A stretch of DNA of 52,403 bases, filler included, from Candidatus Zhuqueibacterota bacterium (GTDB taxonomy: Bacteria; BS750m-G25), in the NCBI GenBank assembly GCA_016783505.1. It is 4 parts of 4 records of this genome, joined end to end, with 100 filler letters (N's around TTAATTAATTAA, not from the genome) between each part and the next. Parts side by side here need not be neighbours in the genome. Positions count along the whole stretch, not along the records: positions 13,318 to 26,321 come from JADHWK010000061.1; 3 more parts are not named here. The stretch is one strand, 5' to 3'. Positions 1-52,403 of this stretch are shown piece by piece. The translations under genes and the position numbers were made by a program. Below the pieces are notes generated by a model. That model saw nothing but the letters and a program-made list of their open reading frames with translations, searched no databases and was not told the DNA's origin. How positions within the stretch are numbered: the stretch's first letter is position 1; each line of letters begins with the position of its first letter.

Positions 1-251
1 TGGGCGATCTTAAGACAAAAAGGGAATCCATCCTTAAAATCCTTACCGGTCCTCCGGACTATAGAGCCGAATGGAATTTTCCCTTGAGAAGTCAATCCCC
101 TGCTTATATCAGGGCGGAACTCAGAACAGAATGTGACGGCAAAACTTACTTCTGCCTGACAAATCCTATCTGGGTCAATCTCCCTTAAGTAGTCTTTTAC
201 AGGTAGCCAACTTTGCTGCTTCAAGGTTACATATTGAAGCATTATGTAACA

Positions 252-282
252 AAAAACCAGCATCTTTTTAATGCTGGTTTTT
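252..282. terminator. Intrinsic (possibly bidirectional) terminator hairpin
   Basis: AAAAACCAGCAT / ATGCTGGTTTTT perfect 12-bp inverted repeat, 7-nt loop, downstream of the minus-strand 457..2113 operon. Confidence 0.6.
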
Positions 283-456
283 ACTTTTGTAGTTTTTAAA
301 TTTTTTAGTAATGTACCCCTAATATGTAAACGGAAAGAGTTTAGCTGTCGAAAAAAAGCGCGTGCTATTTTAAAGTAAGAATAATAATTAGTCAGCCAAA
401 AATAGAAACTACCTTTTTTCCATACTTACATTAAATGTTCCAATATTTCTATTTCG

Positions 457-1095
457 CTAATCCTCTAATATCTTATCTTCTTCTGGAGTTCTTCCATAAT
501 AGTACGAAATTTTATCTCGCAATTCAGATCTTGCTTGAATGGATAGTTGTAAGCATTTTGAATCCAATGGGGCGTCTTTTGGTGTTATTATCTTTTCGCA
601 ATTTATTTTATAGGTATTTCTAAAATCTATCATATAATAGTTTGTTTCCATATTATCCCCTCGTTGCCTATGTACAGTATATCTTGGGAACATACTATGT
701 TGTTCATAGATAAATACTTCAATGGAAGCGTAACCACGGCCTCCCATCAAACGTTTCTGTTTTTCTTCTGATGGAAATTTGTCCCAAACATAGGGGGAAA
801 CGGATTGTTGTGGTTCCATCTCTCGATTAATTCTTGTTAAATCTTCAGCAAAATAAGGATTATCAAAAAAGGAACTTAGCATTTCAATTAATGGAGATAG
901 AGAAATGACCTTTTTACCTATTGAGCAACAAGGAGAAAGTACAACACAGTAAGTTGGTAAATTAATATCAATTTTATAGTTCTTAAGTAAATTTGGTCCT
1001 TTAATATTTGGTGCTGTAAAAATAAATCCCTTCAAAACATCTCCAAATCTAAATGCCTTATCCATTTCCTCCTGATAGAACATATCCACACCCAT
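457..1095 (-). CDS. Hypothetical protein, third gene of TIGR04255-type module (GDV...CVVLSPCC pattern, possibly PemK/MazF-like fold)
   Basis: 212-aa ORF translationally coupled to 1095..1349; AT-rich. Confidence 0.65.
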   Translation of the reverse strand: MGVDMFYQEEMDKAFRFGDVLKGFIFTAPNIKGPNLLKNYKIDINLPTYCVVLSPCCSIGKKVISLSPLIEMLSSFFDNPYFAEDLTRINREMEPQQSVSPYVWDKFPSEEKQKRLMGGRGYASIEVFIYEQHSMFPRYTVHRQRGDNMETNYYMIDFRNTYKINCEKIITPKDAPLDSKCLQLSIQARSELRDKISYYYGRTPEEDKILED

Positions 1096-1349
1096 TATTC
1101 GCGATAGAATTCATCAACATCATGGTAACCTTTAGATGCTATTTTTTGTTTATATGATAAAAATTCCTTATTGACTCCAACTTCAATTATTCCAAGAAAC
1201 TCATTGTTTGGAGTCAATTTTATCTTAATTTGGTATTTATCAAACGGATAAACGATTATATTATAATCATCAGGCTCACCATGACTACCTGTGCCTTGAT
1301 TTTTTAGTTTATTGTAATCATAATCTATCTCTTGTAAATCCATTTTCAA
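1095..1349 (-). CDS. Small hypothetical protein
   Basis: 84-aa ORF overlapping both neighbours by 1-4 nt. Confidence 0.65.
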   Translation of the reverse strand: MKMDLQEIDYDYNKLKNQGTGSHGEPDDYNIIVYPFDKYQIKIKLTPNNEFLGIIEVGVNKEFLSYKQKIASKGYHDVDEFYRE

Positions 1350-2113
1350 CTCTCCCTTCTTTGCCGCATATATTGATAAACTGGTTCTTTGATTGTTTTT
1401 TCGTACGCTTCCAATATTATTATATGTAAGTCGTCTGTAACTGTTAGGTAGTCTTCTGAAGTAATATGTTCCGCAAAACCATCAAAATCAAGAATCAATT
1501 TATATTCATCCTCAATTTTTCGTAGTGATTCGATATAACGCAAATAATATTCACCTTTTTTAATCACGGTTTTAAAGTCCATCTCCTTTGCTTCAGCCAG
1601 ATTAAATCTATCAATAGGAAAAATTGAGTTATAGTATGTTCGGAATGTATCATTGTCTTTAGATGGAAGTGGACATTCATCGATATACCGTAAACCTATA
1701 CGTTTAATGATTGGTACGGATGTAACTTCAAAAAAGGAATCCAATACAAACTTTATGATATCTCTAAACTTATCGGCACCCCCTAAATCATAAGTTTTAT
1801 GATACTGTGAAGTTATATCCAGTGTGTCAGTTAATACGTTCAATTGAAAATTCTTATCAGATTTGAATTGCCATATTTTTTTACCCGCTTCCTTTTCTAA
1901 ATCGCCTGAAATGTTCTCAAGTTTTACTTCAGGCCCTATATCTGCAAATAAAAGCTGCCTCCGAAATAGAAGAGTTGATTGTGGGAATTCTTTCATTATC
2001 TTCAACTGCAAGTCGCCTATTATTTTGCTTTCCATATAGAACAGATTAGGAAATCTAATCTGAAATATCACTTGTTTTACCGTTGGGTTAGGAAATACCT
2101 CGTTAATACTCAT
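1346..2113 (-). CDS. TIGR04255-family protein
   Basis: N-terminal FPNPTVKQVIFQIRF, central IKRIGLRYID and C-terminal LILDFD motifs; AGGAGG RBS upstream. Confidence 0.75.
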   Translation of the reverse strand: MSINEVFPNPTVKQVIFQIRFPNLFYMESKIIGDLQLKIMKEFPQSTLLFRRQLLFADIGPEVKLENISGDLEKEAGKKIWQFKSDKNFQLNVLTDTLDITSQYHKTYDLGGADKFRDIIKFVLDSFFEVTSVPIIKRIGLRYIDECPLPSKDNDTFRTYYNSIFPIDRFNLAEAKEMDFKTVIKKGEYYLRYIESLRKIEDEYKLILDFDGFAEHITSEDYLTVTDDLHIIILEAYEKTIKEPVYQYMRQRRES

Positions 2114-2872
2114 AGTTTAAAACCTCCTTTTTTGTTTTTCATCTACTTGTTCTATACCTTTCATATCTTCATTGCAGATAATTCGCCAACATAAAAGCTT
2201 TCGCTCACGATTGCGAATAACTTAAAGTGACTAAATTGGGTGCTTTATCACTTACGATGGGAAATAATCCGAACCTGTTTAGTTTATCTCGATAATAAAA
2301 GGGTAGCTCAGCAAAAGCCTAACTATATAATATATTGCAACATGCGGTACAACAATCATTACCTTTTTGTTTTATAAAATGGATATGAAATTTCGTTTTA
2401 TAAGGTAAAGAATTAATTCAAAAATGTCAAGAAAAAAACGAAAGAAATCACCATGTAAAAACCGAAATTTTTTTATCAGACAGTTTAAAAAAGTCTGAAA
2501 GACTTTGTTGCTTCAACTATCACGATAATTCAATCTCCACAACTGCCGTTCCACCTTATTATCGCTGTAGTTGATAAGGAAGGATAAGTATATTCTTTTT
2601 ATCCGAAATTATCACTTCTACCTCGTCATTTTCCATATCATCAAAATAATCTACCGAATCGTGGGTGGACCAGAACTCTTGGATTTCCACCTCGGTTATA
2701 AAGGTTGGGATTTTTGCCATGATTATTTTTTCGGTGGTGACCGTTTAGTCGGGCGCCTGACCGATGCGATAGTTCTCCAACAGGTCCGGCAACGTCGTCC
2801 GCATATTCAGGCATGTCTGTAAGGTGTAATTTCGATTTTGAACCCGTCGTCCCGATGCCGACGTTGAAACCG

Positions 2873-3109
2873 TCAGGTTGCCATGCTTTGAGCCAAATCC
2901 CCAAAACCTCTTTTTAATAACTCTATTACCTCCTGATGCCTCTGTTCACCTTCCTTATGGATCTCCAGAAGTGTTGCATGCATCTCCAGATTTGTTGCAT
3001 GCATCTCTTTGATCAATTTCTTTGTTCCATTGAATACATATGCCACAACTCCTGACACTGATGCTACCGTTCCAAAGATAGTTATAAATGCAATGGTTAA
3101 TTCACTCAT
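2873..3109 (-). CDS. Small membrane-anchored coiled-coil protein
   Basis: 78 aa, one N-terminal hydrophobic helix, heptad repeat EMHATNL/EMHATLL; GGGAGG RBS. Confidence 0.6.
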   Translation of the reverse strand: MSELTIAFITIFGTVASVSGVVAYVFNGTKKLIKEMHATNLEMHATLLEIHKEGEQRHQEVIELLKRGFGDLAQSMAT

Positions 3110-3213
3110 TACTTCCTCCCTTTTTTATTTCGGCAATTATCCAATTAAAACACTATTTCAAAGCCACCTATTCTTCCATATCATCTACAACGGACCACTG
3201 ACAACGGGCATTA

Positions 3214-4734
3214 TTATCTTCTCGACTTAACCGGAGGTTTACTTTTTCCTGATGGCGGTTTCTTGTCCGTCTTGGGGGATGGTTTTTCAGCAGGCTTTTC
3301 CACCGGCTTCGGCGTGATCTTGCGCTTGATCTCCTCCCTTTTTGGCTTGGGCTTATACACTACCCCCTTGTTTTTAGCAGTGGATTTAATGGTCTCCCGC
3401 AGGATGAGGTCCAGGTTATTCTCTTTGGCAGTTCCCCGCTTTTTCGTCAAACCACTCAGTTTGTCCCGGGAGGAACGGACGTCGGTCTCCTCCACTACCC
3501 GGGTAGAAGGCTTGCTGGCGGGGTGTTTCTCCCCGGAAAAGGCCTTCGCCTTACTCAGAAAGAAATCATCGGAGGTCTTTTCGGCAACCCTATCTTCCTC
3601 AGCCGCAATGTAAACCCTATCACCCTCATAGTAGACGGGCTTCTCTTTCCCAGCATCGGTCAGGTAGACTTCACGGTAGGTCAGGAAGGCGAAGTTGCCG
3701 TTGGTCTTTCCCGAAACATACTTGTAAACATCCACACCCTCCTGGGAAATACCGCTGCAGGCGATGGTATGGATGCTGATGTGACGTTTGTTCGCCTCTT
3801 CCATCTCCTTACGATAATCATAATCGTCCCGGTAGTCCATATGGGGTGGGGCGTCCCCGATTAAAAAGGCGATCTTGCTCACCCCAGGCCTGAGATCCCA
3901 ATCCATAGACCAGATGGCCTCATGGAGGGCCTCGTTAACACTTTCCGGGTCATCCCCCCCACCACTGGCAGCGATCCCGTTCAGGTGGTTGATAAAAGCC
4001 TGAACATCCTCAGTTAGGCGAAATTTTTTAACGATATAAGGGTCGCCACGGTCCTTGTAGTCCACCATGCCGTAGCGGACCACCGGGGGCGGGATTCCCT
4101 GGCGGATGTCGTCCACCATCGTCCGAATGCGCTCCTTCACGGCGCTGATCTCGTCCCCCATGGAGCCGGTGGAATCGAGGATGAACACCACATCTATGTG
4201 GGGGGATTGGGGTGAAGTCCCGGCTTCCGTAATCTCCACCCCCATAAGGTCGGCGATCAGGCGGGTGGTCAGTTGATCGACCATATCAAAGATCCCCTCA
4301 ATCTTGCTCCCAAAGACCTTCTCAGCATGAATAATGGACCCGCTTTTTACCTCCAGAATGTGGGCATCTAACCGGACCTTCTTACCCCCGGTGGTTAGAC
4401 TGCCCAAGATCAACAGATCAGCGCCGATCATCTCCCCTACCGAAAGGGCCTGATTGTCCTCAATCAGCCCCGTCTGTCCCAGCTCCAGTTCCTCCAGGGC
4501 TTTCCCCAGCCTCTCCCGCTCCACCACGTTGATCCCCGATACACCGGAGATGTCGGTGATGATCATCTCGGCGATCCCTTCCCCTAAATAGTCCAGCTCA
4601 TCGGTAGCATGATTAATCTTGAAATTGAGAACCGCAACATTAGTCCCCCCCGCAAAGCCGATATTCAGGCGCAAGAGGAATAGCAGAGTCAGGGGAATAA
4701 CCGCCCAAAATCTTGGTTTCATTTTGGACTCCAA
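3214..4734 (-). CDS. Secreted CsgG/HfaB-like domain + VWA domain protein
   Basis: Signal peptide; VVERERL..LEEL..GQTGLI (CsgG/FlgO-like); MIDAS DSTGSM, GGDDPE and DAPPH VWA motifs; Lys/Pro-rich tail. Confidence 0.8.
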   Translation of the reverse strand: MESKMKPRFWAVIPLTLLFLLRLNIGFAGGTNVAVLNFKINHATDELDYLGEGIAEMIITDISGVSGINVVERERLGKALEELELGQTGLIEDNQALSVGEMIGADLLILGSLTTGGKKVRLDAHILEVKSGSIIHAEKVFGSKIEGIFDMVDQLTTRLIADLMGVEITEAGTSPQSPHIDVVFILDSTGSMGDEISAVKERIRTMVDDIRQGIPPPVVRYGMVDYKDRGDPYIVKKFRLTEDVQAFINHLNGIAASGGGDDPESVNEALHEAIWSMDWDLRPGVSKIAFLIGDAPPHMDYRDDYDYRKEMEEANKRHISIHTIACSGISQEGVDVYKYVSGKTNGNFAFLTYREVYLTDAGKEKPVYYEGDRVYIAAEEDRVAEKTSDDFFLSKAKAFSGEKHPASKPSTRVVEETDVRSSRDKLSGLTKKRGTAKENNLDLILRETIKSTAKNKGVVYKPKPKREEIKRKITPKPVEKPAEKPSPKTDKKPPSGKSKPPVKSRR

Positions 4735-4805
4735 TTTTATTCTTTTATCCTATTTGCAACACTCTAATTTAATAAAATAATCGGAAATGTCAAGAGGGGT
4801 TTAAA

Positions 4806-4850
4806 TAAAATCCTCATTTTATCTAATTCACCATCATTCAGGGACCTAAC
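4806..4850 (-). repeat. Diverged copy of the 3' end of gene 10301..11335 (attR-like junction)
   Basis: 38/45 nt identical to 10301..10345; translates VRSLNDGELDKMRI vs VRPLDDDKLDKMRI. Confidence 0.85.
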
Positions 4851-4970
4851 GGACTTGCGCTTCAGCAGCGAGTCTCCGATACATCTGTTCTAATCCTTTA
4901 TCTCGTTTACCAATTGTCTTCATTGCTGGAACGGGCCGTCATTCCCGTCTGCTGCAGGCGCTTGTTATGC
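4844..4970 (-). mobile_element. Integron attC site 4 (last in array)
   Basis: Minus strand GCATAAC-AAGCGCCTGCAGCAGAC ... TCGCTGCTGAAGCGCAAGTCC-GTTAGGT; complementary arms with AAC/GTT cores, directly after the stop of 4977..5966. Confidence 0.85.
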
Positions 4971-4976
4971 ATAATA

Positions 4977-5966
4977 TTATTTAAGAATTTCTATTAGAGA
5001 TTCAGCGGATGATAAGGCTTTGTTGGCTTGTCCTTCCCCAATATCAATTAAGTTCTGATGAACCGCCTTGTTTCTCAGTGTAATCGATTCTAGCATATTA
5101 TCGTAGACCATTTTATGCGTAGAATTCTCCTCATCAAGTAACTGAATTACTTCCACAGACATCAGGTAATGCAGATCGACCTTACTGGATAGTTCATTAA
5201 TTTTAGTCTTTGATACACCGCGAGTTTCCCAGGCATTCTTCACAGAATTGATGATAACAGGTTCAATGGCTGTGATTACGTCAATTAGACAATTACGGTA
5301 CTGTCCAAGTTCATACCAATATCTGGCAGAATTCATCGAAAGTCGTGTTGAGTTCAAATACTTATCATCAGCAAGTATGAGACGAAAATCGTTATGTGCT
5401 TTCAAGGGCAATGCATACTTCGCTTTTCTCATATCCAAATTCATATTTAGTCTGAACTTTTTTTCGTCGATGTTAGCCAGCCTCAGTACGCTTCTAAAGG
5501 GGAGATCTCTGAGTGTAGGCTTATAATATTCTCCAGAACAAATTCGATATTTCTCAATGAATTCATTTATCACACGCTTTATTCGTTTATAGAGTCTTTT
5601 CTCCTTTTTCTCCTGTTCATCTTTATCATCAAGAAATAATATTTCGTTCGAGGACCAAAAAATCTCTAGAATCGTTTTTCTAAAATGATCAGTATCATCA
5701 CGAATATACTCCACATTTCTCCCAATAAAATTCTGAAGAAAATCGGAATGATCTCCTGAAAATGACGGAGTTAGGAGACCCAATGATGTTGGCTTACGAT
5801 TTGGATCGTCTTCGTAATAATCAATATTGATGCTACCCTCTGCGTTTTGTGTCCAATAATTATATGTGACGATAGAATATTCCTTACCGTCTACTCTTAT
5901 GCGGTATTCATCATTTTTTAAACGAAGAGAAAAAGGAAGATTAGTTGTCAGTGAATATCTGATCAT
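4977..5966 (-). CDS. Gene cassette: protein with C-terminal HEPN-like (ApeA-like) domain
   Basis: 329 aa; RNKAVH = RxxxxH motif, preceded by TAIE; AT-rich; flanked by attC sites. Confidence 0.65.
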   Translation of the reverse strand: MIRYSLTTNLPFSLRLKNDEYRIRVDGKEYSIVTYNYWTQNAEGSINIDYYEDDPNRKPTSLGLLTPSFSGDHSDFLQNFIGRNVEYIRDDTDHFRKTILEIFWSSNEILFLDDKDEQEKKEKRLYKRIKRVINEFIEKYRICSGEYYKPTLRDLPFRSVLRLANIDEKKFRLNMNLDMRKAKYALPLKAHNDFRLILADDKYLNSTRLSMNSARYWYELGQYRNCLIDVITAIEPVIINSVKNAWETRGVSKTKINELSSKVDLHYLMSVEVIQLLDEENSTHKMVYDNMLESITLRNKAVHQNLIDIGEGQANKALSSAESLIEILK

Positions 5967-5984
5967 CTGATTAAATCCTTTTAT

Positions 5985-6113
5985 GCATAATAACGCCCGG
6001 CATCACCAGTGGGCAGGGGAAACGGGACTTAGTCAATGGTAATTAAATACCAAACTTGGAAAAAGTCTTTAAACGCCACAACCCTGCCCATCTGGTGCAT
6101 GGCGTTGTTATGC
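5985..6113 (-). mobile_element. Integron attC site 3
   Basis: Minus strand GCATAAC-AACGCCATGCACCAGATGGGCAGGG ... CCCTGCCCACTGGTGATGCCGGGC-GTTA(TTATGC). Confidence 0.85.
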
Positions 6114-6150
6114 CATCTTAATATCCCATATCGCAGAAACGTTTATAGAA

Positions 6151-7428
6151 TCACAGTATTGGCACATAGTCAGATTCAGCGTCAGTAATGAGTTGAAAAA
6201 CATGTTGCAATGCAACATCACTCTTAGAAGGATTCTCAAAAAGAAGACTGAGCAATAAGCTTGCACTGCTGGTCGCTAAACCCCCAATAAGGGAGGATAT
6301 AGGTTCTCCGGTAGTTGCGAAAGTTCCAATGACCCCACCACCAAAACTTAGGCCAGCTGTTTTCACTTTTGACCCCAATGAGTGCTTTGATATCCTTTCC
6401 TTAAGATGGAAGGAGAGTTCTGGTATTTCTTTTTTTGCGATGCGCGAAAAAGAGTTTGGACTTCCAATGTCCACAGTATCCAATATCTTTTCTAACTCAG
6501 ACCGCCACATGAAGAATGTATCGTTATCTTTATGTAAATCAGTTACTTCTCTCGCAGATAAATCGACTATGGAGGGTAAACGACAAGCTGACAGAACAAG
6601 ATCTTGCCGGACACCAAATTTGAAAGGCTTGAATGCACGTCCTGCTACCAATCCTTTTGCGACATACAATGCTGCACCAAATAGACCTTGAAGCACAATT
6701 TCGTAACCCTGTTGATCACAATAGAGCAGTCTTGCATTAAAAAAACGCCTATTAAGATTATCCTTACCCCTTGCAATATCAAGAAGGCCACAAAATGCTT
6801 TAGCCTGTTCAACGGGTAGATTTTCGAGAACAATCTTCTCTGCTTCATCAAGTACGTGTAAGTGATTATCGTCAAGTTCACAGAGAGCGTCACATTCAGG
6901 AGTACGAGTTATTGGGACGCTATAGCCGCTCGGAAATGTCTCAATAAGGCCGGTATTTAACAAAGGACGCATTCGAGCCCAAAAACGAAGAGCATGTTTA
7001 AGAACGGTGTCACCCAATCTTCTTGAGGCTTGTGCGGAAGTAAGTTTCAAGGTGTTCGCCCATGCTGGAGCTTCATAAACTGATGATGTTAAAGGTTCAG
7101 AAACCGCTACCGCATCATAATACAAAAGATACTTAAATATAGCGTTACCGACTTCATGTAATGGCTTGTAGTAGTTTTGACCGCCTGCAAATTCATGAGA
7201 AAGCCAAGCACTCATATCACGTGTATTAAACATTTCAAGAAATGCTACTCTGCGATCATTATCTGAAGAAGTACTCTCATATTGTTCACCACTGCTTAAA
7301 ATCAGGTCTCGAATATCGTCTATTTGGTTTGTGGAGACCTTATCAAATGTAATGTTTGGCGAGATTTTCTGATCGACTATTCTCTCTATCTCGCACAATT
7401 GCTTTTCCCACCAACATTTTTGTTTCAT
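6151..7428 (-). CDS. Gene cassette: hypothetical protein with two C-terminal hydrophobic/Gly-rich helices
   Basis: 425-aa ORF between attC sites; cassette ends GTTATGCC / GGCATAAC are complementary. Confidence 0.7.
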   Translation of the reverse strand: MKQKCWWEKQLCEIERIVDQKISPNITFDKVSTNQIDDIRDLILSSGEQYESTSSDNDRRVAFLEMFNTRDMSAWLSHEFAGGQNYYKPLHEVGNAIFKYLLYYDAVAVSEPLTSSVYEAPAWANTLKLTSAQASRRLGDTVLKHALRFWARMRPLLNTGLIETFPSGYSVPITRTPECDALCELDDNHLHVLDEAEKIVLENLPVEQAKAFCGLLDIARGKDNLNRRFFNARLLYCDQQGYEIVLQGLFGAALYVAKGLVAGRAFKPFKFGVRQDLVLSACRLPSIVDLSAREVTDLHKDNDTFFMWRSELEKILDTVDIGSPNSFSRIAKKEIPELSFHLKERISKHSLGSKVKTAGLSFGGGVIGTFATTGEPISSLIGGLATSSASLLLSLLFENPSKSDVALQHVFQLITDAESDYVPIL

Positions 7429-7445
7429 TGATATTAATCCTTAAG

Positions 7446-7521
7446 GCATAACGTGCCGCATAACCGGCTGGTAAAGTAGCGCAGCGGATTTACCAGTCCG
7501 AGTTAATGCGGTTGGTTAGGT
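7446..7521 (-). mobile_element. Integron attC site 2
   Basis: Minus strand ACCTAAC-CAACCGCATTAACTCGGACTGGTAAA ... TTTACCAGCCGGTTATGCGGCAC-GTTATGC; TAA stop of the upstream gene lies in the R'' box. Confidence 0.9.
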
Positions 7522-8649
7522 TTTGAGATCGTTTATCCATTGATTAAGAGAAATGTAATCCCTCAATTGCATTTGGTGTTTCACTTCTTGTTGGAATTCT
7601 TTAGCGCCTCTAGTAAAGCTTGAAGTTGTAGCTATGATGCCAGCAGTAGCTTTTTCTAATTGGACAATGCCATATAAAGATCTTACAACATCAACTTGGA
7701 CCTTGTTCGTCTTTGCGTACCTTTTACATTCCACAAGGAAAAGAAATCGACCAATCTCATCAGAACGAGCAGCGTATATATCAACACCACCATCTTTGGC
7801 TGGAGGTGTGAGGGTGATCTCATAACCAAGCTTATTAAGGAGTTCAGCCACCAGTCGTTCAAAATCCCTTGGGCTCAATGTGTACATTAGCTCTGGATTT
7901 TTCGTTACTTCACGGTAAAGCCTCTCCTCGAGATACTCAGACACCTCTACAATTGGTTTTGGCAGGGCAATAGATGGATCATATGGAACACCATCAGGGC
8001 CTATAATCCCTGGCTCTCTAAAAGGTTGAAGGTCTCTTATTAGCTCATTCCATGAAAGCAGACCTTCTCGAATCGTCGATGCACCCAACGATAGAAATAA
8101 AGGATGCCCTTTTACGTAATTGAAATATTTTTTTGCGGAATCTTCATTAATCAAGGCCAACCTTTTTCTCAAGAGCTCGTCCCATTCTGTATGAGAAAAA
8201 CCCTCAAGACGAACATTTACACTACCTAGCATTTGAACAGGGAGCTGAGTTTGAGAAACAATTATACAGTTTAAATTTATGTTAGCTGAAAGTTCATGAT
8301 TTAGTTGGTCAAATGCTTTTGGCTTTAGAAAGTGGGCCTCTTCTAAAACAAGCAAAGAGCGTTTTGTAGTGTCGAGTTTCCTTGTTTTGGGTAGATCATC
8401 TAAGACCGCACCCCAATGGGCATATGTAACCTCGATGCCCCCTGGAAAATCAGTTTCGTGCATACGCCAAAATTGATGAACAAGCGAGGTTTTGCCAATA
8501 CCAACTCTTCCGGTCACAATCACAACCTGAATGGTATCACTGAGCAGAGATTTTTCAAGGATACCAAGCTCTTTTGCCCTACCCACAAAAGTACTTTCAC
8601 TGGCTGGCACTGCCTCTGTTGCTGTAAGGTGTAAACGTTCAAATTGCAT
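7516..8649 (-). CDS. Gene cassette: P-loop (AAA/NB-ARC-like) ATPase fused to Mrr-like restriction endonuclease
   Basis: FVGR..EL, Walker A GRVGIGKT, LLVLEEAH; C-terminal FERLVAELL..GY, DGGVD, VECKRY, TTSSFT (Mrr_cat pattern). Confidence 0.85.
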   Translation of the reverse strand: MQFERLHLTATEAVPASESTFVGRAKELGILEKSLLSDTIQVVIVTGRVGIGKTSLVHQFWRMHETDFPGGIEVTYAHWGAVLDDLPKTRKLDTTKRSLLVLEEAHFLKPKAFDQLNHELSANINLNCIIVSQTQLPVQMLGSVNVRLEGFSHTEWDELLRKRLALINEDSAKKYFNYVKGHPLFLSLGASTIREGLLSWNELIRDLQPFREPGIIGPDGVPYDPSIALPKPIVEVSEYLEERLYREVTKNPELMYTLSPRDFERLVAELLNKLGYEITLTPPAKDGGVDIYAARSDEIGRFLFLVECKRYAKTNKVQVDVVRSLYGIVQLEKATAGIIATTSSFTRGAKEFQQEVKHQMQLRDYISLNQWINDLKT

Positions 8650-8659
8650 TGGTTTTCAA

Positions 8660-8789
8660 ACCTAACGATTGCATAACCTGCGCGAAAGATTAAGGTCACG
8701 GAGCGTTGCACAACCACAGAGCTTCGAAGAATGCACCGAGCTCTGGAATCACGTTACAGCTTTCGCGTCAGGTTGATGCGATGTTAGGT
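8660..8789 (-). mobile_element. Integron attC site 1
   Basis: Minus strand ACCTAAC-ATCGCATCAACCTGACGCGAAAG ... CTTTCGCGCAGGTTATGCAATC-GTTAGGT. Confidence 0.9.
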
Positions 8790-8844
8790 ACTCGTTATAG
8801 GATGCATTTTCTGAAAATTAATCCCAGCTTCATTCAATAAAGTA

Positions 8845-9846
8845 TCACAACGCAACCATTTTAAAATCTACAATAGCTTTTTTGAAAGGTTCAATTAATT
8901 CGAATGGCAATGTTTTGTATGCCTGTCGATTGACCCAGAAAATGGGTTCTGCGCTCCATTTTTCTGCAAATAAAATCGCTGAGAGATTTTCTAACAATTG
9001 ATGGTTAGTTTCATCCTCCAGACAATTATTGACTACGTGTTGGAAATCGGAATCACTTCGAGCGTCATGCGTACTGTACAAAACAACTACGTTGGTTTCA
9101 CCCTCTATAAGTTGTTCAGTCTTGGTCTTCAATTTTGTCCAAATCTCCTTAAAGCCATAGGGAATCTCTGAAAGTACAGTCCGGTTTTGTTTGAAGAACA
9201 AGTCGTTGTACAATTCCTCATCTGTTCGCAATCGTGTAAATTCTATATAGATATATTCGTTTTCAAAGTCTAGTTGATAATCAGGCCCTTTAGTTTTCAC
9301 CGTCGGATAAAAAGTTAGTTTTCGAATCCCTTCGATTTGTCTCATAAGCCCAACCGCAAACTTCCCTTCAAAAAATAAATCCTCGAATTGTAAAGAATCA
9401 CCAACATTAGCACGAAGCTTCTTTTGAAAAAGGTGTAGGTTGTTTACTTCCAATCCTTCGAGCTGCTCGGTTAATTGTCTCAGGCCATGTTCATGAGCAA
9501 TGACGAAAATTGCTTTCTGTCTAAGATTTGCTGGTAAATCACAAAATTTACTTAAGAGTTTGATATTGGATTTAATCTCTGTTAGACTTGAAACGAATTC
9601 TTTATAATTTGATTTGGATTGAAGTTCATCGATCAATATTTCCTGTTTTTGAGAATCACATAAAAGAGAGCCTAGCCATATCTCTGGTTTTTCTGAATCA
9701 AAGTCAGTCAAGATTGAACGGACATCCGAAAAATTTCGGTACAATTGTAAATTGTTAAGAAGGATAAATAGGTTGCGAAGTTCATCTCCCTTTGATTTTT
9801 TGATTGATTTCTTGAATCTTCCAAATGTTACATTATGGTGATCCAT
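8845..9846 (-). CDS. Gene cassette: hypothetical protein, possible PD-(D/E)xK nuclease fold
   Basis: 333 aa; FE...GPDY...YIEFTRL pattern; AAGGAG RBS; first cassette of array. Confidence 0.65.
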   Translation of the reverse strand: MDHHNVTFGRFKKSIKKSKGDELRNLFILLNNLQLYRNFSDVRSILTDFDSEKPEIWLGSLLCDSQKQEILIDELQSKSNYKEFVSSLTEIKSNIKLLSKFCDLPANLRQKAIFVIAHEHGLRQLTEQLEGLEVNNLHLFQKKLRANVGDSLQFEDLFFEGKFAVGLMRQIEGIRKLTFYPTVKTKGPDYQLDFENEYIYIEFTRLRTDEELYNDLFFKQNRTVLSEIPYGFKEIWTKLKTKTEQLIEGETNVVVLYSTHDARSDSDFQHVVNNCLEDETNHQLLENLSAILFAEKWSAEPIFWVNRQAYKTLPFELIEPFKKAIVDFKMVAL

Positions 9847-9886
9847 TCAAATCTATTCTCCTTAAAGAATCAATCCATAAGTTATC

Positions 9887-9960
9887 GTACCTAACCTAGG
9901 TTTCGGTGTACTAATACAAAACGCAAACACGGCAAATCTGGCCGTATAAACTCAGATAAG
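9887..9960 (-). mobile_element. attI-like site (5' boundary of first cassette)
   Basis: GTTAGGTAC at 9895..9887 exactly complements the GTACCTAAC R'' box of this cassette's attC; the preceding CCGAAACCTAG is not an attC arm. Confidence 0.55.
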
Positions 9961-10300
9961 AATTACCAGAAATGAGCAATTAATTAACTATAAAATAAAT
10001 AGCTAAGCTAAGGCGGTCTCTACACCTTCTCAAGTTTATACGGCTTAAAAATGGCATATAAATCCCCAAGATTTTCTTTCGAAATCAATTATTAATCAGG
10101 CTGATTCTATTTATTATACGTCAAAATGAGGCATGTAAACCTAAGAGAAATGTTTGTGATAATATAATTCAAGATATATAAAAAAATTGAATAGACTATA
10201 ATTTCACATTGTAAAGGCTTTAATTGTCCCGCAGAGGCCGGAGCCCCTACGTGACAGTAAAATTAGTTTGCTTGATCTACTTTCTTATATCAAGAAAAAT

Positions 10301-11335
10301 TTAAATCCTCATTTTGTCTAATTTATCATCATCAAGGGGCCTAACGTTAAATCGTTCACTCCCTTCCGGGCCATCCCCTTTTACCAAAATTGAGGACTGG
10401 TCCTTATCTTTACTGTAGCGGGCGGCGATAGAGGCTGCTGTTTTCTTTAATTCGTCATTGACGGGGCCAAAAAGCAATACCAGTCCCCCTGGATGTTCGA
10501 CTGTCTGAAAAGCCCAACAGTTGTCCTGATACCTTTCCAAGAACAGGTTTTCCTTTTCATTCCGACCCACTATCACCTTTGCCGCCGGGCTCAGCCGAAA
10601 ATGTCGTCCCACAGCCAAAAGATAAACCTCCTCCTGGGTAAGCACTTTTGCCTCCCGGTGATCCAGAAGGTCCCGGAACCGGGCGGCGTAGTGCTCATCG
10701 GTGAGGAAGCAGCACCCTCCCGCCGGCTGGGGGAAATCGGTAAGGCCAAATTTTTGGGCCAGTTCGATCTGTCTCTTACGGGATCGTCCCTGTATGTCGT
10801 AGAGTCCATCTGGGTCAATCCAGCCTTCCTTCTCCGGAATCGTAGGCCTAAGCAATTTAGCCGACAGGGGCCGCAACAGATATCCCCTAAGACCGGCTTC
10901 CCTTTCGATGGTGTTCATCACGTCCCGGCGCTGTGACATGGGCCGCTGGCCCAGCACCTCACCGGTAAAGACAAAGGAGGCTCCCTCAAGCTCCATTCGC
11001 CTTTTCGCCTCCCGTAACATGTGAATGCGGCAGTCAATGCAGGGGTTCATCTGCGAGCCGTAGCCGTGCCGGGGATGGGTCACCATCTTCAGGTAGTCTT
11101 CTGAGATGTCCACGATGTCCACTTCAACGCCCAGGTCCCTTCCGGCCCTCAAGGCCTCGTGTCGAACGGGCTGGTCCTTTTGTCCGGCAAAAACCTTCTT
11201 CAACCCGACGATACAGAAACCGGTATAGAAGTGGACACCTTTAACATCAACACCCTGATTGAGGAGGACCCTGGCCGCCAGGGTGCTGTCAAGACCCCCG
11301 GACAAAAGACCGATGGCTTTGATTTTTTTAGCCAA
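10301..11335 (-). CDS. PP-loop tRNA thiouridylase-like protein (ThiI/MnmA-related, DUF814-type C-terminus)
   Basis: SGGLDS PP-loop, NPCIDC, TGEVLGQRPMSQ, PAGGC, GRHFRL..IVGRN motifs; TTG start. Confidence 0.85.
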   Translation of the reverse strand: MAKKIKAIGLLSGGLDSTLAARVLLNQGVDVKGVHFYTGFCIVGLKKVFAGQKDQPVRHEALRAGRDLGVEVDIVDISEDYLKMVTHPRHGYGSQMNPCIDCRIHMLREAKRRMELEGASFVFTGEVLGQRPMSQRRDVMNTIEREAGLRGYLLRPLSAKLLRPTIPEKEGWIDPDGLYDIQGRSRKRQIELAQKFGLTDFPQPAGGCCFLTDEHYAARFRDLLDHREAKVLTQEEVYLLAVGRHFRLSPAAKVIVGRNEKENLFLERYQDNCWAFQTVEHPGGLVLLFGPVNDELKKTAASIAARYSKDKDQSSILVKGDGPEGSERFNVRPLDDDKLDKMRI

Positions 11336-12086
11336 TTATCAATTCAAACGAAAAAGGCGAATTTTGTGACCCGGCCACGATGGTATGTTCCCCGGGGTCC
11401 AAAATGACCTTGGTATCCGGAAGATTAGCCCCGATTGGCTGCCCATCAACGATGGTCCCCAGGCGGCTCCCCCGATCGAGGATGAGGACCTGCCCGGCTG
11501 TCTGGTTGATGGAAAAATGGTTGCGGGAGACATTGAAGGGAGCCCCGTCTTCGAGATGAAGATCATTGTATGATAGCACATCGGTGTACAAATCGTGACT
11601 CTCCCGTCCGATCATAAAGGGAAATTTTGTAATCACCATTTTTTGCCCCTTCAGGGCCCTCTTGGCCTCTTCGGAGAGACCAGCCAACACGACTCGGATT
11701 GGCTTTTCAACCGGTGCTTCTTCAGGAACCGGCTCCGCACGACTGACTACCAGCTCATTCATCTGGCGTAGCCGTTCGAACAGAACCTTCATAATGGGCA
11801 TCAGCACTGCGGGGTCTTTACTAAAGCATTCATTAAATTTTTCCCGGTCAAACACATCAAGTTCTACGTCCTCCAGAGCGGTGACAGTGGCCGAGCGGGG
11901 ACGGTCTTCAAACAGCCCCTGATCCCCGAAGATCCCGTCCTTACCTATTTCCGCCAGAACCACCTTCTTCCCATCCTTTCGCTTGGACACCTCAACCCGC
12001 CCCGAACGGATAATATACGCCGAGGTCCCGTAGGATTCCTCCTCAATGATCACATCCCCTTTTTTGAATCGAAGGACATCAATCAT
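11328..12086 (-). CDS. Cyclic-nucleotide-binding domain + FHA domain protein
   Basis: Start reassigned to ATG 12086 (AAGGAG RBS); FGDQGL..RPRSATV cNMP motif; IGR...VSRNH...GSRLGT FHA motif. Confidence 0.85.
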   Translation of the reverse strand: MIDVLRFKKGDVIIEEESYGTSAYIIRSGRVEVSKRKDGKKVVLAEIGKDGIFGDQGLFEDRPRSATVTALEDVELDVFDREKFNECFSKDPAVLMPIMKVLFERLRQMNELVVSRAEPVPEEAPVEKPIRVVLAGLSEEAKRALKGQKMVITKFPFMIGRESHDLYTDVLSYNDLHLEDGAPFNVSRNHFSINQTAGQVLILDRGSRLGTIVDGQPIGANLPDTKVILDPGEHTIVAGSQNSPFSFELIIG

Positions 12087-12108
12087 GGCATTCTCCTTTC
12101 CATAAGGT

Positions 12109-12834
12109 TCAATCGTATTCCTTCCATTTAATGGTATAGAAATAGTTTGATTCACCGGGATATTTATTTTGGGAGATAAAGCATTTAAAATCATCATATT
12201 CATTCGGCCGAATGCAGGTATCGGTGATGACACCGCTCCGGAAGGTATGCCGCGTCCCGTCAACGTAAGCCGAGTCAATCCCCACCGTTTCAGCTTTAGC
12301 ATTCAGAAAGTTGAATTTAATCTGCACGAAATCAGCCCGCCTGGATCCCTTGTTTTTTATCTTACCCACCAGCACCCTCTTCCCCGTATCAGGATCCCTC
12401 CTCGCCAGAATCTTGCCCAGCAGGATGCACTTGGCGGCCCTCTTTACCCGGTCCACCTCCTTGATCTGAATCCACTTCAGGTTCAGAATACCGATGTCCG
12501 TTTCCACGATTACGCTGCGCTTGTCCCGGCGCAAAATGTCCCCGAATACCATTGTCCCGTTGACCAAGGTTATCCGGTCAATTTCCTCTGGGGACTCGAT
12601 AATGGGACCCGTTGACGCCGGCCTGGGGATAAGCCTTCCTAAGCCCTTCCGCTCGGACGCTTTTAAGGCCTCAATTTCCGATTTTAATTGCTCAATTTCC
12701 CGGGTGAGGGAATCTAATTTTGAAGAAACAAGGGAGTCAGAATCCCCCTGGCACCAGCCCCATTCGGGAAATGATAAGACAAAAATTCCCAGGGAAAGCA
12801 TGAAATAACAGCTTAGCCATCTTTTCATACCCAT
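12109..12834 (-). CDS. Secreted hypothetical protein (coiled coil, FxLYD-like C-terminal domain)
   Basis: Signal peptide; GKIKNKG...FVQIKFNF pattern. Confidence 0.7.
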   Translation of the reverse strand: MGMKRWLSCYFMLSLGIFVLSFPEWGWCQGDSDSLVSSKLDSLTREIEQLKSEIEALKASERKGLGRLIPRPASTGPIIESPEEIDRITLVNGTMVFGDILRRDKRSVIVETDIGILNLKWIQIKEVDRVKRAAKCILLGKILARRDPDTGKRVLVGKIKNKGSRRADFVQIKFNFLNAKAETVGIDSAYVDGTRHTFRSGVITDTCIRPNEYDDFKCFISQNKYPGESNYFYTIKWKEYD

Positions 12835-12861
12835 TTTTCGTTCCTCAATGTCTTGACAATT

Positions 12862-13217
12862 CTACTCTGTTTTTCGGCTCATCGCCTCTTGAACCCCGGC
12901 CACCGTCTGCCTCAGGGCCTCCAGGCCCCGATCTCCCCCAATTTTAATTACGCTCTCCTCGACCACGTTGTAGAAAATGTAATTCCTAGGATCCTTCATT
13001 AACTCCAGAAGTCCCTGTAGGGCCACCTCGTTACCGATCATTCCCAGGGTTTCCATGGCCACCAGCCTCACGGACAGATCCTTACGTTCATCCTGGGCCA
13101 GTTCTACCAGAACCGGCACTGCCCGGGGGTCCCCCATTTTCTCGAGGGCCTCAATGATCCGCTGCTCGAGGAGCAAGAATTCCTCGCGGGTGTGGATTAA
13201 GGCCTCCATCAGGATCA
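12862..13217 (-). CDS. HEAT-repeat protein (5' truncated by contig end)
   Basis: ALEKMGDPRAVPVL, TLGMIGNEVAL repeats. Confidence 0.75.
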
Positions 13218-13317
13218 NNNNNNNNNNNNNNNNNNNNNNNNNNNNNNNNNNNNNNNNNNNNTTAATTAATTAANNNNNNNNNNNNNNNNNNNNNNNNNNN
13301 NNNNNNNNNNNNNNNNN
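13218..13317. other. Artificial contig linker
   Basis: N-run with TTAATTAATTAA (stops in all six frames). Confidence 0.98.
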
Positions 13318-13471
13318 GTTCGATGTTCATATTTTAAAGTTCGACGTTAATCTTTCCGCCAATAGATCCGCCAATAGATCTTGACTAATTAGCTGAATTC
13401 AGCTAATTTTCTCTAAATCTTCAAAATGAGGATGAATGCTGGTACCGAATGTCCTCCACCAACAACGTTTT

Positions 13472-13522
13472 TCCTCCCCCTCCCTTACCCTCCCCCTTGA
13501 GGGGGAGGGCAGGGTGGGGGTG
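13472..13522. repeat. Palindromic CCCTCCCCC/GGGGGAGGG intergenic repeat
   Basis: CCCTCCCCC-TTGA-GGGGGAGGG hairpin; near copy at 14223-14255. Confidence 0.65.
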
Positions 13523-13541
13523 ATAACTGGAGGGTGCGCAC

Positions 13542-13925
13542 ATGTCACCGAAGAAGACGCAAAAAGAGATAGATAGGCAGGATCAGATCATTGCCGAGGC
13601 TCGGCGTAACCAAGAACTTCGGGAGAAGACCTATCGGGAGCGAGCGCTCAAGATTTTCCCTGCAATCTGTGCGCGGTGCGGGCGTGAATTCATAGGCAAA
13701 AGACTTCGTGAGCTCACGGTCCATCACAAGGATCACAATCACGATAATAATCCGCCTGACGGAAGCAACTGGGAGTTGCTATGTATTTACTGTCACGATA
13801 ATGAGCATTCGCGATATCTGGATGCGGAATGGTATGAACCGGCGACACCGGGCGCCGAGCAAGAGCCAACTTCTACCTATAAGCCCTTCGCTGGCCTCGA
13901 GGCCTTATTGAAGGACAAAAAGTAG
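13542..13925 (+). CDS. yajD: YajD-family HNH nuclease
   Basis: YRERALK...CARCGREF...LTVHHKDHNHDNNPPDGSNWELLCIYCHDNEH. Confidence 0.85.
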   Translation: MSPKKTQKEIDRQDQIIAEARRNQELREKTYRERALKIFPAICARCGREFIGKRLRELTVHHKDHNHDNNPPDGSNWELLCIYCHDNEHSRYLDAEWYEPATPGAEQEPTSTYKPFAGLEALLKDKK

Positions 13926-14011
13926 CTGATCAATATTATTTCTCCCTTAGTACAATGTGGAAGGAAATCTCGACTCGGGGAAACGAGACTTTCTGAATTA
14001 AAGGTTAACAT

Positions 14012-14168
14012 GATGGGCTCGTAAAAAACCGAAAAACACCATTTTTTGTCATTCCGTCCCGGATCGTGGTCCGGGATGACGACCAAGCCGGAATCCAGTT
14101 TTTCAATTGATTACAAAGTTTCTGGACTCCGGTTTTCACCGGAGTGACGACTTTTTCCGAAACCGTCA
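14012..14168. repeat. Nested REP/RPE-like palindromic element
   Basis: GTCATTCCG..CCGGAATCCAG / CTGGACTCCGG..CCGGAGTGAC pair inside imperfect outer inverted repeats, with an inner TCCCGGA..TCCGGGA hairpin. Confidence 0.65.
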
Positions 14169-14222
14169 ACTTTAACAAAGATACATATCTTCTTGGGTTT
14201 TAACTTGATAATTCTCTATAAT

Positions 14223-14403
14223 CCTCCCCCTTGACGGGGGAGGTTAGGTGGGGGTGGTAAAATATTTGTTCACCCTCCCCTATATCCCCTCCTCTCCGAG
14301 GCGTAGGCTCTACCCTCCGGCCTGTAAGCCTCTCCGAGCTGTATGCTCTACGAGCAGGAAGCCTACGGGCTGGAAGCGGAGCCAGAGGCCATCAAGGGAG
14401 GGG
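14223..14403. repeat. Inverted pair of CCCTCCCC repeats with nested insert
   Basis: CCTCCCCCTTGACGGGGGAGG..GGGGGTG / CACCCTCCCC..TCAAGGGAGGGG with internal GTAGGCT/AGCCTAC palindromes. Confidence 0.55.
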
Positions 14404-14465
14404 CAGTTGATATTGGATAACCTGTCCCGCTGCTTTAGCGGGACTGCAGGAAGGTTCATTGAATT

Positions 14466-15908
14466 ATGAAAGAACGATGGTCAAAACCGAATGGATACCG
14501 CCAGGTCCTATCCATCAGCCTCCCTCTGGTGGCTTCCATGGGCTCGATAACTCTGATGCAATTCACCGATCGGATTTTTCTGGCAAATTACTCTGTCGAC
14601 GCAATTTCAGCCGCACTACCGGCAGGCATCGTCTGTTTCACCTTCATCGCCTTTTTTATGGGTGTTGCCAGTTATACAAATGCCTTTGTGGCGCAATATA
14701 CCGGGGCTCAAGCCCTCAACCGGGTGGGCGCCGCCATCTGGCAGGGTATATATTTCTCCCTTTTGTCCGCCGTTCTGCTGGCCTTGCTCTACTTCATCGC
14801 CGACATCCTGTTCGACCTCATCGGCCACTCGCCTCCCATACGGTCACTGGAGGTGACCTATTTCAAAATCCTCACCTTAGGAGCTGGATTGGTCGTGCTG
14901 AGCTCGGCAATGGCCGCTTTTTACACGGGTCGTGGGCTGACCTGGACGGTGATGCTGGTCCACATGGCGGGTACGGCGATCAACATCCCTTTGGACTTCT
15001 GCCTGATCAACGGCTTTGGTCCTTTTCCAGAACTCGGTATTGTGGGGGCGGGCATAGCCACGGTAACAGCCTACTGTATCATCGTGGCTATTCTGAGCAT
15101 CCTGATTTTCAGGCGTGCCAATCGAGAAAAGTTCGGCACCTGGAAAAACAGGGCCTTCGATAAGAAGCTGTTCCGAAGACTGATGCGGTATGGTTTGCCC
15201 AGCGGTATCCAGTTCTTTCTGGAGATTTTTGGGTTTACCTTCTTTATCCAGATGTTAGGACGGCTGGGCGATCTGGAATTGGCCACCTCCAACATTGTAC
15301 TCTCAATCGAGACGTTAGCGTTTCTTCCCATGGTCGGCTTTCATATCGGTAATGCTACACTTGTTGGCCAGGCAATTGGAAGAGGTCAACCTGAAGCTGG
15401 GGTATATTCGACCACGAGCGCGCTGCACATAACCTTAGCCTATATGTTGTTGTTGGCGGCTATATTCGTCATTGTGCCAGAACCACTTCTTTATCTTTTC
15501 AAGGGCAATCACTATGACTCTACACACTATGCCGAAATCATGGATTTAGGTGTGATACTGATGCGGTTTGTGGCCGTATTCTGCTTTTTTGATGCCCTTA
15601 ACCTTATTTACTCAGGGGCCATTAAGGGGGCGGGCGACACCCGGTTCATCATGTGGACCATCGCGGCGCTCTCCATCGGGGTGATGATCGCTCCGGTCTA
15701 CGTCGCCATAGAGTTACTCGGCGCCGGGCTCTATACGGCCTGGACCATAGCTACGCTCTACGTCTGTGCACTGGGTATAGCCTTTATGCTGCGCTACCGC
15801 CAGGGCAAGTGGAAGAAAATGCGGGTCATCGAGGATCAGCCGATTGTGGCCCAGGCCAGAGGCATAGGTGCAGAAGTTTTGGGTGGAGGATTAAAAAGCT
15901 CCAATTAG
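14466..15908 (+). CDS. MATE family efflux transporter
   Basis: ~12 TM helices; DRIFLA, VAQYTGA, VGQAIGRG, GAIKGAGDT motifs. Confidence 0.9.
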   Translation: MKERWSKPNGYRQVLSISLPLVASMGSITLMQFTDRIFLANYSVDAISAALPAGIVCFTFIAFFMGVASYTNAFVAQYTGAQALNRVGAAIWQGIYFSLLSAVLLALLYFIADILFDLIGHSPPIRSLEVTYFKILTLGAGLVVLSSAMAAFYTGRGLTWTVMLVHMAGTAINIPLDFCLINGFGPFPELGIVGAGIATVTAYCIIVAILSILIFRRANREKFGTWKNRAFDKKLFRRLMRYGLPSGIQFFLEIFGFTFFIQMLGRLGDLELATSNIVLSIETLAFLPMVGFHIGNATLVGQAIGRGQPEAGVYSTTSALHITLAYMLLLAAIFVIVPEPLLYLFKGNHYDSTHYAEIMDLGVILMRFVAVFCFFDALNLIYSGAIKGAGDTRFIMWTIAALSIGVMIAPVYVAIELLGAGLYTAWTIATLYVCALGIAFMLRYRQGKWKKMRVIEDQPIVAQARGIGAEVLGGGLKSSN

Positions 15909-16352
15909 CATTTTTTCATTATCAGAACTCACCCTCCTCCAAATGAGATATCTGGCAAGCTATCACTGAATCTTGGTCATTTTAAACTCAGTTGGGCCCT
16001 GTCATCAATTCTAACCCGCAAATCTAGACATATCCCTTTCATCTCCCCTATCACAACGACCTGAATGATATAGTCTTAGACATCTCCGGACCAGCTTAAC
16101 CAATGTGGAATGTGGTTTATTGGATTCTGAGCAGGTTGGTGAGGAATAGATTGGAGAAGGTAAAATCGATCTGAGATGATTATCAAATATTTTTCAATTT
16201 ATTTCGTCAAAATATGACGAAGTTTGCTTTTAATCTCAAATAGTTGAGCTGATCCCAAAATAATTATTTCATATTTTTTCATTAAGTGTTAGGATAAATA
16301 ATTCATATTATTTCCCCTTAAAATATGGTCATAAACAGTTTTAAAGGCAAAA

Positions 16353-17381
16353 ATGAATAGCATAGCTGATGAATTAAATATTGAGAATGAATTTTATTTC
16401 CAATGGCATATCACGGAAAAATGCAATCTTAGGTGTAAACACTGTTATCACTCCAATTATACCTCTGCTAATGAATTGAATTTAAATGAATTAATTCTTA
16501 TTGCCGATAAGATTAACTCCACGCTAAGGAAATGGAACAAGGACGGTACGCTTTCCATTACCGGGGGAGAGCCTTTTATGGTTATGGACAAGCTCTTTCC
16601 CCTTTTGCAGCACATTAATTCCCTCGAAACCATCAGCCATTTCGATCTCTTAACTAATGGATCTCTATTTAATGAAGGCATTCTGTCGGAGCTAAAGAAA
16701 TTTAAAAAATTGAGACGGGTTCAAGTCTCTTTGGAGGCGGGAAATCAGAAACTGAATGACCAAATAAGAGGCAATGGTAGTTTTGGAAAAACTTTATCTG
16801 CAATTAGGCTGTTGAAACAGAATGGTTTTCAAGTTGCAGTGATGATGACCCTCAGTCATATGAATAAAAAAGAAGTTGAGCCGCTTATTGAGCTTCTTAA
16901 AAAAGAGGGAGTTAATACCTTTTCTGCCGAACGATTTATTCCCGAGGGGGCTGGAGCCGATCTTAAAGACGAGTTTCTTACCGCCGACGAGGTAAAGGAA
17001 GTATTTCAAAAGATCTATTCCGTGGCAATGAAAGAGGATAAAATAAGGATTTTATTATACCGGCCTCTATTTGCCCTCCTTAACGGTAATGATCCAACTG
17101 TGGGTGCCTTGTGCTCAGTCGGTAATAATGCTCTCACTATCATGCATGACGGGACTATTTACCCTTGCCGGCGACTACCTATCCCCATCGGAAACGCCCT
17201 AACCGACAACTTTTACAAGGTGTGGTACACATCCGAGGTTTTGTGGAATGTCAGAAACCTGAAAAATATTAAAGGAAAATGCACTGACTGTGATCTTATA
17301 CCGGTATGCCGGGGCTGCCGTGCCATGGCCTATGCCCTAACCGGCGATTACCTTGCTGAGGATCCACAATGCTGGAGATAA
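16353..17381 (+). CDS. Radical SAM/SPASM peptide maturase
   Basis: CNLRCKHC (CxxxCxxC), ITGGEP; SPASM C..G..YPC..CxxC.....C.GC..DPQC. Confidence 0.92.
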   Translation: MNSIADELNIENEFYFQWHITEKCNLRCKHCYHSNYTSANELNLNELILIADKINSTLRKWNKDGTLSITGGEPFMVMDKLFPLLQHINSLETISHFDLLTNGSLFNEGILSELKKFKKLRRVQVSLEAGNQKLNDQIRGNGSFGKTLSAIRLLKQNGFQVAVMMTLSHMNKKEVEPLIELLKKEGVNTFSAERFIPEGAGADLKDEFLTADEVKEVFQKIYSVAMKEDKIRILLYRPLFALLNGNDPTVGALCSVGNNALTIMHDGTIYPCRRLPIPIGNALTDNFYKVWYTSEVLWNVRNLKNIKGKCTDCDLIPVCRGCRAMAYALTGDYLAEDPQCWR

Positions 17382-17674
17382 AACAGAACGATACTTTTGT
17401 ATTAGAAGAAAATATCTTTCTTCAAAAGATTAGCGAACTTGGAAAATACTGGGTTTTTAATATTGATACAGGTGAACATTATACGCTTAACGAGACTTCT
17501 TATTGGATATTGGAACAGATAGCTGAGAATTTACCGGCAAAAAATATTTTAAAGGATTTTCTGGAAAACTTTGATGTGGACGAAAATCAGGCCAAGGTTG
17601 ATTTTGGAGAAATATTAACTGGCTTCCTAAAGGAAGGGATTATCAAAAGGAGGGTGAAAGATGAAAAAATATAA
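17369..17674 (+). CDS. PqqD-family RiPP recognition element (RRE)
   Basis: 101 aa; YTLNETSYWILE...FDVD..AKVD...L..F.KEGII pattern; overlaps the rSAM stop. Confidence 0.88.
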   Translation: MLEIKQNDTFVLEENIFLQKISELGKYWVFNIDTGEHYTLNETSYWILEQIAENLPAKNILKDFLENFDVDENQAKVDFGEILTGFLKEGIIKRRVKDEKI

Positions 17675-17801
17675 AAAAAGAGCTTATGAAAAACCCATCC
17701 TAAAAAAAGAAAATACTATGAATTTTCCAATTGAGATTATCAACTCTTCAGGCAAGAGGATCGTTTGCAGGCAGTGTTCCGGTTGTCATGGCTGTAGATG
17801 A
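17661..17801 (+). CDS. Putative RiPP precursor peptide, 46 aa (MKKYKKRAYEKPILKKENTMNFPIEIINSSGKRIVCRQCSGCHGCR)
   Basis: Not in the ORF track; AGGAGG RBS; overlaps RRE stop; YxxPxL leader motif; CxxCxxCxxC core. Confidence 0.88.
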   Translation: MKKYKKRAYEKPILKKENTMNFPIEIINSSGKRIVCRQCSGCHGCR

Positions 17802-17843
17802 TCATGAATTCTTACTTCTATTGAAATGTAGGGCTTATAAAAA

Positions 17844-18557
17844 ATGAAGGACTGCCAAAATTTTCAAATCCAAGGCAAACGCCGAACTTGCAATATATGG
17901 CTGTACCCTGAAGATAATCTTCAACTAAAAAATCTCAACATTGATCCCTTTGACATCATTATCTGTGACGGCCCCTATGGCATTTTGGAAACGGAATGCG
18001 AGTGGGATGATTTTGACCTGAATAGCAAAAATGGCCGTGAAAAATTCCGACAATACTACAGAAACCTCTTTGACGCCTGCCTGAAGCACCTAAAAAAAAC
18101 CGGTTCTATCTTCATCTTCAATTATCCCGAAGGTGCCAGTCTTATCAAATCAGTGCTCGACGAGGAATACCCGGTTCATTTCAGACGCTGGATCACCTGG
18201 GTCTACGATAATCATTTTGACTTTGACCGCGGCGCCAATTTCCGACGCTCCCATGAGACAATTCTCTACTACACAAAGGAACCCGATGGCTTCATCTTTA
18301 AAGGAGCAGATATTCCAGATGTTTTCTTACATCCCATCATTAAAATTAGATCCAATTCTTTCAAAGACGGTGAAAAGCCTCTACCGGTCATCAGGGACCT
18401 ATTAAATGCCACATTTGTCCCTGAAGGAAGGTTGCTCAGCTTGTTCACCGGCTCAGGAACTGACATAGTGGCTGCTTTGGAGTACGATATGGATGTGGTG
18501 GGTTTCGAATTCAATGTGTCCAATTTCAATATGTTAGTTGAACGAATTAAAAATTAA
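17844..18557 (+). CDS. Short beta-class N6-A/N4-C methyltransferase-like protein
   Basis: Motif IV DGPY (DPPY variant) precedes motif I LFTGSGT; HETILYYTK, EKP. Confidence 0.8.
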   Translation: MKDCQNFQIQGKRRTCNIWLYPEDNLQLKNLNIDPFDIIICDGPYGILETECEWDDFDLNSKNGREKFRQYYRNLFDACLKHLKKTGSIFIFNYPEGASLIKSVLDEEYPVHFRRWITWVYDNHFDFDRGANFRRSHETILYYTKEPDGFIFKGADIPDVFLHPIIKIRSNSFKDGEKPLPVIRDLLNATFVPEGRLLSLFTGSGTDIVAALEYDMDVVGFEFNVSNFNMLVERIKN

Positions 18558-18614
18558 AAGGTTCTTAGTTCCAATGCCTATAAACTCCCAAAAGTATGAG
18601 GAGGGAACATAACC

Positions 18615-21600
18615 ATGATGTGTAGGAAAAAAGAAGAGCTTTTTGCTTTTGAAAGTGCATCTATTGAACTCGATATTGCAATTGATGAGCAAGACGAAAA
18701 AAAGTGTAATCGCATTGTTTCCATTCAGAAAGGAGATATTGCTGCTATTAAAGACGCAAAGAACCCAAAACGATTTCGGGAAGCATTAATCAGAAAAGAA
18801 GGCCTACTTCCAATAAATGTTAATGGAAAGAAGTGTTCCATTGATTTTTGGCATGTTTATTTCCTTGCCAAAAGAATTCGTGGAATACTTCAGAATGAAA
18901 ATACTGACAGCCAATCAAAAAAACTTGACTGGGTTGTAGATATATTAATCAGGGAAGCTACATCTAAAATCCCCGATGATGAACAGTTTCAATACCTTCT
19001 GCTTATGCTTGAATTGGCTGCATGTACTATGGGCGAACAATCCCTGGGCTATGCTGAAAAGGCTCGAATAATTCTTGATGACATTAAAAAAAATACGCCC
19101 CCCTTTCTTGCCAATTGGAGTGATGAAGCCTATGAGGCTCTCATTCACTATAACCAAGGTGTTGCCAAACAACACATGGCTTTGCACGATAAGGCACTGA
19201 ATGAGTATGACCAATCTATTAAAAAAATTCATAAAGTTAAAAATCTTATAGATAAATCATGGTTAACCTACGTATACCATCCCGCAATCCTCCAGAAAGC
19301 GGAGGTTCTTATCAAGATGCAGTTTTCTTATAATGCACTGACGGCGCTAAAAAAAATAGATAATGATAGTTCAAGTATTTTTCATCGACGACGACGCGAA
19401 CTTCTCAAATTAACATGCTATATTGATCTATCAGATTGGGACCGATTTGATTCACACTGGAAAGACACGATAGACTGTGAAAAGAAACAATCTGTTTTTT
19501 GTGAAAACAGCAATTCCATTTTTCAAACACCCATTCCCCGACAAAAGGATATTTTAAATTATCTGGACGCTAAAAAACCTCAACGATCCGTTAACAGAAT
19601 CCCTTTTTCTTTGAGTTCTCAATATAACGCCCATGTACTGGATCGCGCGAAAGAACAATTAGCGCAGAAAGTTAAAGACATTGAAAATGAAAAAAATGTA
19701 GAAAAGAAGGGTAAGAAAATTAGAGAAATAAAGGATTATAAAATCTTTTCATTTCTTAAAGACTACATTAAGCAATGTGAGCATAATAGATTTGAGAAGC
19801 TGACGCTCGAAGAAGCGATCCTGGATTATATTGAAATCGTTGGTAGGCTGATTACGAAAGATAAGGGATTTACAAAATCTCCAGATGATTCCTGTAGAGA
19901 TGGACTAGAGGAATTAGTAAGTATTTTAAAAAACAATTCATTTATAAATGAGATAGATTCATTAGACAAGCCATTGGTGCAAAGTGAAACAGTTCAAAAA
20001 GCAAGAAAAGTTTCAGAAGAGATCAATGATTCATTCCTGAAGAAATGGTTCTGCGAAAAAGAAGATGGATTTGATGATTCACTTCCCGAGGACGTAAAAA
20101 TATTTTTTAACTTTGAGAAAGAACTTATCGAAAAACTGATATTCTTGGAGAAACGGACAGATTTACTGCAAAGGATGTATGATAAAAGATCTTTGCAAGA
20201 GCGCGAAATGCTTCTCTCTACAATTTCTAAAAATAAATTTTGTACGAAAAATATTGAAGAATTAAAAACAAAGCTGATAATTTATAAAGATGCTAAAATT
20301 CATGATAACCAAACTAATTGCCTTCAAGAAATTATAAAAGCCATAGACGGCAAACATCCCATTGCCAAGGATTTATTTACGTTGAAGTTCGGAGACTATG
20401 ATAATGTTTTGAAACGGGAGGAACGAAAGTTTCAGAAACACACTACGGGGCGAAGCATCCAACCTCTGCCGGTAAGAGAAGAAAGTAAAAAAGAAAAGTC
20501 GCCAAGTGTCAATTATGTGGGGCTGCGTCGCTGGAACTCCTACACTCCGGAGCTTTCATTTTCCGTGGGTGGAGGCCACTTTGTGTTCCTGTCGGAGGGG
20601 GAAAAAAACAATAAGGGTAAAGTCGGTATTGGCATAGCTGTGGACCCAGGTTTTGATTTCATACGCAATTTTTTTCGCCAAGGTTTTACGCTTACCGATA
20701 TTGATGTCATTCTTCTTACCCATGGTCATCCTGATCACATAAGGGATTTCCCCGCCGTCGTTGAATTGTTGCATGAAAATAAAAAACGCGGAAACGGCCA
20801 GGAAAAGAAAATATATGCCGTTATGAGCCTTGGCTGTTATGAAAGGCTCGATGATTATATTGTAAGGGATCCTTTTAAACTCCTCTTTTATGATACCATC
20901 ATCGTAGACATTGATCAGGGAAGAGAAAATATACAAGACAAAGAGATATGTTTCACATACGACTCGGGAAATAAGGATCATCAAGTAAAACTGATACCTC
21001 CTCAGCCAGACTCGCCCCCAAACGGGGGCAAGAAAATTAGCATACAGTATTTCCCAGCATTCCATACTGACCACAGCGAATCAGATAGCTATGGTTACAT
21101 CATAAAATTAAAGGGCGGTGATGTATCAATCGGATTTACGGGCGACTCAAAGTGGTTTTATGGATACGCCAAAAAATTTGAGAAATGTGACATGATCTGC
21201 TCGCATATCGGATCAATAGCAGAGCCCAAAAAGGATAAGCGACTCAAGGACTATACGACGGTTGGCAAGGTCGAAAGGCTCATGAGGACGAAAGGCCACC
21301 CCTATCTGTTCGGAGAAATTCTCTTTTGGCAGGATTGGCTGAAAATATTCAAAGAGAACGGGAAAAAGACCTTAATGCTCATGTCAGAATTTGGCGAGGA
21401 GATGAAGGGGAAAATCCGGTTCGATCTGGCACAGAGGTTTAATATGCCAGCAAATGGAGGATGTTGTTGGACCGGTTTCGAGCCAGAGCCAAAGAGCGAT
21501 TGGAACTGTAAGTATTATGAGCATTGCAAAGAAGGGGCAAAAAACATGATGGTCATTCCCGTCGACGTGGGGCTTCGAATCAGCATTCCCCTCGGAAAAG

Positions 21601-21830
21601 GAGATGGTCAAAATGAGCAGAGTAACGGTTCTCATCCCCATAGGATACATTGTGTTGTGTGTGACGATTTTGTCGCCCCCGATGAGATCGATTATGAGGT
21701 ATACAGCCACGAAGAAGCAATTTTCTATATCTGCAAAACTTGTCTCCGTTCTACATCCTTTGATGTAAGGCACTCGATATATCAAAAGTATCATGAGAAT
21801 GGCCGTGAGATAGAGAAAGATGACTTATAG
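18615..21830 (+). CDS. Large TPR-like/helical + metallo-beta-lactamase-fold hydrolase + C-terminal Zn-finger protein
   Basis: LRRWNSYTP, VDPGFDF, THGHPDH (HxHxDH), FH.D, FTGDS, SEFGEE; CVVC...CKTC. Confidence 0.8.
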   Translation: MMCRKKEELFAFESASIELDIAIDEQDEKKCNRIVSIQKGDIAAIKDAKNPKRFREALIRKEGLLPINVNGKKCSIDFWHVYFLAKRIRGILQNENTDSQSKKLDWVVDILIREATSKIPDDEQFQYLLLMLELAACTMGEQSLGYAEKARIILDDIKKNTPPFLANWSDEAYEALIHYNQGVAKQHMALHDKALNEYDQSIKKIHKVKNLIDKSWLTYVYHPAILQKAEVLIKMQFSYNALTALKKIDNDSSSIFHRRRRELLKLTCYIDLSDWDRFDSHWKDTIDCEKKQSVFCENSNSIFQTPIPRQKDILNYLDAKKPQRSVNRIPFSLSSQYNAHVLDRAKEQLAQKVKDIENEKNVEKKGKKIREIKDYKIFSFLKDYIKQCEHNRFEKLTLEEAILDYIEIVGRLITKDKGFTKSPDDSCRDGLEELVSILKNNSFINEIDSLDKPLVQSETVQKARKVSEEINDSFLKKWFCEKEDGFDDSLPEDVKIFFNFEKELIEKLIFLEKRTDLLQRMYDKRSLQEREMLLSTISKNKFCTKNIEELKTKLIIYKDAKIHDNQTNCLQEIIKAIDGKHPIAKDLFTLKFGDYDNVLKREERKFQKHTTGRSIQPLPVREESKKEKSPSVNYVGLRRWNSYTPELSFSVGGGHFVFLSEGEKNNKGKVGIGIAVDPGFDFIRNFFRQGFTLTDIDVILLTHGHPDHIRDFPAVVELLHENKKRGNGQEKKIYAVMSLGCYERLDDYIVRDPFKLLFYDTIIVDIDQGRENIQDKEICFTYDSGNKDHQVKLIPPQPDSPPNGGKKISIQYFPAFHTDHSESDSYGYIIKLKGGDVSIGFTGDSKWFYGYAKKFEKCDMICSHIGSIAEPKKDKRLKDYTTVGKVERLMRTKGHPYLFGEILFWQDWLKIFKENGKKTLMLMSEFGEEMKGKIRFDLAQRFNMPANGGCCWTGFEPEPKSDWNCKYYEHCKEGAKNMMVIPVDVGLRISIPLGKGDGQNEQSNGSHPHRIHCVVCDDFVAPDEIDYEVYSHEEAIFYICKTCLRSTSFDVRHSIYQKYHENGREIEKDDL

Positions 21831-22620
21831 AGAACCCAATCTGGCCGCTGCCGCTATCGGGCTTATTCGCGCAGTTAATGATTCTCTTGAACTTGGGAGA
21901 AGGGCAATCCCCTCTTATGTTTTGAGCTATGAAGGTCTAACTTCATCTCTTGTAGCTGATGAAGAACTCCGCCAAACTCAGAAGGATGATGGGGGCTGGA
22001 ATAATGTTCGTGACACGGCACTGCTTGCGGCACTATGTCACCTTCGCAGATCACTCCAGGACTGTTACCAGTCTGCTCTTTCCTGGCTTACAGAAGTCCG
22101 AAAAGACAATGGGGAGTGGGGTTTAACTGAACGTGATACGAGCCGCATCCCAGTTACTGGGCTTTTGCTTTATCTCCTCCCCGAACTTTCCGACCAAAAG
22201 GTGGTAAACTGGCTCAAAAATGAATGGAGGAAGGATTTTGAGGGTGCCACCAGACTTACTTACAAGGGGGCCTTCTTCTTGTTAGGATTGTCCGCGTCAA
22301 GGGTAGCCATTGATGATTGCCCGTTGATTGAGGAAACTTACTCTTTCCTGCATGCTGAACAAAACCAAGACGGCGGGTTTGGGCCTTGGAAGGACCATCC
22401 CATTGGGAGTGAACCCTGGTCAACCGGAATTGTGCTGCTCGGTTTGGTTTCTTATCCTGATCTGACAGATCGAAGCGTTATAGAAAGGGCCGTCAACTGG
22501 CTGGCTGAGAATCAATTGCCCAATGGCTTGTGGGCCTATCACTATATTGAAGAAGGCTCTGCCTATGCATACTGGGGATTGGTGGAAGCATTAAAATATT
22601 TATCGAAAGAGTCAAACTGA
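21820..22620 (+). CDS. Prenyltransferase/squalene-cyclase repeat (alpha/alpha toroid) protein
   Basis: QW-like repeats QKDDGGW, RKDNGEW, QNQDGGF, QLPNGLW. Confidence 0.8.
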   Translation: MTYREPNLAAAAIGLIRAVNDSLELGRRAIPSYVLSYEGLTSSLVADEELRQTQKDDGGWNNVRDTALLAALCHLRRSLQDCYQSALSWLTEVRKDNGEWGLTERDTSRIPVTGLLLYLLPELSDQKVVNWLKNEWRKDFEGATRLTYKGAFFLLGLSASRVAIDDCPLIEETYSFLHAEQNQDGGFGPWKDHPIGSEPWSTGIVLLGLVSYPDLTDRSVIERAVNWLAENQLPNGLWAYHYIEEGSAYAYWGLVEALKYLSKESN

Positions 22621-24434
22621 TGTGTGGAATTTGTGGAATATATAACGAAAAGAACTTAAGCACAGTAACCGCCATGCTTGAATCTATTCACCATCGTGGG
22701 CCTGACTCTTTTAGGACTATGCTATTTGGAAAACACTCTCTGGGAGAATGCGGGCTAAATATTGTTAGAAGTAAAGACGATACGTTACCTTTGATAGATG
22801 AGGAAAATGAGATAGCCCTGCTTTTTAATGGGGAGATTTACAATTATCAAGAGATCAAAGATGAACTAGTAAAGGAAGGATATATTTTCACTTCCAATAC
22901 AGACTCAGAAGTGATTATCCCTCTTTATAGAAAATACGGGAAGGATTTCGTGAAGCATCTGAAGGGGATGTTTGCAATTGTCATTATAGATAAAGAGCAG
23001 ATTATCCTGGCCCGTGATAAGTTCGGTATTAAGCCCCTTTATTATTATCAGATAGGTGACAGGCTTATCTTTGGTTCCGAGATAAAGGCCTTGCTCCAGT
23101 ATCCTGATGTTCCGGCTGACCTGGACCTGGAATCATTAAAAGAGCTAATGGTCTTCGGGTACATCTTTTCTCCTGACCGAACGCTGCTGAAAGATATTTA
23201 CCAGGTTTCTCCCGGATCGGTTGTTATTTTTGGTGGGAATAGGATTTCGGAACACAAATATTATCAAATCCCCACTCCCTTTTATCAGGATAACGGGAAT
23301 ATCGTCTATGAAGATTCTATCCTCCAATTGACAGCGAGTTTGCTAAAGACTTTTGAATTATTCCATGATCACGGGGATCAGGAAAAGGGCATATATCTGT
23401 CAGGTGGTCTGGATTCCACACTAATGGCGGTTCTGTCGAAGGAAGTTATAAACAAGCCCATCCACACTTACACCCTGTATGATTCCGAAGATGCCCCGGA
23501 TTTTAATTATGCCCGGAGAGCCGCAAGGGCTATAGGGTCCAAGCATCATGAATTTCTCGTCACGCCTGAAGATTACTTTAAAGAACTACCCCATTTTGTG
23601 TATCACTATGAAAATCTCATCGCAGGTGGCGTATTTGATATTCAGGGCGGTATAGCCTTTCAGATTCTCTCAGAGCATATTTCTGACTTTCACAAGGTGG
23701 CCTTTACCGGTGAAGGGGCAGATGAACTCTTTGGAGGGTATTACTGGATTTATACCCATCCATTGGGTTTCTCCGACAGAATCAGAGAAAGGGCCTCTAA
23801 GCTTCCTGCCTATTCCAGAGTAAGGAAGGTCGTCCAGGATATTTTCCCCCCACCTGAGGACGAAGCAACCTATAGGAAGAATCTGTTCCATATACTTATG
23901 GGAGCAGGTCTTGCAAATTACCATTTATGGAGTGTGGACAGGTCCTGTGGTTCCTTTGGATTCGAAGCAAGGCCTCCTTACCTATATGATGATCTTGCCG
24001 AATATGCCCTGTCACTTCCTATTGACTTCAAGGTCTCTGGTAAATCGATCACCAAGAAGATACTTAAAGACGTGGCGCAGCCTTTTTTCAGGAAACATGG
24101 CTTGGAAGAAATTTTAACAAGAAAAAAATACGGAATGCCTGCTGCCATTGACGGTATAAGCCCCAAAATAAGACGACAGATCAATAATCTCGTCCCGTAC
24201 GAAACTATTGAGCAACACCCTTTCAGGGATTACATCAAAGACGCTGTGGATGTCTTAATGTTTGACCTGTTTTATTACTTCGTAATCCAAAAGCGGGGAA
24301 AGTTCGAGACCGGATTTTCAATAGATGAGTTTTATAAAGGTCGCATAAATGAAGATATGTATGATCAGCAAATATCCGCCCATTCAGGGGGGAATTTCCG
24401 CCAAGACCTACTGGTTGGCACAGGGCCTTGCTGA
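22620..24434 (+). CDS. Asparagine synthetase B-family amidotransferase
   Basis: MCGICG (Cys1 nucleophile), HRGPD, FNGEIYN, ARDKFGIKPLYY, LSGGLDS, TGEGADELFGGY. Confidence 0.9.
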   Translation: MCGICGIYNEKNLSTVTAMLESIHHRGPDSFRTMLFGKHSLGECGLNIVRSKDDTLPLIDEENEIALLFNGEIYNYQEIKDELVKEGYIFTSNTDSEVIIPLYRKYGKDFVKHLKGMFAIVIIDKEQIILARDKFGIKPLYYYQIGDRLIFGSEIKALLQYPDVPADLDLESLKELMVFGYIFSPDRTLLKDIYQVSPGSVVIFGGNRISEHKYYQIPTPFYQDNGNIVYEDSILQLTASLLKTFELFHDHGDQEKGIYLSGGLDSTLMAVLSKEVINKPIHTYTLYDSEDAPDFNYARRAARAIGSKHHEFLVTPEDYFKELPHFVYHYENLIAGGVFDIQGGIAFQILSEHISDFHKVAFTGEGADELFGGYYWIYTHPLGFSDRIRERASKLPAYSRVRKVVQDIFPPPEDEATYRKNLFHILMGAGLANYHLWSVDRSCGSFGFEARPPYLYDDLAEYALSLPIDFKVSGKSITKKILKDVAQPFFRKHGLEEILTRKKYGMPAAIDGISPKIRRQINNLVPYETIEQHPFRDYIKDAVDVLMFDLFYYFVIQKRGKFETGFSIDEFYKGRINEDMYDQQISAHSGGNFRQDLLVGTGPC

Positions 24435-25464
24435 AAGAGGTATTGAGACCCATGTAGTCACCAACGGAAATTGTGTAGAGAGCGAATATCGTATTGAGGA
24501 TACCTCTCCTAAACCGCATCCTAACCTGCATATCCATTTCATAGATCCTGACCTCCCATGGCATATCCCTTATTCTGACTTGTATGTCCCAAGGTTATTG
24601 GACAAGGCCCTTCAAGTAACCCGCGAAAACCAAGTTGCTCTCATAGACACAGGATACCTCATCCCGTATGGAATCGTGGGATATCTCCTTTCTGAGATGA
24701 CAGGAATCCCCTATGTCTTGCGGCATGGCGGCAGTGACCTCGAGAAGTTCTTCCGACAGGGAGTATTTAGTGATCTTCTGAAAAAGGTGATTCAAAGCGC
24801 GGCGGCCATCATCACCGATAGGCACAACAAGGAGGTCTTTCAGAGTCTCAATTCGCGCCTGTACATAGTGCCCAGGTATATCCCCGACGAGAGATATTTC
24901 AGGCCTTCCATATCACCACATGACACGCCAACCTTCGCCTATATAGGGAAGATTAACTATCACTGGAGGCATAAAAGCCTACACAGAATTGCGGAAATAT
25001 TTGATGGGCTTAAAAGGGACTACCGCTTGATTTTTGTTGGTCAAGGCAAGGGATTCGAGGACTTTTCGGAATTCGTTTCGGGATATGGCCTGAGGGGATT
25101 TGAGTTTCGCCAATTCGTCCATCCTGCGAATATGCCTGGTTTGCTCAATGAGATAGATTTCCTGATTTGCTTTACAAAAGACAACCCCATCAAAGACTTT
25201 ATGAATATTTTCTCCGAAGCCCTGTGGTCGGGAGTCCGGGTGCTCACTGATGATACAATGGATTTGGACACCTATACGGAACATATTGAACTGGCTGATC
25301 AGGCTCAGATAGTCAATCTGCCCATAGATGATGTTGGAGCGACACAATCCAAAATCATTGATATGATAAGAGACTGGGACGGGCCATCTCGATACAACAA
25401 CAAATTGAAATACGACTTCAATAGATATTTGGACGCAAATTTGGAGATATATCATCGGATTTGA
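24349..25464 (+). CDS. GT-B (GT4-like) glycosyltransferase
   Basis: MKICMISKYPPIQGG...LAERG..THVVT, HGGSDL, EALWSG. Confidence 0.82.
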   Translation: MKICMISKYPPIQGGISAKTYWLAQGLAERGIETHVVTNGNCVESEYRIEDTSPKPHPNLHIHFIDPDLPWHIPYSDLYVPRLLDKALQVTRENQVALIDTGYLIPYGIVGYLLSEMTGIPYVLRHGGSDLEKFFRQGVFSDLLKKVIQSAAAIITDRHNKEVFQSLNSRLYIVPRYIPDERYFRPSISPHDTPTFAYIGKINYHWRHKSLHRIAEIFDGLKRDYRLIFVGQGKGFEDFSEFVSGYGLRGFEFRQFVHPANMPGLLNEIDFLICFTKDNPIKDFMNIFSEALWSGVRVLTDDTMDLDTYTEHIELADQAQIVNLPIDDVGATQSKIIDMIRDWDGPSRYNNKLKYDFNRYLDANLEIYHRI

Positions 25465-25476
25465 ACAAACTTGGTG

Positions 25477-25986
25477 ATGAAAATTCTTATAACGGGCATC
25501 GGCAATATCGGGAAAAGCACCCTAAGGGAGATGGTGGCTCACAAATTCCCCGATCGGGTTATTCAAATAGATATGGACTACCATTCCCATGAGGACATCC
25601 CGGAATCCTCTGACAAGGTTATACTGGTTGAAGACGTGCATGGTCTGGAAAGGAATCCTGAGCAATATGACAAAATAATTTATCTTATGCCACCGTCAAA
25701 TCACTTCATCTTGTGGCTGAAGAGGGCTTGGGCATGGTTTTCCGGTGGAATAGTTGATTTATCTGCCCCAAAAGGTATTAATAAGCACTGTGCATTTTCC
25801 AACATCCCGATAATTGTGAAGATAGTGTTGAGGAATATCGTGTCGGCCAGGCGATGGGTCCTGGGCGATATGGAGACCATAAAGAGGAAATTCGAGGACA
25901 AAACCGTCATAGTTGATACTGTATCTGACGGCTTTCAGGAAATTGGAAAATTACTTTCACGAAATGGGAGTGAGGAAATTATATGA
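25477..25986 (+). CDS. P-loop nucleotide-kinase-like protein
   Basis: MKILITGIGNIGKST Walker A at N-terminus. Confidence 0.72.
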   Translation: MKILITGIGNIGKSTLREMVAHKFPDRVIQIDMDYHSHEDIPESSDKVILVEDVHGLERNPEQYDKIIYLMPPSNHFILWLKRAWAWFSGGIVDLSAPKGINKHCAFSNIPIIVKIVLRNIVSARRWVLGDMETIKRKFEDKTVIVDTVSDGFQEIGKLLSRNGSEEII

Positions 25987-26058
25987 AAAGCCGCTGAATT
26001 GAATTTCAGATTTTAGATTGAACGCCATTTACAATAAAGCTGAAAGGAAACTGGAGAT

Positions 26059-26184
26059 ATGGCCCGAAAGAAAAAAGGAAATGAAGCAAAGGTCGAGGAT
26101 TACAGGCATGGGGATGCAAAACGGAAGAACATTCCTCCGGTTGGATTGGCTGCCTGTTGCCACACTCCTGAGGTGGCCAAATAG
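26059..26184 (+). pseudogene. Truncated N-terminus of a Mod-type DNA methyltransferase
   Basis: MARKKKGNEAKVEDYRHGDAKRKNIPPVGLA.. stops after 41 codons; GGAG RBS; DYRH..KRKNIPP.GLA resembles Mod-type N-termini (recalled, not searched). Confidence 0.5.
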
Positions 26185-26321
26185 AGGTTTTTTTCTAATC
26201 TGTAAGGCGGTCATTACCCAATTTTGATATAGCCGCAAAAAGGCACAAAATACACAAAAATAATAATTTACATATTGGAATATCAAATAGTTATGGGCGT
26301 CAAAAATACAAATTTGGACTT

Positions 26322-26421
26322 NNNNNNNNNNNNNNNNNNNNNNNNNNNNNNNNNNNNNNNNNNNNTTAATTAATTAANNNNNNNNNNNNNNNNNNNNNNN
26401 NNNNNNNNNNNNNNNNNNNNN
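26322..26421. other. Artificial contig linker
   Basis: N-run with TTAATTAATTAA. Confidence 0.98.
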
Positions 26422-26423
26422 GA

Positions 26424-26654
26424 ATCATCGTCACCGCCGAAGAGCATCAGGTGGGGGGGTTCGGCAATCAGGTGGCCGCCGCTATACCTCAAGCCCAGGA
26501 AGTTTACGGAAAGCCCGTCCTCATGGGAATGATCGGGGTCAAGGACCGCTTCGGGGAATCGGGAGCTCCCTGGGAGCTGATCAAGGAATTTGAAGTCAGC
26601 GCTGAACACATTGCCGAGAAGGCGAAGAAACTTTTCAACCTTAAGAAAAAATAA
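26424..26654 (+). CDS. Transketolase C-terminal subunit (5' truncated)
   Basis: IVTAEEHQVGGFG...IGVKDRFGESG..ELIKEF. Confidence 0.85.
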   Translation: MIVTAEEHQVGGFGNQVAAAIPQAQEVYGKPVLMGMIGVKDRFGESGAPWELIKEFEVSAEHIAEKAKKLFNLKKK

Positions 26655-26659
26655 GTGGA

Positions 26660-27154
26660 TTGAAGGTGAACAAGAATTTATCTGATTTATTAACACGTTT
26701 AAAGAAAGAACTTTTAGCTTCCCAAGGCGACAATATCGTCTCAATAGTGATATTTGGCTCCGTGGGAAGGGATGAGTTTGATAAAACATCCGATGTTGAC
26801 GTCTTAATAGTTTGTCACCAACTACCCAAAAGCTGTTTTAAAAGGAGTGATTTTTTCATTAATGTTGAGAAGAAACTAAAGGAAACGGGATCCGGACTTT
26901 ATTCGTCAGGTCATCGCCCTTTTCTATCACCGATCATTAAAACAACTGCCGAGGCCAGAATTATCACCCCCCTTTACTTAGATATGGTAGAAGATGCGAT
27001 GATAATCTATGATAGGGATGATTTTTTCGCAGAAATTCTTCAAAAGGTTAAGCAGAAACTGGATAAACTGGGGAGTAAAAGAATTTATCGGAATGGAAAA
27101 TGGTATTGGGACTTGAAACCCTCCTATAAATTTGGTGAGATTTTTGAAATATGA
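26660..27154 (+). CDS. Minimal nucleotidyltransferase (MNT antitoxin type)
   Basis: FGSVGR...SDVDVL; C-terminal WYWDLKP. Confidence 0.85.
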   Translation: MKVNKNLSDLLTRLKKELLASQGDNIVSIVIFGSVGRDEFDKTSDVDVLIVCHQLPKSCFKRSDFFINVEKKLKETGSGLYSSGHRPFLSPIIKTTAEARIITPLYLDMVEDAMIIYDRDDFFAEILQKVKQKLDKLGSKRIYRNGKWYWDLKPSYKFGEIFEI

Positions 27155-27238
27155 CTAAATAATGAAGCTGATGCCAAAGAGGCGATGGAATGGGCGGGGT
27201 TCATTGTAAAAATAGTTAAGGAAAATTTAAGGGAATAA
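27151..27238 (+). pseudogene. Internally deleted HEPN partner gene
   Basis: ATGA-coupled start (MT..) joined out of frame to NEADAKEAMEWAGFIVKIVKENLRE*, resembling a HEPN terminal helix. Confidence 0.55.
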
Positions 27239-27312
27239 AAAAGTCGGATGGTCCAGAAGTTTCTTGACATATTCGACCCATAAGATTGTCATTATAGGTA
27301 AACAGGGAAGTT

Positions 27313-28794
27313 GTGATGAAAAAACATAACCTACTCTTTGTGGACGATGACCCGCAGACATTGAAGATGTTGAAGCAACTTTTTTCGGAGCAGGGGTATG
27401 GGGTGTTCATGGCCAATAGCGGCCCCGAGGCGCTGGGAAAAATGGCAGAAGCCGAAGTGGATTTGGTCTTAAGCGACAACCGCATGCCCGAAATGACAGG
27501 GGTGGAACTGTTTGAGAAAATCAAGAAGCAATATCCGGATGCCGTCCGTATCCTCTATACCGCCTATGCCGATATGGAGTCGGCAGCAGCAGCCATCAAC
27601 CGGGGGGATGTATATAAATACGTGCCCAAACCCTTCGACATTGACCAACTGAGGGTCATCGTTAGGCGGGCCCTGGAGCATCGGGATTCCGTCCTGGAAA
27701 ACCGGAGGTTGTTGCGGGGTCTGGAGAAAAAGGTTCAAGAGAGAACCCAGGAGCTGGCCTTTCTCTATGAGATCGGCAAGAGTTTGAGCCGTAATTTAGA
27801 TTTCCGGGACATCATTCAGACCACTTTTGACGAATTAAAGGGTACCATTGATTTTGACATCGGCGGCATCGCCGTCAAGGACAACGGCAAGCTGACTATT
27901 TTTGTGCGCACCGACTTCAACCTGTCCCGGGCCAACCAAAACCATATCAGGGATCATCTGGTTAAGAGCTTTAACAACTTTGAAAAGGAGATCGTAGCGG
28001 AGGAGGACATTGAATTTCGGATAACCAGCACGGACGTTCGGGTTGATCTGGCCCGGCTACCGGTGGAGTTGAGGAAGCCCAAAGGGTTTATCAACATTCC
28101 CCTCATCGCTGAAAAGGAGTTTATGGGCATCATACACATTTCCAGCTTAAGCCGCAGGAAATACCCGGCCGATGAGGTGCGGCTGCTTTCTACCGCCGGA
28201 AACAGCGTGGCCATCGCCCTGCAGAACGCCCGTTTATTCAATAAACTTGAAAAGCAGGCCACCCGGGATGGGTTAACGGGCATCTATAACCGCCGCTATT
28301 TCCAGGAGCATTTGGGGATGGAGATTTCCCGGGCGGAGAGGTTCGACGCTGATCTTTCCCTTCTGTTGATGGACATTGATTTCTTTAAAAGGATCAACGA
28401 TAGCTATGGGCATCAGAACGGTGATTACGTGTTAAAGGAAATTGCCAACCTGATTGTCCAAGCGGTTCGTTCCATTGATGTTCCTGCCCGGTATGGGGGG
28501 GAGGAATTTGCCGCCATCCTGCCGGGGACGGCCACAGAAGGGGCCGGGGTGATTGGGGAGAGGATTCGGAAGGCCGTCCAAGCCTTTCCCTTTCAGATGA
28601 CTGAGCTAGATGGCCCGGCCAAGAAAAAGAAGATCACCGTTACCATCAGTATGGGGGTTTCCTCCAAACTGCATTTTCGTAAGACCAACCCTGAGGAGCT
28701 GATCAAAAAGGCGGACCAGGCCCTGTATAAGGCCAAAGAACAGGGCCGAAATCAAATGGTGATTTTCGATGAAAGCCGTTTTGGTTCGGAGTAA
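27313..28794 (+). CDS. REC-GAF-GGDEF diguanylate cyclase
   Basis: VDDD/SDNRMP receiver, GAF region, DGLTGIYNRR, RSID I-site, GGEEF. Confidence 0.92.
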   Translation: MMKKHNLLFVDDDPQTLKMLKQLFSEQGYGVFMANSGPEALGKMAEAEVDLVLSDNRMPEMTGVELFEKIKKQYPDAVRILYTAYADMESAAAAINRGDVYKYVPKPFDIDQLRVIVRRALEHRDSVLENRRLLRGLEKKVQERTQELAFLYEIGKSLSRNLDFRDIIQTTFDELKGTIDFDIGGIAVKDNGKLTIFVRTDFNLSRANQNHIRDHLVKSFNNFEKEIVAEEDIEFRITSTDVRVDLARLPVELRKPKGFINIPLIAEKEFMGIIHISSLSRRKYPADEVRLLSTAGNSVAIALQNARLFNKLEKQATRDGLTGIYNRRYFQEHLGMEISRAERFDADLSLLLMDIDFFKRINDSYGHQNGDYVLKEIANLIVQAVRSIDVPARYGGEEFAAILPGTATEGAGVIGERIRKAVQAFPFQMTELDGPAKKKKITVTISMGVSSKLHFRKTNPEELIKKADQALYKAKEQGRNQMVIFDESRFGSE

Positions 28795-28805
28795 AAAAAG
28801 GAGAG

Positions 28806-29972
28806 GTGATGAAATTAGCGGAACGAATGAATAGGCTGGGAACGGAGACCGCCTTTGAGGTGTTGGCCAAGGCCAAGGCTCTGGAGGCCCAGGGGAAGGA
28901 GATTATTCATCTGGAAATTGGGGAGCCGGATTTTGACACCCCTGCGAATATCTGTGAGGCGGCTAAAAGGGCACTGGATGAGGGGTATACCCATTATGGG
29001 CCCTCGGCGGGGCTTCCGGCTCTGAGGGAGGCCATTGCCGAGGACATCTCCCGACGCCGGGGCATCCAGGTAAGCCCGGAACAGGTGGTGGTCACCCCGG
29101 GGGCCAAGCCCATCATGTTCTTTTCCCTTCTGGCCTGCGTGGATGAGGGGGATGAGGTCATCTATCCCAACCCCGGGTTTCCCATCTACGAATCCGTGAT
29201 CAATTTCCTCGGCGCCAAGGCCGTTCCCTTACAACTGAAGGAGGAGAAGGAATTTAGCTTTGACATGGATGACCTGCGAAAGATAATTTCTCCCAAGACC
29301 AAATTTATGATAATCAATTCTCCCCAGAACCCTACTGGAGGGGTTCTATCCCTGGAAGACTTGGAGGTCATCGCCGAACTGGCCATCGCCAACGATGTAA
29401 CCGTCCTCTCCGACGAGGTCTATTGCAACATTGTCTATGTGGGTGAACACCACAGCATCGCTACCGTACCGGGTATGGAGGAGCGGACGATTTTGCTGGA
29501 TGGGTTTTCTAAGACCTACGCCATGACCGGCTGGCGGCTCGGCTATGGGGTGATGTCCAAGCCCCTGGCGGAGCAGGTGGCCCGGCTGCAAACCAACTCT
29601 AATTCATGCACCAATTCCTTTGTCCAAATGGCGGGGGTGGAGGCCATAAGGGGACCCCAGGATGGGGTGGAGCGGATGGTGACTGAATTCAAGCGCCGCC
29701 GGGATGTCATCGTGGATGGGCTGAACGCCATCAGTGGGATTCGATGCCTGAAACCCAAAGGAGCCTTTTACGTTTTTCCCAACATCACCCAGCTTCCCTT
29801 GGGAAGTGAACAACTGGAGGACTATCTGCTAAACGAGGCCGGAGTGGCCACCCTTTCGGGGACCTCGTTCGGCAAATTCGGGGACGGATACCTGAGATTC
29901 TCTTACGCCAATTCGGTGGAGAATATCGAAAAGGCATTGGTGCGGATTGAAAAGGCCCTGGCTAAATTATAA
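28806..29972 (+). CDS. PLP-dependent aminotransferase class I/II (aspartate aminotransferase-like)
   Basis: GEPDF, NSPQNPTG, SDEVY, GFSKTYAMTGWRLGY. Confidence 0.92.
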   Translation: MMKLAERMNRLGTETAFEVLAKAKALEAQGKEIIHLEIGEPDFDTPANICEAAKRALDEGYTHYGPSAGLPALREAIAEDISRRRGIQVSPEQVVVTPGAKPIMFFSLLACVDEGDEVIYPNPGFPIYESVINFLGAKAVPLQLKEEKEFSFDMDDLRKIISPKTKFMIINSPQNPTGGVLSLEDLEVIAELAIANDVTVLSDEVYCNIVYVGEHHSIATVPGMEERTILLDGFSKTYAMTGWRLGYGVMSKPLAEQVARLQTNSNSCTNSFVQMAGVEAIRGPQDGVERMVTEFKRRRDVIVDGLNAISGIRCLKPKGAFYVFPNITQLPLGSEQLEDYLLNEAGVATLSGTSFGKFGDGYLRFSYANSVENIEKALVRIEKALAKL

Positions 29973-30085
29973 CCAAAAATATAACGGTTTACTACGAAAC
30001 TAAACAAGCGTTCAGCAATCAGCTATCAGCAATTAGCCATCTTTGTTCTCGAAGGTTCGGAATTAGGGACTGAATTGTTCCCAAA

Positions 30086-31207
30086 ATGAAACGTACCCCC
30101 CTTTACCAAGAGCATTTACGTCTGGGGGCCAAGATGGTGGGGTTCTCCGGCTGGGAGATGCCGGTGTGGTATCCCAGCGGCCAGTCGGCGGAACACCATG
30201 CTAATCGAAAGCGGTGCGGACTCTTCGACATCTGTCATATGGGGGAATTTGAGGCCTTCGGTAAGGATACCCTTGCCTTCTGGCAGCGGGTGTTGACCAA
30301 TGACATCCCCCGCATGGCCGATGGTCAGGCCATGTATAACTTCATGCTCAACCCCCAGGGGGGGGTCATTGATGACTGCATCCTCTACCGGTTCAACCCT
30401 GAACGGTGGATGCTGGTGGTGAACGCCGGGAATATTGAGACCGATTTTCAGTGGCTGCAGGAGAATAAAAGGGGGGATTTTCGTCTGGAAAACCGGAGTC
30501 AAGAGATTGCCAAGATTGACCTGCAAGGGCCTGCTGCCCCCAGGCTGATAACCCATTTGGTTGGGATGGATATAATACAGAATCTGAAATTCTTCCGGTT
30601 CTTACCAGACATAGGGGTTGGGAATGTGAGAGTGATTCTTTCCCGGACGGGGTATACGGGGGAGATCGGCTTTGAAATATACATCCCAGCGGCTAAGGCG
30701 GTTTCCCTGTGGAATTGCCTGCTTGAAGAGGGTAGGGATTCTGGACTGATGCCCTGCGGACTGGGGGCCCGGGATACCCTGCGGACCGAGGCCGGCCTTC
30801 CCCTGCACGGTCATGAAATTGATCCCAATCACCCCGCCCTGGGACACCCCTGGGAGTTCGTGTTTGCCTGGGGCACCGGTTTTATCGGTGAAGAGGTCCT
30901 GCAGAGTCAACTCAAAAGGGGCATTCCCCATTTCATCCAGGGGTTTCAACTGGACGGCCGCTCTAAGGCCATGAGGGGGTGGGTCGGTTATTTAGACGGG
31001 GAGGAAATAGGGGAGGTGACCACCGGGGTGATCTCCCCGACTTTAGGGAATAAACCCATTGGGTTTGTCCGACTTAATCGGAAGCTGGAAGTAGACACCC
31101 GGCTATCGTTTATGGAAAAGGGCAAAGGTCGAAGGTTAACCGGCCGGTTAGTTTCCACTCCCTTTGTCCCCCTGACATCCCGAAGAAAAATGGCCGATTT
31201 TGTATAG
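30086..31207 (+). CDS. gcvT: Glycine cleavage system aminomethyltransferase T
   Basis: KRTPLY..H, FSGWEMP, FDICHMG, SRTGYTGE.GFE, GLGARDTLRTEAG. Confidence 0.93.
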   Translation: MKRTPLYQEHLRLGAKMVGFSGWEMPVWYPSGQSAEHHANRKRCGLFDICHMGEFEAFGKDTLAFWQRVLTNDIPRMADGQAMYNFMLNPQGGVIDDCILYRFNPERWMLVVNAGNIETDFQWLQENKRGDFRLENRSQEIAKIDLQGPAAPRLITHLVGMDIIQNLKFFRFLPDIGVGNVRVILSRTGYTGEIGFEIYIPAAKAVSLWNCLLEEGRDSGLMPCGLGARDTLRTEAGLPLHGHEIDPNHPALGHPWEFVFAWGTGFIGEEVLQSQLKRGIPHFIQGFQLDGRSKAMRGWVGYLDGEEIGEVTTGVISPTLGNKPIGFVRLNRKLEVDTRLSFMEKGKGRRLTGRLVSTPFVPLTSRRKMADFV

Positions 31208-31219
31208 TATTACCAAGCT

Positions 31220-31675
31220 ATGAATTCTCAGGAAAATGTTAGCTCAACAGGGTCAGGGAAGGACAGAATTTATCGTGTCCTGGATGCCAACCTGAACCGG
31301 GCCCGGGAAGGCCTGAGGGTGGTTGAGGAGGTCGTCCGGTTGATCTGGGATGATCCCACCCTAACCGAGGAAGTAAAGGGGATTCGCCACCGGATCAATA
31401 GAGCCATTGAACCTTATACCGGACTTACGGAGAAGTTAATTCGGGGGCGGGACAGCGCTGGGGACGTGGGGAAGGGGTTTAGTAAGGTTGAGGAACGTTC
31501 CCATCAGAATGAAGAAAGCCTGGTTTCGGCCAACCTGAAACGGGTTCAGGAAGCCTTGCGGGTCCTTGAAGAGTTCAGTAAAGGGATTGACCAAGGGATG
31601 CCTTCCCGATTCAAAAAACTGAGATTTGAGGTTTACGACCTTGAAAAGAAAATAATCCTTAACTTAAAGTTATAA
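31220..31675 (+). CDS. Stand-alone N-terminal helical domain of cyanobacterial-type ThiE
   Basis: RVLDANLNRAREGLRVVEE and ANLKRVQEALRVLEEFSK. Confidence 0.85.
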   Translation: MNSQENVSSTGSGKDRIYRVLDANLNRAREGLRVVEEVVRLIWDDPTLTEEVKGIRHRINRAIEPYTGLTEKLIRGRDSAGDVGKGFSKVEERSHQNEESLVSANLKRVQEALRVLEEFSKGIDQGMPSRFKKLRFEVYDLEKKIILNLKL

Positions 31676-31838
31676 TTAAAGTAAGATCCCTAATTCCGTT
31701 GCTTTTTATCATTTAGGAGTTATTCCGTAAGGATTTTATATTTTTAATAATCAGATAGATACATTAAAAGGCTTACGCCTTAACTCCTTTAAGACCCGTG
31801 CTTTTTGGGGTTTCCAGACTAACATCTGGCCAAGAAAA

Positions 31839-32492
31839 ATGGGGGTAAGGATGAGTTTATCCTTTGATTTTGCTTTCTATCCTATTATTGATCAGAAATT
31901 AATCGGTAATAGAAGCTTGAATGGAATTGTAAATAATCTGATTTCTGGAGGAGTCCGAATCCTGCAGTTGCGAGTAAAGGAGGGGGCCGCGGCCCAATTT
32001 TATAGTCTGGCGAAGCGGGTTAGGGAGCTGACCCTCACCTCATCGGTAAAGTTTATTCTCAATGATCGGCTGGACATCGCCCTGGCGGTGGGTGCCGACG
32101 GGGTTCATCTGGGGGATGAAGATTTGCCAATCCGGGAGGCACGCCGGCTGGCGGGGGGGGATTTTATCATCGGGGCGACGGTCAGGGACGGACAAATGGC
32201 TGTGGAAGCCGAGCGGGCCGGGGCAACGTATGTCGGCCTTGGTCCCATTTTTAATACGAACACCAAGAATGCCGGTAGCCCATTGGGTACGAATATCATT
32301 CCCAGAGTGAAAGAGAGATGCGCCCTTCCGGTTATTGCCATCGGGGGAATAAACCTGGAACGGGTTGAAAGGGTCTTACGGGCCGGCGCAGACGGGATAG
32401 CGGTGATCTCAGACCTTTTATGCAGCCCCAACATAAAAGGGAAAACCCAGCAGTATATCCAAAAAATTAAAGTTCTTAAACATGGAGTATGA
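31839..32492 (+). CDS. thiE: Thiamine-phosphate synthase
   Basis: QLRVK, ILNDR.DIA, GVHLG.ED, AIGGI, AVIS. Confidence 0.92.
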   Translation: MGVRMSLSFDFAFYPIIDQKLIGNRSLNGIVNNLISGGVRILQLRVKEGAAAQFYSLAKRVRELTLTSSVKFILNDRLDIALAVGADGVHLGDEDLPIREARRLAGGDFIIGATVRDGQMAVEAERAGATYVGLGPIFNTNTKNAGSPLGTNIIPRVKERCALPVIAIGGINLERVERVLRAGADGIAVISDLLCSPNIKGKTQQYIQKIKVLKHGV

Positions 32493-32504
32493 TAAAAAAT
32501 TCTC

Positions 32505-32533
32505 TTGAAAATTTCCTTTTTATTGGCTATATT
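32505..32533 (+). promoter_or_regulatory. Sigma70-type promoter upstream of ftsK leader
   Basis: TTGAAA-N17-TATATT. Confidence 0.5.
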
Positions 32534-32648
32534 GTAAACACAACTAAACTAATATTTGAACTTGCATTGGACACTTAGGCGATCCCATTCGTTTTTGAAC
32601 CGAATGTAGGGCTAATGTTCGGTTTTTTTTGTTTAAGAGCTGCCTGGA

Positions 32649-34919
32649 ATGCGTAGAAAAATGGCCACCCGGGTAAAGGTCCGGGAGCATAAGGGGGATA
32701 AAGATCGGGAAATCTGGGGTATTCTTTTGATCTTTGCTTCCCTCATTTTGTTTTTATTTTTGGTCACCTACGGCCTTCAGGATCAGACTACCGGGAAGAA
32801 GGTCATCGGAAGGGTCGGTGAGGGGGTGTCCTTTTATTTGGTGAACTTTGGTTTTGGTTACTGGATGTCCTTTGTCATTCCCCTTCTTTTGTTCTACTGG
32901 GGGTTGCAGAGGCTTCGAAAAGGGATGGTCAAAAGGACCCTGGTCGTTTCCGGGGGACTGTTGGTGTTAGCCGGTTCTGTTTCTGTCTCCTTAGCCATTT
33001 TTCGGCAATACAAGGGGTTTACTGAAAGCTGGGAGACCAACGGTCTTTTGGGCTCGTTTTTTGCCGATCAATTATTGAAGTATTTTGGCTATTTGGGGAG
33101 TTGTCTTGTTTTAGCAGCCCTGCTGGTGATGGTTGTTACCCAGACCTTTCGCCTCCCCCTCTCCGGTTTATTCGCCGCTATTGGGTCTTTTTTGACAGAA
33201 ATGAGATACCGCTATCGGCTAAACGCCAGGATCAGGCGGGAGGAGCGGGTTAAGAAAAAGTCCCTGCGGGCCCTGGCGAAAAAAGAACGGGTGGCGAGGA
33301 AAAGAAAACGGAGGGCGGAAAAGGCAGCTGTGATTGAAGGGCTCGAGGAGGGGGGGGTGGAAAAAGGTAAAAAGGTGGATGAGAAAATTGCCACGGAGCC
33401 CATGCCCTCCCCCGAGCTGGAGGGGATTTCGGTTAGCGAGGGGGTCGGTGGTCCAGGGCAATATATCTTTCCTCCCCTGGATCTATTGAAATCCCCCTCC
33501 CGGGCTGATACTGGGGTAACCACCGAGGAGATGGATGAAAACGCCGCCATCATCGAGACCAAACTCGGGGATTTTGGTGTGGAGGCCCGGGTGGTGAGGG
33601 TTTCCCCGGGGCCGGTGGTGACCCGGTTCGAGGTGGAACCGGCCCCCGGGGTCAAGGTCAGCCGGATCGTCAGCCTTGCCGACGATTTGGCCTTAGCCAT
33701 GCGGGCCAAGCGCATCCGGATCGTAGCCCCCATCCCCGGCCATGCGGCGGTGGGAATTGAAATCCCCAATCGTCACCCGGAGACCGTATATTTGCGGGAA
33801 ATTATCGGTTCTCCTGAGTTCCAGGGGTTAAAATCCCTGCTTTCCTTCGCCGTGGGCAAGACTATCTCCGGTGATATTTACTGCGCCGACCTCAAACAGA
33901 TGCCCCATCTTTTGATCGCCGGGGCAACCGGGTCGGGAAAGAGCGTATGTATTCATGCCATTATTGCCTCCATTCTCTATCGGGCGCGACCCGACGAGGT
34001 CCAATTTGTCATGATTGACCCTAAACGGCTGGAGCTAACCTCCTATTCCAAACTTAAAAATCATCACCTGACAGTCCGGGATGACCTGGAAGAGGGGGTG
34101 GTCACCCACTATAAGAATGCGGTCAAAATACTCCAGAGCGTTGAAGGGCAGATGGCTAAGCGGTATCGGCTGCTGTCTGCGGCCGGGGTGCGCAATATTG
34201 ATGAATACAACCAAGCTATTGACTCTGGGAGGGAGTTGCCGGCGGTGGAGGGGATAGACCACCACCGGTTGGTCTACCTGGTCATCATCGTAGATGAACT
34301 GGCCGACCTCATGCTGGTGGCGGCCAAGTCCATCGAAGAACCCATCACCCGGCTGGCCCAGATGTCCCGGGCAGTGGGCATCCATCTCATTCTGGCCACC
34401 CAGAGGCCCTCAGTGGATGTGATCACCGGTGTGATCAAGGCCAACTTTCCGACTAGAATGGCCTTTCAGGTGGCCTCTAAGGTGGATTCCCGCACTATCT
34501 TAGACCTGAACGGGGCGGAGAAGTTGTTGGGGAAGGGGGACATGCTGTTTTTGCCCCCGGGACAGCCGGAACCGATCCGTATTCACAGCGCCCTAATAAC
34601 GAGCGAGGAGATTGACCGGATTATATCCCACGTGATAGCCCAGCCCACCGATTTTGACAAATTGATCCTCGGGGAGAAGGAGGGCGAGGAAAAAGTGGGA
34701 ATGATCGGTGAGGTCGGGCAGGACGAACTTTTTGAGGAGGCGAAAGGGCTGGTCATTCGCCATCAGCAGGGTTCAATCTCCCTGCTTCAGCGAAGGTTAA
34801 AGATCGGCTACGCCCGCGCCGCCCGCCTCATTGACGAACTGGAGGCAGCAGGTGTAGTGGGCCCCTTCGATGGTAGCAAGGCCCGGGAGGTGTTGGTTGG
34901 ACCCGATTCTTTGGAATAA
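32649..34919 (+). CDS. ftsK: DNA translocase FtsK
   Basis: N-terminal TMs, GPVVTRFE, MPHLLIAGATGSGKS, ATQRPSVDV, gamma domain LQRRLKIGYARAARL. Confidence 0.96.
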   Translation: MRRKMATRVKVREHKGDKDREIWGILLIFASLILFLFLVTYGLQDQTTGKKVIGRVGEGVSFYLVNFGFGYWMSFVIPLLLFYWGLQRLRKGMVKRTLVVSGGLLVLAGSVSVSLAIFRQYKGFTESWETNGLLGSFFADQLLKYFGYLGSCLVLAALLVMVVTQTFRLPLSGLFAAIGSFLTEMRYRYRLNARIRREERVKKKSLRALAKKERVARKRKRRAEKAAVIEGLEEGGVEKGKKVDEKIATEPMPSPELEGISVSEGVGGPGQYIFPPLDLLKSPSRADTGVTTEEMDENAAIIETKLGDFGVEARVVRVSPGPVVTRFEVEPAPGVKVSRIVSLADDLALAMRAKRIRIVAPIPGHAAVGIEIPNRHPETVYLREIIGSPEFQGLKSLLSFAVGKTISGDIYCADLKQMPHLLIAGATGSGKSVCIHAIIASILYRARPDEVQFVMIDPKRLELTSYSKLKNHHLTVRDDLEEGVVTHYKNAVKILQSVEGQMAKRYRLLSAAGVRNIDEYNQAIDSGRELPAVEGIDHHRLVYLVIIVDELADLMLVAAKSIEEPITRLAQMSRAVGIHLILATQRPSVDVITGVIKANFPTRMAFQVASKVDSRTILDLNGAEKLLGKGDMLFLPPGQPEPIRIHSALITSEEIDRIISHVIAQPTDFDKLILGEKEGEEKVGMIGEVGQDELFEEAKGLVIRHQQGSISLLQRRLKIGYARAARLIDELEAAGVVGPFDGSKAREVLVGPDSLE

Positions 34920-34955
34920 TAAAGAGTAAAGTTTAGTTGAAGGGAGGGAAGTATC

Positions 34956-35132
34956 ATGATCAAAATTAAATTTAATTCTGACCAGGATAGAATCAATGGG
35001 TTTTATGAATTAGCCACTAAGGGAAAGGGCAGGAGCCTTCCAAATGGTATTTTTGAAATTGCCAATCGCTATCTAAAAATATTAAACACCGCCGGCATTT
35101 CTTACCGTATAATTGCTGATGAGGAAGAATAG
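34956..35132 (+). CDS. Small hypothetical protein (58 aa, MIKIKFNSDQDRINGFYELA...)
   Basis: GGAGGG RBS; fills the ftsK-lolA gap; below the ORF-track size cut-off. Confidence 0.6.
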   Translation: MIKIKFNSDQDRINGFYELATKGKGRSLPNGIFEIANRYLKILNTAGISYRIIADEEE

Positions 35133-35147
35133 AGGTAATTTAACTTT

Positions 35148-35807
35148 ATGCAGTCAGAAACGAAAACGATTAAAGGTGTACTTTTCTCCCTGATCGGCTG
35201 TTTGTTGTTTTTGAGATCTATAGCCGGTTTCGGCATCACGGGGGAAGATGTCATCAATAAAGTTCAATATAGGTTTAAAAAACTAAAGACCTTTCAGGCG
35301 GATTTTAAACAGGTTTTCGAGTGGAAATTGGCGGGGGAGACCCAGATTCTGACGGGGAAGATTTACCTTAAAAAGGACGATAAGTTCAGGCTGGAAACGG
35401 AGGATCAAATCTTCGTCTCTGACGGGAAGCTTATCTGGCAATATTCCTACCTTACCGATCAGGTCATCGTCGAAGAGATCAAGAAAACTCCCGATAGCCT
35501 TCTACCCCGGGACCTTATCTTTGAGTATCCCAAAAGGTTTGGGGTCGAGAGCTGCCAGCGACTGAGGGAGGGAAAGAAGCGTTATTTTCTCCTGGAAATG
35601 TCCCCCCTCAAAGCCGAAGGATTTATTGAGAATTTGAAGGTTTGGGTGGATGAAAAAGAATACATTACCCGACGGATTGAATTTGTTGACATTAATGAAA
35701 ACAAAACAGTCTACCAACTGGATAACGTCATACTCAACAGTAAAATAGATGATTACCTGTTTAAGTTTCATCCCCCTGAAGGGGCAGAGCTGATCGATTT
35801 GAGATGA
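35148..35807 (+). CDS. lolA: Outer-membrane lipoprotein carrier LolA family
   Basis: FQADFKQ..GKIYLKK..KFRL..VSDGK.IWQY..QV; F.F.PPEGAELID; downstream of ftsK. Confidence 0.85.
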   Translation: MQSETKTIKGVLFSLIGCLLFLRSIAGFGITGEDVINKVQYRFKKLKTFQADFKQVFEWKLAGETQILTGKIYLKKDDKFRLETEDQIFVSDGKLIWQYSYLTDQVIVEEIKKTPDSLLPRDLIFEYPKRFGVESCQRLREGKKRYFLLEMSPLKAEGFIENLKVWVDEKEYITRRIEFVDINENKTVYQLDNVILNSKIDDYLFKFHPPEGAELIDLR

Positions 35808-35828
35808 TTTGTTTGAGCATATGGACTA

Positions 35829-36848
35829 ATGATGGTTCAAAATACCAAACGGATAGTCAGGTTTGTTGCTGGAATCGGGATCAGTCTATTGTTTTTATAT
35901 TTAGTATTCCGAAGAATTGATTTAGGGGAATTCATAAGAGCGCTTTCCCAGATTAACTATGGCTTGGTGCTATTGGCTATGGCTATATTGCTGGTGAGCG
36001 TGTGGGTTAGGGCGGTGCGTTGGAGAATTCTGCTATTACGTTTTGAGCGCATTAATACCTTTTCCTTGTTTTCAGCAACCATGATTGGGTATATGGGCAA
36101 CAACGTACTTCCCTTTAGATTTGGTGAATTTATGCGGGCTTATGTGGTGCGGAAGCAATCATCAACTTCCTTCAGCGGGTCTTTTGCTACCATTGTAATG
36201 GAAAGAATCATAGATTTTATTTCTTTCTTCTTTTTCATAGGGGTTATTTTTTTGTTTCTACCCATTACTTCCTGGAGTCAAACCATAGGTGGTGTAGGAT
36301 TGGTCTTAGTGGTTCTGTTTTTCATTGTAGTCTATTTTCTGAACCGACAGAAAGAAAAGATTCAAAAGTGGCAATTGGAGTGGAAGGGGAAATTGGAACA
36401 GAGGGGTAAGCATAGAATTGCTGATATTTTCAATTCTTTGATCAAAGGAGCAGAATCGTTGTGGGATAATCCTCAACCTGTATTGACTATTGGTATATCC
36501 ATTCTACTCTGGATTATGTATTTTTTTACGCATCTCCTTGTATTGCAATCTTTCAATTTTGACATTAACCTGTTGCATGCGATTAAGGCAACTTTGATTT
36601 TATTGATGGCTACGACATTAGCTATTTCCATACCCTCAGCGCCAGGTTACATTGGTACCTCTCATGGAGCCCTTGTTTGGGCGCTGGCTTTGATGGCTGT
36701 TGGAAGTGAGAATACCCGCGCCGCCTTTTCAGTGATAGCGCATATGGTCGGGTTTTTACCCTTGACCATCGGGGGGTTATTATTCTTGCTCAGGGGGCAA
36801 CTATCTTTGCGCGAAATGAAAGCCCTGGAGCTTGACAGATCAGATTAA
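35829..36848 (+). CDS. Lysylphosphatidylglycerol synthase TM-region (flippase-like) protein
   Basis: RAVRW, GYMGNNVLPFRFGEFMR, ERIID, PSAPGYIG. Confidence 0.88.
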   Translation: MMVQNTKRIVRFVAGIGISLLFLYLVFRRIDLGEFIRALSQINYGLVLLAMAILLVSVWVRAVRWRILLLRFERINTFSLFSATMIGYMGNNVLPFRFGEFMRAYVVRKQSSTSFSGSFATIVMERIIDFISFFFFIGVIFLFLPITSWSQTIGGVGLVLVVLFFIVVYFLNRQKEKIQKWQLEWKGKLEQRGKHRIADIFNSLIKGAESLWDNPQPVLTIGISILLWIMYFFTHLLVLQSFNFDINLLHAIKATLILLMATTLAISIPSAPGYIGTSHGALVWALALMAVGSENTRAAFSVIAHMVGFLPLTIGGLLFLLRGQLSLREMKALELDRSD

Positions 36849-36865
36849 CTCTAAGGGTAAATTGA

Positions 36866-37594
36866 TTGCGAATGATTGACATTCACAGTCACCTTCTTCC
36901 CGGGGTGGACGACGGCCCCCAGGATTTTGACGAGGCCCTGGAGATGCTTCGGGGAGCCGAGAGAGAGGGTATTATCGGGGTGGCAGCCACCCCCCACATA
37001 TTAGACGGTATGTCTCCCCAGTTAGACCGTCAGATTGGGGATCAGTTTGATAGACTTAAGGGAAAGGTCGAAGAAGCAGGTATTGCTGTCCGTCTGTATT
37101 TAGCTTCCGAAATCTACCTCAGGGTTGGATTGGAGGGGTTGGGTCGGTATCGGTGCGGAACGTATAACGGGGAAAAATGCTATGTCTTAGTGGAATTTCC
37201 CCTCTATGACCTTCCCCCGGGATACGAGGGGGAGATGATGCGCTTGCTTGGGGTGGGGTTGAAGCCCATCGTGGCCCATCCTGAGCGCAACCTGAAAGTG
37301 TTGGCCCGTCCTGAAATTCTGAAAAACCTGGTAAATAAAGGGATTCTGTTTCAGATCAACGCCGGTAGTCTGACGGGGATGTTCGGGTCCACGGTACGGG
37401 GGGTTGCCGCGAAGCTGCTTGAGGCTGGGTGGGTGCATTTCATCGCCTCCGACGCCCACGACCCCCGATTCAGACCCCTCAAATTGAAGAAGGCCCGGGA
37501 TATGGCCGCAAAGCTGTTAACCCCCCAAAAAGCCGATGAGCTGGTGTATCATAATCCGTTAAAGGTAATATCGGGAAAAAACTTAGCTTGGTGA
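36866..37594 (+). CDS. CpsB/CapC-family PHP tyrosine phosphatase
   Basis: DIHSHLLPGVDDG, ATPH, AHPERN, ASDAH. Confidence 0.92.
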   Translation: MRMIDIHSHLLPGVDDGPQDFDEALEMLRGAEREGIIGVAATPHILDGMSPQLDRQIGDQFDRLKGKVEEAGIAVRLYLASEIYLRVGLEGLGRYRCGTYNGEKCYVLVEFPLYDLPPGYEGEMMRLLGVGLKPIVAHPERNLKVLARPEILKNLVNKGILFQINAGSLTGMFGSTVRGVAAKLLEAGWVHFIASDAHDPRFRPLKLKKARDMAAKLLTPQKADELVYHNPLKVISGKNLAW

Positions 37595-37882
37595 AGCCGC
37601 AATTTTGTTGCCACAAAGACACAAAGACACAAAGAGATTATAAGTTTTAAAGACAATAAGAATCCTTCTATAATTGTTATGAAGGCCAATAAGAGGGTCG
37701 AAGAGGATACGCTTGTCTTTGTAGAGGACAAGTTCGAACGGAGGTTATCCCAGTCAGAAAATATCCGAAACCAGAGCCGATCTTATCAGATGGATGTTTA
37801 TCTTTTGGGTAGGTCAGATCGGTGTCATATTTGGGAAATTGTTCGCTTTTTTTAAGTCATAATGTAAGCCAAGGGGTTTTCA

Positions 37883-39369
37883 ATGGAAGAGTTGGAAGAA
37901 AAAGAGCAAAAAGTTCATCTGTCGGAATACTTCCGTATCCTTTACCGGGGACGGTGGATTATCCTGGTGTCCTTCCTGGCGGTGGTGATCTCGACGGTCT
38001 ATTACACCTTCAATCAACGCCCTATTTATGAGGCGGTCACCACCATTCTGATCGAGGAGGCGGGCACGATGGGGAAAACCCTGTTCGGGGTGGACGCCTT
38101 CTTAACCCGGCAGACGAGGATTTCCAATCAGGTTCAGATCCTTAAGAGCCGCACCTTGGCCGAGCATGTCGTCAGATCCATGCAGAAGTCCCCTTATTGG
38201 GATAAGCTTGAACTTTTGGGCTTTAATCCGGAGTTGGGAGAGATGTCCCCAAAACCACCTGAATTCGATAACATCGTGGCCAGCCTGCGGGGGCGTATTG
38301 AAGTCTCCCCGATCCGGGACACCGACTTGATTGAGCTCAAAGTGACCGCCAATACCGCCTTTGAGTCCGCTTTCCTGGCCAATGAGACGGCCCAGGAATA
38401 CTACCGCCAGAACCGGGAGTTCGGCAAGGGGGAAATCTCTGAGGTAATCAAATTATTGGAGAGCGAACTGGATCAGATCGGTGATGACCTAACCGCTTCT
38501 GAGGAGACGTTAAAACTATACAAGGAGACAGAAAAAGTAGCCGCTTTGCCGGTGGAGACCCAGCAGTTGGTGGAACAGGTGGCTCAGTTTCAGAGCCTCT
38601 ATGAAGCGGCCAAGACCGATCTGAAGACCAGCATGACCCGCTTGAACTATCTCAAAGAACAGCTCTCGGCGCGAAAGAGTACGCTGGTAGAGGATGTCTC
38701 CAAGATCACCAACCCTTTGATCATTGAGCTGCAGGGAGAAATCGCCAGGAAGCAGACATTGATCGCCACCATAATGGGTCAGGGGATGCCGGGCTGGGAG
38801 GAGAAGGCGGCCTCCATTGAGAGGGAGATTGATCAGATCAAACAGAAGCTCATCGAGGAGATAACAAAGATCGCCGATTCGGAGTTGGCTTCCGTGGACC
38901 CCTTACGAACCTCACAGGAGATTGTAAATAAGATTTTTGAGGTTGAGGTAGACAAGCATTCATTAGAGGCCAGGGTAAACGCTTTGGAAAAGGTGGTGGA
39001 CCGGTTTGATCAGCAGTTAGAGGCTCTGCCCCAAAAGAGTTTGGAACTGGCGCGGCTGGCGCGCAACGCCAAGCTCAATGAAAAAATTTACATAATGCTT
39101 CGGGAGAAACACCAGGAATCCCAGATCACCGAGGCCGGGGTGATCGGAAACGTCCGCATCATTGACTCCGCCAAACCGCCCAAGTTTCCCATCAAACCCC
39201 GTAAAAAGCTCAACCTTATCCTGGCAACCATGGTCGGTCTCGGATTGGGTATCGGGATTTCTTTCTTAATCGAGTATTTCGACGACACGGTGAAGACCAT
39301 TGAAGACGTGGAGCGGTTAGGACTCACCATGTTGGGTTCCATCCCCAGCATTGACCCCGAAGAAATCGA
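37883..39369 (+). CDS. Wzc/GumC-type polysaccharide co-polymerase (3' truncated)
   Basis: Two TMs flanking coiled coil; QILKSR, IID.A..P..PIKP, DDTVKT.EDVE..LGSIP. Confidence 0.88.
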
Positions 39370-39469
39370 NNNNNNNNNNNNNNNNNNNNNNNNNNNNNNN
39401 NNNNNNNNNNNNNTTAATTAATTAANNNNNNNNNNNNNNNNNNNNNNNNNNNNNNNNNNNNNNNNNNNN
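39370..39469. other. Artificial contig linker
   Basis: N-run with TTAATTAATTAA. Confidence 0.98.
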
Positions 39470-40138
39470 GACGGGTTTGATCCTTTATATGATTACCCTG
39501 AACCACCTATTCCACCGGGCGGTAATTACGTACAAGTGTATTTCAATCATCCGGATTGGTTACCAGTTTTAGGCTATAAATTCAACCGGGATATACGGGA
39601 ACCCTTAGAACCCCTTGAAAGCATCTATTGGGAATTTGAAGTTGCCTCAACACCTAACGTAGAAGTTACCTTATCCTGGCCTGATATTAACGATGAAGTG
39701 CCTGAGGATTATCGAGACTTTCAACTTATCGAGGACGAAGTGGTTGTTATTGGGGATATGAGGGAAACAACCGAATATAGCTTCGTTTCTGAAGGATTGC
39801 GGCATTTTAGTATTGGGGCAACTTTGGGTATTTCAGATAGGATAATGGAAATTCCAAAGGTATATACACTTTCCCAAAATTATCCCAATCCCTTCAATCC
39901 CATAACTACCTTTAAATATGGGCTTCCTAAGCGGTCAGGGGTGAGCTTGAAGATCTATAATATCCTTGGACGAGAAGTGACTACCCTTATTGATCGAAAT
40001 CAAGAAGCCGGATACCATCAGTTTCAATGGGATGCCCGAAATCTTTCTTCAGGGATATATTTCTACAGGATTCAAGCCTATGATGTTTCGGGTTCATCCG
40101 TCTTTTCCCAGACTAGAAAGCTGGTGCTTCTAAAATAG
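39470..40138 (+). CDS. Secreted protein with T9SS type A sorting-like C-terminal domain (5' truncated)
   Basis: LSQNYPNPFNPIT...IYNILGREV...LSSGIYFYR...RKLVLLK. Confidence 0.88.
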   Translation, partial: DGFDPLYDYPEPPIPPGGNYVQVYFNHPDWLPVLGYKFNRDIREPLEPLESIYWEFEVASTPNVEVTLSWPDINDEVPEDYRDFQLIEDEVVVIGDMRETTEYSFVSEGLRHFSIGATLGISDRIMEIPKVYTLSQNYPNPFNPITTFKYGLPKRSGVSLKIYNILGREVTTLIDRNQEAGYHQFQWDARNLSSGIYFYRIQAYDVSGSSVFSQTRKLVLLK

Positions 40139-40159
40139 CTTCCATCAATCAGAAAAATC

Positions 40160-40192
40160 AAGGCCAAGGACAGATCGTCTTTGGCCTTTTTT
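40160..40192 (+). terminator. Intrinsic terminator
   Basis: AAGGCCAAGGAC / GTCTTTGGCCTT stem followed by T-run. Confidence 0.75.
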
Positions 40193-40528
40193 GTTTACTA
40201 TCCCGGATGAATAATTGTGGAATAGATCAATCTCTAAGTTTTGGATTCAGGCGATCTGATAGTAAATAAGAATTAAAAAAGGGTTGATTATTATCCCCAT
40301 AAATATTATATTCAGTAAGCTGAATGTAACTAAAAAATTATGACATAAGGAAAAATCGGATTTTCATAATCGGTCAAGTTGGTCATCAGGTAACTGGCTA
40401 ACGACTGACGCCCGACTGAAAGGTTGGTTTCTCAGGTCGGATAGGAATAAATTCCTATCCCGAAACTTCGGGATGGTAATTGATTGCCATCCGATTAAAC
40501 CGTTTTGAATTTATATAGAGAGGGAGAA

Positions 40529-41404
40529 ATGGCTCGCATTGTCAAATGTGGATTGATTCAAGCGAAGAACGATGTTCCGGTTACCGAACCCCTGGAGAAG
40601 ATTAAACAGGGGATGATGGAGAAGCATACGGAGATGATTGAACAGGCCGGAAAGCGGGGGGTTCAAATTCTATGCTTACAAGAGCTATTCACGGGTCCCT
40701 ATTTTCCCGCCGAACAGGATTCCCGATGGTACAGCATGGCGGAGAAAATTCCAGAAGGGCCCACGGTTTCCCGGCTGATGGGGTTGGCGAAGAAACATCA
40801 GATGGTCTTAGTCGTTCCCATCTATGAGGAAGGGATGACCGGGGTTTATTACAACACGGCGGCGGTGATTGACGCCGATGGGAAATACCTGGGCAAATAC
40901 CGAAAGAATCACATTCCTCACCTTCATCCGGGATTCTGGGAAAAATTCTATTTTAAACCGGGTAATCTGGGTTACCCGGTCTTTGAAACCGCCTATGCTA
41001 AGGTGGGGGTTTACATCTGCTACGACCGACACTTTCCGGAAGGAGCCCGGTTGTTGGGGCTTTACGGGGCCGAGATCATCTTTAACCCATCGGCTACGGT
41101 GGCCGGGCTTTCCGAATACCTGTGGGAGCTGGAGCAGCCGGCCTATGCGGTGGCCAACGGCTACTTCGTGGGGGCCATCAACCGGGTGGGAACCGAGGCC
41201 CCCTGGAACATTGGCGAATTCTACGGCAAGAGCTACTTCTGCGACCCCCGGGGGCAGATCGTCGCCCAGGCCAGCCGGGATAGGGATGAATTGTTAGTAG
41301 CCGATCTTAACCTGGATATGATCCAGGAGGTCCGCAATTTCTGGCAGTTCTTCCGCGACCGGAGACCGGAGACCTACTGGGATTTAGCGGAACTGCTGCC
41401 ATAA
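40529..41404 (+). CDS. Beta-ureidopropionase (nitrilase superfamily)
   Basis: Glu-Lys-Cys triad QEL, YRKNHIP, ICYDRHFPEG; FWEKFYF; ATG 40529 with GGGAG RBS; next to preA/hydA. Confidence 0.88.
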   Translation: MARIVKCGLIQAKNDVPVTEPLEKIKQGMMEKHTEMIEQAGKRGVQILCLQELFTGPYFPAEQDSRWYSMAEKIPEGPTVSRLMGLAKKHQMVLVVPIYEEGMTGVYYNTAAVIDADGKYLGKYRKNHIPHLHPGFWEKFYFKPGNLGYPVFETAYAKVGVYICYDRHFPEGARLLGLYGAEIIFNPSATVAGLSEYLWELEQPAYAVANGYFVGAINRVGTEAPWNIGEFYGKSYFCDPRGQIVAQASRDRDELLVADLNLDMIQEVRNFWQFFRDRRPETYWDLAELLP

Positions 41405-41437
41405 AAGATAGGGGCCTGGCTGGGATTGTGTCTATTA

Positions 41438-41586
41438 GAACCGATCCCGAAACTTCGGGATACGGTTCTGGACAAGATTCCGGAATGATTTCTGGGTAAT
41501 TCAAAACCGATCTAAAGATGCGGTTCTGGAAAAGATTCCAAAACATTCCCGAGAATAACCAGAACCGTCACTTTTAGTGCGGTTTT
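41438..41586. repeat. Three REP-like hairpins left of the transposase
   Basis: AACCG...CGGTT stems with related spacers; partially duplicated at 42152-42247. Confidence 0.75.
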
Positions 41587-41630
41587 CACTCATTCAAATA
41601 AATTTCTTGTTATAAGAAGGATTAAAAAAA

Positions 41631-42086
41631 ATGATCTCTAACCTTCCCCTAAGAAAAGGATATCTTCCCAAGCAATATAGAAAGAAATTTGAGACCGATT
41701 CGGATGTCTCCATTACCCATACCAGTTATGCCCTGTATTATCTTCTGAGCTGGAGCGTGAAACAGAGATTTCCTCTGATTGAGGAGGAAATCAGGGATCA
41801 GGTTGAAAAGTTGATCAACAAAAAATGTCTGGAACTTGGTGTTCACGATTTGGCCGTCGGGATAAATCCTGAACACGTCCATTCCGTCCTCAGTTTAAAA
41901 CCGAATCATTACATCCCAGAGGTAGTAAAGGAATTGAAGGGATATTCGTCTCACGAGATTAATAAAAAAGGGGAATATTTTATTGATTGGACGAGGGGCT
42001 ACGATATCAGAACGATCAGTCAGAAGAATTTGAAAGCGGCCATTCAATATGTTAAAAACCAACGAAAGCATCACCGAGATGAATGA
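41631..42086 (+). mobile_element. tnpA: IS200/IS605-family Y1 (HUH) transposase TnpA
   Basis: PEHVH HUH motif, LKGYSS, WTRGY, YVKNQ..HH; no tnpB. Confidence 0.88.
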
Positions 42087-42151
42087 GGGTGAGAAGACAA
42101 ATGAGGGATAAGCTTTAATTTATATTATGGTTGTGGATGAGTTTAGGTTCC

Positions 42152-42247
42152 GAACCGATCCCGAAACTTCGGGATACGGTTCTAGACAAGATTCCAAAAC
42201 ATTCCCGAGAATAACCAGAACCATCCCGATCATTCGGGACGGTCTCT
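42152..42247. repeat. Two REP-like hairpins right of the transposase (direct repeat of left flank)
   Basis: GAACCGATCCCGAAACTTCGGGATACGGTTCT and AAGATTCCAAAACATTCCCGAGAATAACCAGAACC shared with the left flank. Confidence 0.8.
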
Positions 42248-42289
42248 ACTGGGAGGATGAGAGGACAATATTAGTTAAGGAGACAACCC

Positions 42290-43819
42290 ATGGCGATTAT
42301 GATGGATGGTCACAGCTTAACCATTGAAAAATTATATGCGATAGCTTACGATCACGAGCTCGTCGAACTGCACCCCGAGGCGGTGAGACGGATGGAGATC
42401 TGCCGGGAGATGTTGGAGAGGAAGATCAAGGCCCGGGAGATCATGTATGGGGTCAATACCGGCATCGGGGAGTTCTCCGAGGTGATCCTAACCCCAGAGC
42501 AGGTGAAGCAATACCAACGGTATCTAATTTACAGCCATGCAGCCGGCATCGGCAAGCCGCTCCCGGAGGAAGTGGTAAGGGGGGCCATCGCCAGCCGGAT
42601 AAATGTCCACTGCCACGGTAAATCCGGGCAGCGGCCGATCGTCACCCAGACCTTCCGTGAGATGCTCAACAAGGGGGTGACGCCGGTGATGTTCGAGAAG
42701 GGTTCGGTGGGGGCTTGCGGCGATCTCTCGCCCATGGCCCAGATGGCCCTGGTGCTAATAGGGGAGGGGGAAGCCTTCTATAAAGGGGAGCGCCTGCCCG
42801 GCAAGGTGGCGATGGAGCGGGCTGGAATTCCCACTATCGTCTACGAAGCCAGGGATGGCCTGGCTGCCATCAATGGCTCCAACGTGCTCACCGCCATCGC
42901 CGCCTTCATCATCTACGAAACCGAACGCTGGTTAAAGGTTTCGGAGATCGCTGCTGCTATGACTCTTGAGGTCCTCAAAGCGAACATGAAACCCTTCGAT
43001 GTTCGGCTCCATACCGAACGGGGCTTCCGGGGGTCGGTGGTCTCGGCCGCCAACATCCTCCGGCTGACGGAGGGGAGCGAGATCTTGGCCCTGAAGGGAA
43101 AGAAGGTGCAGGATGCCTACAGCATGCGCAGCACCCCCCAGGTGACCGGCGCAGTGCGGGATGCATTAAAGTATGCCCGACAGCAGGTTGAGATCGAGCT
43201 GAACGGCGTCGGGGATAATCCCATTTTCTTGCCAGAAGACGGGGTTGTTTTGACCGGCGCCAATTTCCAGGGCACTCCGGTCTCCCTCCCCATGGAGATG
43301 GTAGGGACCGGGATTACTACCATCTGCGTGCTCTCCGAAAGACGGCTCAACCGGCTTTTAAACCCGGCTTTAAGTATGGGGCTGCCGGCCTTCCTGTCCA
43401 AGGGGGCGGGGATGTTCTCCGGTCTGATGCTCAGCCAGTACACCGCCGGCTCTCTGGTATGCGAGAATCGGATCTTATGCCATCCAGCAGCGACCGGATC
43501 GGTTCCCGCGGCGGCCGACCAGGAGGACTTTGTCAGCATGGGAATGAATACCTCGCTTAAGACCCGGCAGATACTGGACAATGCCTACGGGGTAGTGGCT
43601 ATTGAACTGATCGCCGGGGCCCAGGCCTTGGATTTTCGGAAGCCCCACCGGCCCGGAAAGGGTGTCAGGGCTGCCTATGAAGTGGTGCGCAAGCACGTGG
43701 CCTATCTTGAGGAGGACCGGCCGTTGTTCGACGACCACAACGAGATGGTGGAAGTGGTTCGCTCCGATGAGCTTTTGGAAGCGGTCGAGGACGCCGTGGG
43801 TGAACTGGAAATCTATTAA
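42290..43819 (+). CDS. Histidine ammonia-lyase-family (MIO) enzyme
   Basis: YGVNTG.G, YSHAAG, GSVGACGDL, INGS, QDAYSMR, DNP, ANFQG, QEDFVSMG. Confidence 0.88.
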   Translation: MAIMMDGHSLTIEKLYAIAYDHELVELHPEAVRRMEICREMLERKIKAREIMYGVNTGIGEFSEVILTPEQVKQYQRYLIYSHAAGIGKPLPEEVVRGAIASRINVHCHGKSGQRPIVTQTFREMLNKGVTPVMFEKGSVGACGDLSPMAQMALVLIGEGEAFYKGERLPGKVAMERAGIPTIVYEARDGLAAINGSNVLTAIAAFIIYETERWLKVSEIAAAMTLEVLKANMKPFDVRLHTERGFRGSVVSAANILRLTEGSEILALKGKKVQDAYSMRSTPQVTGAVRDALKYARQQVEIELNGVGDNPIFLPEDGVVLTGANFQGTPVSLPMEMVGTGITTICVLSERRLNRLLNPALSMGLPAFLSKGAGMFSGLMLSQYTAGSLVCENRILCHPAATGSVPAAADQEDFVSMGMNTSLKTRQILDNAYGVVAIELIAGAQALDFRKPHRPGKGVRAAYEVVRKHVAYLEEDRPLFDDHNEMVEVVRSDELLEAVEDAVGELEIY

Positions 43820-43837
43820 GTAAAAAAAAACCTATGA

Positions 43838-45040
43838 ATGATGGATATCAAAGTCAATTTCTGCGGAATATCATCCCCTAACCCCTTCTGGCTGGCCTCA
43901 GGGCCGCCGACCAATACCATGGATCAGGTCATGCGGGCCTTTGAAGCCGGATGGGGGTGTGCGGTGTGGAAGACGATAGGGGTCCCGGTCGTCAATGTCA
44001 GTCCCCGACTGGCAGCCATCACCCTGAACGATCAACGGATGGTGGGGCTGCATAACATCGAACTCATCAGCGATAGGACACTCGAGGAAAATCTAAAAGA
44101 AATTGCCGAAGTCAAAAAGGAATATCCCGATCGGGCGGTGGTGGTCTCCTTGATGGGGGAGTTCCGGCGGCAGACCTGGCATGAATTGGTTAAGAGGGCC
44201 CAGGACACGGGTTGCGATGGGCTGGAGCTGAACCTCTCCTGCCCTCATGGATTGCCCGAGCGGGGAATGGGGTCGGCTATCGGGCAGGTCCCTGAATACA
44301 CGAAGCAGATCACAGAATGGGTCAAAGAGGTCTCGGATATTCCCGTCATCGTTAAGTTAACGCCGAACATCACCGATATCCGCTTCCCGGCCCGGGCGGC
44401 GGCTCAGGGGGGGGCAGACGGGCTTTCGGCGATCAACACCATAAAAAGCATTATCGGGGTGAATCTGGATACCCTTCAGCCCCTGCCTACAGTGGAGGGC
44501 AGGTCCACCCCCGGGGGCTTAAGCGGGCCGGCGGTTAAACCCATCGTCCTGAGCATGATCACCCAACTGGCCAGGGACCCGGCACTGACCGTTCCCCTCT
44601 CGGGAATTGGGGGCATCGCCACCTGGCAGGATGCGGCGGAATTCATCCTGCTGGGCTGCACAACGGTTCAGGTGTGCACGGCAGTTATGCATTACGGCTA
44701 CCCAATCGTCGAAGATATGATTAGTGGGCTGAAAAACTATATAGCTGAAAAAGGTTTTCAGACCCCGGAAGAGATGGTGGGGCTTTGCGTCCCCAGGGTT
44801 ACCGATTGGGGAAACCTGGATCTGAACCATAAAGTCGTGGCCCGGATTAATGAAAACCTCTGCTTGAAAGATGACCTCTGCTTTGTCGCCTGCCGTGACG
44901 GGGGGCATCAGGCAATTCGTTATCCGAATAACGACCGGATTCCGGTGGTAGATGAAGAGAAATGCGTGGGGTGCAACCTGTGTTCGTTGGTCTGTCCGGT
45001 GGAGGGTTGTATTGTGATGGAAGGGGTGAATATTTGTTAG
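43838..45040 (+). CDS. preA: NAD-dependent dihydropyrimidine dehydrogenase subunit PreA
   Basis: NPFWLASGPPT, NIELISDR, LNLSCPHG, KLTPNITD, C-terminal ferredoxin CVGCNLC..VCP. Confidence 0.92.
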   Translation: MMDIKVNFCGISSPNPFWLASGPPTNTMDQVMRAFEAGWGCAVWKTIGVPVVNVSPRLAAITLNDQRMVGLHNIELISDRTLEENLKEIAEVKKEYPDRAVVVSLMGEFRRQTWHELVKRAQDTGCDGLELNLSCPHGLPERGMGSAIGQVPEYTKQITEWVKEVSDIPVIVKLTPNITDIRFPARAAAQGGADGLSAINTIKSIIGVNLDTLQPLPTVEGRSTPGGLSGPAVKPIVLSMITQLARDPALTVPLSGIGGIATWQDAAEFILLGCTTVQVCTAVMHYGYPIVEDMISGLKNYIAEKGFQTPEEMVGLCVPRVTDWGNLDLNHKVVARINENLCLKDDLCFVACRDGGHQAIRYPNNDRIPVVDEEKCVGCNLCSLVCPVEGCIVMEGVNIC

Positions 45041-45337
45041 CGAAAAGAGTATCATCCGTTCTTTCAAGGTTGAACCTTGTCGGAACGATCTTGGGAAAAG
45101 AATCCTTTACCTCCAGGTTAAAAAGTGAGGACAGAGAATTAAGGATATCTATCATGGCATAATCTGAAGGTTTTTGTAATGCTTCAATCCCAAACATTCG
45201 GGATTGAAGCAACTTTGGTGAAAAAAGTATGAGTTCGGGTGGTGAAGTGCAAAGGTTTTGCCTTTGATATGCAAAAGTAGGGCTTTTATACTCCGTCACT
45301 CCGTCTCAAGTTCAGAAATTGTTGAAAGAAATTTGTT

Positions 45338-46714
45338 ATGGATACCATCATTAAAAACGGAACTATCGTAATGGCCGGGGAGAGCTACCGGGCTGACATA
45401 GGGATTGAGGGGGGTAAAATCATCGCCCTTGGGGAGCATTTGTTCGATCCTTCGGCAAAAGTAATTGACGCCGATTGGAAGTACATTTTTCCCGGGGCCA
45501 TTGACCCCCACGTCCATTTCCAACTACCTTTCTGCGGCACCGTATCCGCCGATGACTTCGAGAACGGAACCAAGGCGGCCGCCTGTGGGGGGGTGACCAC
45601 GGTGATTGATTTCGCTATTCAGAAAAAGGGGGAATCCCTGATGAAGGCCATCGAGGCCCGGCGGGCTGAGGCCGATGGTAAGGTCTGCGTGGACTATGCC
45701 CTCCACTCCGTTCCCACCGACTGGAACGAGGCCACCAAAGAGGAGATGAAGGCGGTCATTGATTACGGTATTCCTACCTTTAAGATGTTTATGATCTACG
45801 CCAAGGAGGGGTTGATCTCTAATGATGACGCTTTGTTCGAGGGCCTGGAGGTAGCTGCTGAGTATGGGGGTCAGATCGGGGTCCATGCCGAATCGGTTCG
45901 GGTTCTGGACAAATTGATTGAACGATACCACAATGAGGCGGACATGAAAAAGTATGGGGCTTACCTGCACGTACTGTCCCGGCCCAACTTCATCGAGGCC
46001 GAGGCGGTCCAGCGGGCTATAAAGTGGTCGCAGGTAACCGGGGGAAGGCTCTACATCGTCCACTTATCCACCAAGGAGGGGGCGGAACTGGTCAAACGGG
46101 CCCGCCATCATGGGCTGAACGTCTATGCCGAAACCTGTCCCCAGTATTTGCTTTTGGACGATGAGGTCTTCAAAAGACCCAATGGACACCTTTTTGCCAC
46201 CTGTCCCCAGATCAAGAAAAAAGAAGATTCAGAAGCTCTATGGCAGGGGTTGGCGAAGGGATACCTTTCCAACGTGGCCACGGACACCTGTACCTTCGAT
46301 ACTAAGCAAAAAGCGATGTGGGAAGGGGATTTCACCAAAATTCCCTTCGGGTTGCCGGGGGTGGAGACGATGCTCTCATTGATGTACACCTTTGGAGTTG
46401 GTGGTGGGCGCTTTTCGGTCAACCGGCTGGTGGCCCTGACGAGCACCAATGCGGCTAAACTGATGGGGATGTTTCCCCGCAAGGGGGCTATTACGGTGGG
46501 GTCAGACGCCGATCTGGTCATCTTCGACCCGAACAAAGATGTTACCCTGACCTATAAGGATCTTCAGACTAACTGCGACTGGTCACCCTATGAAGGGATG
46601 AAGCTGAAAGGCTATCCTGAGGTAACCCTCTGCCGGGGCAAAGTAATAGCCGGGGGAGGAAAGTTTGTGGGTCAAACGGGATATGGAAGGTTTGTAAAAA
46701 GAGAACCGGTGTAG
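45338..46714 (+). CDS. hydA: Dihydropyrimidinase
   Basis: PGAIDPHVH, GGVTTVIDF, FKMF, HAE, YIVHLS, ETCPQY, G.PGVE. Confidence 0.9.
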   Translation: MDTIIKNGTIVMAGESYRADIGIEGGKIIALGEHLFDPSAKVIDADWKYIFPGAIDPHVHFQLPFCGTVSADDFENGTKAAACGGVTTVIDFAIQKKGESLMKAIEARRAEADGKVCVDYALHSVPTDWNEATKEEMKAVIDYGIPTFKMFMIYAKEGLISNDDALFEGLEVAAEYGGQIGVHAESVRVLDKLIERYHNEADMKKYGAYLHVLSRPNFIEAEAVQRAIKWSQVTGGRLYIVHLSTKEGAELVKRARHHGLNVYAETCPQYLLLDDEVFKRPNGHLFATCPQIKKKEDSEALWQGLAKGYLSNVATDTCTFDTKQKAMWEGDFTKIPFGLPGVETMLSLMYTFGVGGGRFSVNRLVALTSTNAAKLMGMFPRKGAITVGSDADLVIFDPNKDVTLTYKDLQTNCDWSPYEGMKLKGYPEVTLCRGKVIAGGGKFVGQTGYGRFVKREPV

Positions 46715-46800
46715 CCGCACTCCTAAGGCTCGGGGTGCGGAGGCAGAAACCAATCAATCATATTTTCGTCACCATCCGCAGACATAAAGCCTGCGGCTAC
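46711..46800. repeat. GTAG-type REP inverted pair (REPIN-like)
   Basis: GTAGCCGCA...TGCGG and CCGCA...TGCGGCTAC. Confidence 0.7.
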
Positions 46801-46930
46801 TTTTCTGGAATAGGGTTTTGTAAATGACGGAAATTTTTTCCTTGCATTAAAAATATAGGATAATTATATTAATGGTAAATTGCCGCTTAGGCGGACGATG
46901 AGATTGGCCCCAATGGAAAAAGGAGAATTA

Positions 46931-48448
46931 ATGAAAGCACTAAAGAAAAGAAGGGTTTGGTCAGTTGTTATTTTAGGGTTGCTTTTTTCTTGTGCACCTA
47001 AAGAACCCCAACGGATCACGGTTCTGTACACAAACGATATGCATGCCCAATTCCTTCCTTCTAAAGCCACCTGGATGGAGGGTGAGCCCAAGCCCCTGAT
47101 CGGGGGGATGACGGCGCTAAAATATTATCTAGATCGAGAACGCGCCGCTGTCCCTGATGCGCTGATCCTGGACGCCGGAGACTGGATGACGGGAAACCCG
47201 ATTTCCGACATTATGGTGGAAGGGGCCAAAGGGGGTGGTTTCATTCAGATGATGAATATGATCGGTTACCATGCATCCGTGCTGGGCAACCACGAGTTCG
47301 ACAACGGGGCGGAGAATGTTGAACAACTGATTAAGTTGGCAAATTTTGACGTCATCACCGCTAATTTGTTTCGGTTAGATAGTTTGTTCGCCCCATATCC
47401 ATATCGGATTTATTCGCGGGGACAACTCAGGGTGGGGGTTATCGGTTTGATCCTCGAGGAACTATTCGGCGTGGTGGGTAAGGACCGGGTCTCCGGTCTT
47501 GAGGTGAGAAGTGTGGCCCGAACGGCACAGATTATCATTGATGAAATTGACCCGAAGACTGACCTTATCGTAATCGTTACACACCAGGGATGGGAAGAAG
47601 ACAGCCTATTGGCCACCGTTATTCATGGGGCCGATGTGATCGTGGGCGGGCACTCACACACCCGATTGGAAGAACCGAAGGTGGTCAATAAGGTCATCAT
47701 CGTCCAGGCGGGGTCCCATGCCCGCTACCTGGGGCGGCTGGACCTGACCGTGCAGGAAGATACGGTCTCAAACTACGCTGGCCGGTTAATCCCCCTCTGG
47801 GTGGAGGGCGTAAAGGTTGACCCGGGGATGGACAGTTTGGTGACCGCCTATCAAACCTTGATAGACGAGGAATACGGGGCGGTGATCGGGGAACTGGTAG
47901 CGCCCTTAGGGAGGAGTTATTACTACGGGGAAAGCGATCTCGGGAATTGGCTCACCGATGCCATGCGGGAAATGGGGCAGGCCGATTTCGCCCTGCTGAA
48001 CAGCGGGGGGATTCGAAAGGACCTTGCCCCTGGTCCCATCACCAAATTAGACATTATGGAGCTTCTACCTTTCCACAATGTTATGGTAAGATTTAGTTGC
48101 ACCGGGAAGGAACTGTTACAATTCATGGAGACCAATGCAGCCGCCGCTGCTTTCAAGCAGCACGGAATCCTTCAGCTTTCTGGGATGAACTATACCTTCG
48201 GGGTAGCCTCCCTGGATAGAGTTGAAATTGTCAGAGCCAGGGTGGGGGGGAAGGCCGTTGACCCGACCGGAATCTACACCGGGGTCACCGTGGACTTCGT
48301 GCTAGGCCATGCGGAGAAATATCTGGGGTTTGTGCCCCAGGAACAGGAAGGCCTAGGAATTGTGCTTTCGGATGTCATCATCAACTATATTTTAGAACAC
48401 TCCCAGATAGGTCCACCCTCAGAGGGTCGTATGAAAGGATTGCCATAA
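46931..48448 (+). CDS. 5'-nucleotidase / UDP-sugar hydrolase family lipoprotein
   Basis: Lipobox LFSC; TNDMH, LDAGD, GNHEFD, GGHSH, NSGGIR; AGGAG RBS before ATG 46931. Confidence 0.9.
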   Translation: MKALKKRRVWSVVILGLLFSCAPKEPQRITVLYTNDMHAQFLPSKATWMEGEPKPLIGGMTALKYYLDRERAAVPDALILDAGDWMTGNPISDIMVEGAKGGGFIQMMNMIGYHASVLGNHEFDNGAENVEQLIKLANFDVITANLFRLDSLFAPYPYRIYSRGQLRVGVIGLILEELFGVVGKDRVSGLEVRSVARTAQIIIDEIDPKTDLIVIVTHQGWEEDSLLATVIHGADVIVGGHSHTRLEEPKVVNKVIIVQAGSHARYLGRLDLTVQEDTVSNYAGRLIPLWVEGVKVDPGMDSLVTAYQTLIDEEYGAVIGELVAPLGRSYYYGESDLGNWLTDAMREMGQADFALLNSGGIRKDLAPGPITKLDIMELLPFHNVMVRFSCTGKELLQFMETNAAAAAFKQHGILQLSGMNYTFGVASLDRVEIVRARVGGKAVDPTGIYTGVTVDFVLGHAEKYLGFVPQEQEGLGIVLSDVIINYILEHSQIGPPSEGRMKGLP

Positions 48449-49009
48449 CCTCAGTTCCTAGGTTTCTTACGGGTGAACGAAAACAAGTAACAAATTATTT
48501 ATAAATATCCATACTTGACAAGTAGCAGTAGATAGGTTACACCAAAAGTAGCAGGTGATGAGTTACACTTAATTATGGTAATATTAATGAGTTTTTGCTC
48601 AGTCTCTCGCGGGAACGGACCTCTGACGCGGCAGCTCAGTTCAAGATCGTTAGCCAGCATGGGCACCTTACCCAATTCGCCGGATTCGAAGCCGGAAAGG
48701 TATACTCCACCCCGCCCTCGTCCTGCGGGAGAATGCAGGTTATTTGGGGACCATGCGGGGTGGACGGACTGGCGAATCTGCGCGTGGACTGTCGGGGATG
48801 CGGTGGGCATGGCCGGAGGAAAAGCGGAGCCGGACAACGGTCGTTCGGCCCCAGTTTGGTCAGCAGAGTTGCTCAGTACCAGGAGACGGTATATGCTAAG
48901 CGTCATACTTGGTTGCATAGTTGTCGCAGTCGTCAATGTCAGTCTTTCTCTTTGGATTGTTTGATAATGTTGACTTCGTTGTTTATTCCTTGATCATGAA
49001 GTAGCCAGG

Positions 49010-50068
49010 ATGGAACTCAACAAATCACTGACAGAAAGGATGGCGGAGTACAGCATCTGGATTTTCGCCTTCGGATACTTCGCCAGTTACATACAATACA
49101 GCTTCATGGTCAAAGTTCTAAGCAAGGGGCTGCTCCCTAGCCTCAAAGGTCAGAGCTTGGCCGGGTTTTCGATTCTTCCAGTGTCAGTCACCGCCTCAGC
49201 GGTAGGGATGCTGGTTTTCCTGACCGCCATCCGTTGGTGGAAGTACGCCTCCCACAAGCGGATCATGGGATTCAATCTTCCTCATCCCACCCGCTGGACG
49301 TTCCTCTCGGGTCTGTGCACCGCGCTCATCATCGGGACCACTACGCTGGCCTATACCTTCGAGGGGGTGAGCATCATCTTTGCTATGTTGCTAATGCGGG
49401 GTGGCATACTCATCATCGCTCCTATCGTTGACGCGCTGTCGAAACGGCACGTGCGCTGGTTCGCTTGGATGGGCTTAGTCTGCTCCATGTGCGCTCTACT
49501 CGTTAGCCTGCTCGACACCGACGGCTACAACATCCCGCTTCTCTGCATCGCCGACATCATCATCTACCTGGCTAGCTACTTTGTTCGACTGAACTTTATG
49601 AGCCGCTTCGCCAAGTCGGAGGTGTCCGTCGCCAACCGGCGCTACTTTGTCGAGGAACAGATGGTGGCCGCCCCCTCGCTGGTCATTATGCTGGCGGCTG
49701 CGGCCCTCATCGGAAGGGGCGGGGTCCTACAGACCATTCGGACAGGCTTCACGGCCTATTGGGATACGCCATACATCCTGGAAATCCTGCTGGCCGGCGT
49801 GTTCTCACAAGGGACCGGCATCTTCGGCAGCCTGATCTTCCTCGACCGGCGCGAGAACACCTTCTGTGTCCCCATCAACCGATCCTCTAGCATCCTGGCC
49901 GGGGTGATTGCCTCGTACCTGCTGCTGTTCTTTCCCAACCAGAAACCGCCCCTGGAAAGTCAGCTCATGGGGGCAGGTTTCATCATTATCGCCATTATCT
50001 TCCTGGTCATCCCCCCAATATTGGCCAAGCGAAAGGCTCGCTTGCAGCAGTCGGGTCAGAGCGCGTAG
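49010..50068 (+). CDS. Multi-pass membrane protein (~10 TM, possibly DMT-like transporter)
   Basis: 352 aa with alternating hydrophobic helices. Confidence 0.75.
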   Translation: MELNKSLTERMAEYSIWIFAFGYFASYIQYSFMVKVLSKGLLPSLKGQSLAGFSILPVSVTASAVGMLVFLTAIRWWKYASHKRIMGFNLPHPTRWTFLSGLCTALIIGTTTLAYTFEGVSIIFAMLLMRGGILIIAPIVDALSKRHVRWFAWMGLVCSMCALLVSLLDTDGYNIPLLCIADIIIYLASYFVRLNFMSRFAKSEVSVANRRYFVEEQMVAAPSLVIMLAAAALIGRGGVLQTIRTGFTAYWDTPYILEILLAGVFSQGTGIFGSLIFLDRRENTFCVPINRSSSILAGVIASYLLLFFPNQKPPLESQLMGAGFIIIAIIFLVIPPILAKRKARLQQSGQSA

Positions 50069-50489
50069 GGGCATCGAACCTCGGGCTATGGGTTTTCGAT
50101 TCCATTGGACCGCAACGAACATGCATGACCTTCAGCTATTACTAATACGGCAATATGCTTATTGAAAATGTGCTATCAAGAGAATACCTCCCCGTTGCAG
50201 CCAGAAAAACCATTATTCTTGGCAGCCACAACCAGCCTACTACCGGTCAGCCCCATAGAGGGACACGCCAACTTACATGGGAATTACTGGCTCTTATGAT
50301 ATTTCCGTTGGTGGTCTGAGGGCGTGATCTGGAGTGCAGGTGCTACTCCTATTCGATTCCGGTTGTAAAAGTCTGGATTCGAGAGGAGGAAACGGCGTGC
50401 ATAGTGCAAGTGTATGCGTTCGATTACTGGTTGTCGAGAGGATAGTCATCGAACATGTCTATTTCGACGAGGATGAAGGGGTGATCGTG

Positions 50490-50741
50490 GTGAAACTACT
50501 TCCCAACGTGCGGGAGATGAGACGACCACGGAAAGGGATCGAAATAACCTGGGATGACAAAATCCCTGGGATGAAAAACAACAACTTTGTCGTTGAGTAT
50601 GGCACCCACGCTAAGGCCAAGGAATTCTTTAAGGGCGGCAAACCCCACGACCATAAAGGGGTTGTTGGTATTTCAGAAACCCTGGTCAAAGAGGGAAATC
50701 TGCTTAAGGACAGGAAGGTCAGAATTGAGAAGATTATTTAG
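50490..50741 (+). CDS. Small basic hypothetical protein (start uncertain)
   Basis: GTG after GAAGGGG RBS-like run, inside the 50334..50741 frame. Confidence 0.45.
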   Translation: MKLLPNVREMRRPRKGIEITWDDKIPGMKNNNFVVEYGTHAKAKEFFKGGKPHDHKGVVGISETLVKEGNLLKDRKVRIEKII

Positions 50742-50878
50742 GTAACAGTTCAGACACTAAGGCACCAAGACACAAAGATAGATAAGAGAGGTGAAATGGA
50801 GTACTGGATAATTGGATAGTTGGATAATTGGGGTATTGGGGCGTCGTATCCATTAATCCATTTATTCATAGTAAGGTC

Positions 50879-51595
50879 ATGGACAAAGACACCTTTGATG
50901 TCATTATTTTGATCGGTCGGCCGGCGGCGGGGAAGTCGGAGATCATTGACTATCTGAAAGATGTGGATGTGGAAACCCGCCGAAGACGATTCCATATCGG
51001 AAATTTCGAGGAGATTGATGACTTCCCCTATGTCTGGGAGACTTTCGAGATTGACGACATCTTCACCAAGCACGGAAGAGAAAGACTGTTCAGCGACGAG
51101 GATTATTATTTTAAAGATCCGTTCGTGTGGAACCTGCTCATCGAGCGGATCAATCTGAGTTTCGCCAAAAAGCTAGCCGCCGACCCCGTATACCTGGATA
51201 AGGTCACCGCCATAGTGGAGTTCTCCCGGGGAGGTGAGAACGGGTTCGGGGAGGCGTTTTCTTACCTTTCAGATGAGATCGTTAGCCGGGCCGGGATCAT
51301 GTATATCAATGTTTCCTACGAGGAATCCTGCCGCAAGAACAGGAAAAGGGCCCGAAAGGGGGAGGAGGACTCTATCCTCTACCATTCCCTGCCCGACGAG
51401 AAAATGGAGTTTTATTACAAGGTTAACGACTGGGAGAAGTTAACCGCAGCCGACCTCCAGTTCATTACCATCCGCAACTTGCGAGTGCCCTACACCGTGT
51501 TTGATAACGAGCCCGATGTGACCGATAAACCCGACATTTTAGGACAGCGGCTGGAGGAAACACTGGGGAGGTTGTGGCGTATTCTTCGGGGCTAA
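50879..51595 (+). CDS. P-loop NTPase / kinase-like protein
   Basis: IILIGRPAAGKSE Walker A, VEFSRG; ATG 50879 with TAAGG RBS. Confidence 0.78.
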   Translation: MDKDTFDVIILIGRPAAGKSEIIDYLKDVDVETRRRRFHIGNFEEIDDFPYVWETFEIDDIFTKHGRERLFSDEDYYFKDPFVWNLLIERINLSFAKKLAADPVYLDKVTAIVEFSRGGENGFGEAFSYLSDEIVSRAGIMYINVSYEESCRKNRKRARKGEEDSILYHSLPDEKMEFYYKVNDWEKLTAADLQFITIRNLRVPYTVFDNEPDVTDKPDILGQRLEETLGRLWRILRG

Positions 51596-51621
51596 AAGGC
51601 TAAACCCCCACAATTATAATA

Positions 51622-51655
51622 AAAAAGTACCTTACTTCAAGGTGCTTTTATTTTT
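51622..51655 (+). terminator. Intrinsic terminator
   Basis: AAAAGTACCTT / AAGGTGCTTTT stem then T-rich tail. Confidence 0.6.
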
Positions 51656-52036
51656 GCAGGGAGTTTTGAGAAATCTACCCAAATTTATGATCGTTGTTAA
51701 TCGTCTTTGAATCCTTGGCCTGATGCATGAACGCTTGCAGCCGGGTCTGTTTCTTAGGCCCGATTCCGAACCACCGTGTTTACGCTTACCGAACCGATAT
51801 CCAAGTCAATATAATATCTTTCTTTGGTCAGGTATATACACCTGCTGTCCCGAAGCTTCGGGACGCAAAGAGTGTTTTAATGTAACAAGCAATCTCAAAA
51901 ACACCTGATGTTTCACTTCGCTCAACAACCGGGGTTTCTGAATTGATGTTATTTATACGAAAAAAAATCGAAACAATCAAGTCTTTTTTCAACAAGGTAT
52001 ATTTTAGACGAGAGATGAAAATTATCCTTTTAAAGC

Positions 52037-52065
52037 TTGACAAAAACGGTAAAAATAATTATATT
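52037..52065 (+). promoter_or_regulatory. Sigma70-type promoter
   Basis: TTGACA-N17-TATATT, 21 nt before ATG 52086. Confidence 0.65.
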
Positions 52066-52085
52066 GAACATCATAAAGTTTCAGA

Positions 52086-52403
52086 ATGACCGGGAAAAAT
52101 TTGGTGAAAGATTTAAAAGTTTTCTTTCTGTCACAATTGGTAATATTCGTATTGGGCAGTCAGCTTTGGGCCGTAGACGATAACACCCATTATACTACTG
52201 CCGGAAATATTGGTTTGACCATTACCAACTACGGCACCTTCGGGGACGGTTTTGTTATTCAGAACCCGGTGGATCAGCCTTCCTGCGAATATCCAATCGG
52301 GTCCGGGGTCGAACACCTCTTTGACGGCGGTCTATGGATAGGGGGGAAGAGGGGTGGAACAACCCTGGTGACCACCGGGGCGGTGGATGTCCCCTCGCTG
52401 GCG
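52086..52403 (+). CDS. Secreted protein, 3' truncated by window end
   Basis: Open frame to the end; signal peptide then GNIGLTITNYG.FG...PSCEYP.GSG.EHLF.GGLWIG. Confidence 0.75.
   Translation, partial: MTGKNLVKDLKVFFLSQLVIFVLGSQLWAVDDNTHYTTAGNIGLTITNYGTFGDGFVIQNPVDQPSCEYPIGSGVEHLFDGGLWIGGKRGGTTLVTTGAVDVPSLA

Follow-up and report, generated by a model that had tools for sequence, protein, structure and literature searches.

Anatomy of the locus

The window analyzed here, a stretch of 52,403 nt with filler included, is made up of four MAG contigs linked by N runs, and the whole finding lies within the first of them (C77, positions 1 to 13217, 13.2 kb). The MAG itself is 59.9% complete. All features of this contig described below are on the minus strand. 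As seen by ORF and Pfam analysis, positions 10301 to 11335 carry an intact PP-loop gene encoding 344 aa (ThiI/tRNA_Me_trans-like, hereafter the thiolase-like gene), which ends in an NFACT-R_2 domain (residues 243 to 341, profile positions 1 to 102 of 104, E = 1e-24); the ThiI and tRNA_Me_trans profiles were also matched, and relatives with 96 to 99% identity are on record. The distal flank is a VWA/CsgG-like lipoprotein gene (3214 to 4722; 502 aa from the ATG at 4722; Pfam), whose exact protein sequence is on record, while homologues with more than 51% identity were not found in either length class. The region's best match to a sigma-70-like promoter (TTGACA-16-TAAATT, 4766 to 4793; 10 of 12 positions, by consensus only) lies upstream of this gene, directly after the relic tail described below. 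The block between the two genes has a GC content of 0.32 to 0.47 versus 0.49 to 0.58 in the flanking genes, in agreement with the GC-richer flanks of the original prediction.

Both borders of the block consist of imperfect direct repeats made of the 3' end of the thiolase-like gene. The top repeat family in positions 3000 to 12500 was a 49-nt pair, 4803 to 4851 and 10298 to 10346, with 84% identity, in which the 45-nt stretches 4806 to 4850 and 10301 to 10345 share 38 of 45 letters when counted on the sequence. A blastn search of the contig against the whole MAG paired 4808 to 4851 with 10303 to 10346 (86.4% over 44 nt, E = 2.5e-6) and returned no third copy in the MAG. The repeat is nonrandom, limited to the coding tail, and in frame with the conserved end of the protein, and its two copies encode two versions of the last 14 codons, so that the alternative C termini proposed for these stretches were confirmed by translation and repeat search. 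The copy at 10301 to 10345 (tail B, VRPLDDDKLDKMRI followed by the stop codon) is the one now used by the gene, and the copy at 4806 to 4850 (tail A, VRSLNDGELDKMRI) is a displaced relic that has lost its stop codon, its translation (VRSLNDGELDKMRIL...) reading 13 codons further. The two tails are equally distant from that of the closest relative, P0001 (3 of 14 residues each), so that either could be the native one.

On the minus strand, both tails begin with GTTAGG, as predicted: this word is found at 10345 to 10340 and at 4850 to 4845 (GTT at 10345 to 10343 and 4850 to 4848), and the latter forms the 3' box of attC4, the hairpin of the fourth cassette, with tail A starting at the G/TT of this attC and following its G. 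The homology between the tails starts within 1 nt of GTTAGG at both ends. In the gene, it starts at ATTTAAC/GTTAGGC (10339 to 10352), the proposed crossover site, where an RYYYAAC-like word stands back to back with a GTTRRRY word and the exchange would fall between G10345 and T10344.

The block carries an integron-type cassette array

Between the tails lie four minus-strand ORFs (333, 377, 425, and 329 aa), each followed by an attC-type hairpin, which upholds the four cassettes first proposed from the sequence. The hairpins, folded on the gene strand, range from -15.8 to -29.3 kcal/mol; three were recovered in the scan at a threshold of -14 or lower and the fourth only when it was relaxed (-12.1). 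Cassette 1 (8666 to 9894) comprises an ORF of 333 aa that matched no family (9846 to 8845) and attC1 (8791 to 8660); it starts with TTAGGTAC, the 5' box of attC1 reads GTACCTAAC, and its junction falls at G9895/T9894, which corrects the position originally given. Cassette 2 (7452 to 8665) comprises a 377-aa ORF (8649 to 7516) and attC2 (7521 to 7446), and its product combines an AAA-type ATPase N terminus with a Mrr_cat nuclease (Pfam Mrr_cat, E = 6.5e-29) whose nuclease part matched PDC-S02 and mREase_IV in PADLOC. Cassette 3 (5991 to 7451) holds a 425-aa ORF matching no family (7428 to 6151) and attC3 (6114 to 5985), the 3' box of which is GTTATTATGC; ATT and not GTT stands at the position in register with cassette 4. 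Cassette 4 (4850 to 5990) holds a 329-aa ORF, again matching no family (5966 to 4977), and attC4 (4970 to 4844), the weakest hairpin (-15.8 kcal/mol), with a 4-nt asymmetry beside its 3' box, GTTAGGT. All four cassettes open with bases that complement the 5' box of the respective attC, which is the signature of G/TT exchange.

The array is thus of the integron type. With four attC sites within 4844 to 8791 and no integron integrase nearby, it qualifies as a CALIN (two or more attC sites, integron integrase absent nearby; compare Cury et al. 2016, PMC4889954). In the definition quoted in part of Loot et al. (bioRxiv 10.1101/2022.09.11.507474), a CALIN is a group of clustered attC sites without an integron integrase. 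Complete integrons share with this locus the cassettes made of an ORF and a folded attC (RYYYAAC...GTTRRRY, exchange at G/TT), and they have an intI gene beside the array, which is not present here.

The array is headed by a repeated landing-pad element

The DNA between the stop codon and the first cassette had been described as about 400 bp of attI-like sequence. It does end in an attI-like core, but it consists of two parts: a 110-nt spacer (10191 to 10300), in which a small hairpin closely follows the stop codon and of which no second copy was found in the MAG (blastn, contig against whole MAG), and an element of about 300 nt (9889 to 10190) that is repeated elsewhere in the genome, as seen by nhmmer and alignment. 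This element, hereafter the pad, includes, besides a conserved stem of 12 bp, two small hairpins and one that is terminator-like (9947 to 9927 at this site), and ends in ...CCGAAACCTAG G/TTAGG. Its end, AAAC-CTAG-G/TTAGG, resembles an attI core; in a complete integron, cassettes come in at a single attI beside intI, and here the element is multicopy, intI is not adjacent, and binding of an integrase is only putative. Further copies were detected by nhmmer on C69 (two), C37, C11 (at both ends), and C73 (partial), giving at least six copies in a MAG that is 59.9% complete.

To evaluate the junctions, the bases after G/TT were compared with the 5' box at the foot of a GTT-ending hairpin within 2.5 kb, allowing at most 1 edit in 10. 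A different cassette abuts the terminal G/TT at five of the six pad copies, compared with 2 matches among 30 mismatched pairings, and at the sixth, C69a, the sequence GTTAGGC looks like an unoccupied site. These results indicate that the pad acts as a dispersed landing pad for cassettes. On C69, the layout is the same as in the present locus, with gene tail, spacer, and pad repeated around cassette DNA (82% over 181 nt and 84% over 377 nt), and the relic tail there starts 22 to 27 nt past an attC-like 3' box, not at G/TT. The tail duplication is absent from the pad locus on C37.

Integrase remnants are found elsewhere in the MAG

No integrase ORF was detected on the 13.2-kb contig (ORFs, Pfam, and profile search), and neither an integrase nor a remnant of one was detected between 4851 and 10300 (ORFs and Pfam); the block was therefore rightly described as having no integrase, in it or beside it. 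The suggested search of the bin for intI returned remnants in place of an intact gene: none of the 11 TIGR02249 matches in the 59.9% complete MAG reached the 265-bit cutoff, and only two integrase remnants were seen, an intI remnant on C44 and a fragment on C82, one of which heads its own cassette array. On C82, a truncated IntI/Xer-like gene is followed in the same orientation by a core, CCGAAC-CTA-GTTCGG, resembling that of the pad, and then by a cassette whose start is matched exactly by its 5' box, GGCACACAAC. The fragment is 139 aa long, lacks the N-terminal half, and scores 93.9 bits on TIGR02249 and 98.6 bits on XerA. In integron integrases, the KGxKxR region and the HxLRHSFAT box are separated by an additional domain; in the C82 fragment, about 61 residues lie between these motifs, which is an Xer-like spacing, and the additional domain is absent. 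Two phage-type integrase genes are located on C59.

Other samples lose similarity at the two junctions

In the source run (X1), depth is even across flanks and block (47 to 52). One unitig spans 10273 to 13217 and another 4823 to 9928, with breaks at 4823 to 4852, 9928 to 9944, and 10273 to 10302; no unitig of this run bridges 4850 with 31 letters on each side. An X1 record of low depth matches the pad from 9890 only. In run X2, which belongs to an independent study, cassettes 1 to 3 are identical (6081 to 9928, 0 differences) and cassette 4 is absent. Record 19 of X5 matches 4562 to 4849 and continues with 1,168 nt unlike the window, record 27 of X6 matches 10141 to 10346 before diverging, and X5 carries both the side with tail A and the side with tail B, on separate contigs. 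Contigs from other samples thus lose similarity exactly at 4849/4850 and at 10346, identifying both junctions as exchange points at the strain level. Neither an empty site nor a circle junction nor a donor locus was retrieved.

Compared with P0001 (96% identity), the protein has 4 differences in residues 1 to 307 and 11 in residues 308 to 344, 8 of the latter upstream of the GTT codon; across the family, variability of the C-terminal part is raised only about 1.5-fold. In one lineage, a recombination tract therefore begins upstream of the proposed crossover, and homologous exchange has also shaped the locus. The suggested survey of homologous genes for downstream attC arrays with the same tail duplication showed no tail relic or array at any of 95 homologous loci from other lineages, and the behavior is therefore not general for the PP-loop/NFACT-R_2 gene.

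Discussion

We propose that IntI-type recombination at the G/TT within the thiolase-like gene inserted a module composed of substitute tail, spacer, pad, and cassettes, a reading to which we assign a probability of roughly 0.55. An integron-integrase-type tyrosine recombinase, acting in trans, would exchange strands at the G/TT of codon 331 (GTT, Val) and thereby insert a module of 5,495 nt (4850 to 10344 of the window). Read along the minus strand, this module would bring in tail B as its first 45 nt (14 codons and stop), the 110-nt spacer, the pad of about 300 nt, and four cassettes ending in attC4, and the original tail would be displaced 5.5 kb downstream and persist there, attached to the G of attC4, as a relic in decay. 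Since the module carries a substitute tail, the gene stays whole and its NFACT-R_2 domain full-length. On this reading, the tail-carrying module must have arisen in a related genome, in which the G/TT of an orthologous gene tail would recombine with a downstream site, either attC4 or the core of the pad itself, and excise a circle starting with the tail. The anatomy of the locus, its cassette junctions, the repeated pad with cassettes at its G/TT, and the strain-level breakpoints at the two junctions are observed; we infer which type of recombinase acted, that a circle and a donor were involved, and in what order the steps took place. The original prediction envisaged a single "super-cassette" mobilized at G/TT; GTTAGG does mark each end of the block, the distal one being the box of the last attC, and a substitute tail is carried. 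However, the pad is multicopy and used by different cassettes at five of six copies, so that the block may be a two-step build. Arrival may have been as one circle through attC4 or as the pad with the tail, followed later by the cassettes.

Other processes could have produced the same structure. It is rather unlikely that homologous or homology-facilitated illegitimate recombination built it in place of a site-specific exchange within the gene, although several observations fit. DNA of a diverged relative (gene, spacer, pad, and cassettes) would be taken up, anchored by homology inside the thiolase-like gene, and joined to the recipient at its far end through the 7-nt microhomology CGTTAGG, leaving the recipient's tail as tail A. 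CGTTAGG is indeed common to both tails, divergence from P0001 sets in at residue 308, on the upstream side of the GTT codon, a pattern expected of a homologous crossover, and intact intI was not found in the incomplete MAG. In addition, cassette shuffling in chromosomal integrons has been reported to be driven by natural transformation in part of PMC12614218. Nevertheless, very many 7-mers are available in 5.5 kb, and yet the joint coincides precisely with the last attC's recombination box; contigs of other samples break at the same two points; and the divergent tract may reflect a later exchange of the finished island and its flank, which is compatible with site-specific insertion.

A duplication in situ is improbable. 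Unequal exchange between sister chromosomes (gene G/TT with the pad core or an attC) would duplicate the tail and more, followed by partial deletion and divergence; it would use the same sites as the proposed insertion and need no foreign donor, and on C69 tail, spacer, and pad do form a tandem-like repeat around cassettes. Against it, the copies differ by 16% here and by 16 to 18% on C69, whereas cassettes 1 to 3 are identical between two studies and the four ORFs are intact; moreover, traces of spacer or pad are absent after tail A, so that an extra precise deletion would be needed. Slightly less probable still is an ordinary island of another tyrosine recombinase that targeted the 3' end, restored it from attP, and later lost its integrase gene, with the array as cargo. 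Such islands are typically recognized by imperfect direct repeats of a gene's 3' end, and C59 carries phage-type integrase genes, but the block holds neither an integrase nor a remnant, its distal repeat boundary coincides with the attC4 box, and its first 450 nt end in a pad that cassettes use at four other loci. We consider it very improbable that the contig is chimeric or the repeat accidental: the unitig breaks and the unbridged position 4850 would be compatible with an artefact, but the depth is even, long unitigs cover 10273 to 13217 and 4823 to 9928, X5 has both sides on separate contigs, and the tail repeat, which has an E value of 2.5e-6 when searched against the whole MAG, keeps the reading frame of a conserved protein end.

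Site-specific insertion of a tail-carrying module has its closest experimental counterpart in attC x attG recombination. In the part of Loot et al. (bioRxiv 10.1101/2022.09.11.507474) considered here, IntI inserts cassettes at genomic GWT sites, and excision can occur "at other nearby genomic sites"; a circle carrying host DNA requires this step. As in that report, a circle with cassettes would enter at a minimal G-W-T outside attI, the last attC would be joined to the remaining target, and excision at a nearby genomic site could take or delete host DNA; a G-W-T word and the joining of attC4 to the target remainder are what is seen at this locus. In contrast to what that part of the report describes, this is a natural case in an uncultured lineage, with four cassettes, an attI-like pad, and a 45-nt substitute tail, the coding target is not destroyed, and an imperfect target repeat of 45 to 49 nt is present that is absent from a simple insertion. 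The product of a simple attC x attG insertion would begin with a cassette and lack a target duplication; the present insert starts with the tail homologue, spacer, and pad. An attI sequence can form part of a mobilizable unit within arrays, recombinable by IntI (part of PMC12901181). The units described there are attI1/attI2 fragments bounding resistance cassettes in clinical class 1/2 integrons, whereas here a whole pad of about 300 nt occurs at at least five chromosomal loci, each time downstream of a co-oriented gene. Like a CALIN, the array has four consecutive attC sites and no integrase nearby; unlike a CALIN, which is defined by attC alone, it is headed by a multicopy pad with a cassette junction and bracketed by two gene tails.

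Islands, phages, and ICEs insert into the 3' ends of tRNA or protein genes and restore the end from attP. The present block resembles them in its target, in carrying a replacement end, and in its imperfect flanking repeats, but it is missing a border integrase of its own, its crossover word and distal partner are of the integron type (GTTRRRY of attC), and its cargo consists of cassettes. In "reverse" integrons, such as that of Treponema denticola, intI and cassettes share the same orientation. The recombinase remnant, core site, and cassettes on C82 are likewise co-oriented, a layout repeated by upstream gene, pad, and cassettes at the dispersed copies, where, however, the upstream gene is a housekeeping gene and not intI.

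The common picture of an integron has a single integrase, a single attI, and a single array, and integrase-less arrays are usually treated as debris or as cassettes scattered at random GWT sites. This locus suggests a more organized route, one in which different cassettes make use of a conserved pad that recurs across the chromosome, at several sites downstream of ordinary genes, and in which this pad has at least once inserted into a coding sequence, bringing a replacement for the displaced part. If true, this would explain the origin and harmless persistence of integrase-less arrays, would show that, as predicted by the attG experiments, integron recombination in nature can pick up and redeliver host DNA, and would give a searchable signature for other genomes, namely, a gene-tail repeat starting at GTTRRRY beside an attC. 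More tentatively, and on balance doubtfully, the landing pads of this uncultured lineage might themselves be mobile, each traveling with the last codons and 3' flank of its upstream gene, so that many dispersed platforms would be served by one integrase in trans. A pad traveling with a gene tail could land by G/TT exchange in an orthologous or paralogous coding end without killing the gene, and such a mobile pad would be a self-restoring "platform cassette," merging the behavior of integrons with that of gene-targeting islands.

A duplicated gene tail borders four integron cassettes

A repeat search ranked first a direct repeat of 49 nt (4803-4851 versus 10298-10346, 84% identity), in agreement with the original prediction of a duplicated tail at a tRNA-thiolase-like gene, and a recount over 45 nt confirmed 38/45 identities. 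By blastn against the whole metagenome-assembled genome (MAG), the pair had an E value of 2.5e-6, and a third copy was not found. The proximal copy is the true end of the thiolase-like gene (10301..11335, minus strand), which encodes 344 aa with ThiI/tRNA_Me_trans PP-loop matches and a complete NFACT-R_2 domain (residues 243 to 341, profile positions 1 to 102 of 104). As had been proposed, the copies encode alternative C termini: the gene's own tail (tail B) reads VRPLDDDKLDKMRI and then stops, and the distal copy (tail A, 4806..4850, minus strand) reads VRSLNDGELDKMRIL, with the stop missing and the reading frame continuing. On the minus strand both copies open with GTTAGG, at 10345 and at 4850, and the flanking genes are GC-richer (0.49 to 0.58 versus 0.32 to 0.47 between the copies). 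Overall, what had been noted here is real, and it is unusual.

The four cassettes described between the tails are also real, with minus-strand open reading frames (ORFs) of 333, 377, 425, and 329 aa, and after each of them comes a hairpin whose feet read AAC...GTT. The hairpins, all on the minus strand, are attC1 (8791-8660), attC2 (7521-7446), attC3 (6114-5985), and attC4 (4970-4844), with DNA fold energies of -26.8, -16.3, -29.3, and -15.8 kcal/mol, respectively. A hairpin scan recovered attC1 to attC3 at a threshold of -14 or lower and attC4 at a relaxed threshold only (-12.1). The genome-wide scan was unspecific (80 matches versus 58 in a reversed-sequence control), and only the cluster on this contig, C77, and single strong matches stood out.

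As seen from sequence and fold, the bases that open every cassette can pair with the 5' box of the attC belonging to that cassette: TTAGGTAC and GTACCTAAC for cassette 1, which was also scored in the junction test described below, TTAGGT and ACCTAAC for cassette 2, TTATGCC and GGCATAAC for cassette 3, and TTATGCAT and ATGCATAAC for cassette 4. This complementarity is the trace of a G/TT exchange. Two additional bases, C and A (G and T on the opposite strand), sit in the 5' arm of attC1, a pattern that matches the orientation rule of canonical attC sites. The 3' box of attC3 (5985-5995) is GTTATTATGC, in which ATT, rather than GTT, occupies the triplet in register with cassette 4, and this may lock cassettes 3 and 4 together. 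In attC4, a 4-nt asymmetry adjoins the 3' box. The product of cassette 2 is an ATPase-Mrr nuclease with weak PADLOC matches on the nuclease part; cassettes 1, 3, and 4 belong to no family in Pfam, NCBIfam, or PADLOC, and cassettes 1 and 3 match unnamed Atlas clusters only.

Similar elements were observed elsewhere. A near copy of attC2 (7446-7519) lies on contig C53 (86% over 74 nt), and the site is common to 18 to 20 contigs in X1, the source run of the MAG, and in the public runs X2 and X5, with variants at 7472 and 7477, so that these communities contain a family of alike attC sites. Downstream of the VWA/CsgG-like gene that forms the distal flank, an attC-like hairpin (2775-2883, minus strand) follows a 78-aa ORF, and the stretch 2747-2788 within this region recurs on C66 and C47, with run depth doubling there. 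The low-GC left third of C77 may contain further cassette-like DNA. Positions 1-139, the left end of C77, are identical to the final 139 nt of C64, which probably makes the two contigs adjacent in the assembly graph.

The duplication among homologous genes and close relatives

The MAG comprises 89 contigs (2.51 Mb, 46% GC, 59.9% completeness, 1.8% contamination), of which four, with N runs between them, make up the 52.4-kb window; the duplicated tail and its cassettes are on the first of the four, C77 (positions 1-13217). Its 40 nearest GTDB genomes are all merely "same domain" kin, so that there is no close reference genome; the top thiolase match among them was 55%, and an empty site was not found. 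Nor did the metagenomes provide one, since the 80 thiolase loci recovered had 41 to 52% identity and none was close. Together with 19 loci from GTDB genomes, these gave a survey of 99 loci, in 4 of which the gene runs off the contig. Among the other 95, the best ungapped downstream match to the last 45 nt was 28/45, and six had one attC-like match each and none had two. In this survey, homologous genes did not show the tail duplication with downstream attC arrays, and there is no general behaviour of this kind in the family among these 95 loci.

The protein collection contains two near relatives of the gene, compared here as proteins. P0124 (99% identity, tail VRPLDDDELDKMRI) is encoded on a 46.7-kb contig, and P0001 (96% identity, tail VIPLNDDELDKMRI) on a 51.8-kb contig that also carries an identical 241-aa neighbour protein. 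Tails A and B each differ from the P0001 tail at 3 of 14 residues, and therefore the native tail cannot be named. Compared with P0001, the thiolase-like protein has 4 differences in residues 1 to 307, with none between 230 and 307, and 11 in residues 308 to 344. Eight of these 11 lie upstream of the GTT codon. Close strains have therefore undergone at least one homologous exchange whose boundary falls upstream of the proposed crossover, which counts against a history of site-specific exchange alone. Among 27 distant homologues, the C-terminal part is only approximately 1.5 times more variable (0.62 versus 0.42).

A landing pad dispersed through the genome

The main new fact is a dispersed landing pad. 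The DNA following the thiolase-like gene had been called attI-like, and this term holds in so far as the pad appears to behave as an attI, with cassettes entering at one fixed G/TT; what does not fit is that the pad is repeated, with several copies and none beside an integrase. Using blastn and an nhmmer profile, we located copies at 9889-10190 (C77), at 6924-7224 and 9224-9530 of C69, at 22750-23031 of C37, at both ends of C11, and, as a partial copy, at 7155-7231 of C73. Upstream of every copy is a gene in the same orientation: one for a saccharopine dehydrogenase, an ABC-3 permease, a T9SS-tailed protein, or a DUF3307 protein or, on C77, the thiolase-like gene. The copies share a 12-bp stem around two small hairpins, with compensatory changes in 3 of 31 predicted pairs, and a terminator-like hairpin. 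All finish in AAACCTAG G/TTAG, and divergence begins beyond.

In five of six pad junctions (C77, C37, C69b, which is one of the two C69 copies, C73, and C11a), the ten bases after the G are matched by a downstream 5' box, allowing at most one edit in these ten bases and requiring the box to lie within 2.5 kb, at the base of a GTT-ending hairpin. Mismatched pairings of junctions and downstream sequences were positive in 2/30. The sixth copy, C69a, the other one on C69, reads CCTAG GTTAGGC ACT; its partner box was not found, and this pad looks unoccupied, judging by its junction. TTAGGC also opens the sequence after the last attC at C37 and C11a, as expected of the pad's right half pushed to the end of the array.

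No Rfam family reached the gathering level for the pad or for any other part, and three matches were at chance level; a pattern taken from the pad matched a single stretch among the GTDB species genomes, which belongs to a Clostridiales MAG, and nothing among the viral contigs. No sigma-70 promoter was found within the pad on the cassette strand, and tblastn detected no relic of an integrase tail upstream of the pad copies (all E values of at least 1). The two ends of C11, both within the pad, share an identical stretch of 111 nt. In X1 and X2, a higher-depth contig (89 and 84) joins 9951 to 10114, omitting 162 nt, and represents a shorter pad variant elsewhere in these samples.

The C69 locus (L109, 5400-9900, minus strand) appears to be a second one of the same build but less clean than C77. 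A T9SS C-terminal sorting tail, a terminator, a promoter-like TTGACT-17-TATTAT, and the pad occur there two to three times (82% over 181 nt, 84% over 377 nt), and between the repeats lie a cassette with its attC and then a second attC-like hairpin. The second (middle) tail, after an attC-like hairpin, is a relic with an internal stop. The case is less clean because homology of the relic begins 22 to 27 nt past the attC-like box, not at G/TT. At 16 to 18%, the C69 copies are diverged to a similar degree as the C77 tails (16%), a hint of a single diverged donor lineage. In C37 (22750-24760; L112 7751-9760), the pad is followed by a single low-GC cassette, encoding an esterase plus TPR protein of 419 aa, with a 103-nt attC; a tRNA-SeC gene lies approximately 220 nt past the cassette, and no gene-tail duplication was found there.

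Strain breakpoints in public runs

Uncovered parts of the window in X2, X5, and X6 and unitig breaks were not counted as evidence of absence. X1 had an even depth of 47 to 52 over the flanks and the block (4850-10344). Its unitigs cover 4823-9928 and 10273-13217, with breaks at 4823-4852, 9928-9944, and 10273-10302, indicating assembly branching at those places; a low-depth X1 contig matches the pad from 9890 only. X2, from another study, contains 6081-9928 with 0 differences and next to nothing of 4126-6080, a region that comprises cassette 4 and tail A and reaches into the beginning of the VWA gene. An X5 contig matches 4562-4849 at 96.5% and then continues for 1,168 nt unlike the window, breaking exactly at the G/TT of tail A, and a second matches 10219-10499 at 89%; X5 therefore has both borders. 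An X6 contig matches 10141-10346 and diverges from there over its remaining 29 nt. These breakpoints fit sites at which the DNA joined varies from strain to strain. Among the joints listed, none skipped the whole block (4851-10345). Direct observation covers the anatomy of the block, the logic of its junctions, the cassette-bearing pad in its several copies, and the breakpoints between strains.

X2 lacks the first approximately 200 codons of the VWA/CsgG-like gene (3214-4722), and hence the distal flank may itself be variable DNA. This gene had no homologue above 51% identity in a collection of 5.8 billion proteins, in either length class; since a VWA fragment certainly present in X2 is absent from the protein clusters too, missing cassette or VWA entries there are uninformative as to the presence of the island in the relatives.

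Models for the origin of the block

The simplest account of both borders would be G/TT exchange by an integron-type integrase acting in trans; here, we infer the enzyme, the circle, the donor, and the order of events. The gene would provide the target ATTTAAC/GTTAGGC, in which a 5'-box-like word stands back to back with a 3'-box-like word. In one route, the partner would be attC4, as in the original prediction of a "super-cassette" mobilized by an IntI in trans. In a second route, the partner would be the core of the pad itself, within a circle made up of tail, spacer (10191..10300), and pad, with cassettes arriving later at the new junction of the pad and tail A. By either route, a circle opening with the gene tail would have formed in a genome having the gene and then the spacer and pad, and would subsequently have been inserted again, at the same word in a gene copy that had diverged. 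Both routes yield the observed sequence. The super-cassette mechanism is plausible in kind, with its details unproven. Both steps required by the attC4 route are seen in the experiments of Loot et al. (bioRxiv 10.1101/2022.09.11.507474): insertion took place at GWT words of the genome, and "other nearby genomic sites" served for excision. Strain-variable cassettes beside constant borders fit the pad-core route or later turnover.

Several rival histories were considered. If the DNA had been imported, anchored by homology and closed by a microhomology joint, the divergent tract upstream of the crossover would be explained, but not why the joint lies on an attC box or why other strains have the same breakpoints. 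If the tails had instead arisen by unequal exchange in situ, 16% divergence between the copies would have to coexist with identical cassettes, and an additional precise deletion would be needed. An island moved by another integrase would restore the 3' end of its target gene, and the proposed hybrid of integron and gene-targeting island retains that resemblance; however, the block has no integrase of its own, that of the supposed island is missing, and this reading ignores the coincidence with the attC. An assembly artefact is unlikely, given the even depth and the support for the locus from independent samples.

With respect to known systems, the block qualifies as a CALIN. Its mode of working resembles that of an attC x attG insertion, yet a simple product of such an insertion would not start, as this block does, with both a homologue of the displaced target and an attI-like pad. 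Fragments of attI within mobilizable units are known from clinical integrons, as indicated in PMC12901181. The titles and abstract openings listed in searches of the integron literature describe neither a dispersed multi-copy attI-like pad nor a tail-carrying integron module, which does not prove their absence.

Integrase remnants and a "reverse" integron layout

A check for intI in the bin, which is 59.9% complete, gave 11 matches, none reaching the integron-integrase cut-off. The bin also has Xer-like proteins, on C36 and C87, and two phage-type integrases, on C59. The first of two integrase remnants is on C44 (2866-3193, L114), directly after an HtrA-like protease gene; in it, positions 1 to 55 of the integron-integrase model are fused to 264 to 304, with approximately 200 codons deleted. 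The same contig has a possible cassette junction at 3306 and 5'-box-like words near 5249 and 5305.

C82 (L002 640-1900, minus strand) holds the second remnant, a C-terminal fragment of 139 aa from an IntI/Xer-like protein, which lacks the extra domain seen in canonical IntI. Downstream, in the same orientation, lies a 23-nt palindrome, ATATCCGAAC-CTA-GTTCGGATAT, which resembles the pad end GTACACCGAAAC-CTAG-GTTAGG. It is accompanied by a cassette whose start, GTTGTGTGCC, is exactly matched by GGCACACAAC 550 nt on, and beyond it lies at least 5 kb of DNA of 29 to 39% GC. C82 thus carries a degenerate "reverse" integron, and the dispersed pads share the layout, with the upstream gene, site, and cassettes in one direction. 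This lineage therefore has, or had, "reverse" integrons, in which gene, core site, and cassettes are co-directional.

Follow-up and report, generated by a model that had tools for sequence, protein, structure and literature searches.

Gene content and layout of the locus

The window analysed, a stretch of 52,403 nucleotides, consists of four MAG contigs joined by N44-TTAATTAATTAA-N44 spacers. A run of nine open reading frames (ORFs; 16353-25986) lies entirely within the single contig C78 (13,004 bp; window positions 13318-26321), thus genes past 26321 are not its neighbours (Table 1). The first-pass annotation of nine co-oriented, tightly packed genes agrees with the ORF coordinates and junctions: all nine are on the plus strand, with junction overlaps of 13, 14, 11, 1 and 86 nt and gaps of 42, 57 and 6 nt at the remaining junctions. 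G+C content is ~0.36-0.40 in genes 1-4 and rises to ~0.44-0.45 in the last five.

As that annotation had also stated, neither a transporter nor a protease was found inside the run by Pfam and NCBIfam. A MatE gene stands 445 bp upstream, and homologues of it flank the cluster in L002 (downstream) and L004 (upstream); being found in 2 of the 82 non-redundant related loci described below plus the window and missing from the rest, it is a possible exporter in the window's clade only. Most of the domain names given earlier were supported by Pfam or NCBIfam matches, the exceptions being 'kinase' and 'TPR' (see below). A segment on the same contig (26059-26184), earlier taken for a Mod remnant, was not confirmed as a methylase fragment and is regarded as flanking debris.

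Table 1. Genes of the run and the MatE gene upstream, in window coordinates.
Feature	Coordinates	Strand	Evidence	Status
MatE (MATE-family efflux) gene	14466..15908	+	Pfam MatE 2.2e-35	not core
Radical SAM (rSAM)/SPASM peptide maturase	16353..17381	+	Radical_SAM 3e-21, SPASM 8.5e-8	core
Discrete PqqD-family RiPP recognition element (RRE)	17369..17674	+	PqqD 3e-9	core
46-aa precursor peptide	17661..17801	+	translation; without Pfam/NCBIfam family	core
N6_N4 DNA-methylase-family protein (MTase), 237 aa	17844..18557	+	PF01555	accessory
TPR-MBL protein, 1071 aa	18615..21830	+	Lactamase_B_2 6.4e-12	core
Alpha/alpha toroid, single domain, 266 aa	21820..22620	+	SQHop_cyclase_C 3.6e-8	core
Glutamine-hydrolysing asparagine-synthase-family amidotransferase (AsnB)	22620..24434	+	TIGR01536 334.9 bits	core
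Divergent GT-B glycosyltransferase, GT4 type	24349..25464	+	near-cutoff Pfam matches	core
Small P-loop NTPase, 171 aa	25471..25986	+	Walker A	accessory

A seven-gene core is conserved across phyla

Scans identified 96 related loci (82 after removal of redundancy) from six or more phyla, with a recurrent order of rSAM/SPASM, PqqD, peptide, TPR-MBL, alpha/alpha toroid, AsnB and GT4. Among loci whose contig extends far enough to hold the gene in question, rSAM was present in 58 of 59, PqqD in 62 of 63, the peptide in 63 of 66, the toroid in 72 of 73, AsnB in 65 of 65 and GT4 in 53 of 53. The rare misses (L107, L116 and L121) are partial MBL matches or cases where the room is taken by the MTase, and in L016 the genes are shuffled onto two strands with the full set nonetheless there. 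The core is seven genes, not nine. The pairwise distances of rSAM proteins are correlated with the distances found for MBL, toroid, AsnB and GT4 (Spearman 0.62, 0.76, 0.85 and 0.64, respectively; Mantel p = 0.001 for the rSAM comparisons, 41 loci). In at least six phyla, whose host bacteria are mostly anaerobes, the seven genes keep this order and are inherited together, and the recurrence of the arrangement in 82 non-redundant loci places it far beyond chance.

By record title, hosts include Desulfobacterales, other Deltaproteobacteria, Calditrichaeota, Chloroflexota, Hippea, Syntrophorhabdaceae, Ca. Aquicultor and Actinomycetes. The distribution is rare and patchy: the MBL scan detected the cluster in 18 out of 185,579 species genomes, and the peptide was seen in 1 of the 209 genomes of one host's class. 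Genes that vary among loci are, besides MatE, the MTase-like and P-loop NTPase genes and two genes of unplaced families, encoding a 214-aa protein and a ~580-aa protein whose sole family lead is a sub-threshold HD look-alike (score 0.78). No Pfam, NCBIfam or PADLOC model, nor any paper found in the literature, covers the gene set, which upholds the earlier view of a partner set not recognised from a described RiPP class. We regard as real a tightly conserved operon that would modify a small Cys-rich peptide with an enzyme set seen in none of the peptide pathways we could find.

The precursor peptide, its recognition element and the rSAM enzyme

The peptide of the window has a Lys-rich N-terminus, followed by Y-E-K-P and M-x-F-P motifs and a C-terminal core of V-C-R-Q-C-S-G-C-H-G-C-R. 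In all 67 distinct versions, C-[RKMH]-Q-C-S-[SGN]-C-H-[GNSA]-C-[RK] forms the C-terminal end. The ~46-aa peptide is conserved along its whole length, with Y9, P12, F22, P23, C36, Q38, C39, S40, C42, H43 and C45 invariant in a 45-sequence alignment; a conserved Asp or Glu is absent from the core in both sets. No Pfam or NCBIfam model matches it, and among the 120 listed of its 956 homologous protein clusters all are unnamed or 'hypothetical', one being labelled 'cytochrome c'. In the window's genome and all five other host genomes searched, the peptide gene is single-copy and always within the cluster. As the peptide is as conserved as the enzymes, a fixed product fits better than a component of an arms race.

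The RRE matches the PqqD domain at 37.5 bits (cutoff 23.4), its best NCBIfam matches are PqqD-type B1 models (28.4 and 26.7 bits), and its gene shares 13 nt with that of the rSAM enzyme. The latter carries CxxxCxxC and a complete 7-Cys SPASM motif. It scores below the curated NCBIfam cutoff for every characterised maturase, the best matches being the ACGX system (198 bits; cutoff 400) and SbtM (164.5 bits; cutoff 350), and its nearest PDB relatives by sequence are SkfB and CteB.

Four further core proteins

The 1071-aa protein consists of an all-helical, TPR-like N-terminal part of ~585 aa, an RNase Z/ElaC-type MBL domain whose HxHxDH motif is intact, and a tail at the C-terminus with a zinc-ribbon-like CxxC...CxxC. 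Invariant residues are H703, D707, H708, H817, D819, D844, H864 and H895, together with the tail cysteines C1013, C1016, C1040 and C1043. Its AF2 model (mean pLDDT 76.6) has helices across residues 6-578; this model and language-model TPR look-alikes (score 0.94) are all that stands behind the earlier label 'TPR' for the N-terminal 585 residues. With Foldseek, the MBL domain gave its top matches to YhfI, 1zkp (an ElaC homologue), PNGM-1, tRNase Z, Apyc1 and PqqB.

The toroid has a weak Pfam match to SQHop_cyclase_C/Prenyltrans, and its family profile matches squalene-hopene cyclase (SHC) at 3.6e-15. Its AF2 model (pLDDT 94.7) aligns with SHC 1gsz (VIA-align Z 24.9; rmsd 2.4 Å over 250 residues) and with drimenyl diphosphate synthase (Z 24.2); judging from sequence and model, the toroid is homologous to class II terpene cyclase domains. 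At the position matching D-V-D-D-T-A of SHC, 57 of 72 homologues have D-x-E-[ED] and the window N-V-R-D, the catalytic-acid position being lost in the window's own clade. In protein prenyltransferases a conserved Cys ligates zinc. No conserved Cys was found in the toroid alignment and the cluster lacks a prenyl donor enzyme, which leaves the prenylation suggested earlier without support.

AsnB has Asn_synthase and GATase_7 domains and exceeds the TIGR01536 cutoff of 267.1 bits; its next-best match is N-acetylglutaminylglutamine (NAGGN) amidotransferase (274 bits; cutoff 570). Its nucleophile C2 and the PP-loop residues S261-G262-G263 and S266 are invariant in 16 of 16 sequences. The GT4 gene starts within the AsnB 3′ end (86-nt overlap), and its product matches Glycos_transf_1 and, slightly below cutoff, Glyco_trans_4_4 (27.8 bits) and Glyco_transf_4 (26.0 bits), with a weak BshA match (2e-4). 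Among 15 GT4 sequences 34 residues are invariant, K201 and E290 among them.

The accessory MTase and P-loop genes

The MTase and the P-loop protein are accessory. The former matches PF01555 at 71.3 bits (cutoff 26.7) and PADLOC MTase_II PDLC03371 over its full length (3.7e-24); its motif I is F-T-G-S-G and its motif IV D-G-P-Y, with D42-G43-P44-Y45 invariant in the three sequences aligned. It is found in 6 of the 82 non-redundant loci plus the window, in one clade only, and always between the peptide and MBL genes (L001, L002, L060, L061/L064, L116 and L123).

The P-loop protein, present in 11 of 82 loci plus the window, has a Walker A motif (G-x4-G-K-S) and a D-V-H-G motif. Its sole Pfam match is nSTAND3 (8e-4; residues 5-60), its sole PDB match Rab-33B (E = 0.3), and NCBIfam and PADLOC gave no match; the 120 listed of its 251 homologue clusters are without a Pfam domain. 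Database matches thus yield only an unclassified small P-loop NTPase, and the name 'kinase' was dropped. In L016 it is fused onto the N-terminus of the TPR-MBL protein (1197 aa in total).

A proposed pathway for a tailored peptide

The best reading is a new RiPP-type pathway whose product would be a tailored peptide bearing four Cys and a single His; its chemistry, including every enzymatic step after peptide recognition, is given here as we infer it. By analogy with its family, PqqD would bind the peptide by its conserved N-terminal portion (Y-E-K-P, M-x-F-P) and present it to the rSAM/SPASM enzyme, which would act on the invariant C-x-Q-C-S-x-C-H-x-C-[RK] at the C-terminus. Two outcomes are about equally likely: thioether links from Cys to carbon, known from sacti- and ranthipeptides, or Cys-derived thiooxazoles, as with SbtM. 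More tentatively, AsnB may adenylate and amidate a carboxylate, most likely the C-terminal one of the peptide because it is the sole conserved carboxyl in the core; GT4 may attach a sugar, most likely on the invariant Ser40 or a Cys; and the toroid and the TPR/RNase Z-like MBL protein may bind or process the peptide in an unspecified way. Since conservation extends over the entire peptide but to no protease or transporter, the product would be a full-length or near-full-length tailored peptide, a metal-binding or redox-active molecule that works within the cell or on the cell surface, and not a variable secreted toxin. The operon is probably a horizontally mobile one of RiPP type that makes such a molecule, and a heavily tailored peptide, which the first-pass annotation had offered as its alternative, is better supported than the conflict role it had preferred.

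Several observations sit less easily with a tailored peptide. What the MBL domain resembles most are phosphodiesterases and nucleases (RNase Z, YhfI, Apyc1), for which a peptide pathway offers no evident use; the accessory genes point towards nucleotides or nucleic acids (DNA-MTase family, P-loop NTPase, the ~580-aa protein with its sub-threshold HD look-alike); and the rare, patchy distribution is as compatible with accessory conflict genes as with secondary metabolism. The sub-cutoff rSAM scores, the lost acid position of the toroid and the defence-gene flanks were also counted on this side.

Alternative explanations

An unlikely alternative is a conflict or anti-phage system, in which the TPR/RNase Z-like MBL/zinc-ribbon protein would serve as an effector or sensor that cuts nucleic acid or degrades nucleotides, with the modified peptide as its cofactor, activator or inhibitor and the MTase, where present, protecting self DNA. 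Nearest relatives of the MBL domain (RNase Z/ElaC, YhfI, RNase J and the anti-Pycsar nuclease Apyc1) are compatible with this, as are the patchy spread over phyla, the DNA-MTase-family gene within the operon of one clade, the L016 fusion, whose NTPase-repeat-effector layout resembles STAND proteins, and a 1291-aa Metallophos-NACHT-like-TPR gene inserted within the cluster of L008. Defence genes are also found in the flanks of 20 or more loci (restriction-modification of types I, II and IIG, DruE-like, DrmD/BrxH-like, AbiE, Hhe/Mko-like and PDC-S02). However, they make up 34 of 150 flank proteins versus 18 of 122 in the control (Fisher p = 0.12, not significant) and occur at 20 of 57 versus 13 of 36 loci (p = 1.0), the control being weak because it was taken from flanks of distant MBL homologues in other phyla. 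Moreover, PADLOC matches of core proteins are only to generic rSAM and MTase models, conservation is uniform in both peptide and enzymes, where diversification was not seen, and scans of a viral contig collection and of plasmids gave no family member and no match, respectively. The DNA or conflict role is not supported as argued earlier: of the four features named for it, the MTase and the P-loop gene are accessory and present in a minority of loci, the label 'kinase' found no support, and the presumed Mod remnant is flanking debris of unconfirmed identity.

It is also rather improbable that the operon makes a peptide-derived cofactor or small molecule as in PQQ or mycofactocin synthesis, with the rSAM enzyme modifying C-terminal residues, a fragment being excised and then glycosylated or amidated, and the MBL protein acting like PqqB or performing the excision. 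The layout (rSAM/SPASM, PqqD and a short, fully conserved, single-copy peptide without a transporter), the structural match of the MBL domain to PqqB (4z7r, E = 9.1e-5) and a glycosyltransferase, as in mycofactocin synthesis, all fit; yet curated scores are well under cutoff (PqqE 69.4, cutoff 381; MftC 99.8, cutoff 265), the core set has no peptidase, the cluster has no cofactor-dependent enzymes linked to it, PqqB is no nearer to the MBL domain than many phosphodiesterases are, and the spread is too rare and patchy for a housekeeping cofactor. Least credible, to the point of being refuted, is a chance juxtaposition of the rSAM-RRE-peptide trio with sugar- or polysaccharide-type genes such as AsnB and GT4. 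Pairs of AsnB and GT4 are common in exopolysaccharide loci, AsnB matches the XrtA/PEP-CTERM amidotransferase of NCBIfam at 232 bits, and G+C steps up after gene 4; against this stand the near-complete co-occurrence in fixed order in 82 non-redundant loci of several phyla, the correlated distances of the two halves and the start and stop codons that overlap across junctions. The trio and the downstream genes, whose independent occurrence would have spoken for chance, are together in essentially every related locus and form one system.

Relation to known systems

The single enzymes recall several families. Like class II terpene cyclases (SHC, drimenyl diphosphate synthase, MstE), the toroid has the same fold, QW-like repeats and an acidic motif aligned with D-V-D-D-T-A; unlike them, it is a single 266-aa domain with mostly D-x-E-E at that motif (N-V-R-D in the window), and it stands in a peptide-modification operon without any prenyl or terpene biosynthesis gene. 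Amidation of peptide carboxylates is known from TsrC of thiostrepton and from peptidoglycan mDAP enzymes. AsnB shares the intact glutamine-hydrolysing architecture with the NAGGN amidotransferase AsnO, its second-best curated match, but falls well under that cutoff. With lasso clusters the operon shares PqqD-type B1 models as best RRE matches, an AsnB homologue and a leader Y-x-x-P motif; it differs in that AsnB keeps the glutaminase Cys2 and scores better with the true Asn-synthase model (334.9 bits) than with the lasso cyclase model (134.6 bits; cutoff 525), in having no B2 transglutaminase-like protease and in having an rSAM enzyme.

PQQ and mycofactocin pathways combine rSAM/SPASM, PqqD and a short conserved peptide without an exporter; PqqB, of MBL fold, acts in the former and the glycosyltransferase MftF in the latter. 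The present operon resembles them in all these parts, including an MBL-fold protein and a glycosyltransferase, but has no peptidase, PqqC- or MftD-type oxidase or linked dehydrogenases, and its precursor is Cys-based, not Glu/Tyr- or Val-Tyr-based.

SCIFF systems comprise a ~45-aa, Lys-rich, widely conserved precursor with C-terminal cysteines and an rSAM/SPASM maturase with an RRE, without a dedicated protease or transporter. The likeness extends to SCIFF, ranthi- and sactipeptides (CteB, PapB, SkfB) in precursor, maturase type and lack of protease and transporter, with CteB and SkfB the closest solved rSAM relatives. Unlike SCIFF, however, the peptide has its four cysteines spaced as C-x2-C-x2-C-x2-C together with an invariant Gln, Ser and His, matches no SCIFF or other peptide model in NCBIfam, and is served by an RRE encoded as a separate PqqD gene. 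Unlike ranthi- and sactipeptide maturases, the rSAM enzyme scores 64-84 bits with the PapB, StsB, CefB and AlbA models (cutoffs 340-850), and four more enzymes are strictly co-conserved, which to our knowledge is the case in no ranthi- or sactipeptide cluster.

SbtM, which ranks second among the curated matches of the rSAM enzyme, is described in an excerpt of PMC11002830 as an rSAM-SPASM enzyme that converts Cys or Sec near the peptide C-terminus to thio(seleno)oxazole. The alignment spans only model positions 197-515, so nothing here corresponds to the N-terminal part of SbtM; the peptide gene lacks an in-frame TGA, and the other partner enzymes differ. Functionally related to SbtM RiPPs are the MNIO-made thiooxazole metallophores (bufferins), and according to an excerpt of PMC12538549, Cys-derived thiooxazoles yield conserved metal-binding peptides.

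Organization of the cluster

The window comprises four whole contigs of one MAG (2.5 Mb in 89 contigs, 59.9% complete), split by three N44-TTAATTAATTAA-N44 spacers, and the cluster falls entirely within the second contig, C78. Because C78 ends at 26321, the genes past that position (a nucleotidyltransferase, a GGDEF regulator and others) are not neighbours of the cluster; an MNT-type nucleotidyltransferase that matched PADLOC PDC-S09 (1.7e-13) lies on C79 and is hence unrelated to it. All nine ORFs named in the first-pass annotation were found on C78, on the same strand, with junctions formed by overlaps of 13, 14, 11, 1 and 86 nt or gaps of 42, 57 and 6 nt.

Coordinates of contigs, cluster genes and related features in the window and in loci (L numbers) fetched through TPR-MBL homologues
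Feature	Location	Coordinates	Strand	Description
Contig C77	window	1-13217		
Contig C78	window	13318-26321		13,004 bp
Contig C79	window	26422-39369		
Contig C80	window	39470-52403		
Spacers	window	13218-13317, 26322-26421, 39370-39469		
127-aa ORF	window, C78	13542-13925		weak HNH-endonuclease matches
rSAM/SPASM	window, C78	16353-17381	+	Radical SAM and SPASM domains
PqqD	window, C78	17369-17674	+	PqqD domain
46-aa peptide	window, C78	17661-17801	+	no family model match
MTase	window, C78	17844-18557	+	N6_N4 DNA-methylase-family protein, PF01555
TPR-MBL	window, C78	18615-21830	+	1071 aa, Lactamase_B_2 domain
Toroid	window, C78	21820-22620	+	weak squalene-cyclase / prenyltransferase-repeat match
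AsnB	window, C78	22620-24434	+	glutamine-hydrolysing asparagine synthase, TIGR01536
GT4-like glycosyltransferase	window, C78	24349-25464	+	slightly below Pfam cutoffs
P-loop protein	window, C78	25471-25986	+	171 aa, P-loop only
Short ORF	window, C78	26059-26184		41 aa
Short ORF counterpart	L005	9137-9361		74 aa
MNT-type nucleotidyltransferase	window, C79	26660-27154		PDC-S09 match
Roughly 580-aa accessory protein	L004	15695-17428		
Roughly 580-aa accessory protein	L005	7277-9013		
Roughly 580-aa accessory protein	L076	17056-18825		
Roughly 580-aa accessory protein	L068	4393-6207		
Roughly 580-aa accessory protein	L008	12848-13783		
Roughly 580-aa accessory protein	L063	3948-4340		
214-aa accessory protein	L002	15899-16543		
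214-aa accessory protein	L008	6506-7162		
214-aa accessory protein	L075	4876-5271		
Precursor genes	L068	4208-4348, 6394-6531		two copies
1291-aa gene	L008	8343-12218		phosphoesterase, NTPase and TPR
607-aa ORF	L064	6716-8539		no Pfam family
P-loop-TPR-MBL fusion	L016	7847-11440		1197 aa
Second radical SAM gene	L016	11459-12562		divergent
MBL-domain homologue with flanking matches	L140	~7897-12952		homologue 661 aa, viral contig (IMG/VR)

A MatE gene lies 445 bp upstream of the cluster, an adjacency seen only in the window and two related loci (L002 and L004), and weak HNH-endonuclease hits in PADLOC (ZorE2, 1.3e-6) were obtained for a 127-aa ORF close to where C78 begins. An Rfam scan of C78 gave no score close to a gathering threshold, and promoter and terminator scans returned 29 and 18 hits against shuffled expectations of 26.8 and 12.1, respectively, with nothing usable 5′ of the operon. 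The short, truncated ORF on the other side, earlier read as a 'Mod remnant' and at most a putative methylase fragment, matched nothing in PADLOC and, by tblastn, nothing on plasmids. Its counterpart in L005 (66% identical over 41 aa) sits at the same side of the cluster, and the ORF is thus flanking debris shared within the window's clade.

Recurrence and co-inheritance of the seven core genes

A word-limited homologue search with the TPR-MBL protein found at least 21 relatives, 16 of which were aligned, and with this alignment 59 loci on genome contigs, the best 80 of 174 on metagenome contigs and one distant locus on viral contigs were fetched. Family profiles built from the first 18 loci were run against all six-frame ORFs of the 140 loci. 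A true family member was present in 96 of them, or 82 after loci at least 95% identical were merged. Where the contig left room, the AsnB and GT4 genes were always present (65/65 and 53/53 loci, respectively), as were, with few exceptions, those for the peptide (63/66), PqqD (62/63), rSAM (58/59) and the toroid (72/73). The absences (L107, L116 and L121) fall where the MBL gene was matched in part only or where an MTase gene filled the available room. Gene order is constant save in L016, where all genes are kept on two strands together with a second rSAM gene.

Forty-one loci have complete copies of the five large proteins, and in these the pairwise distances of the rSAM protein were correlated with those of the MBL, toroid, AsnB and GT4 proteins (Spearman rho 0.62, 0.76, 0.85 and 0.64, respectively; Mantel p = 0.001 for each, a kind of test that sequence relatedness inflates). 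These correlations agree with the presence counts: both halves of the cluster travel together. The proposal that the rSAM-PqqD-peptide trio and the downstream genes form one system is therefore borne out, as the halves co-occur in related loci, and chance juxtaposition is refuted by this conserved co-occurrence.

By their record titles, the hosts are Desulfobacterales, other Deltaproteobacteria, Calditrichaeota, Chloroflexota, Hippea, Syntrophorhabdaceae, Candidatus Aquicultor and Actinomycetes. The window's genome and each of the five other host genomes searched have one copy of the peptide gene, located within the cluster, and among 209 genomes of one host's class the gene was found in that host alone. 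No plasmid matched the TPR-MBL protein (tblastn). The sole match in the scan of viral contigs, L140, is a distant MBL-domain homologue (94 bits) outside the family that has two weak radical-SAM-like matches as neighbours (79 and 45 bits).

An invariant Cys4-His peptide

The 46-aa peptide of the window, whose ORF overlaps the 3′ end of the PqqD gene, has a Lys-rich N-terminus and the C-terminus V-C-R-Q-C-S-G-C-H-G-C-R, and no model in Pfam or NCBIfam matched it. All 67 distinct peptides, 43-48 aa in length, terminate in C-[RKMH]-Q-C-S-[SGN]-C-H-[GNSA]-C-[RK]. Across an alignment of 45 sequences mean column identity is 64%, and Y9, P12, F22, P23, C36, Q38, C39, S40, C42, H43 and C45 are invariant; thus the entire peptide, beyond the leader, is conserved about as well as the enzymes. 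Since its C-terminal part holds no conserved Asp or Glu, the C-terminal carboxylate is the sole conserved carboxyl group there.

The family is no one-off, as a profile search of a 5.8-billion-protein collection returned 956 clusters of peptide homologues from public metagenomes. Among the 120 of these that were listed, all were unnamed or called 'hypothetical protein' except for one 'cytochrome c', which is a mislabel. One locus, L068, carries two precursor genes that differ in few residues, with an accessory gene of roughly 600 aa between them.

Maturation enzymes predicted from the sequences

The rSAM protein carries both Radical SAM (PF04055, 3e-21) and SPASM (PF13186, 8.5e-8) domains, and its translation shows CxxxCxxC and the complete seven-Cys SPASM pattern. 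The PqqD protein scores 37.5 bits against a cutoff of 23.4, which places an RRE beside a short precursor. Judged on these features, the genes would supply the general make-up of an rSAM/SPASM RiPP pathway, that is, a core enzyme with SPASM domain and an RRE with precursor.

The best curated matches of the rSAM protein are all below cutoff: the ACGX system (TIGR04340; 198.3 bits vs 400), SbtM (TIGR04082; 164.5 vs 350, covering model positions 197-515 only), AhbD and NirJ-type models. Scores were likewise short of the models for ranthi- and sactipeptides (PapB, 84 vs 340; StsB, 82.2 vs 625; CefB, 64.5 vs 600; AlbA, 67.1 vs 850) and for PQQ and mycofactocin (PqqE, 69.4 vs 381.35; MftC, 99.8 vs 265), and by sequence the closest solved structures are SkfB and CteB. 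On the precursor side, the peptide has four invariant Cys and matches no model of six-cysteines-in-forty-five (SCIFF) precursors; it is devoid of A-C-G-x repeats, and its gene has Cys codons near the 3′ end and no in-frame TGA. As SbtM is described (PMC11002830) as an rSAM-SPASM enzyme that turns Cys or Sec into thio- or selenooxazole with the loss of four hydrogens, both thioether and thiooxazole formation are retained as options for the rSAM protein.

AsnB reaches 334.9 bits with TIGR01536 (cutoff 267.1), and all 16 aligned sequences share its glutaminase nucleophile C2 and the PP-loop residues S261, G262, G263 and S266; it is therefore predicted to be a working amidotransferase, with free Asp or a peptide as candidate substrate, and not a lasso cyclase. 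The latter identity was rejected on a score of 134.6 bits against the 525 required by NF033535 and on the invariant Cys2, and no transglutaminase-like B2 protease, as expected for lasso peptides, was found in the cluster or related loci. The second-best model, at 274 bits and below its cutoff, is N-acetylglutaminylglutamine amidotransferase, an enzyme that amidates a peptide carboxylate.

The toroid and the TPR-MBL protein

The alpha/alpha toroid was predicted at pLDDT 94.7, and its nearest relatives are class II terpene cyclase domains (Foldseek E ~4e-7). It aligned with squalene-hopene cyclase (SHC) at a VIA-align Z of 24.9 (rmsd 2.4 A over 250 residues; profile E = 3.6e-15), with drimenyl diphosphate synthase at Z 24.2 and with single-domain cyclases at Z 22-23, as compared with Z of at most 20 for sugar epimerases, glycoside hydrolases, thioester domains and prenyltransferase beta subunits. 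The fold, predicted with confidence, is homologous to that of SHC. In the family profile D-x-E-E-T-A lies over the D-V-D-D-T-A of SHC. Among 72 homologues, 57 have D-x-E-[ED], three have S-x-E-E and 12, the window's among them, miss the middle acid. The window toroid reads N-V-R-D at the aligned position and so does not carry the DxDD general-acid motif. The toroids of the MTase-carrying window, L001 and L002 are all without the middle acid, which may reflect either common lineage or a change in function linked to the MTase gene. A Cys ligand is required at the zinc sites of LanC and of protein prenyltransferases; an alignment of 16 toroids has no conserved Cys, so a zinc site of either type is unlikely, which speaks against a protein prenyltransferase or LanC-type toroid.

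The TPR-MBL protein was modelled at pLDDT 76.6 with helices at residues 6-578, followed by the MBL domain and a small C-terminal beta unit that bears invariant C1013, C1016, C1040 and C1043. The 16 aligned sequences all retain its H-x-H-x-D-H motif as well as the His and Asp ligands further along. The structural neighbours of the MBL domain (YhfI, an ElaC homologue, PNGM-1, tRNase Z, RNase J, Apyc1 and PqqB) place the modelled domain in the phosphodiesterase/nuclease branch of the fold. In a language-model search the helical N-terminal region looks TPR-like (0.94, with 166-169 shared features, a borderline result). Sequence-only PDB searches with the MBL domain and with the P-loop protein gave nothing below E = 0.04, and a three-chain prediction of the TPR domain (1-585), toroid and peptide scored 0.00 and 0.02 against a mark of 0.32, values that are uninformative either way.

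Accessory genes

The MTase gene, found in six of the 82 non-redundant loci and in the window, is confined to the window's close clade, where it invariably separates the peptide gene from the MBL gene. The protein belongs to PF01555 (71.3 bits vs cutoff 26.7, with motif I F-T-G-S-G) and matches the PADLOC type II methylase model over its full length (MTase_II, 3.7e-24). Its motif IV is D-G-P-Y, invariant in three aligned members; the canonical form in N6/N4 methyltransferases is (D/S/N)-P-P-(Y/F/W).

The P-loop protein (11 of the 82 loci and the window) had been labelled a kinase, yet no kinase family matched it, the P-loop being the only match. No NCBIfam model, and no Pfam domain among 120 listed homologue clusters, was found for it; hints are nSTAND3 (8e-4, residues 5-60), Rab-33B (E = 0.3, the only PDB match) and one source label, 'GTPase SAR1'. 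In L016 a P-loop NTPase is fused N-terminally to TPR-MBL, which argues that the two proteins work together. Beside the fusion gene lies the second, divergent radical SAM gene, with the remaining cluster on the opposite strand.

Further genes accompany some loci. A protein of roughly 580 aa is encoded 3′ of the P-loop gene in L004, L005, L008 and L076; in L068 its gene separates the two precursor genes, and in L063 it follows AsnB. The protein has no Pfam family and its Atlas look-alikes at 0.9 or above are all unnamed clusters. By eye, the L005 member has H-x-x-H and H-D motifs (best Atlas HD look-alike only 0.78), motifs that would suggest an HD-type phosphohydrolase. A 214-aa protein follows AsnB in L002, L008 and L075, lying between AsnB and GT4 in the first two, and a weak 4Fe-4S ferredoxin motif (Fer4, 0.0016) was seen in one of its members. 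Between the GT4 and P-loop genes of L008 stands a 1291-aa gene with calcineurin-like phosphoesterase (Metallophos), NACHT-like NTPase and TPR parts, by its predicted domains a STAND-type architecture inside the cluster. A 607-aa ORF between the toroid and AsnB genes of L064, and also of L061, is without a Pfam family and not related to the roughly 580-aa protein.

Defence genes around the cluster

PADLOC v2 returned generic matches only within the cluster, pVip for the rSAM protein and MTase_II, neither of them specific to a system; the PqqD, peptide, MBL, toroid, AsnB, GT4 and P-loop proteins drew no match. Pfam and PADLOC scans of the flanks showed many ORFs to be restriction-modification or other defence genes: DruE-like (L001), type I R-M (L012, L060, L076, L104 and L112), type IIG (L113), a type II pair (L128), Snf2/DrmD-like (L062 and L080), AbiE (L080) and PDC-S02 (L060, L104 and L130). 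Among 150 ORFs drawn at random from 280 within 6 kb of the cluster, 34 had a PADLOC match at E <= 1e-8, as compared with 18 of 122 drawn from 239 that flank distant MBL homologues outside the family (L020-L055; odds ratio 1.7, Fisher p = 0.12), a control that is imperfect in coming from other phyla and a related protein family. Counted by locus, 20 of 57 versus 13 of 36 had such genes (p = 1.0). The association of the cluster with defence genes is at best suggestive. The cluster clearly occupies variable regions, which fits secondary metabolism as well as defence.

Discussion

Seven genes form a conserved unit, inherited together and centred on an invariant Cys4-His peptide. It is probably a RiPP-type pathway that makes a tailored peptide, while any single tailoring step is doubtful. 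From what is known of the enzyme families, the peptide would be bound through its N-terminal part by PqqD and modified at its cysteines by the rSAM/SPASM protein, to thioether or thiooxazole. With less assurance, AsnB might amidate the C-terminal carboxylate, GT4 might glycosylate Ser40 or a Cys, and the toroid and TPR-MBL proteins might bind or process the peptide. The product might remain cell-associated, given that no protease or exporter is conserved and that the whole peptide is. Strict conservation of the full-length peptide across phyla points to one defined product with a conserved target, which makes the family a tractable case for new peptide chemistry, for example how a peptide is acted on by a fold of the class II cyclase or MBL phosphodiesterase kind; it could also reveal a new physiological role in anaerobes, in metal handling, redox chemistry or conflict.

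Other readings give the same genes a different purpose. A conflict system in which the MBL protein would act as the nuclease effector draws on the predicted nuclease branch of that domain and on the defence genes in the flanks, set against generic PADLOC matches and a flank comparison at p = 0.12, and is improbable. In a fuller form, with equally slim prospects, the cluster would be a RiPP-dependent intracellular immune or conflict module, in which a TPR / RNase Z-like nuclease has the modified Cys4-His peptide for its ligand, cofactor or brake; the peptide would be rSAM-modified, glycosylated and amidated inside the cell, and in some lineages a P-loop NTPase, an HD-like hydrolase and a methylase that protects self would be coupled to the nuclease. 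If true, this would be the first defence system centred on a ribosomal modified peptide. Of similar likelihood is a counterpart, in anaerobes, of the thiooxazole metallophores that would need no oxygen and be produced by rSAM instead of MNIO; thiooxazoles have an absorption near 302-305 nm (PMC12538549). A PQQ- or mycofactocin-like pathway that releases an excised cofactor is a still slimmer prospect, with PqqB among the neighbours of the MBL domain and a peptide conserved throughout its length.

The RiPP-type pathway, our preferred reading, can be set against known systems. RiPP pathways of rSAM/SPASM and RRE are already known, but none was found in which one invariant peptide is constantly accompanied by a terpene-cyclase-like toroid, a TPR / RNase Z-like MBL protein, a true glutamine-dependent AsnB and a GT4. 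Likewise, no description of the peptide motif or gene set was found in the openly accessible literature. Together with the defining curated models of the related systems, none of which was reached, this upholds within the same scope the earlier view that the partner set lies outside described RiPP classes. SCIFF/ranthipeptides are the closest analogue in layout, the ACGX system and SbtM are closest in rSAM sequence and PQQ and mycofactocin are closest in logic, yet the defining curated model of each was missed; the cluster is best regarded as a new family of RiPP type, whose fixed set of partner enzymes has no precedent in the material covered, and not as an already described system.

Follow-up and report, generated by a model that had tools for sequence, protein, structure and literature searches.

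The short open reading frame studied here is confirmed as a real, conserved gene, beyond what chance would give, and at the least it appears to define an unnamed class of radical SAM RiPPs common to bacteria and archaea. Its 46-residue product may be the precursor of a new radical SAM RiPP that controls an anti-phage or anti-parasite effector, with the matured form inhibiting the effector and phages resupplying the precursor; this reading is put forward as a serious possibility that falls somewhat short of being probable. The gene content, neighbourhoods and viral copies make it fairly probable that the operon as a whole acts in virus-host conflict. The initial annotation had left out the other operon genes, the defence setting and the copies carried by phages, and it is these that hold the greatest interest. 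The window, the whole stretch of 52,403 nucleotides that was analysed, consists of four contigs (C77-C80) separated by N-linker-N spacers at 13218-13317, 26322-26421 and 39370-39469, and genes on opposite sides of a spacer are not neighbours. The peptide locus lies on contig C78 (window 13318-26321).

The peptide gene is located at 17661..17801 on the + strand, and its translation gives exactly the 46 residues and stop that had been quoted, a leader followed by the C-terminal core CRQCSGCHGCR. The strong AGGAGG ribosome-binding site claimed within the RRE gene was found at 17648..17653 (+), 7 nt before the ATG, and the peptide ORF overlaps this PqqD gene (17369-17674) by 14 nt. All four Cys residues fall in the last 11 residues at exact 3-residue spacing, as described (C36, C39, C42 and C45, then R46 and the stop), in a core (C36-R46, 17766..17798, +) that also contains the near-invariant Q38, S40 and H43. 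The leader carries Y9-x-x-P12 and M20-x-F22-P23 (17685..17729, +), which are invariant or nearly so in family alignments and form the predicted RRE recognition sequence. The YxxPxL pattern assigned to the leader is present as Y9-E-K-P12-I-L14, but the Leu is not fixed across the family, whose consensus has I, F, L or M at that position (Y-x-x-P-x-(I/F/L/M)) and continues with another motif, which most members have as M-x-F-P. The peptide was rightly called unannotated, in that no Pfam or NCBIfam model names it, and the PADLOC models likewise give it no name. A search of the ESM Atlas returned unnamed clusters only, one of them labelled viral, and no significant match was obtained against cultured phage records (best E 0.2). 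A reverse-strand reading of the same stretch is ruled out by stops, and a scan for promoters and terminators stayed at chance level (11 found, 7.9 +/- 3.1 expected).

Conservation of the peptide was followed at several distances. It is the sole ORF ending in CxxCxxCxxC in a six-frame scan of the 2.5-Mb assembly, it has 26 close homologues at 72-89% identity, and its relatives at E<=1e-3 comprise 236 representatives of 50% clusters. Among the best 150 of these 236 representatives, 146 have the CxxCxxCxxC terminus, and within the 146 Q38 is kept in 143, H43 in 143, S40 in 139 and G44 in 117. All four Cys, the Gln, the Ser and the His are present in 38 of 38 distinct peptides from loci that were found with the toroid gene of the operon as query, and YxxP in 45 of 46 toroid-found peptides. 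The core pattern CxQCSxCHxC is nearly invariant while codon use at the invariant residues is free, and because all of their codons are used, selection acts on the protein. The core Cys codons are all TGT or TGC in the peptides recovered.

Directly upstream are a radical SAM/SPASM maturase (16353..17381, +; Pfam PF04055 and PF13186, both above cut-off) and a stand-alone PqqD/RRE protein (17369..17674, +; PF05402, 37.5 bits, cut-off 23.4). The maturase has a CX3CX2C motif (C24/C28/C31) and seven SPASM Cys residues (254, 272, 310, 313, 319, 322 and 340), all ten of which are invariant in its alignment. The second SPASM Cys is absent when the protein is aligned to anSME, which suggests that one auxiliary-cluster site is left open. 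Its closest solved relatives are SkfB, anSME and 5WGG. The best NCBIfam matches are both under cut-off, TIGR04340 (ACGX) with 198 of 400 bits and TIGR04082 (SbtM) with 164 of 350, and the maturase reaches the cut-off of no named NCBIfam family, scoring 84/340 bits for PapB, 82/625 for StsB, 67/850 for AlbA, 65/600 for CefB, 100/265 for MftC and 69/381 for PqqE. The closest solved structures to the RRE are the lasso B1 proteins TbiB1 and TfuB1, and it scores below the cut-offs of the lasso PqqD models. YxxPxL had been described as the RRE-binding motif of lasso-type leaders; lasso RREs do use it, but a motif of the YxxP type is common to lasso, PQQ and sactipeptide RREs (parts of PMC12710340). 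A model of the RRE-peptide complex weakly supports binding; it scored 0.48, with 0.00 for the best control, a partner pLDDT of 51-53 and runs that agree in at least 82% of contacts. Of the solved pairs, 116 of 157 reach the mark used for such scores, as do 2 of 215 mismatched pairs; scores up to 0.60 at that mark came from 18 of the 157 solved pairs and both mismatches. Like complexes have already been solved, and a score of 0.48 is wrong more often than right if the pair is not likely beforehand.

The pairing of peptide, RRE and maturase was also followed at other loci. The independent linkage test used the toroid as a metagenome query (331 relatives, 80 kept), and peptide, RRE and radical SAM were all present in 28 of the 29 toroid-found loci with at least 5 kb upstream; the single exception is interrupted by a transposase-like gene. 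A comparable short ORF is thus what was sought and found beside orthologous radical SAM/RRE pairs, and gene context gives good support to the proposal that the peptide is the precursor of the adjacent pair. At >=400 bits, the RRE and the peptide were present beside 4 of 4 radical SAM homologues examined (3 already in the locus set), and none of 29 weaker sister enzymes (275-368 bits) had an RRE or peptide within 1.5 kb; these 29 were the weaker matches fetched, with 14 further weak matches left out. The RRE and the peptide are confined to one radical SAM clade. The sister clade of stand-alone SPASM radical SAMs is common (L192-L218, L146 and L147, 275-368 bits, RRE and peptide absent nearby). 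Taken from this context, maturation of the peptide by the radical SAM enzyme is very probable. Cys-to-carbon thioethers are a plausible outcome, and the seven-Cys SPASM domain and invariant core Cys residues are compatible with, and not diagnostic of, such cross-links; a thiooxazole of the SbtM type is a live alternative as the product.

The order of the operon in the window is radical SAM, RRE, peptide, DNA-methylase-like protein, MBL protein, toroid, AsnB-like ligase, GT4 and P-loop protein. The N6/N4 DNA-methylase-like gene (17844..18557, +; PF01555) is an accessory of one clade only, present in 5 of 80 genome loci and in some metagenome loci. It is followed by a 1071-residue MBL-fold hydrolase (18615..21830, +; PF12706), the putative effector, whose role is suggested by its context. 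This protein has a helical N-terminal region, an intact HxHxDH site (H703-H708, H817, D844 and H895) and a C-terminal CxxC/CxxC; likeness to TPR proteins is weak (one of the matches comes from a homologue). It is the least conserved part of the operon, with a median identity of 0.23 versus 0.49 for the radical SAM. The next gene encodes a single-domain (alpha/alpha)6 toroid (21820..22620, +) that is terpene-cyclase-like and tightly linked to the peptide. Its model (pLDDT 95) has squalene-hopene cyclase as best match (Z 24.8, rmsd 2.5, 252 aligned), which places the predicted fold closest to the class II terpene cyclases. R105, Y148, K149 and H241 are invariant; conserved Cys residues are absent. 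Given this absence and the lower rank of protein prenyltransferases (Z 18.0 vs 24.8 for terpene cyclases), there is no sign of a farnesyltransferase or of a LanC-type zinc site in the toroid.

Three further genes complete the operon. An asparagine-synthase-like, ATP-dependent amide ligase (22620..24434, +) scores 335 bits with TIGR01536, above the cut-off of 267, and 135 bits with the lasso cyclase model NF033535, for which the cut-off is 525; its SGGxDS loop is kept and the glutaminase domain is missing in many loci. The GT4 glycosyltransferase (24349..25464, +) has BshA-type proteins as nearest solved relatives, with profile matches to 2JJM (E 4e-18) and 5D00 (E 1e-15). The small P-loop kinase-like protein (25471..25986, +) is a frequent accessory and is fused to the MBL protein in locus L300. 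An upstream MATE transporter gene (14466-15908, +) was rejected as a member of the operon, as its family lies beside just 2 of 81 loci and its GC is higher. Short GC-rich palindromic repeats (poly-C, ttga, poly-G) were seen by eye at about 13475-13525 and 14220-14290, flanking a YajD HNH gene.

A scan of 185,579 species genomes with the peptide gave 88 relatives, of which 80 were kept, and 53 of the 80 loci have operon genes. The hosts include Desulfobacterota, Chloroflexota, Actinomycetota, Bacteroidota, Bacillota, Bathyarchaeia, Methanoperedens, Thermoplasmatota and others. Where the flank is long enough, the toroid is present in 36 of 37 genome loci, the ligase in 34 and the large hydrolase in 35, a co-occurrence that is partly circular because the loci were defined by having an operon gene. 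Among toroid-found loci with enough flank, the ligase follows in 52 of 52 and the GT4 in 25 of 25. Leader identity covaries with the RRE, the radical SAM and the toroid (Spearman 0.52, 0.57 and 0.42 over 35 loci), as expected of a unit that moves together, and kinship alone would also give this. The operon is conserved and moves as a unit. Its spread is rare, patchy and cross-domain, in bacteria and archaea; an orthologous maturase was found in just 3 of 401 sampled genomes of one phylum, and in the window the GC is 0.33-0.40 over 16.3-20.3 kb versus 0.46 for the genome. The toroid was not found in plasmids, and no exporter, dedicated protease, transporter or client enzyme is conserved among the operon neighbours.

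The large hydrolase gene differs from locus to locus. Across the 53 system loci it is an MBL protein in 28, a REase-like+HD protein in 14 and a dGTPase-like HD protein in 4, with none seen in 7. The REase-like+HD protein has a restriction-endonuclease-like N-terminus by motifs and a C-terminus with an HD/PDEase fold, the HD fold being seen by structure (Z about 10, which is middling for a helical fold; rmsd 3.9-4.4; 155-175 aligned). No family library, PADLOC included, gives it a name, Foldseek returned no match at E<=0.001, and it has no profile similarity to the long HD or MBL proteins. The long HD protein matches a dGTPase model at E 3e-50. That the effector types are mutually exclusive is ruled out, as both are present in 4 of 80 metagenome loci and in L305. 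At L258:1814-7810 the order is peptide-HD-peptide-MBL in tandem, with each copy of the peptide directly before a different large hydrolase, which by analogy resembles an antitoxin-before-toxin layout.

Other variants of the operon have been observed. A distant one, L148:5128-13437 (G158:C1), contains an RRE, a peptide with the core CFGCTNCHGCN, a toroid and a radical SAM, together with a creatininase, a methyltransferase, an FAD oxidoreductase, a B12-radical SAM and a GNAT-amidohydrolase; a recognised effector is absent and, judged by its genes, this branch of the family may make a cofactor or a natural product. In a named Desulfovibrio isolate genome (L304) the effector is absent from the 13.5-kb contig. 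L304 is also among the expanded variants (with L301, L303 and L299) whose extra genes encode a second radical SAM, a B12-radical SAM, an AAA_33 kinase and a PHP protein. An Mrr-NACHT gene comes after one variant, and in two loci (L220:6793-8616 and L226:6716-8539) a 607-residue gene with no Pfam match lies between the toroid and the ligase.

The operon is enriched in defence islands. Flanking ORFs were compared with the PADLOC models at E<=1e-30, arbitrarily chosen stretches of the same genomes serving as controls, and 18 of 109 flank ORFs matched at 38 system loci versus 3 of 126 in 36 control stretches. Two ORFs of a near-duplicate locus had been left out before the scan. Generic UvrD and RtcR matches were removed from the count (2 from system loci and 1 from controls), leaving 16 ORFs in 11 of 38 loci versus 2 ORFs in 1 of 36 controls (Fisher p=0.003 by locus, where kin are not independent). 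The matches are restriction-modification, Septu, Hma, SoFic and DUF499-type genes. In 27 of the 38 system loci a defence match is absent from the short flank tested. Against PADLOC 2.0, the core operon genes matched no system-specific model; their generic matches are a viperin-type radical SAM, a type II methylase and, for the long HD gene, a dGTPase. On the other contigs of the window, 0 of 30 ORFs match PADLOC models at E<=1e-30. A defence-like gene is present on one of these contigs (7516-8649, -), encoding an AAA-ATPase fused to an Mrr-type restriction endonuclease domain.

The peptide is also carried by viruses. A scan of IMG/VR gave 59 viral loci with a full precursor, and the radical SAM, RRE, toroid and GT4 are absent from the flanks (up to 6 kb) of all 59. 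AsnB-like matches occur in the flanks of two. No radical SAM was found in the 50 whole viral records searched (50 of the 59), 7 of which are at least 90% complete, and the same radical SAM profile did find matches in the cellular genome searches. The toroid was not found in viral contigs. Because the first viral scan had used the core pattern, a leader-only scan was added, with DNA patterns in place of a leader-only protein alignment, which is too variable for a scan of loci. The intact four-Cys core was present in 30 of the 31 leader-only matches, and the remaining one is an unrelated longer ORF. In 30 of 59 viral loci (23 of 49 distinct peptides) the gene is within 2 kb of a same-strand terminase, portal or prohead gene, an enrichment that is overstated because IMG/VR favours such hallmark genes. 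Among the system peptides, 26 different ones are the nearest relatives of the 48 distinct viral leaders, with 7 at >=70% identity, and on a quick tree the viral peptides are scattered (34 changes for 49 rows vs a shuffled mean of 39), with at least 4 of the viral/cellular changes forced by starred branches on a tree of poor resolution (77 of its 123 inner branches are open). The variety of nearest relatives together with the scatter suggests repeated capture of the peptide by phages. In a 316-kb phage a short AsnB-like gene lies directly upstream of a tandem precursor pair (L123:4965-6117); tandem pairs of different precursor subtypes were also seen in two small archaeal genomes (L006:1666-2027 and L042:5914-6311).

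The peptide occurs without the operon in cellular genomes as well. Such orphans make up 27 of the 80 loci, 19 in genomes of at most 1.2 Mb and 15 in named CPR or DPANN organisms; L016 is a contig-edge case, and at least one orphan sits in a prophage head module. An orthologous radical SAM was not found in the orphan assemblies, which are incomplete, the best match having 244 bits vs 577 for the enzyme of the window. The best four matches in the orphan CPR/DPANN genomes (178-244 bits) are other enzymes, with neither RRE nor peptide. Orphans in assemblies that lack the orthologous radical SAM suggest that the peptide may also act unmodified. All 28 cellular orphans retain YxxP, as do 45 of 49 viral copies. 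Several orphan neighbourhoods are worth recording. In three small genomes (L008:5986-7805, L042:5914-7882 and L049:1-2496) the orphan adjoins operon-type P-loop kinase-like and APH-like phosphotransferase genes, a group that is either a remnant or a separate mini-module. At L079:2265-6256 and in L080 the genes after it encode conserved proteins of roughly 403 and 563 residues with no Pfam match. In a small CPR-like genome (L141:3299-7133), a 56-residue ORF with a Cys-rich end lies shortly before the gene of another SPASM radical SAM, and a second radical SAM is encoded nearby; this group may belong to a different RiPP.

A mechanism can be proposed that brings these features together. The RRE would bind the YxxP...MxFP leader and present the core to the SPASM enzyme, which is a probable first step. 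The open auxiliary-cluster site would then take a substrate thiol, and the enzyme would oxidise or cross-link the core Cys residues, most likely through thioethers from Cys to a carbon of Q38, S40 or H43, which are invariant and each lie four positions from a Cys. The toroid, the AsnB-like ligase and the GT4 may finish the product by C-terminal amidation or conjugation and by glycosylation, although the details of this step are speculative. Since no exporter or dedicated protease is conserved, the product is expected to stay inside the cell. The genomic layout suggests that the matured peptide, constantly made, keeps the co-encoded hydrolase inactive in the manner of an antitoxin or guard signal. 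Infection would halt peptide synthesis by the host, release the effector and abort the infection. The phage could counter this by expressing an intact precursor, often from a late packaging operon, which the host's own enzymes would mature. A phage gains from a processable precursor only if the product turns the defence off, which favours an inhibitory role for the matured peptide, and the retention of the core in viral copies disfavours a jamming decoy, since a decoy could do without it. The broader form of the proposal is a new class of immunity in which a radical-SAM-matured, amidated and glycosylated guard peptide keeps interchangeable toxic hydrolases in check; phages, and perhaps CPR/DPANN parasites, would evade this immunity with a 40-60-residue precursor alone while host enzymes make the off-signal. 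This broader form is held as a tentative idea, a shade less firmly than the control of an effector by the peptide. Against effector control stand the variants L148 and L304, in which no effector was seen, the chance that all the hydrolases serve one biosynthetic step, and the CPR/DPANN orphans, unless these parasites are targets of such a defence themselves or the peptide has a further role in its unmodified form.

The defence-island, effector-swap and viral-copy evidence applies equally if the matured peptide has the opposite sign, as an activating signal for the effector or as a directly antiviral product, the phage copy then being a competitor that swamps the RRE or the later enzymes, or a means of superinfection exclusion by prophages. 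Lanthipeptide clusters in defence islands do protect against phage, according to the abstract of 10.1101/2024.06.26.600839. However, a pure RRE decoy needs the leader alone, yet 30 of the 31 leader-only viral matches keep the full core, and a lytic phage should not provide the precursor of its own inhibitor; such a role is considered rather unlikely. About as unlikely, and marginally more so, is a RiPP with no part in defence, such as a cofactor, thiol or metallophore made from the peptide (of the mycofactocin, bacillithiol or thiooxazole kind), whose phage-borne precursor is an auxiliary gene. The hydrolases would be biosynthetic in that case, and the interchangeable metal hydrolases of MBL and HD types could all carry out one biosynthetic dephosphorylation step. 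The BshA-like GT4 fits this, as does L148 with its creatininase-family peptidase, tailoring enzymes and absent effector, and SbtM is the second-best NCBIfam match of the maturase (164 bits), with a Gly-Cys at G44-C45 of the core. It is at odds with the patchy distribution, with the enrichment of defence genes and with the absence of a conserved client enzyme or transporter among the neighbours; hydrolases of 600-1200 residues that diverge fast and have extra sensor-like domains are ill suited to a simple step, and the thiooxazole form is weakened by the variation of G44 (G in 117 of 146).

The peptide could instead serve, without modification, as a small protein with four Cys and a His that binds Zn or Fe-S; the radical SAM enzyme, with the peptide as its subunit, would then act on something else, perhaps a nucleotide. 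Orphans under purifying selection in small CPR/DPANN genomes and in phages that lack the enzymes are in keeping with this, as are the nucleotide-type neighbours (kinase, HD, PHP and DNA methylase). The RRE leader, though, is useless without an RRE and is nevertheless kept in the orphans (28 of 28 cellular and 45 of 49 viral), and the RRE and peptide are limited to one radical SAM clade, so that this role is judged improbable. A lasso peptide, with the YxxPxL leader and an AsnB-like cyclase, or a c-type heme peptide that uses the CxxCH motif at C39-H43, has been largely refuted and is very improbable. The RRE is indeed nearest to lasso B1 proteins, an AsnB-like gene is in the operon, and weak cytochrome c matches were obtained (best E 0.0067 among 27 members). 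The conserved neighbour families of the 80+80 loci include no B2 protease, the core and C-terminal region has no conserved Asp or Glu, the cyclase model gives 135 of 525 bits, and the aligned peptides lack a hydrophobic signal sequence.

The preferred reading, a matured peptide that restrains an effector, can be set beside known systems. By its genes the operon has the SPASM enzyme, RRE and leader/core precursor that mark the broad radical SAM RiPP class. The description of the peptide as lasso-like holds for the YxxP leader and the B1-like RRE and fails for the B2 protease, the acidic core residue and the lasso cyclase model; lasso peptides (TbiB1/TfuB1 RREs) share the YxxP leader, the discrete RRE and an AsnB-fold gene with this operon, which differs in having a radical SAM. 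Thioether radical SAM RiPPs, the ranthipeptides and sactipeptides (CteB 5WGG, SkfB 6EFN, PapB), are similar in that a single operon encodes a SPASM radical SAM with seven SPASM Cys, an RRE and a short precursor rich in Cys. In CteB the open auxiliary site binds a substrate Cys. Unlike these systems, the operon described here has a different core, no exporter, added toroid, AsnB-like, GT4 and hydrolase genes, and phage-borne precursors. The ACGX (TIGR04340) and SbtM (TIGR04082) systems provide the top two NCBIfam matches of the maturase. The ACGX repeat is absent here, and 27 peptide members match no such precursor model. SbtM modifies a Gly-Cys motif to a thiooxazole (-4 Da, 304 nm), and an open auxiliary site has been proposed for it (both from parts of PMC9204691). 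A Gly-Cys motif is present in the core of this peptide as in the thio(seleno)oxazole system, but here the core uses TGT/TGC codons for Cys. Mycofactocin and PQQ pathways also combine a peptide, a PqqD-type chaperone, a SPASM enzyme and a glycosyltransferase, and L148 adds a creatininase-family peptidase; the roles of MftE and MftF in mycofactocin lie behind the comparison of glycosyltransferase and peptidase. They differ in that the maturase falls below the MftC and PqqE models, a conserved redox client is absent and the context is one of defence.

In searches of the literature outside subscription journals and supplements, neither the operon nor the core motif nor the phage-borne precursors were found described; the RRE-Finder supplements, outside that coverage, may list this RRE. 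As the toroid, the AsnB-like ligase and the BshA-like GT4 were not found together in the literature searched, new peptide chemistry in the operon is likely. The nearest precedent in defence is provided by the lanthiphages, lanthipeptide clusters that occur in defence islands and are anti-phage (10.1101/2024.06.26.600839, abstract). Both are RiPP clusters enriched in defence islands, but the chemistry and hosts differ, and the abstract of that work contains neither a swappable toxic hydrolase nor a phage-encoded precursor. If the defence reading is true, an immune effector would be controlled by a RiPP, and a phage gene, in supplying the precursor, would hijack a biosynthetic pathway of the host. 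The defence reading would also give a function to small unannotated phage genes and to the orphan CPR/DPANN peptides, with a hint that hosts defend against cellular parasites too. Phage mimics of antitoxins are reportedly known for DarTG and abortive-infection systems. In Panoptes, as described in parts of PMC12657218, a constitutively made molecule holds the effector off. In Panoptes and the antitoxin-mimic systems the inhibitor is a cyclic nucleotide, a protein or an RNA, whereas the inhibitor proposed here would be a modified peptide, of which the phage gives the unprocessed precursor.
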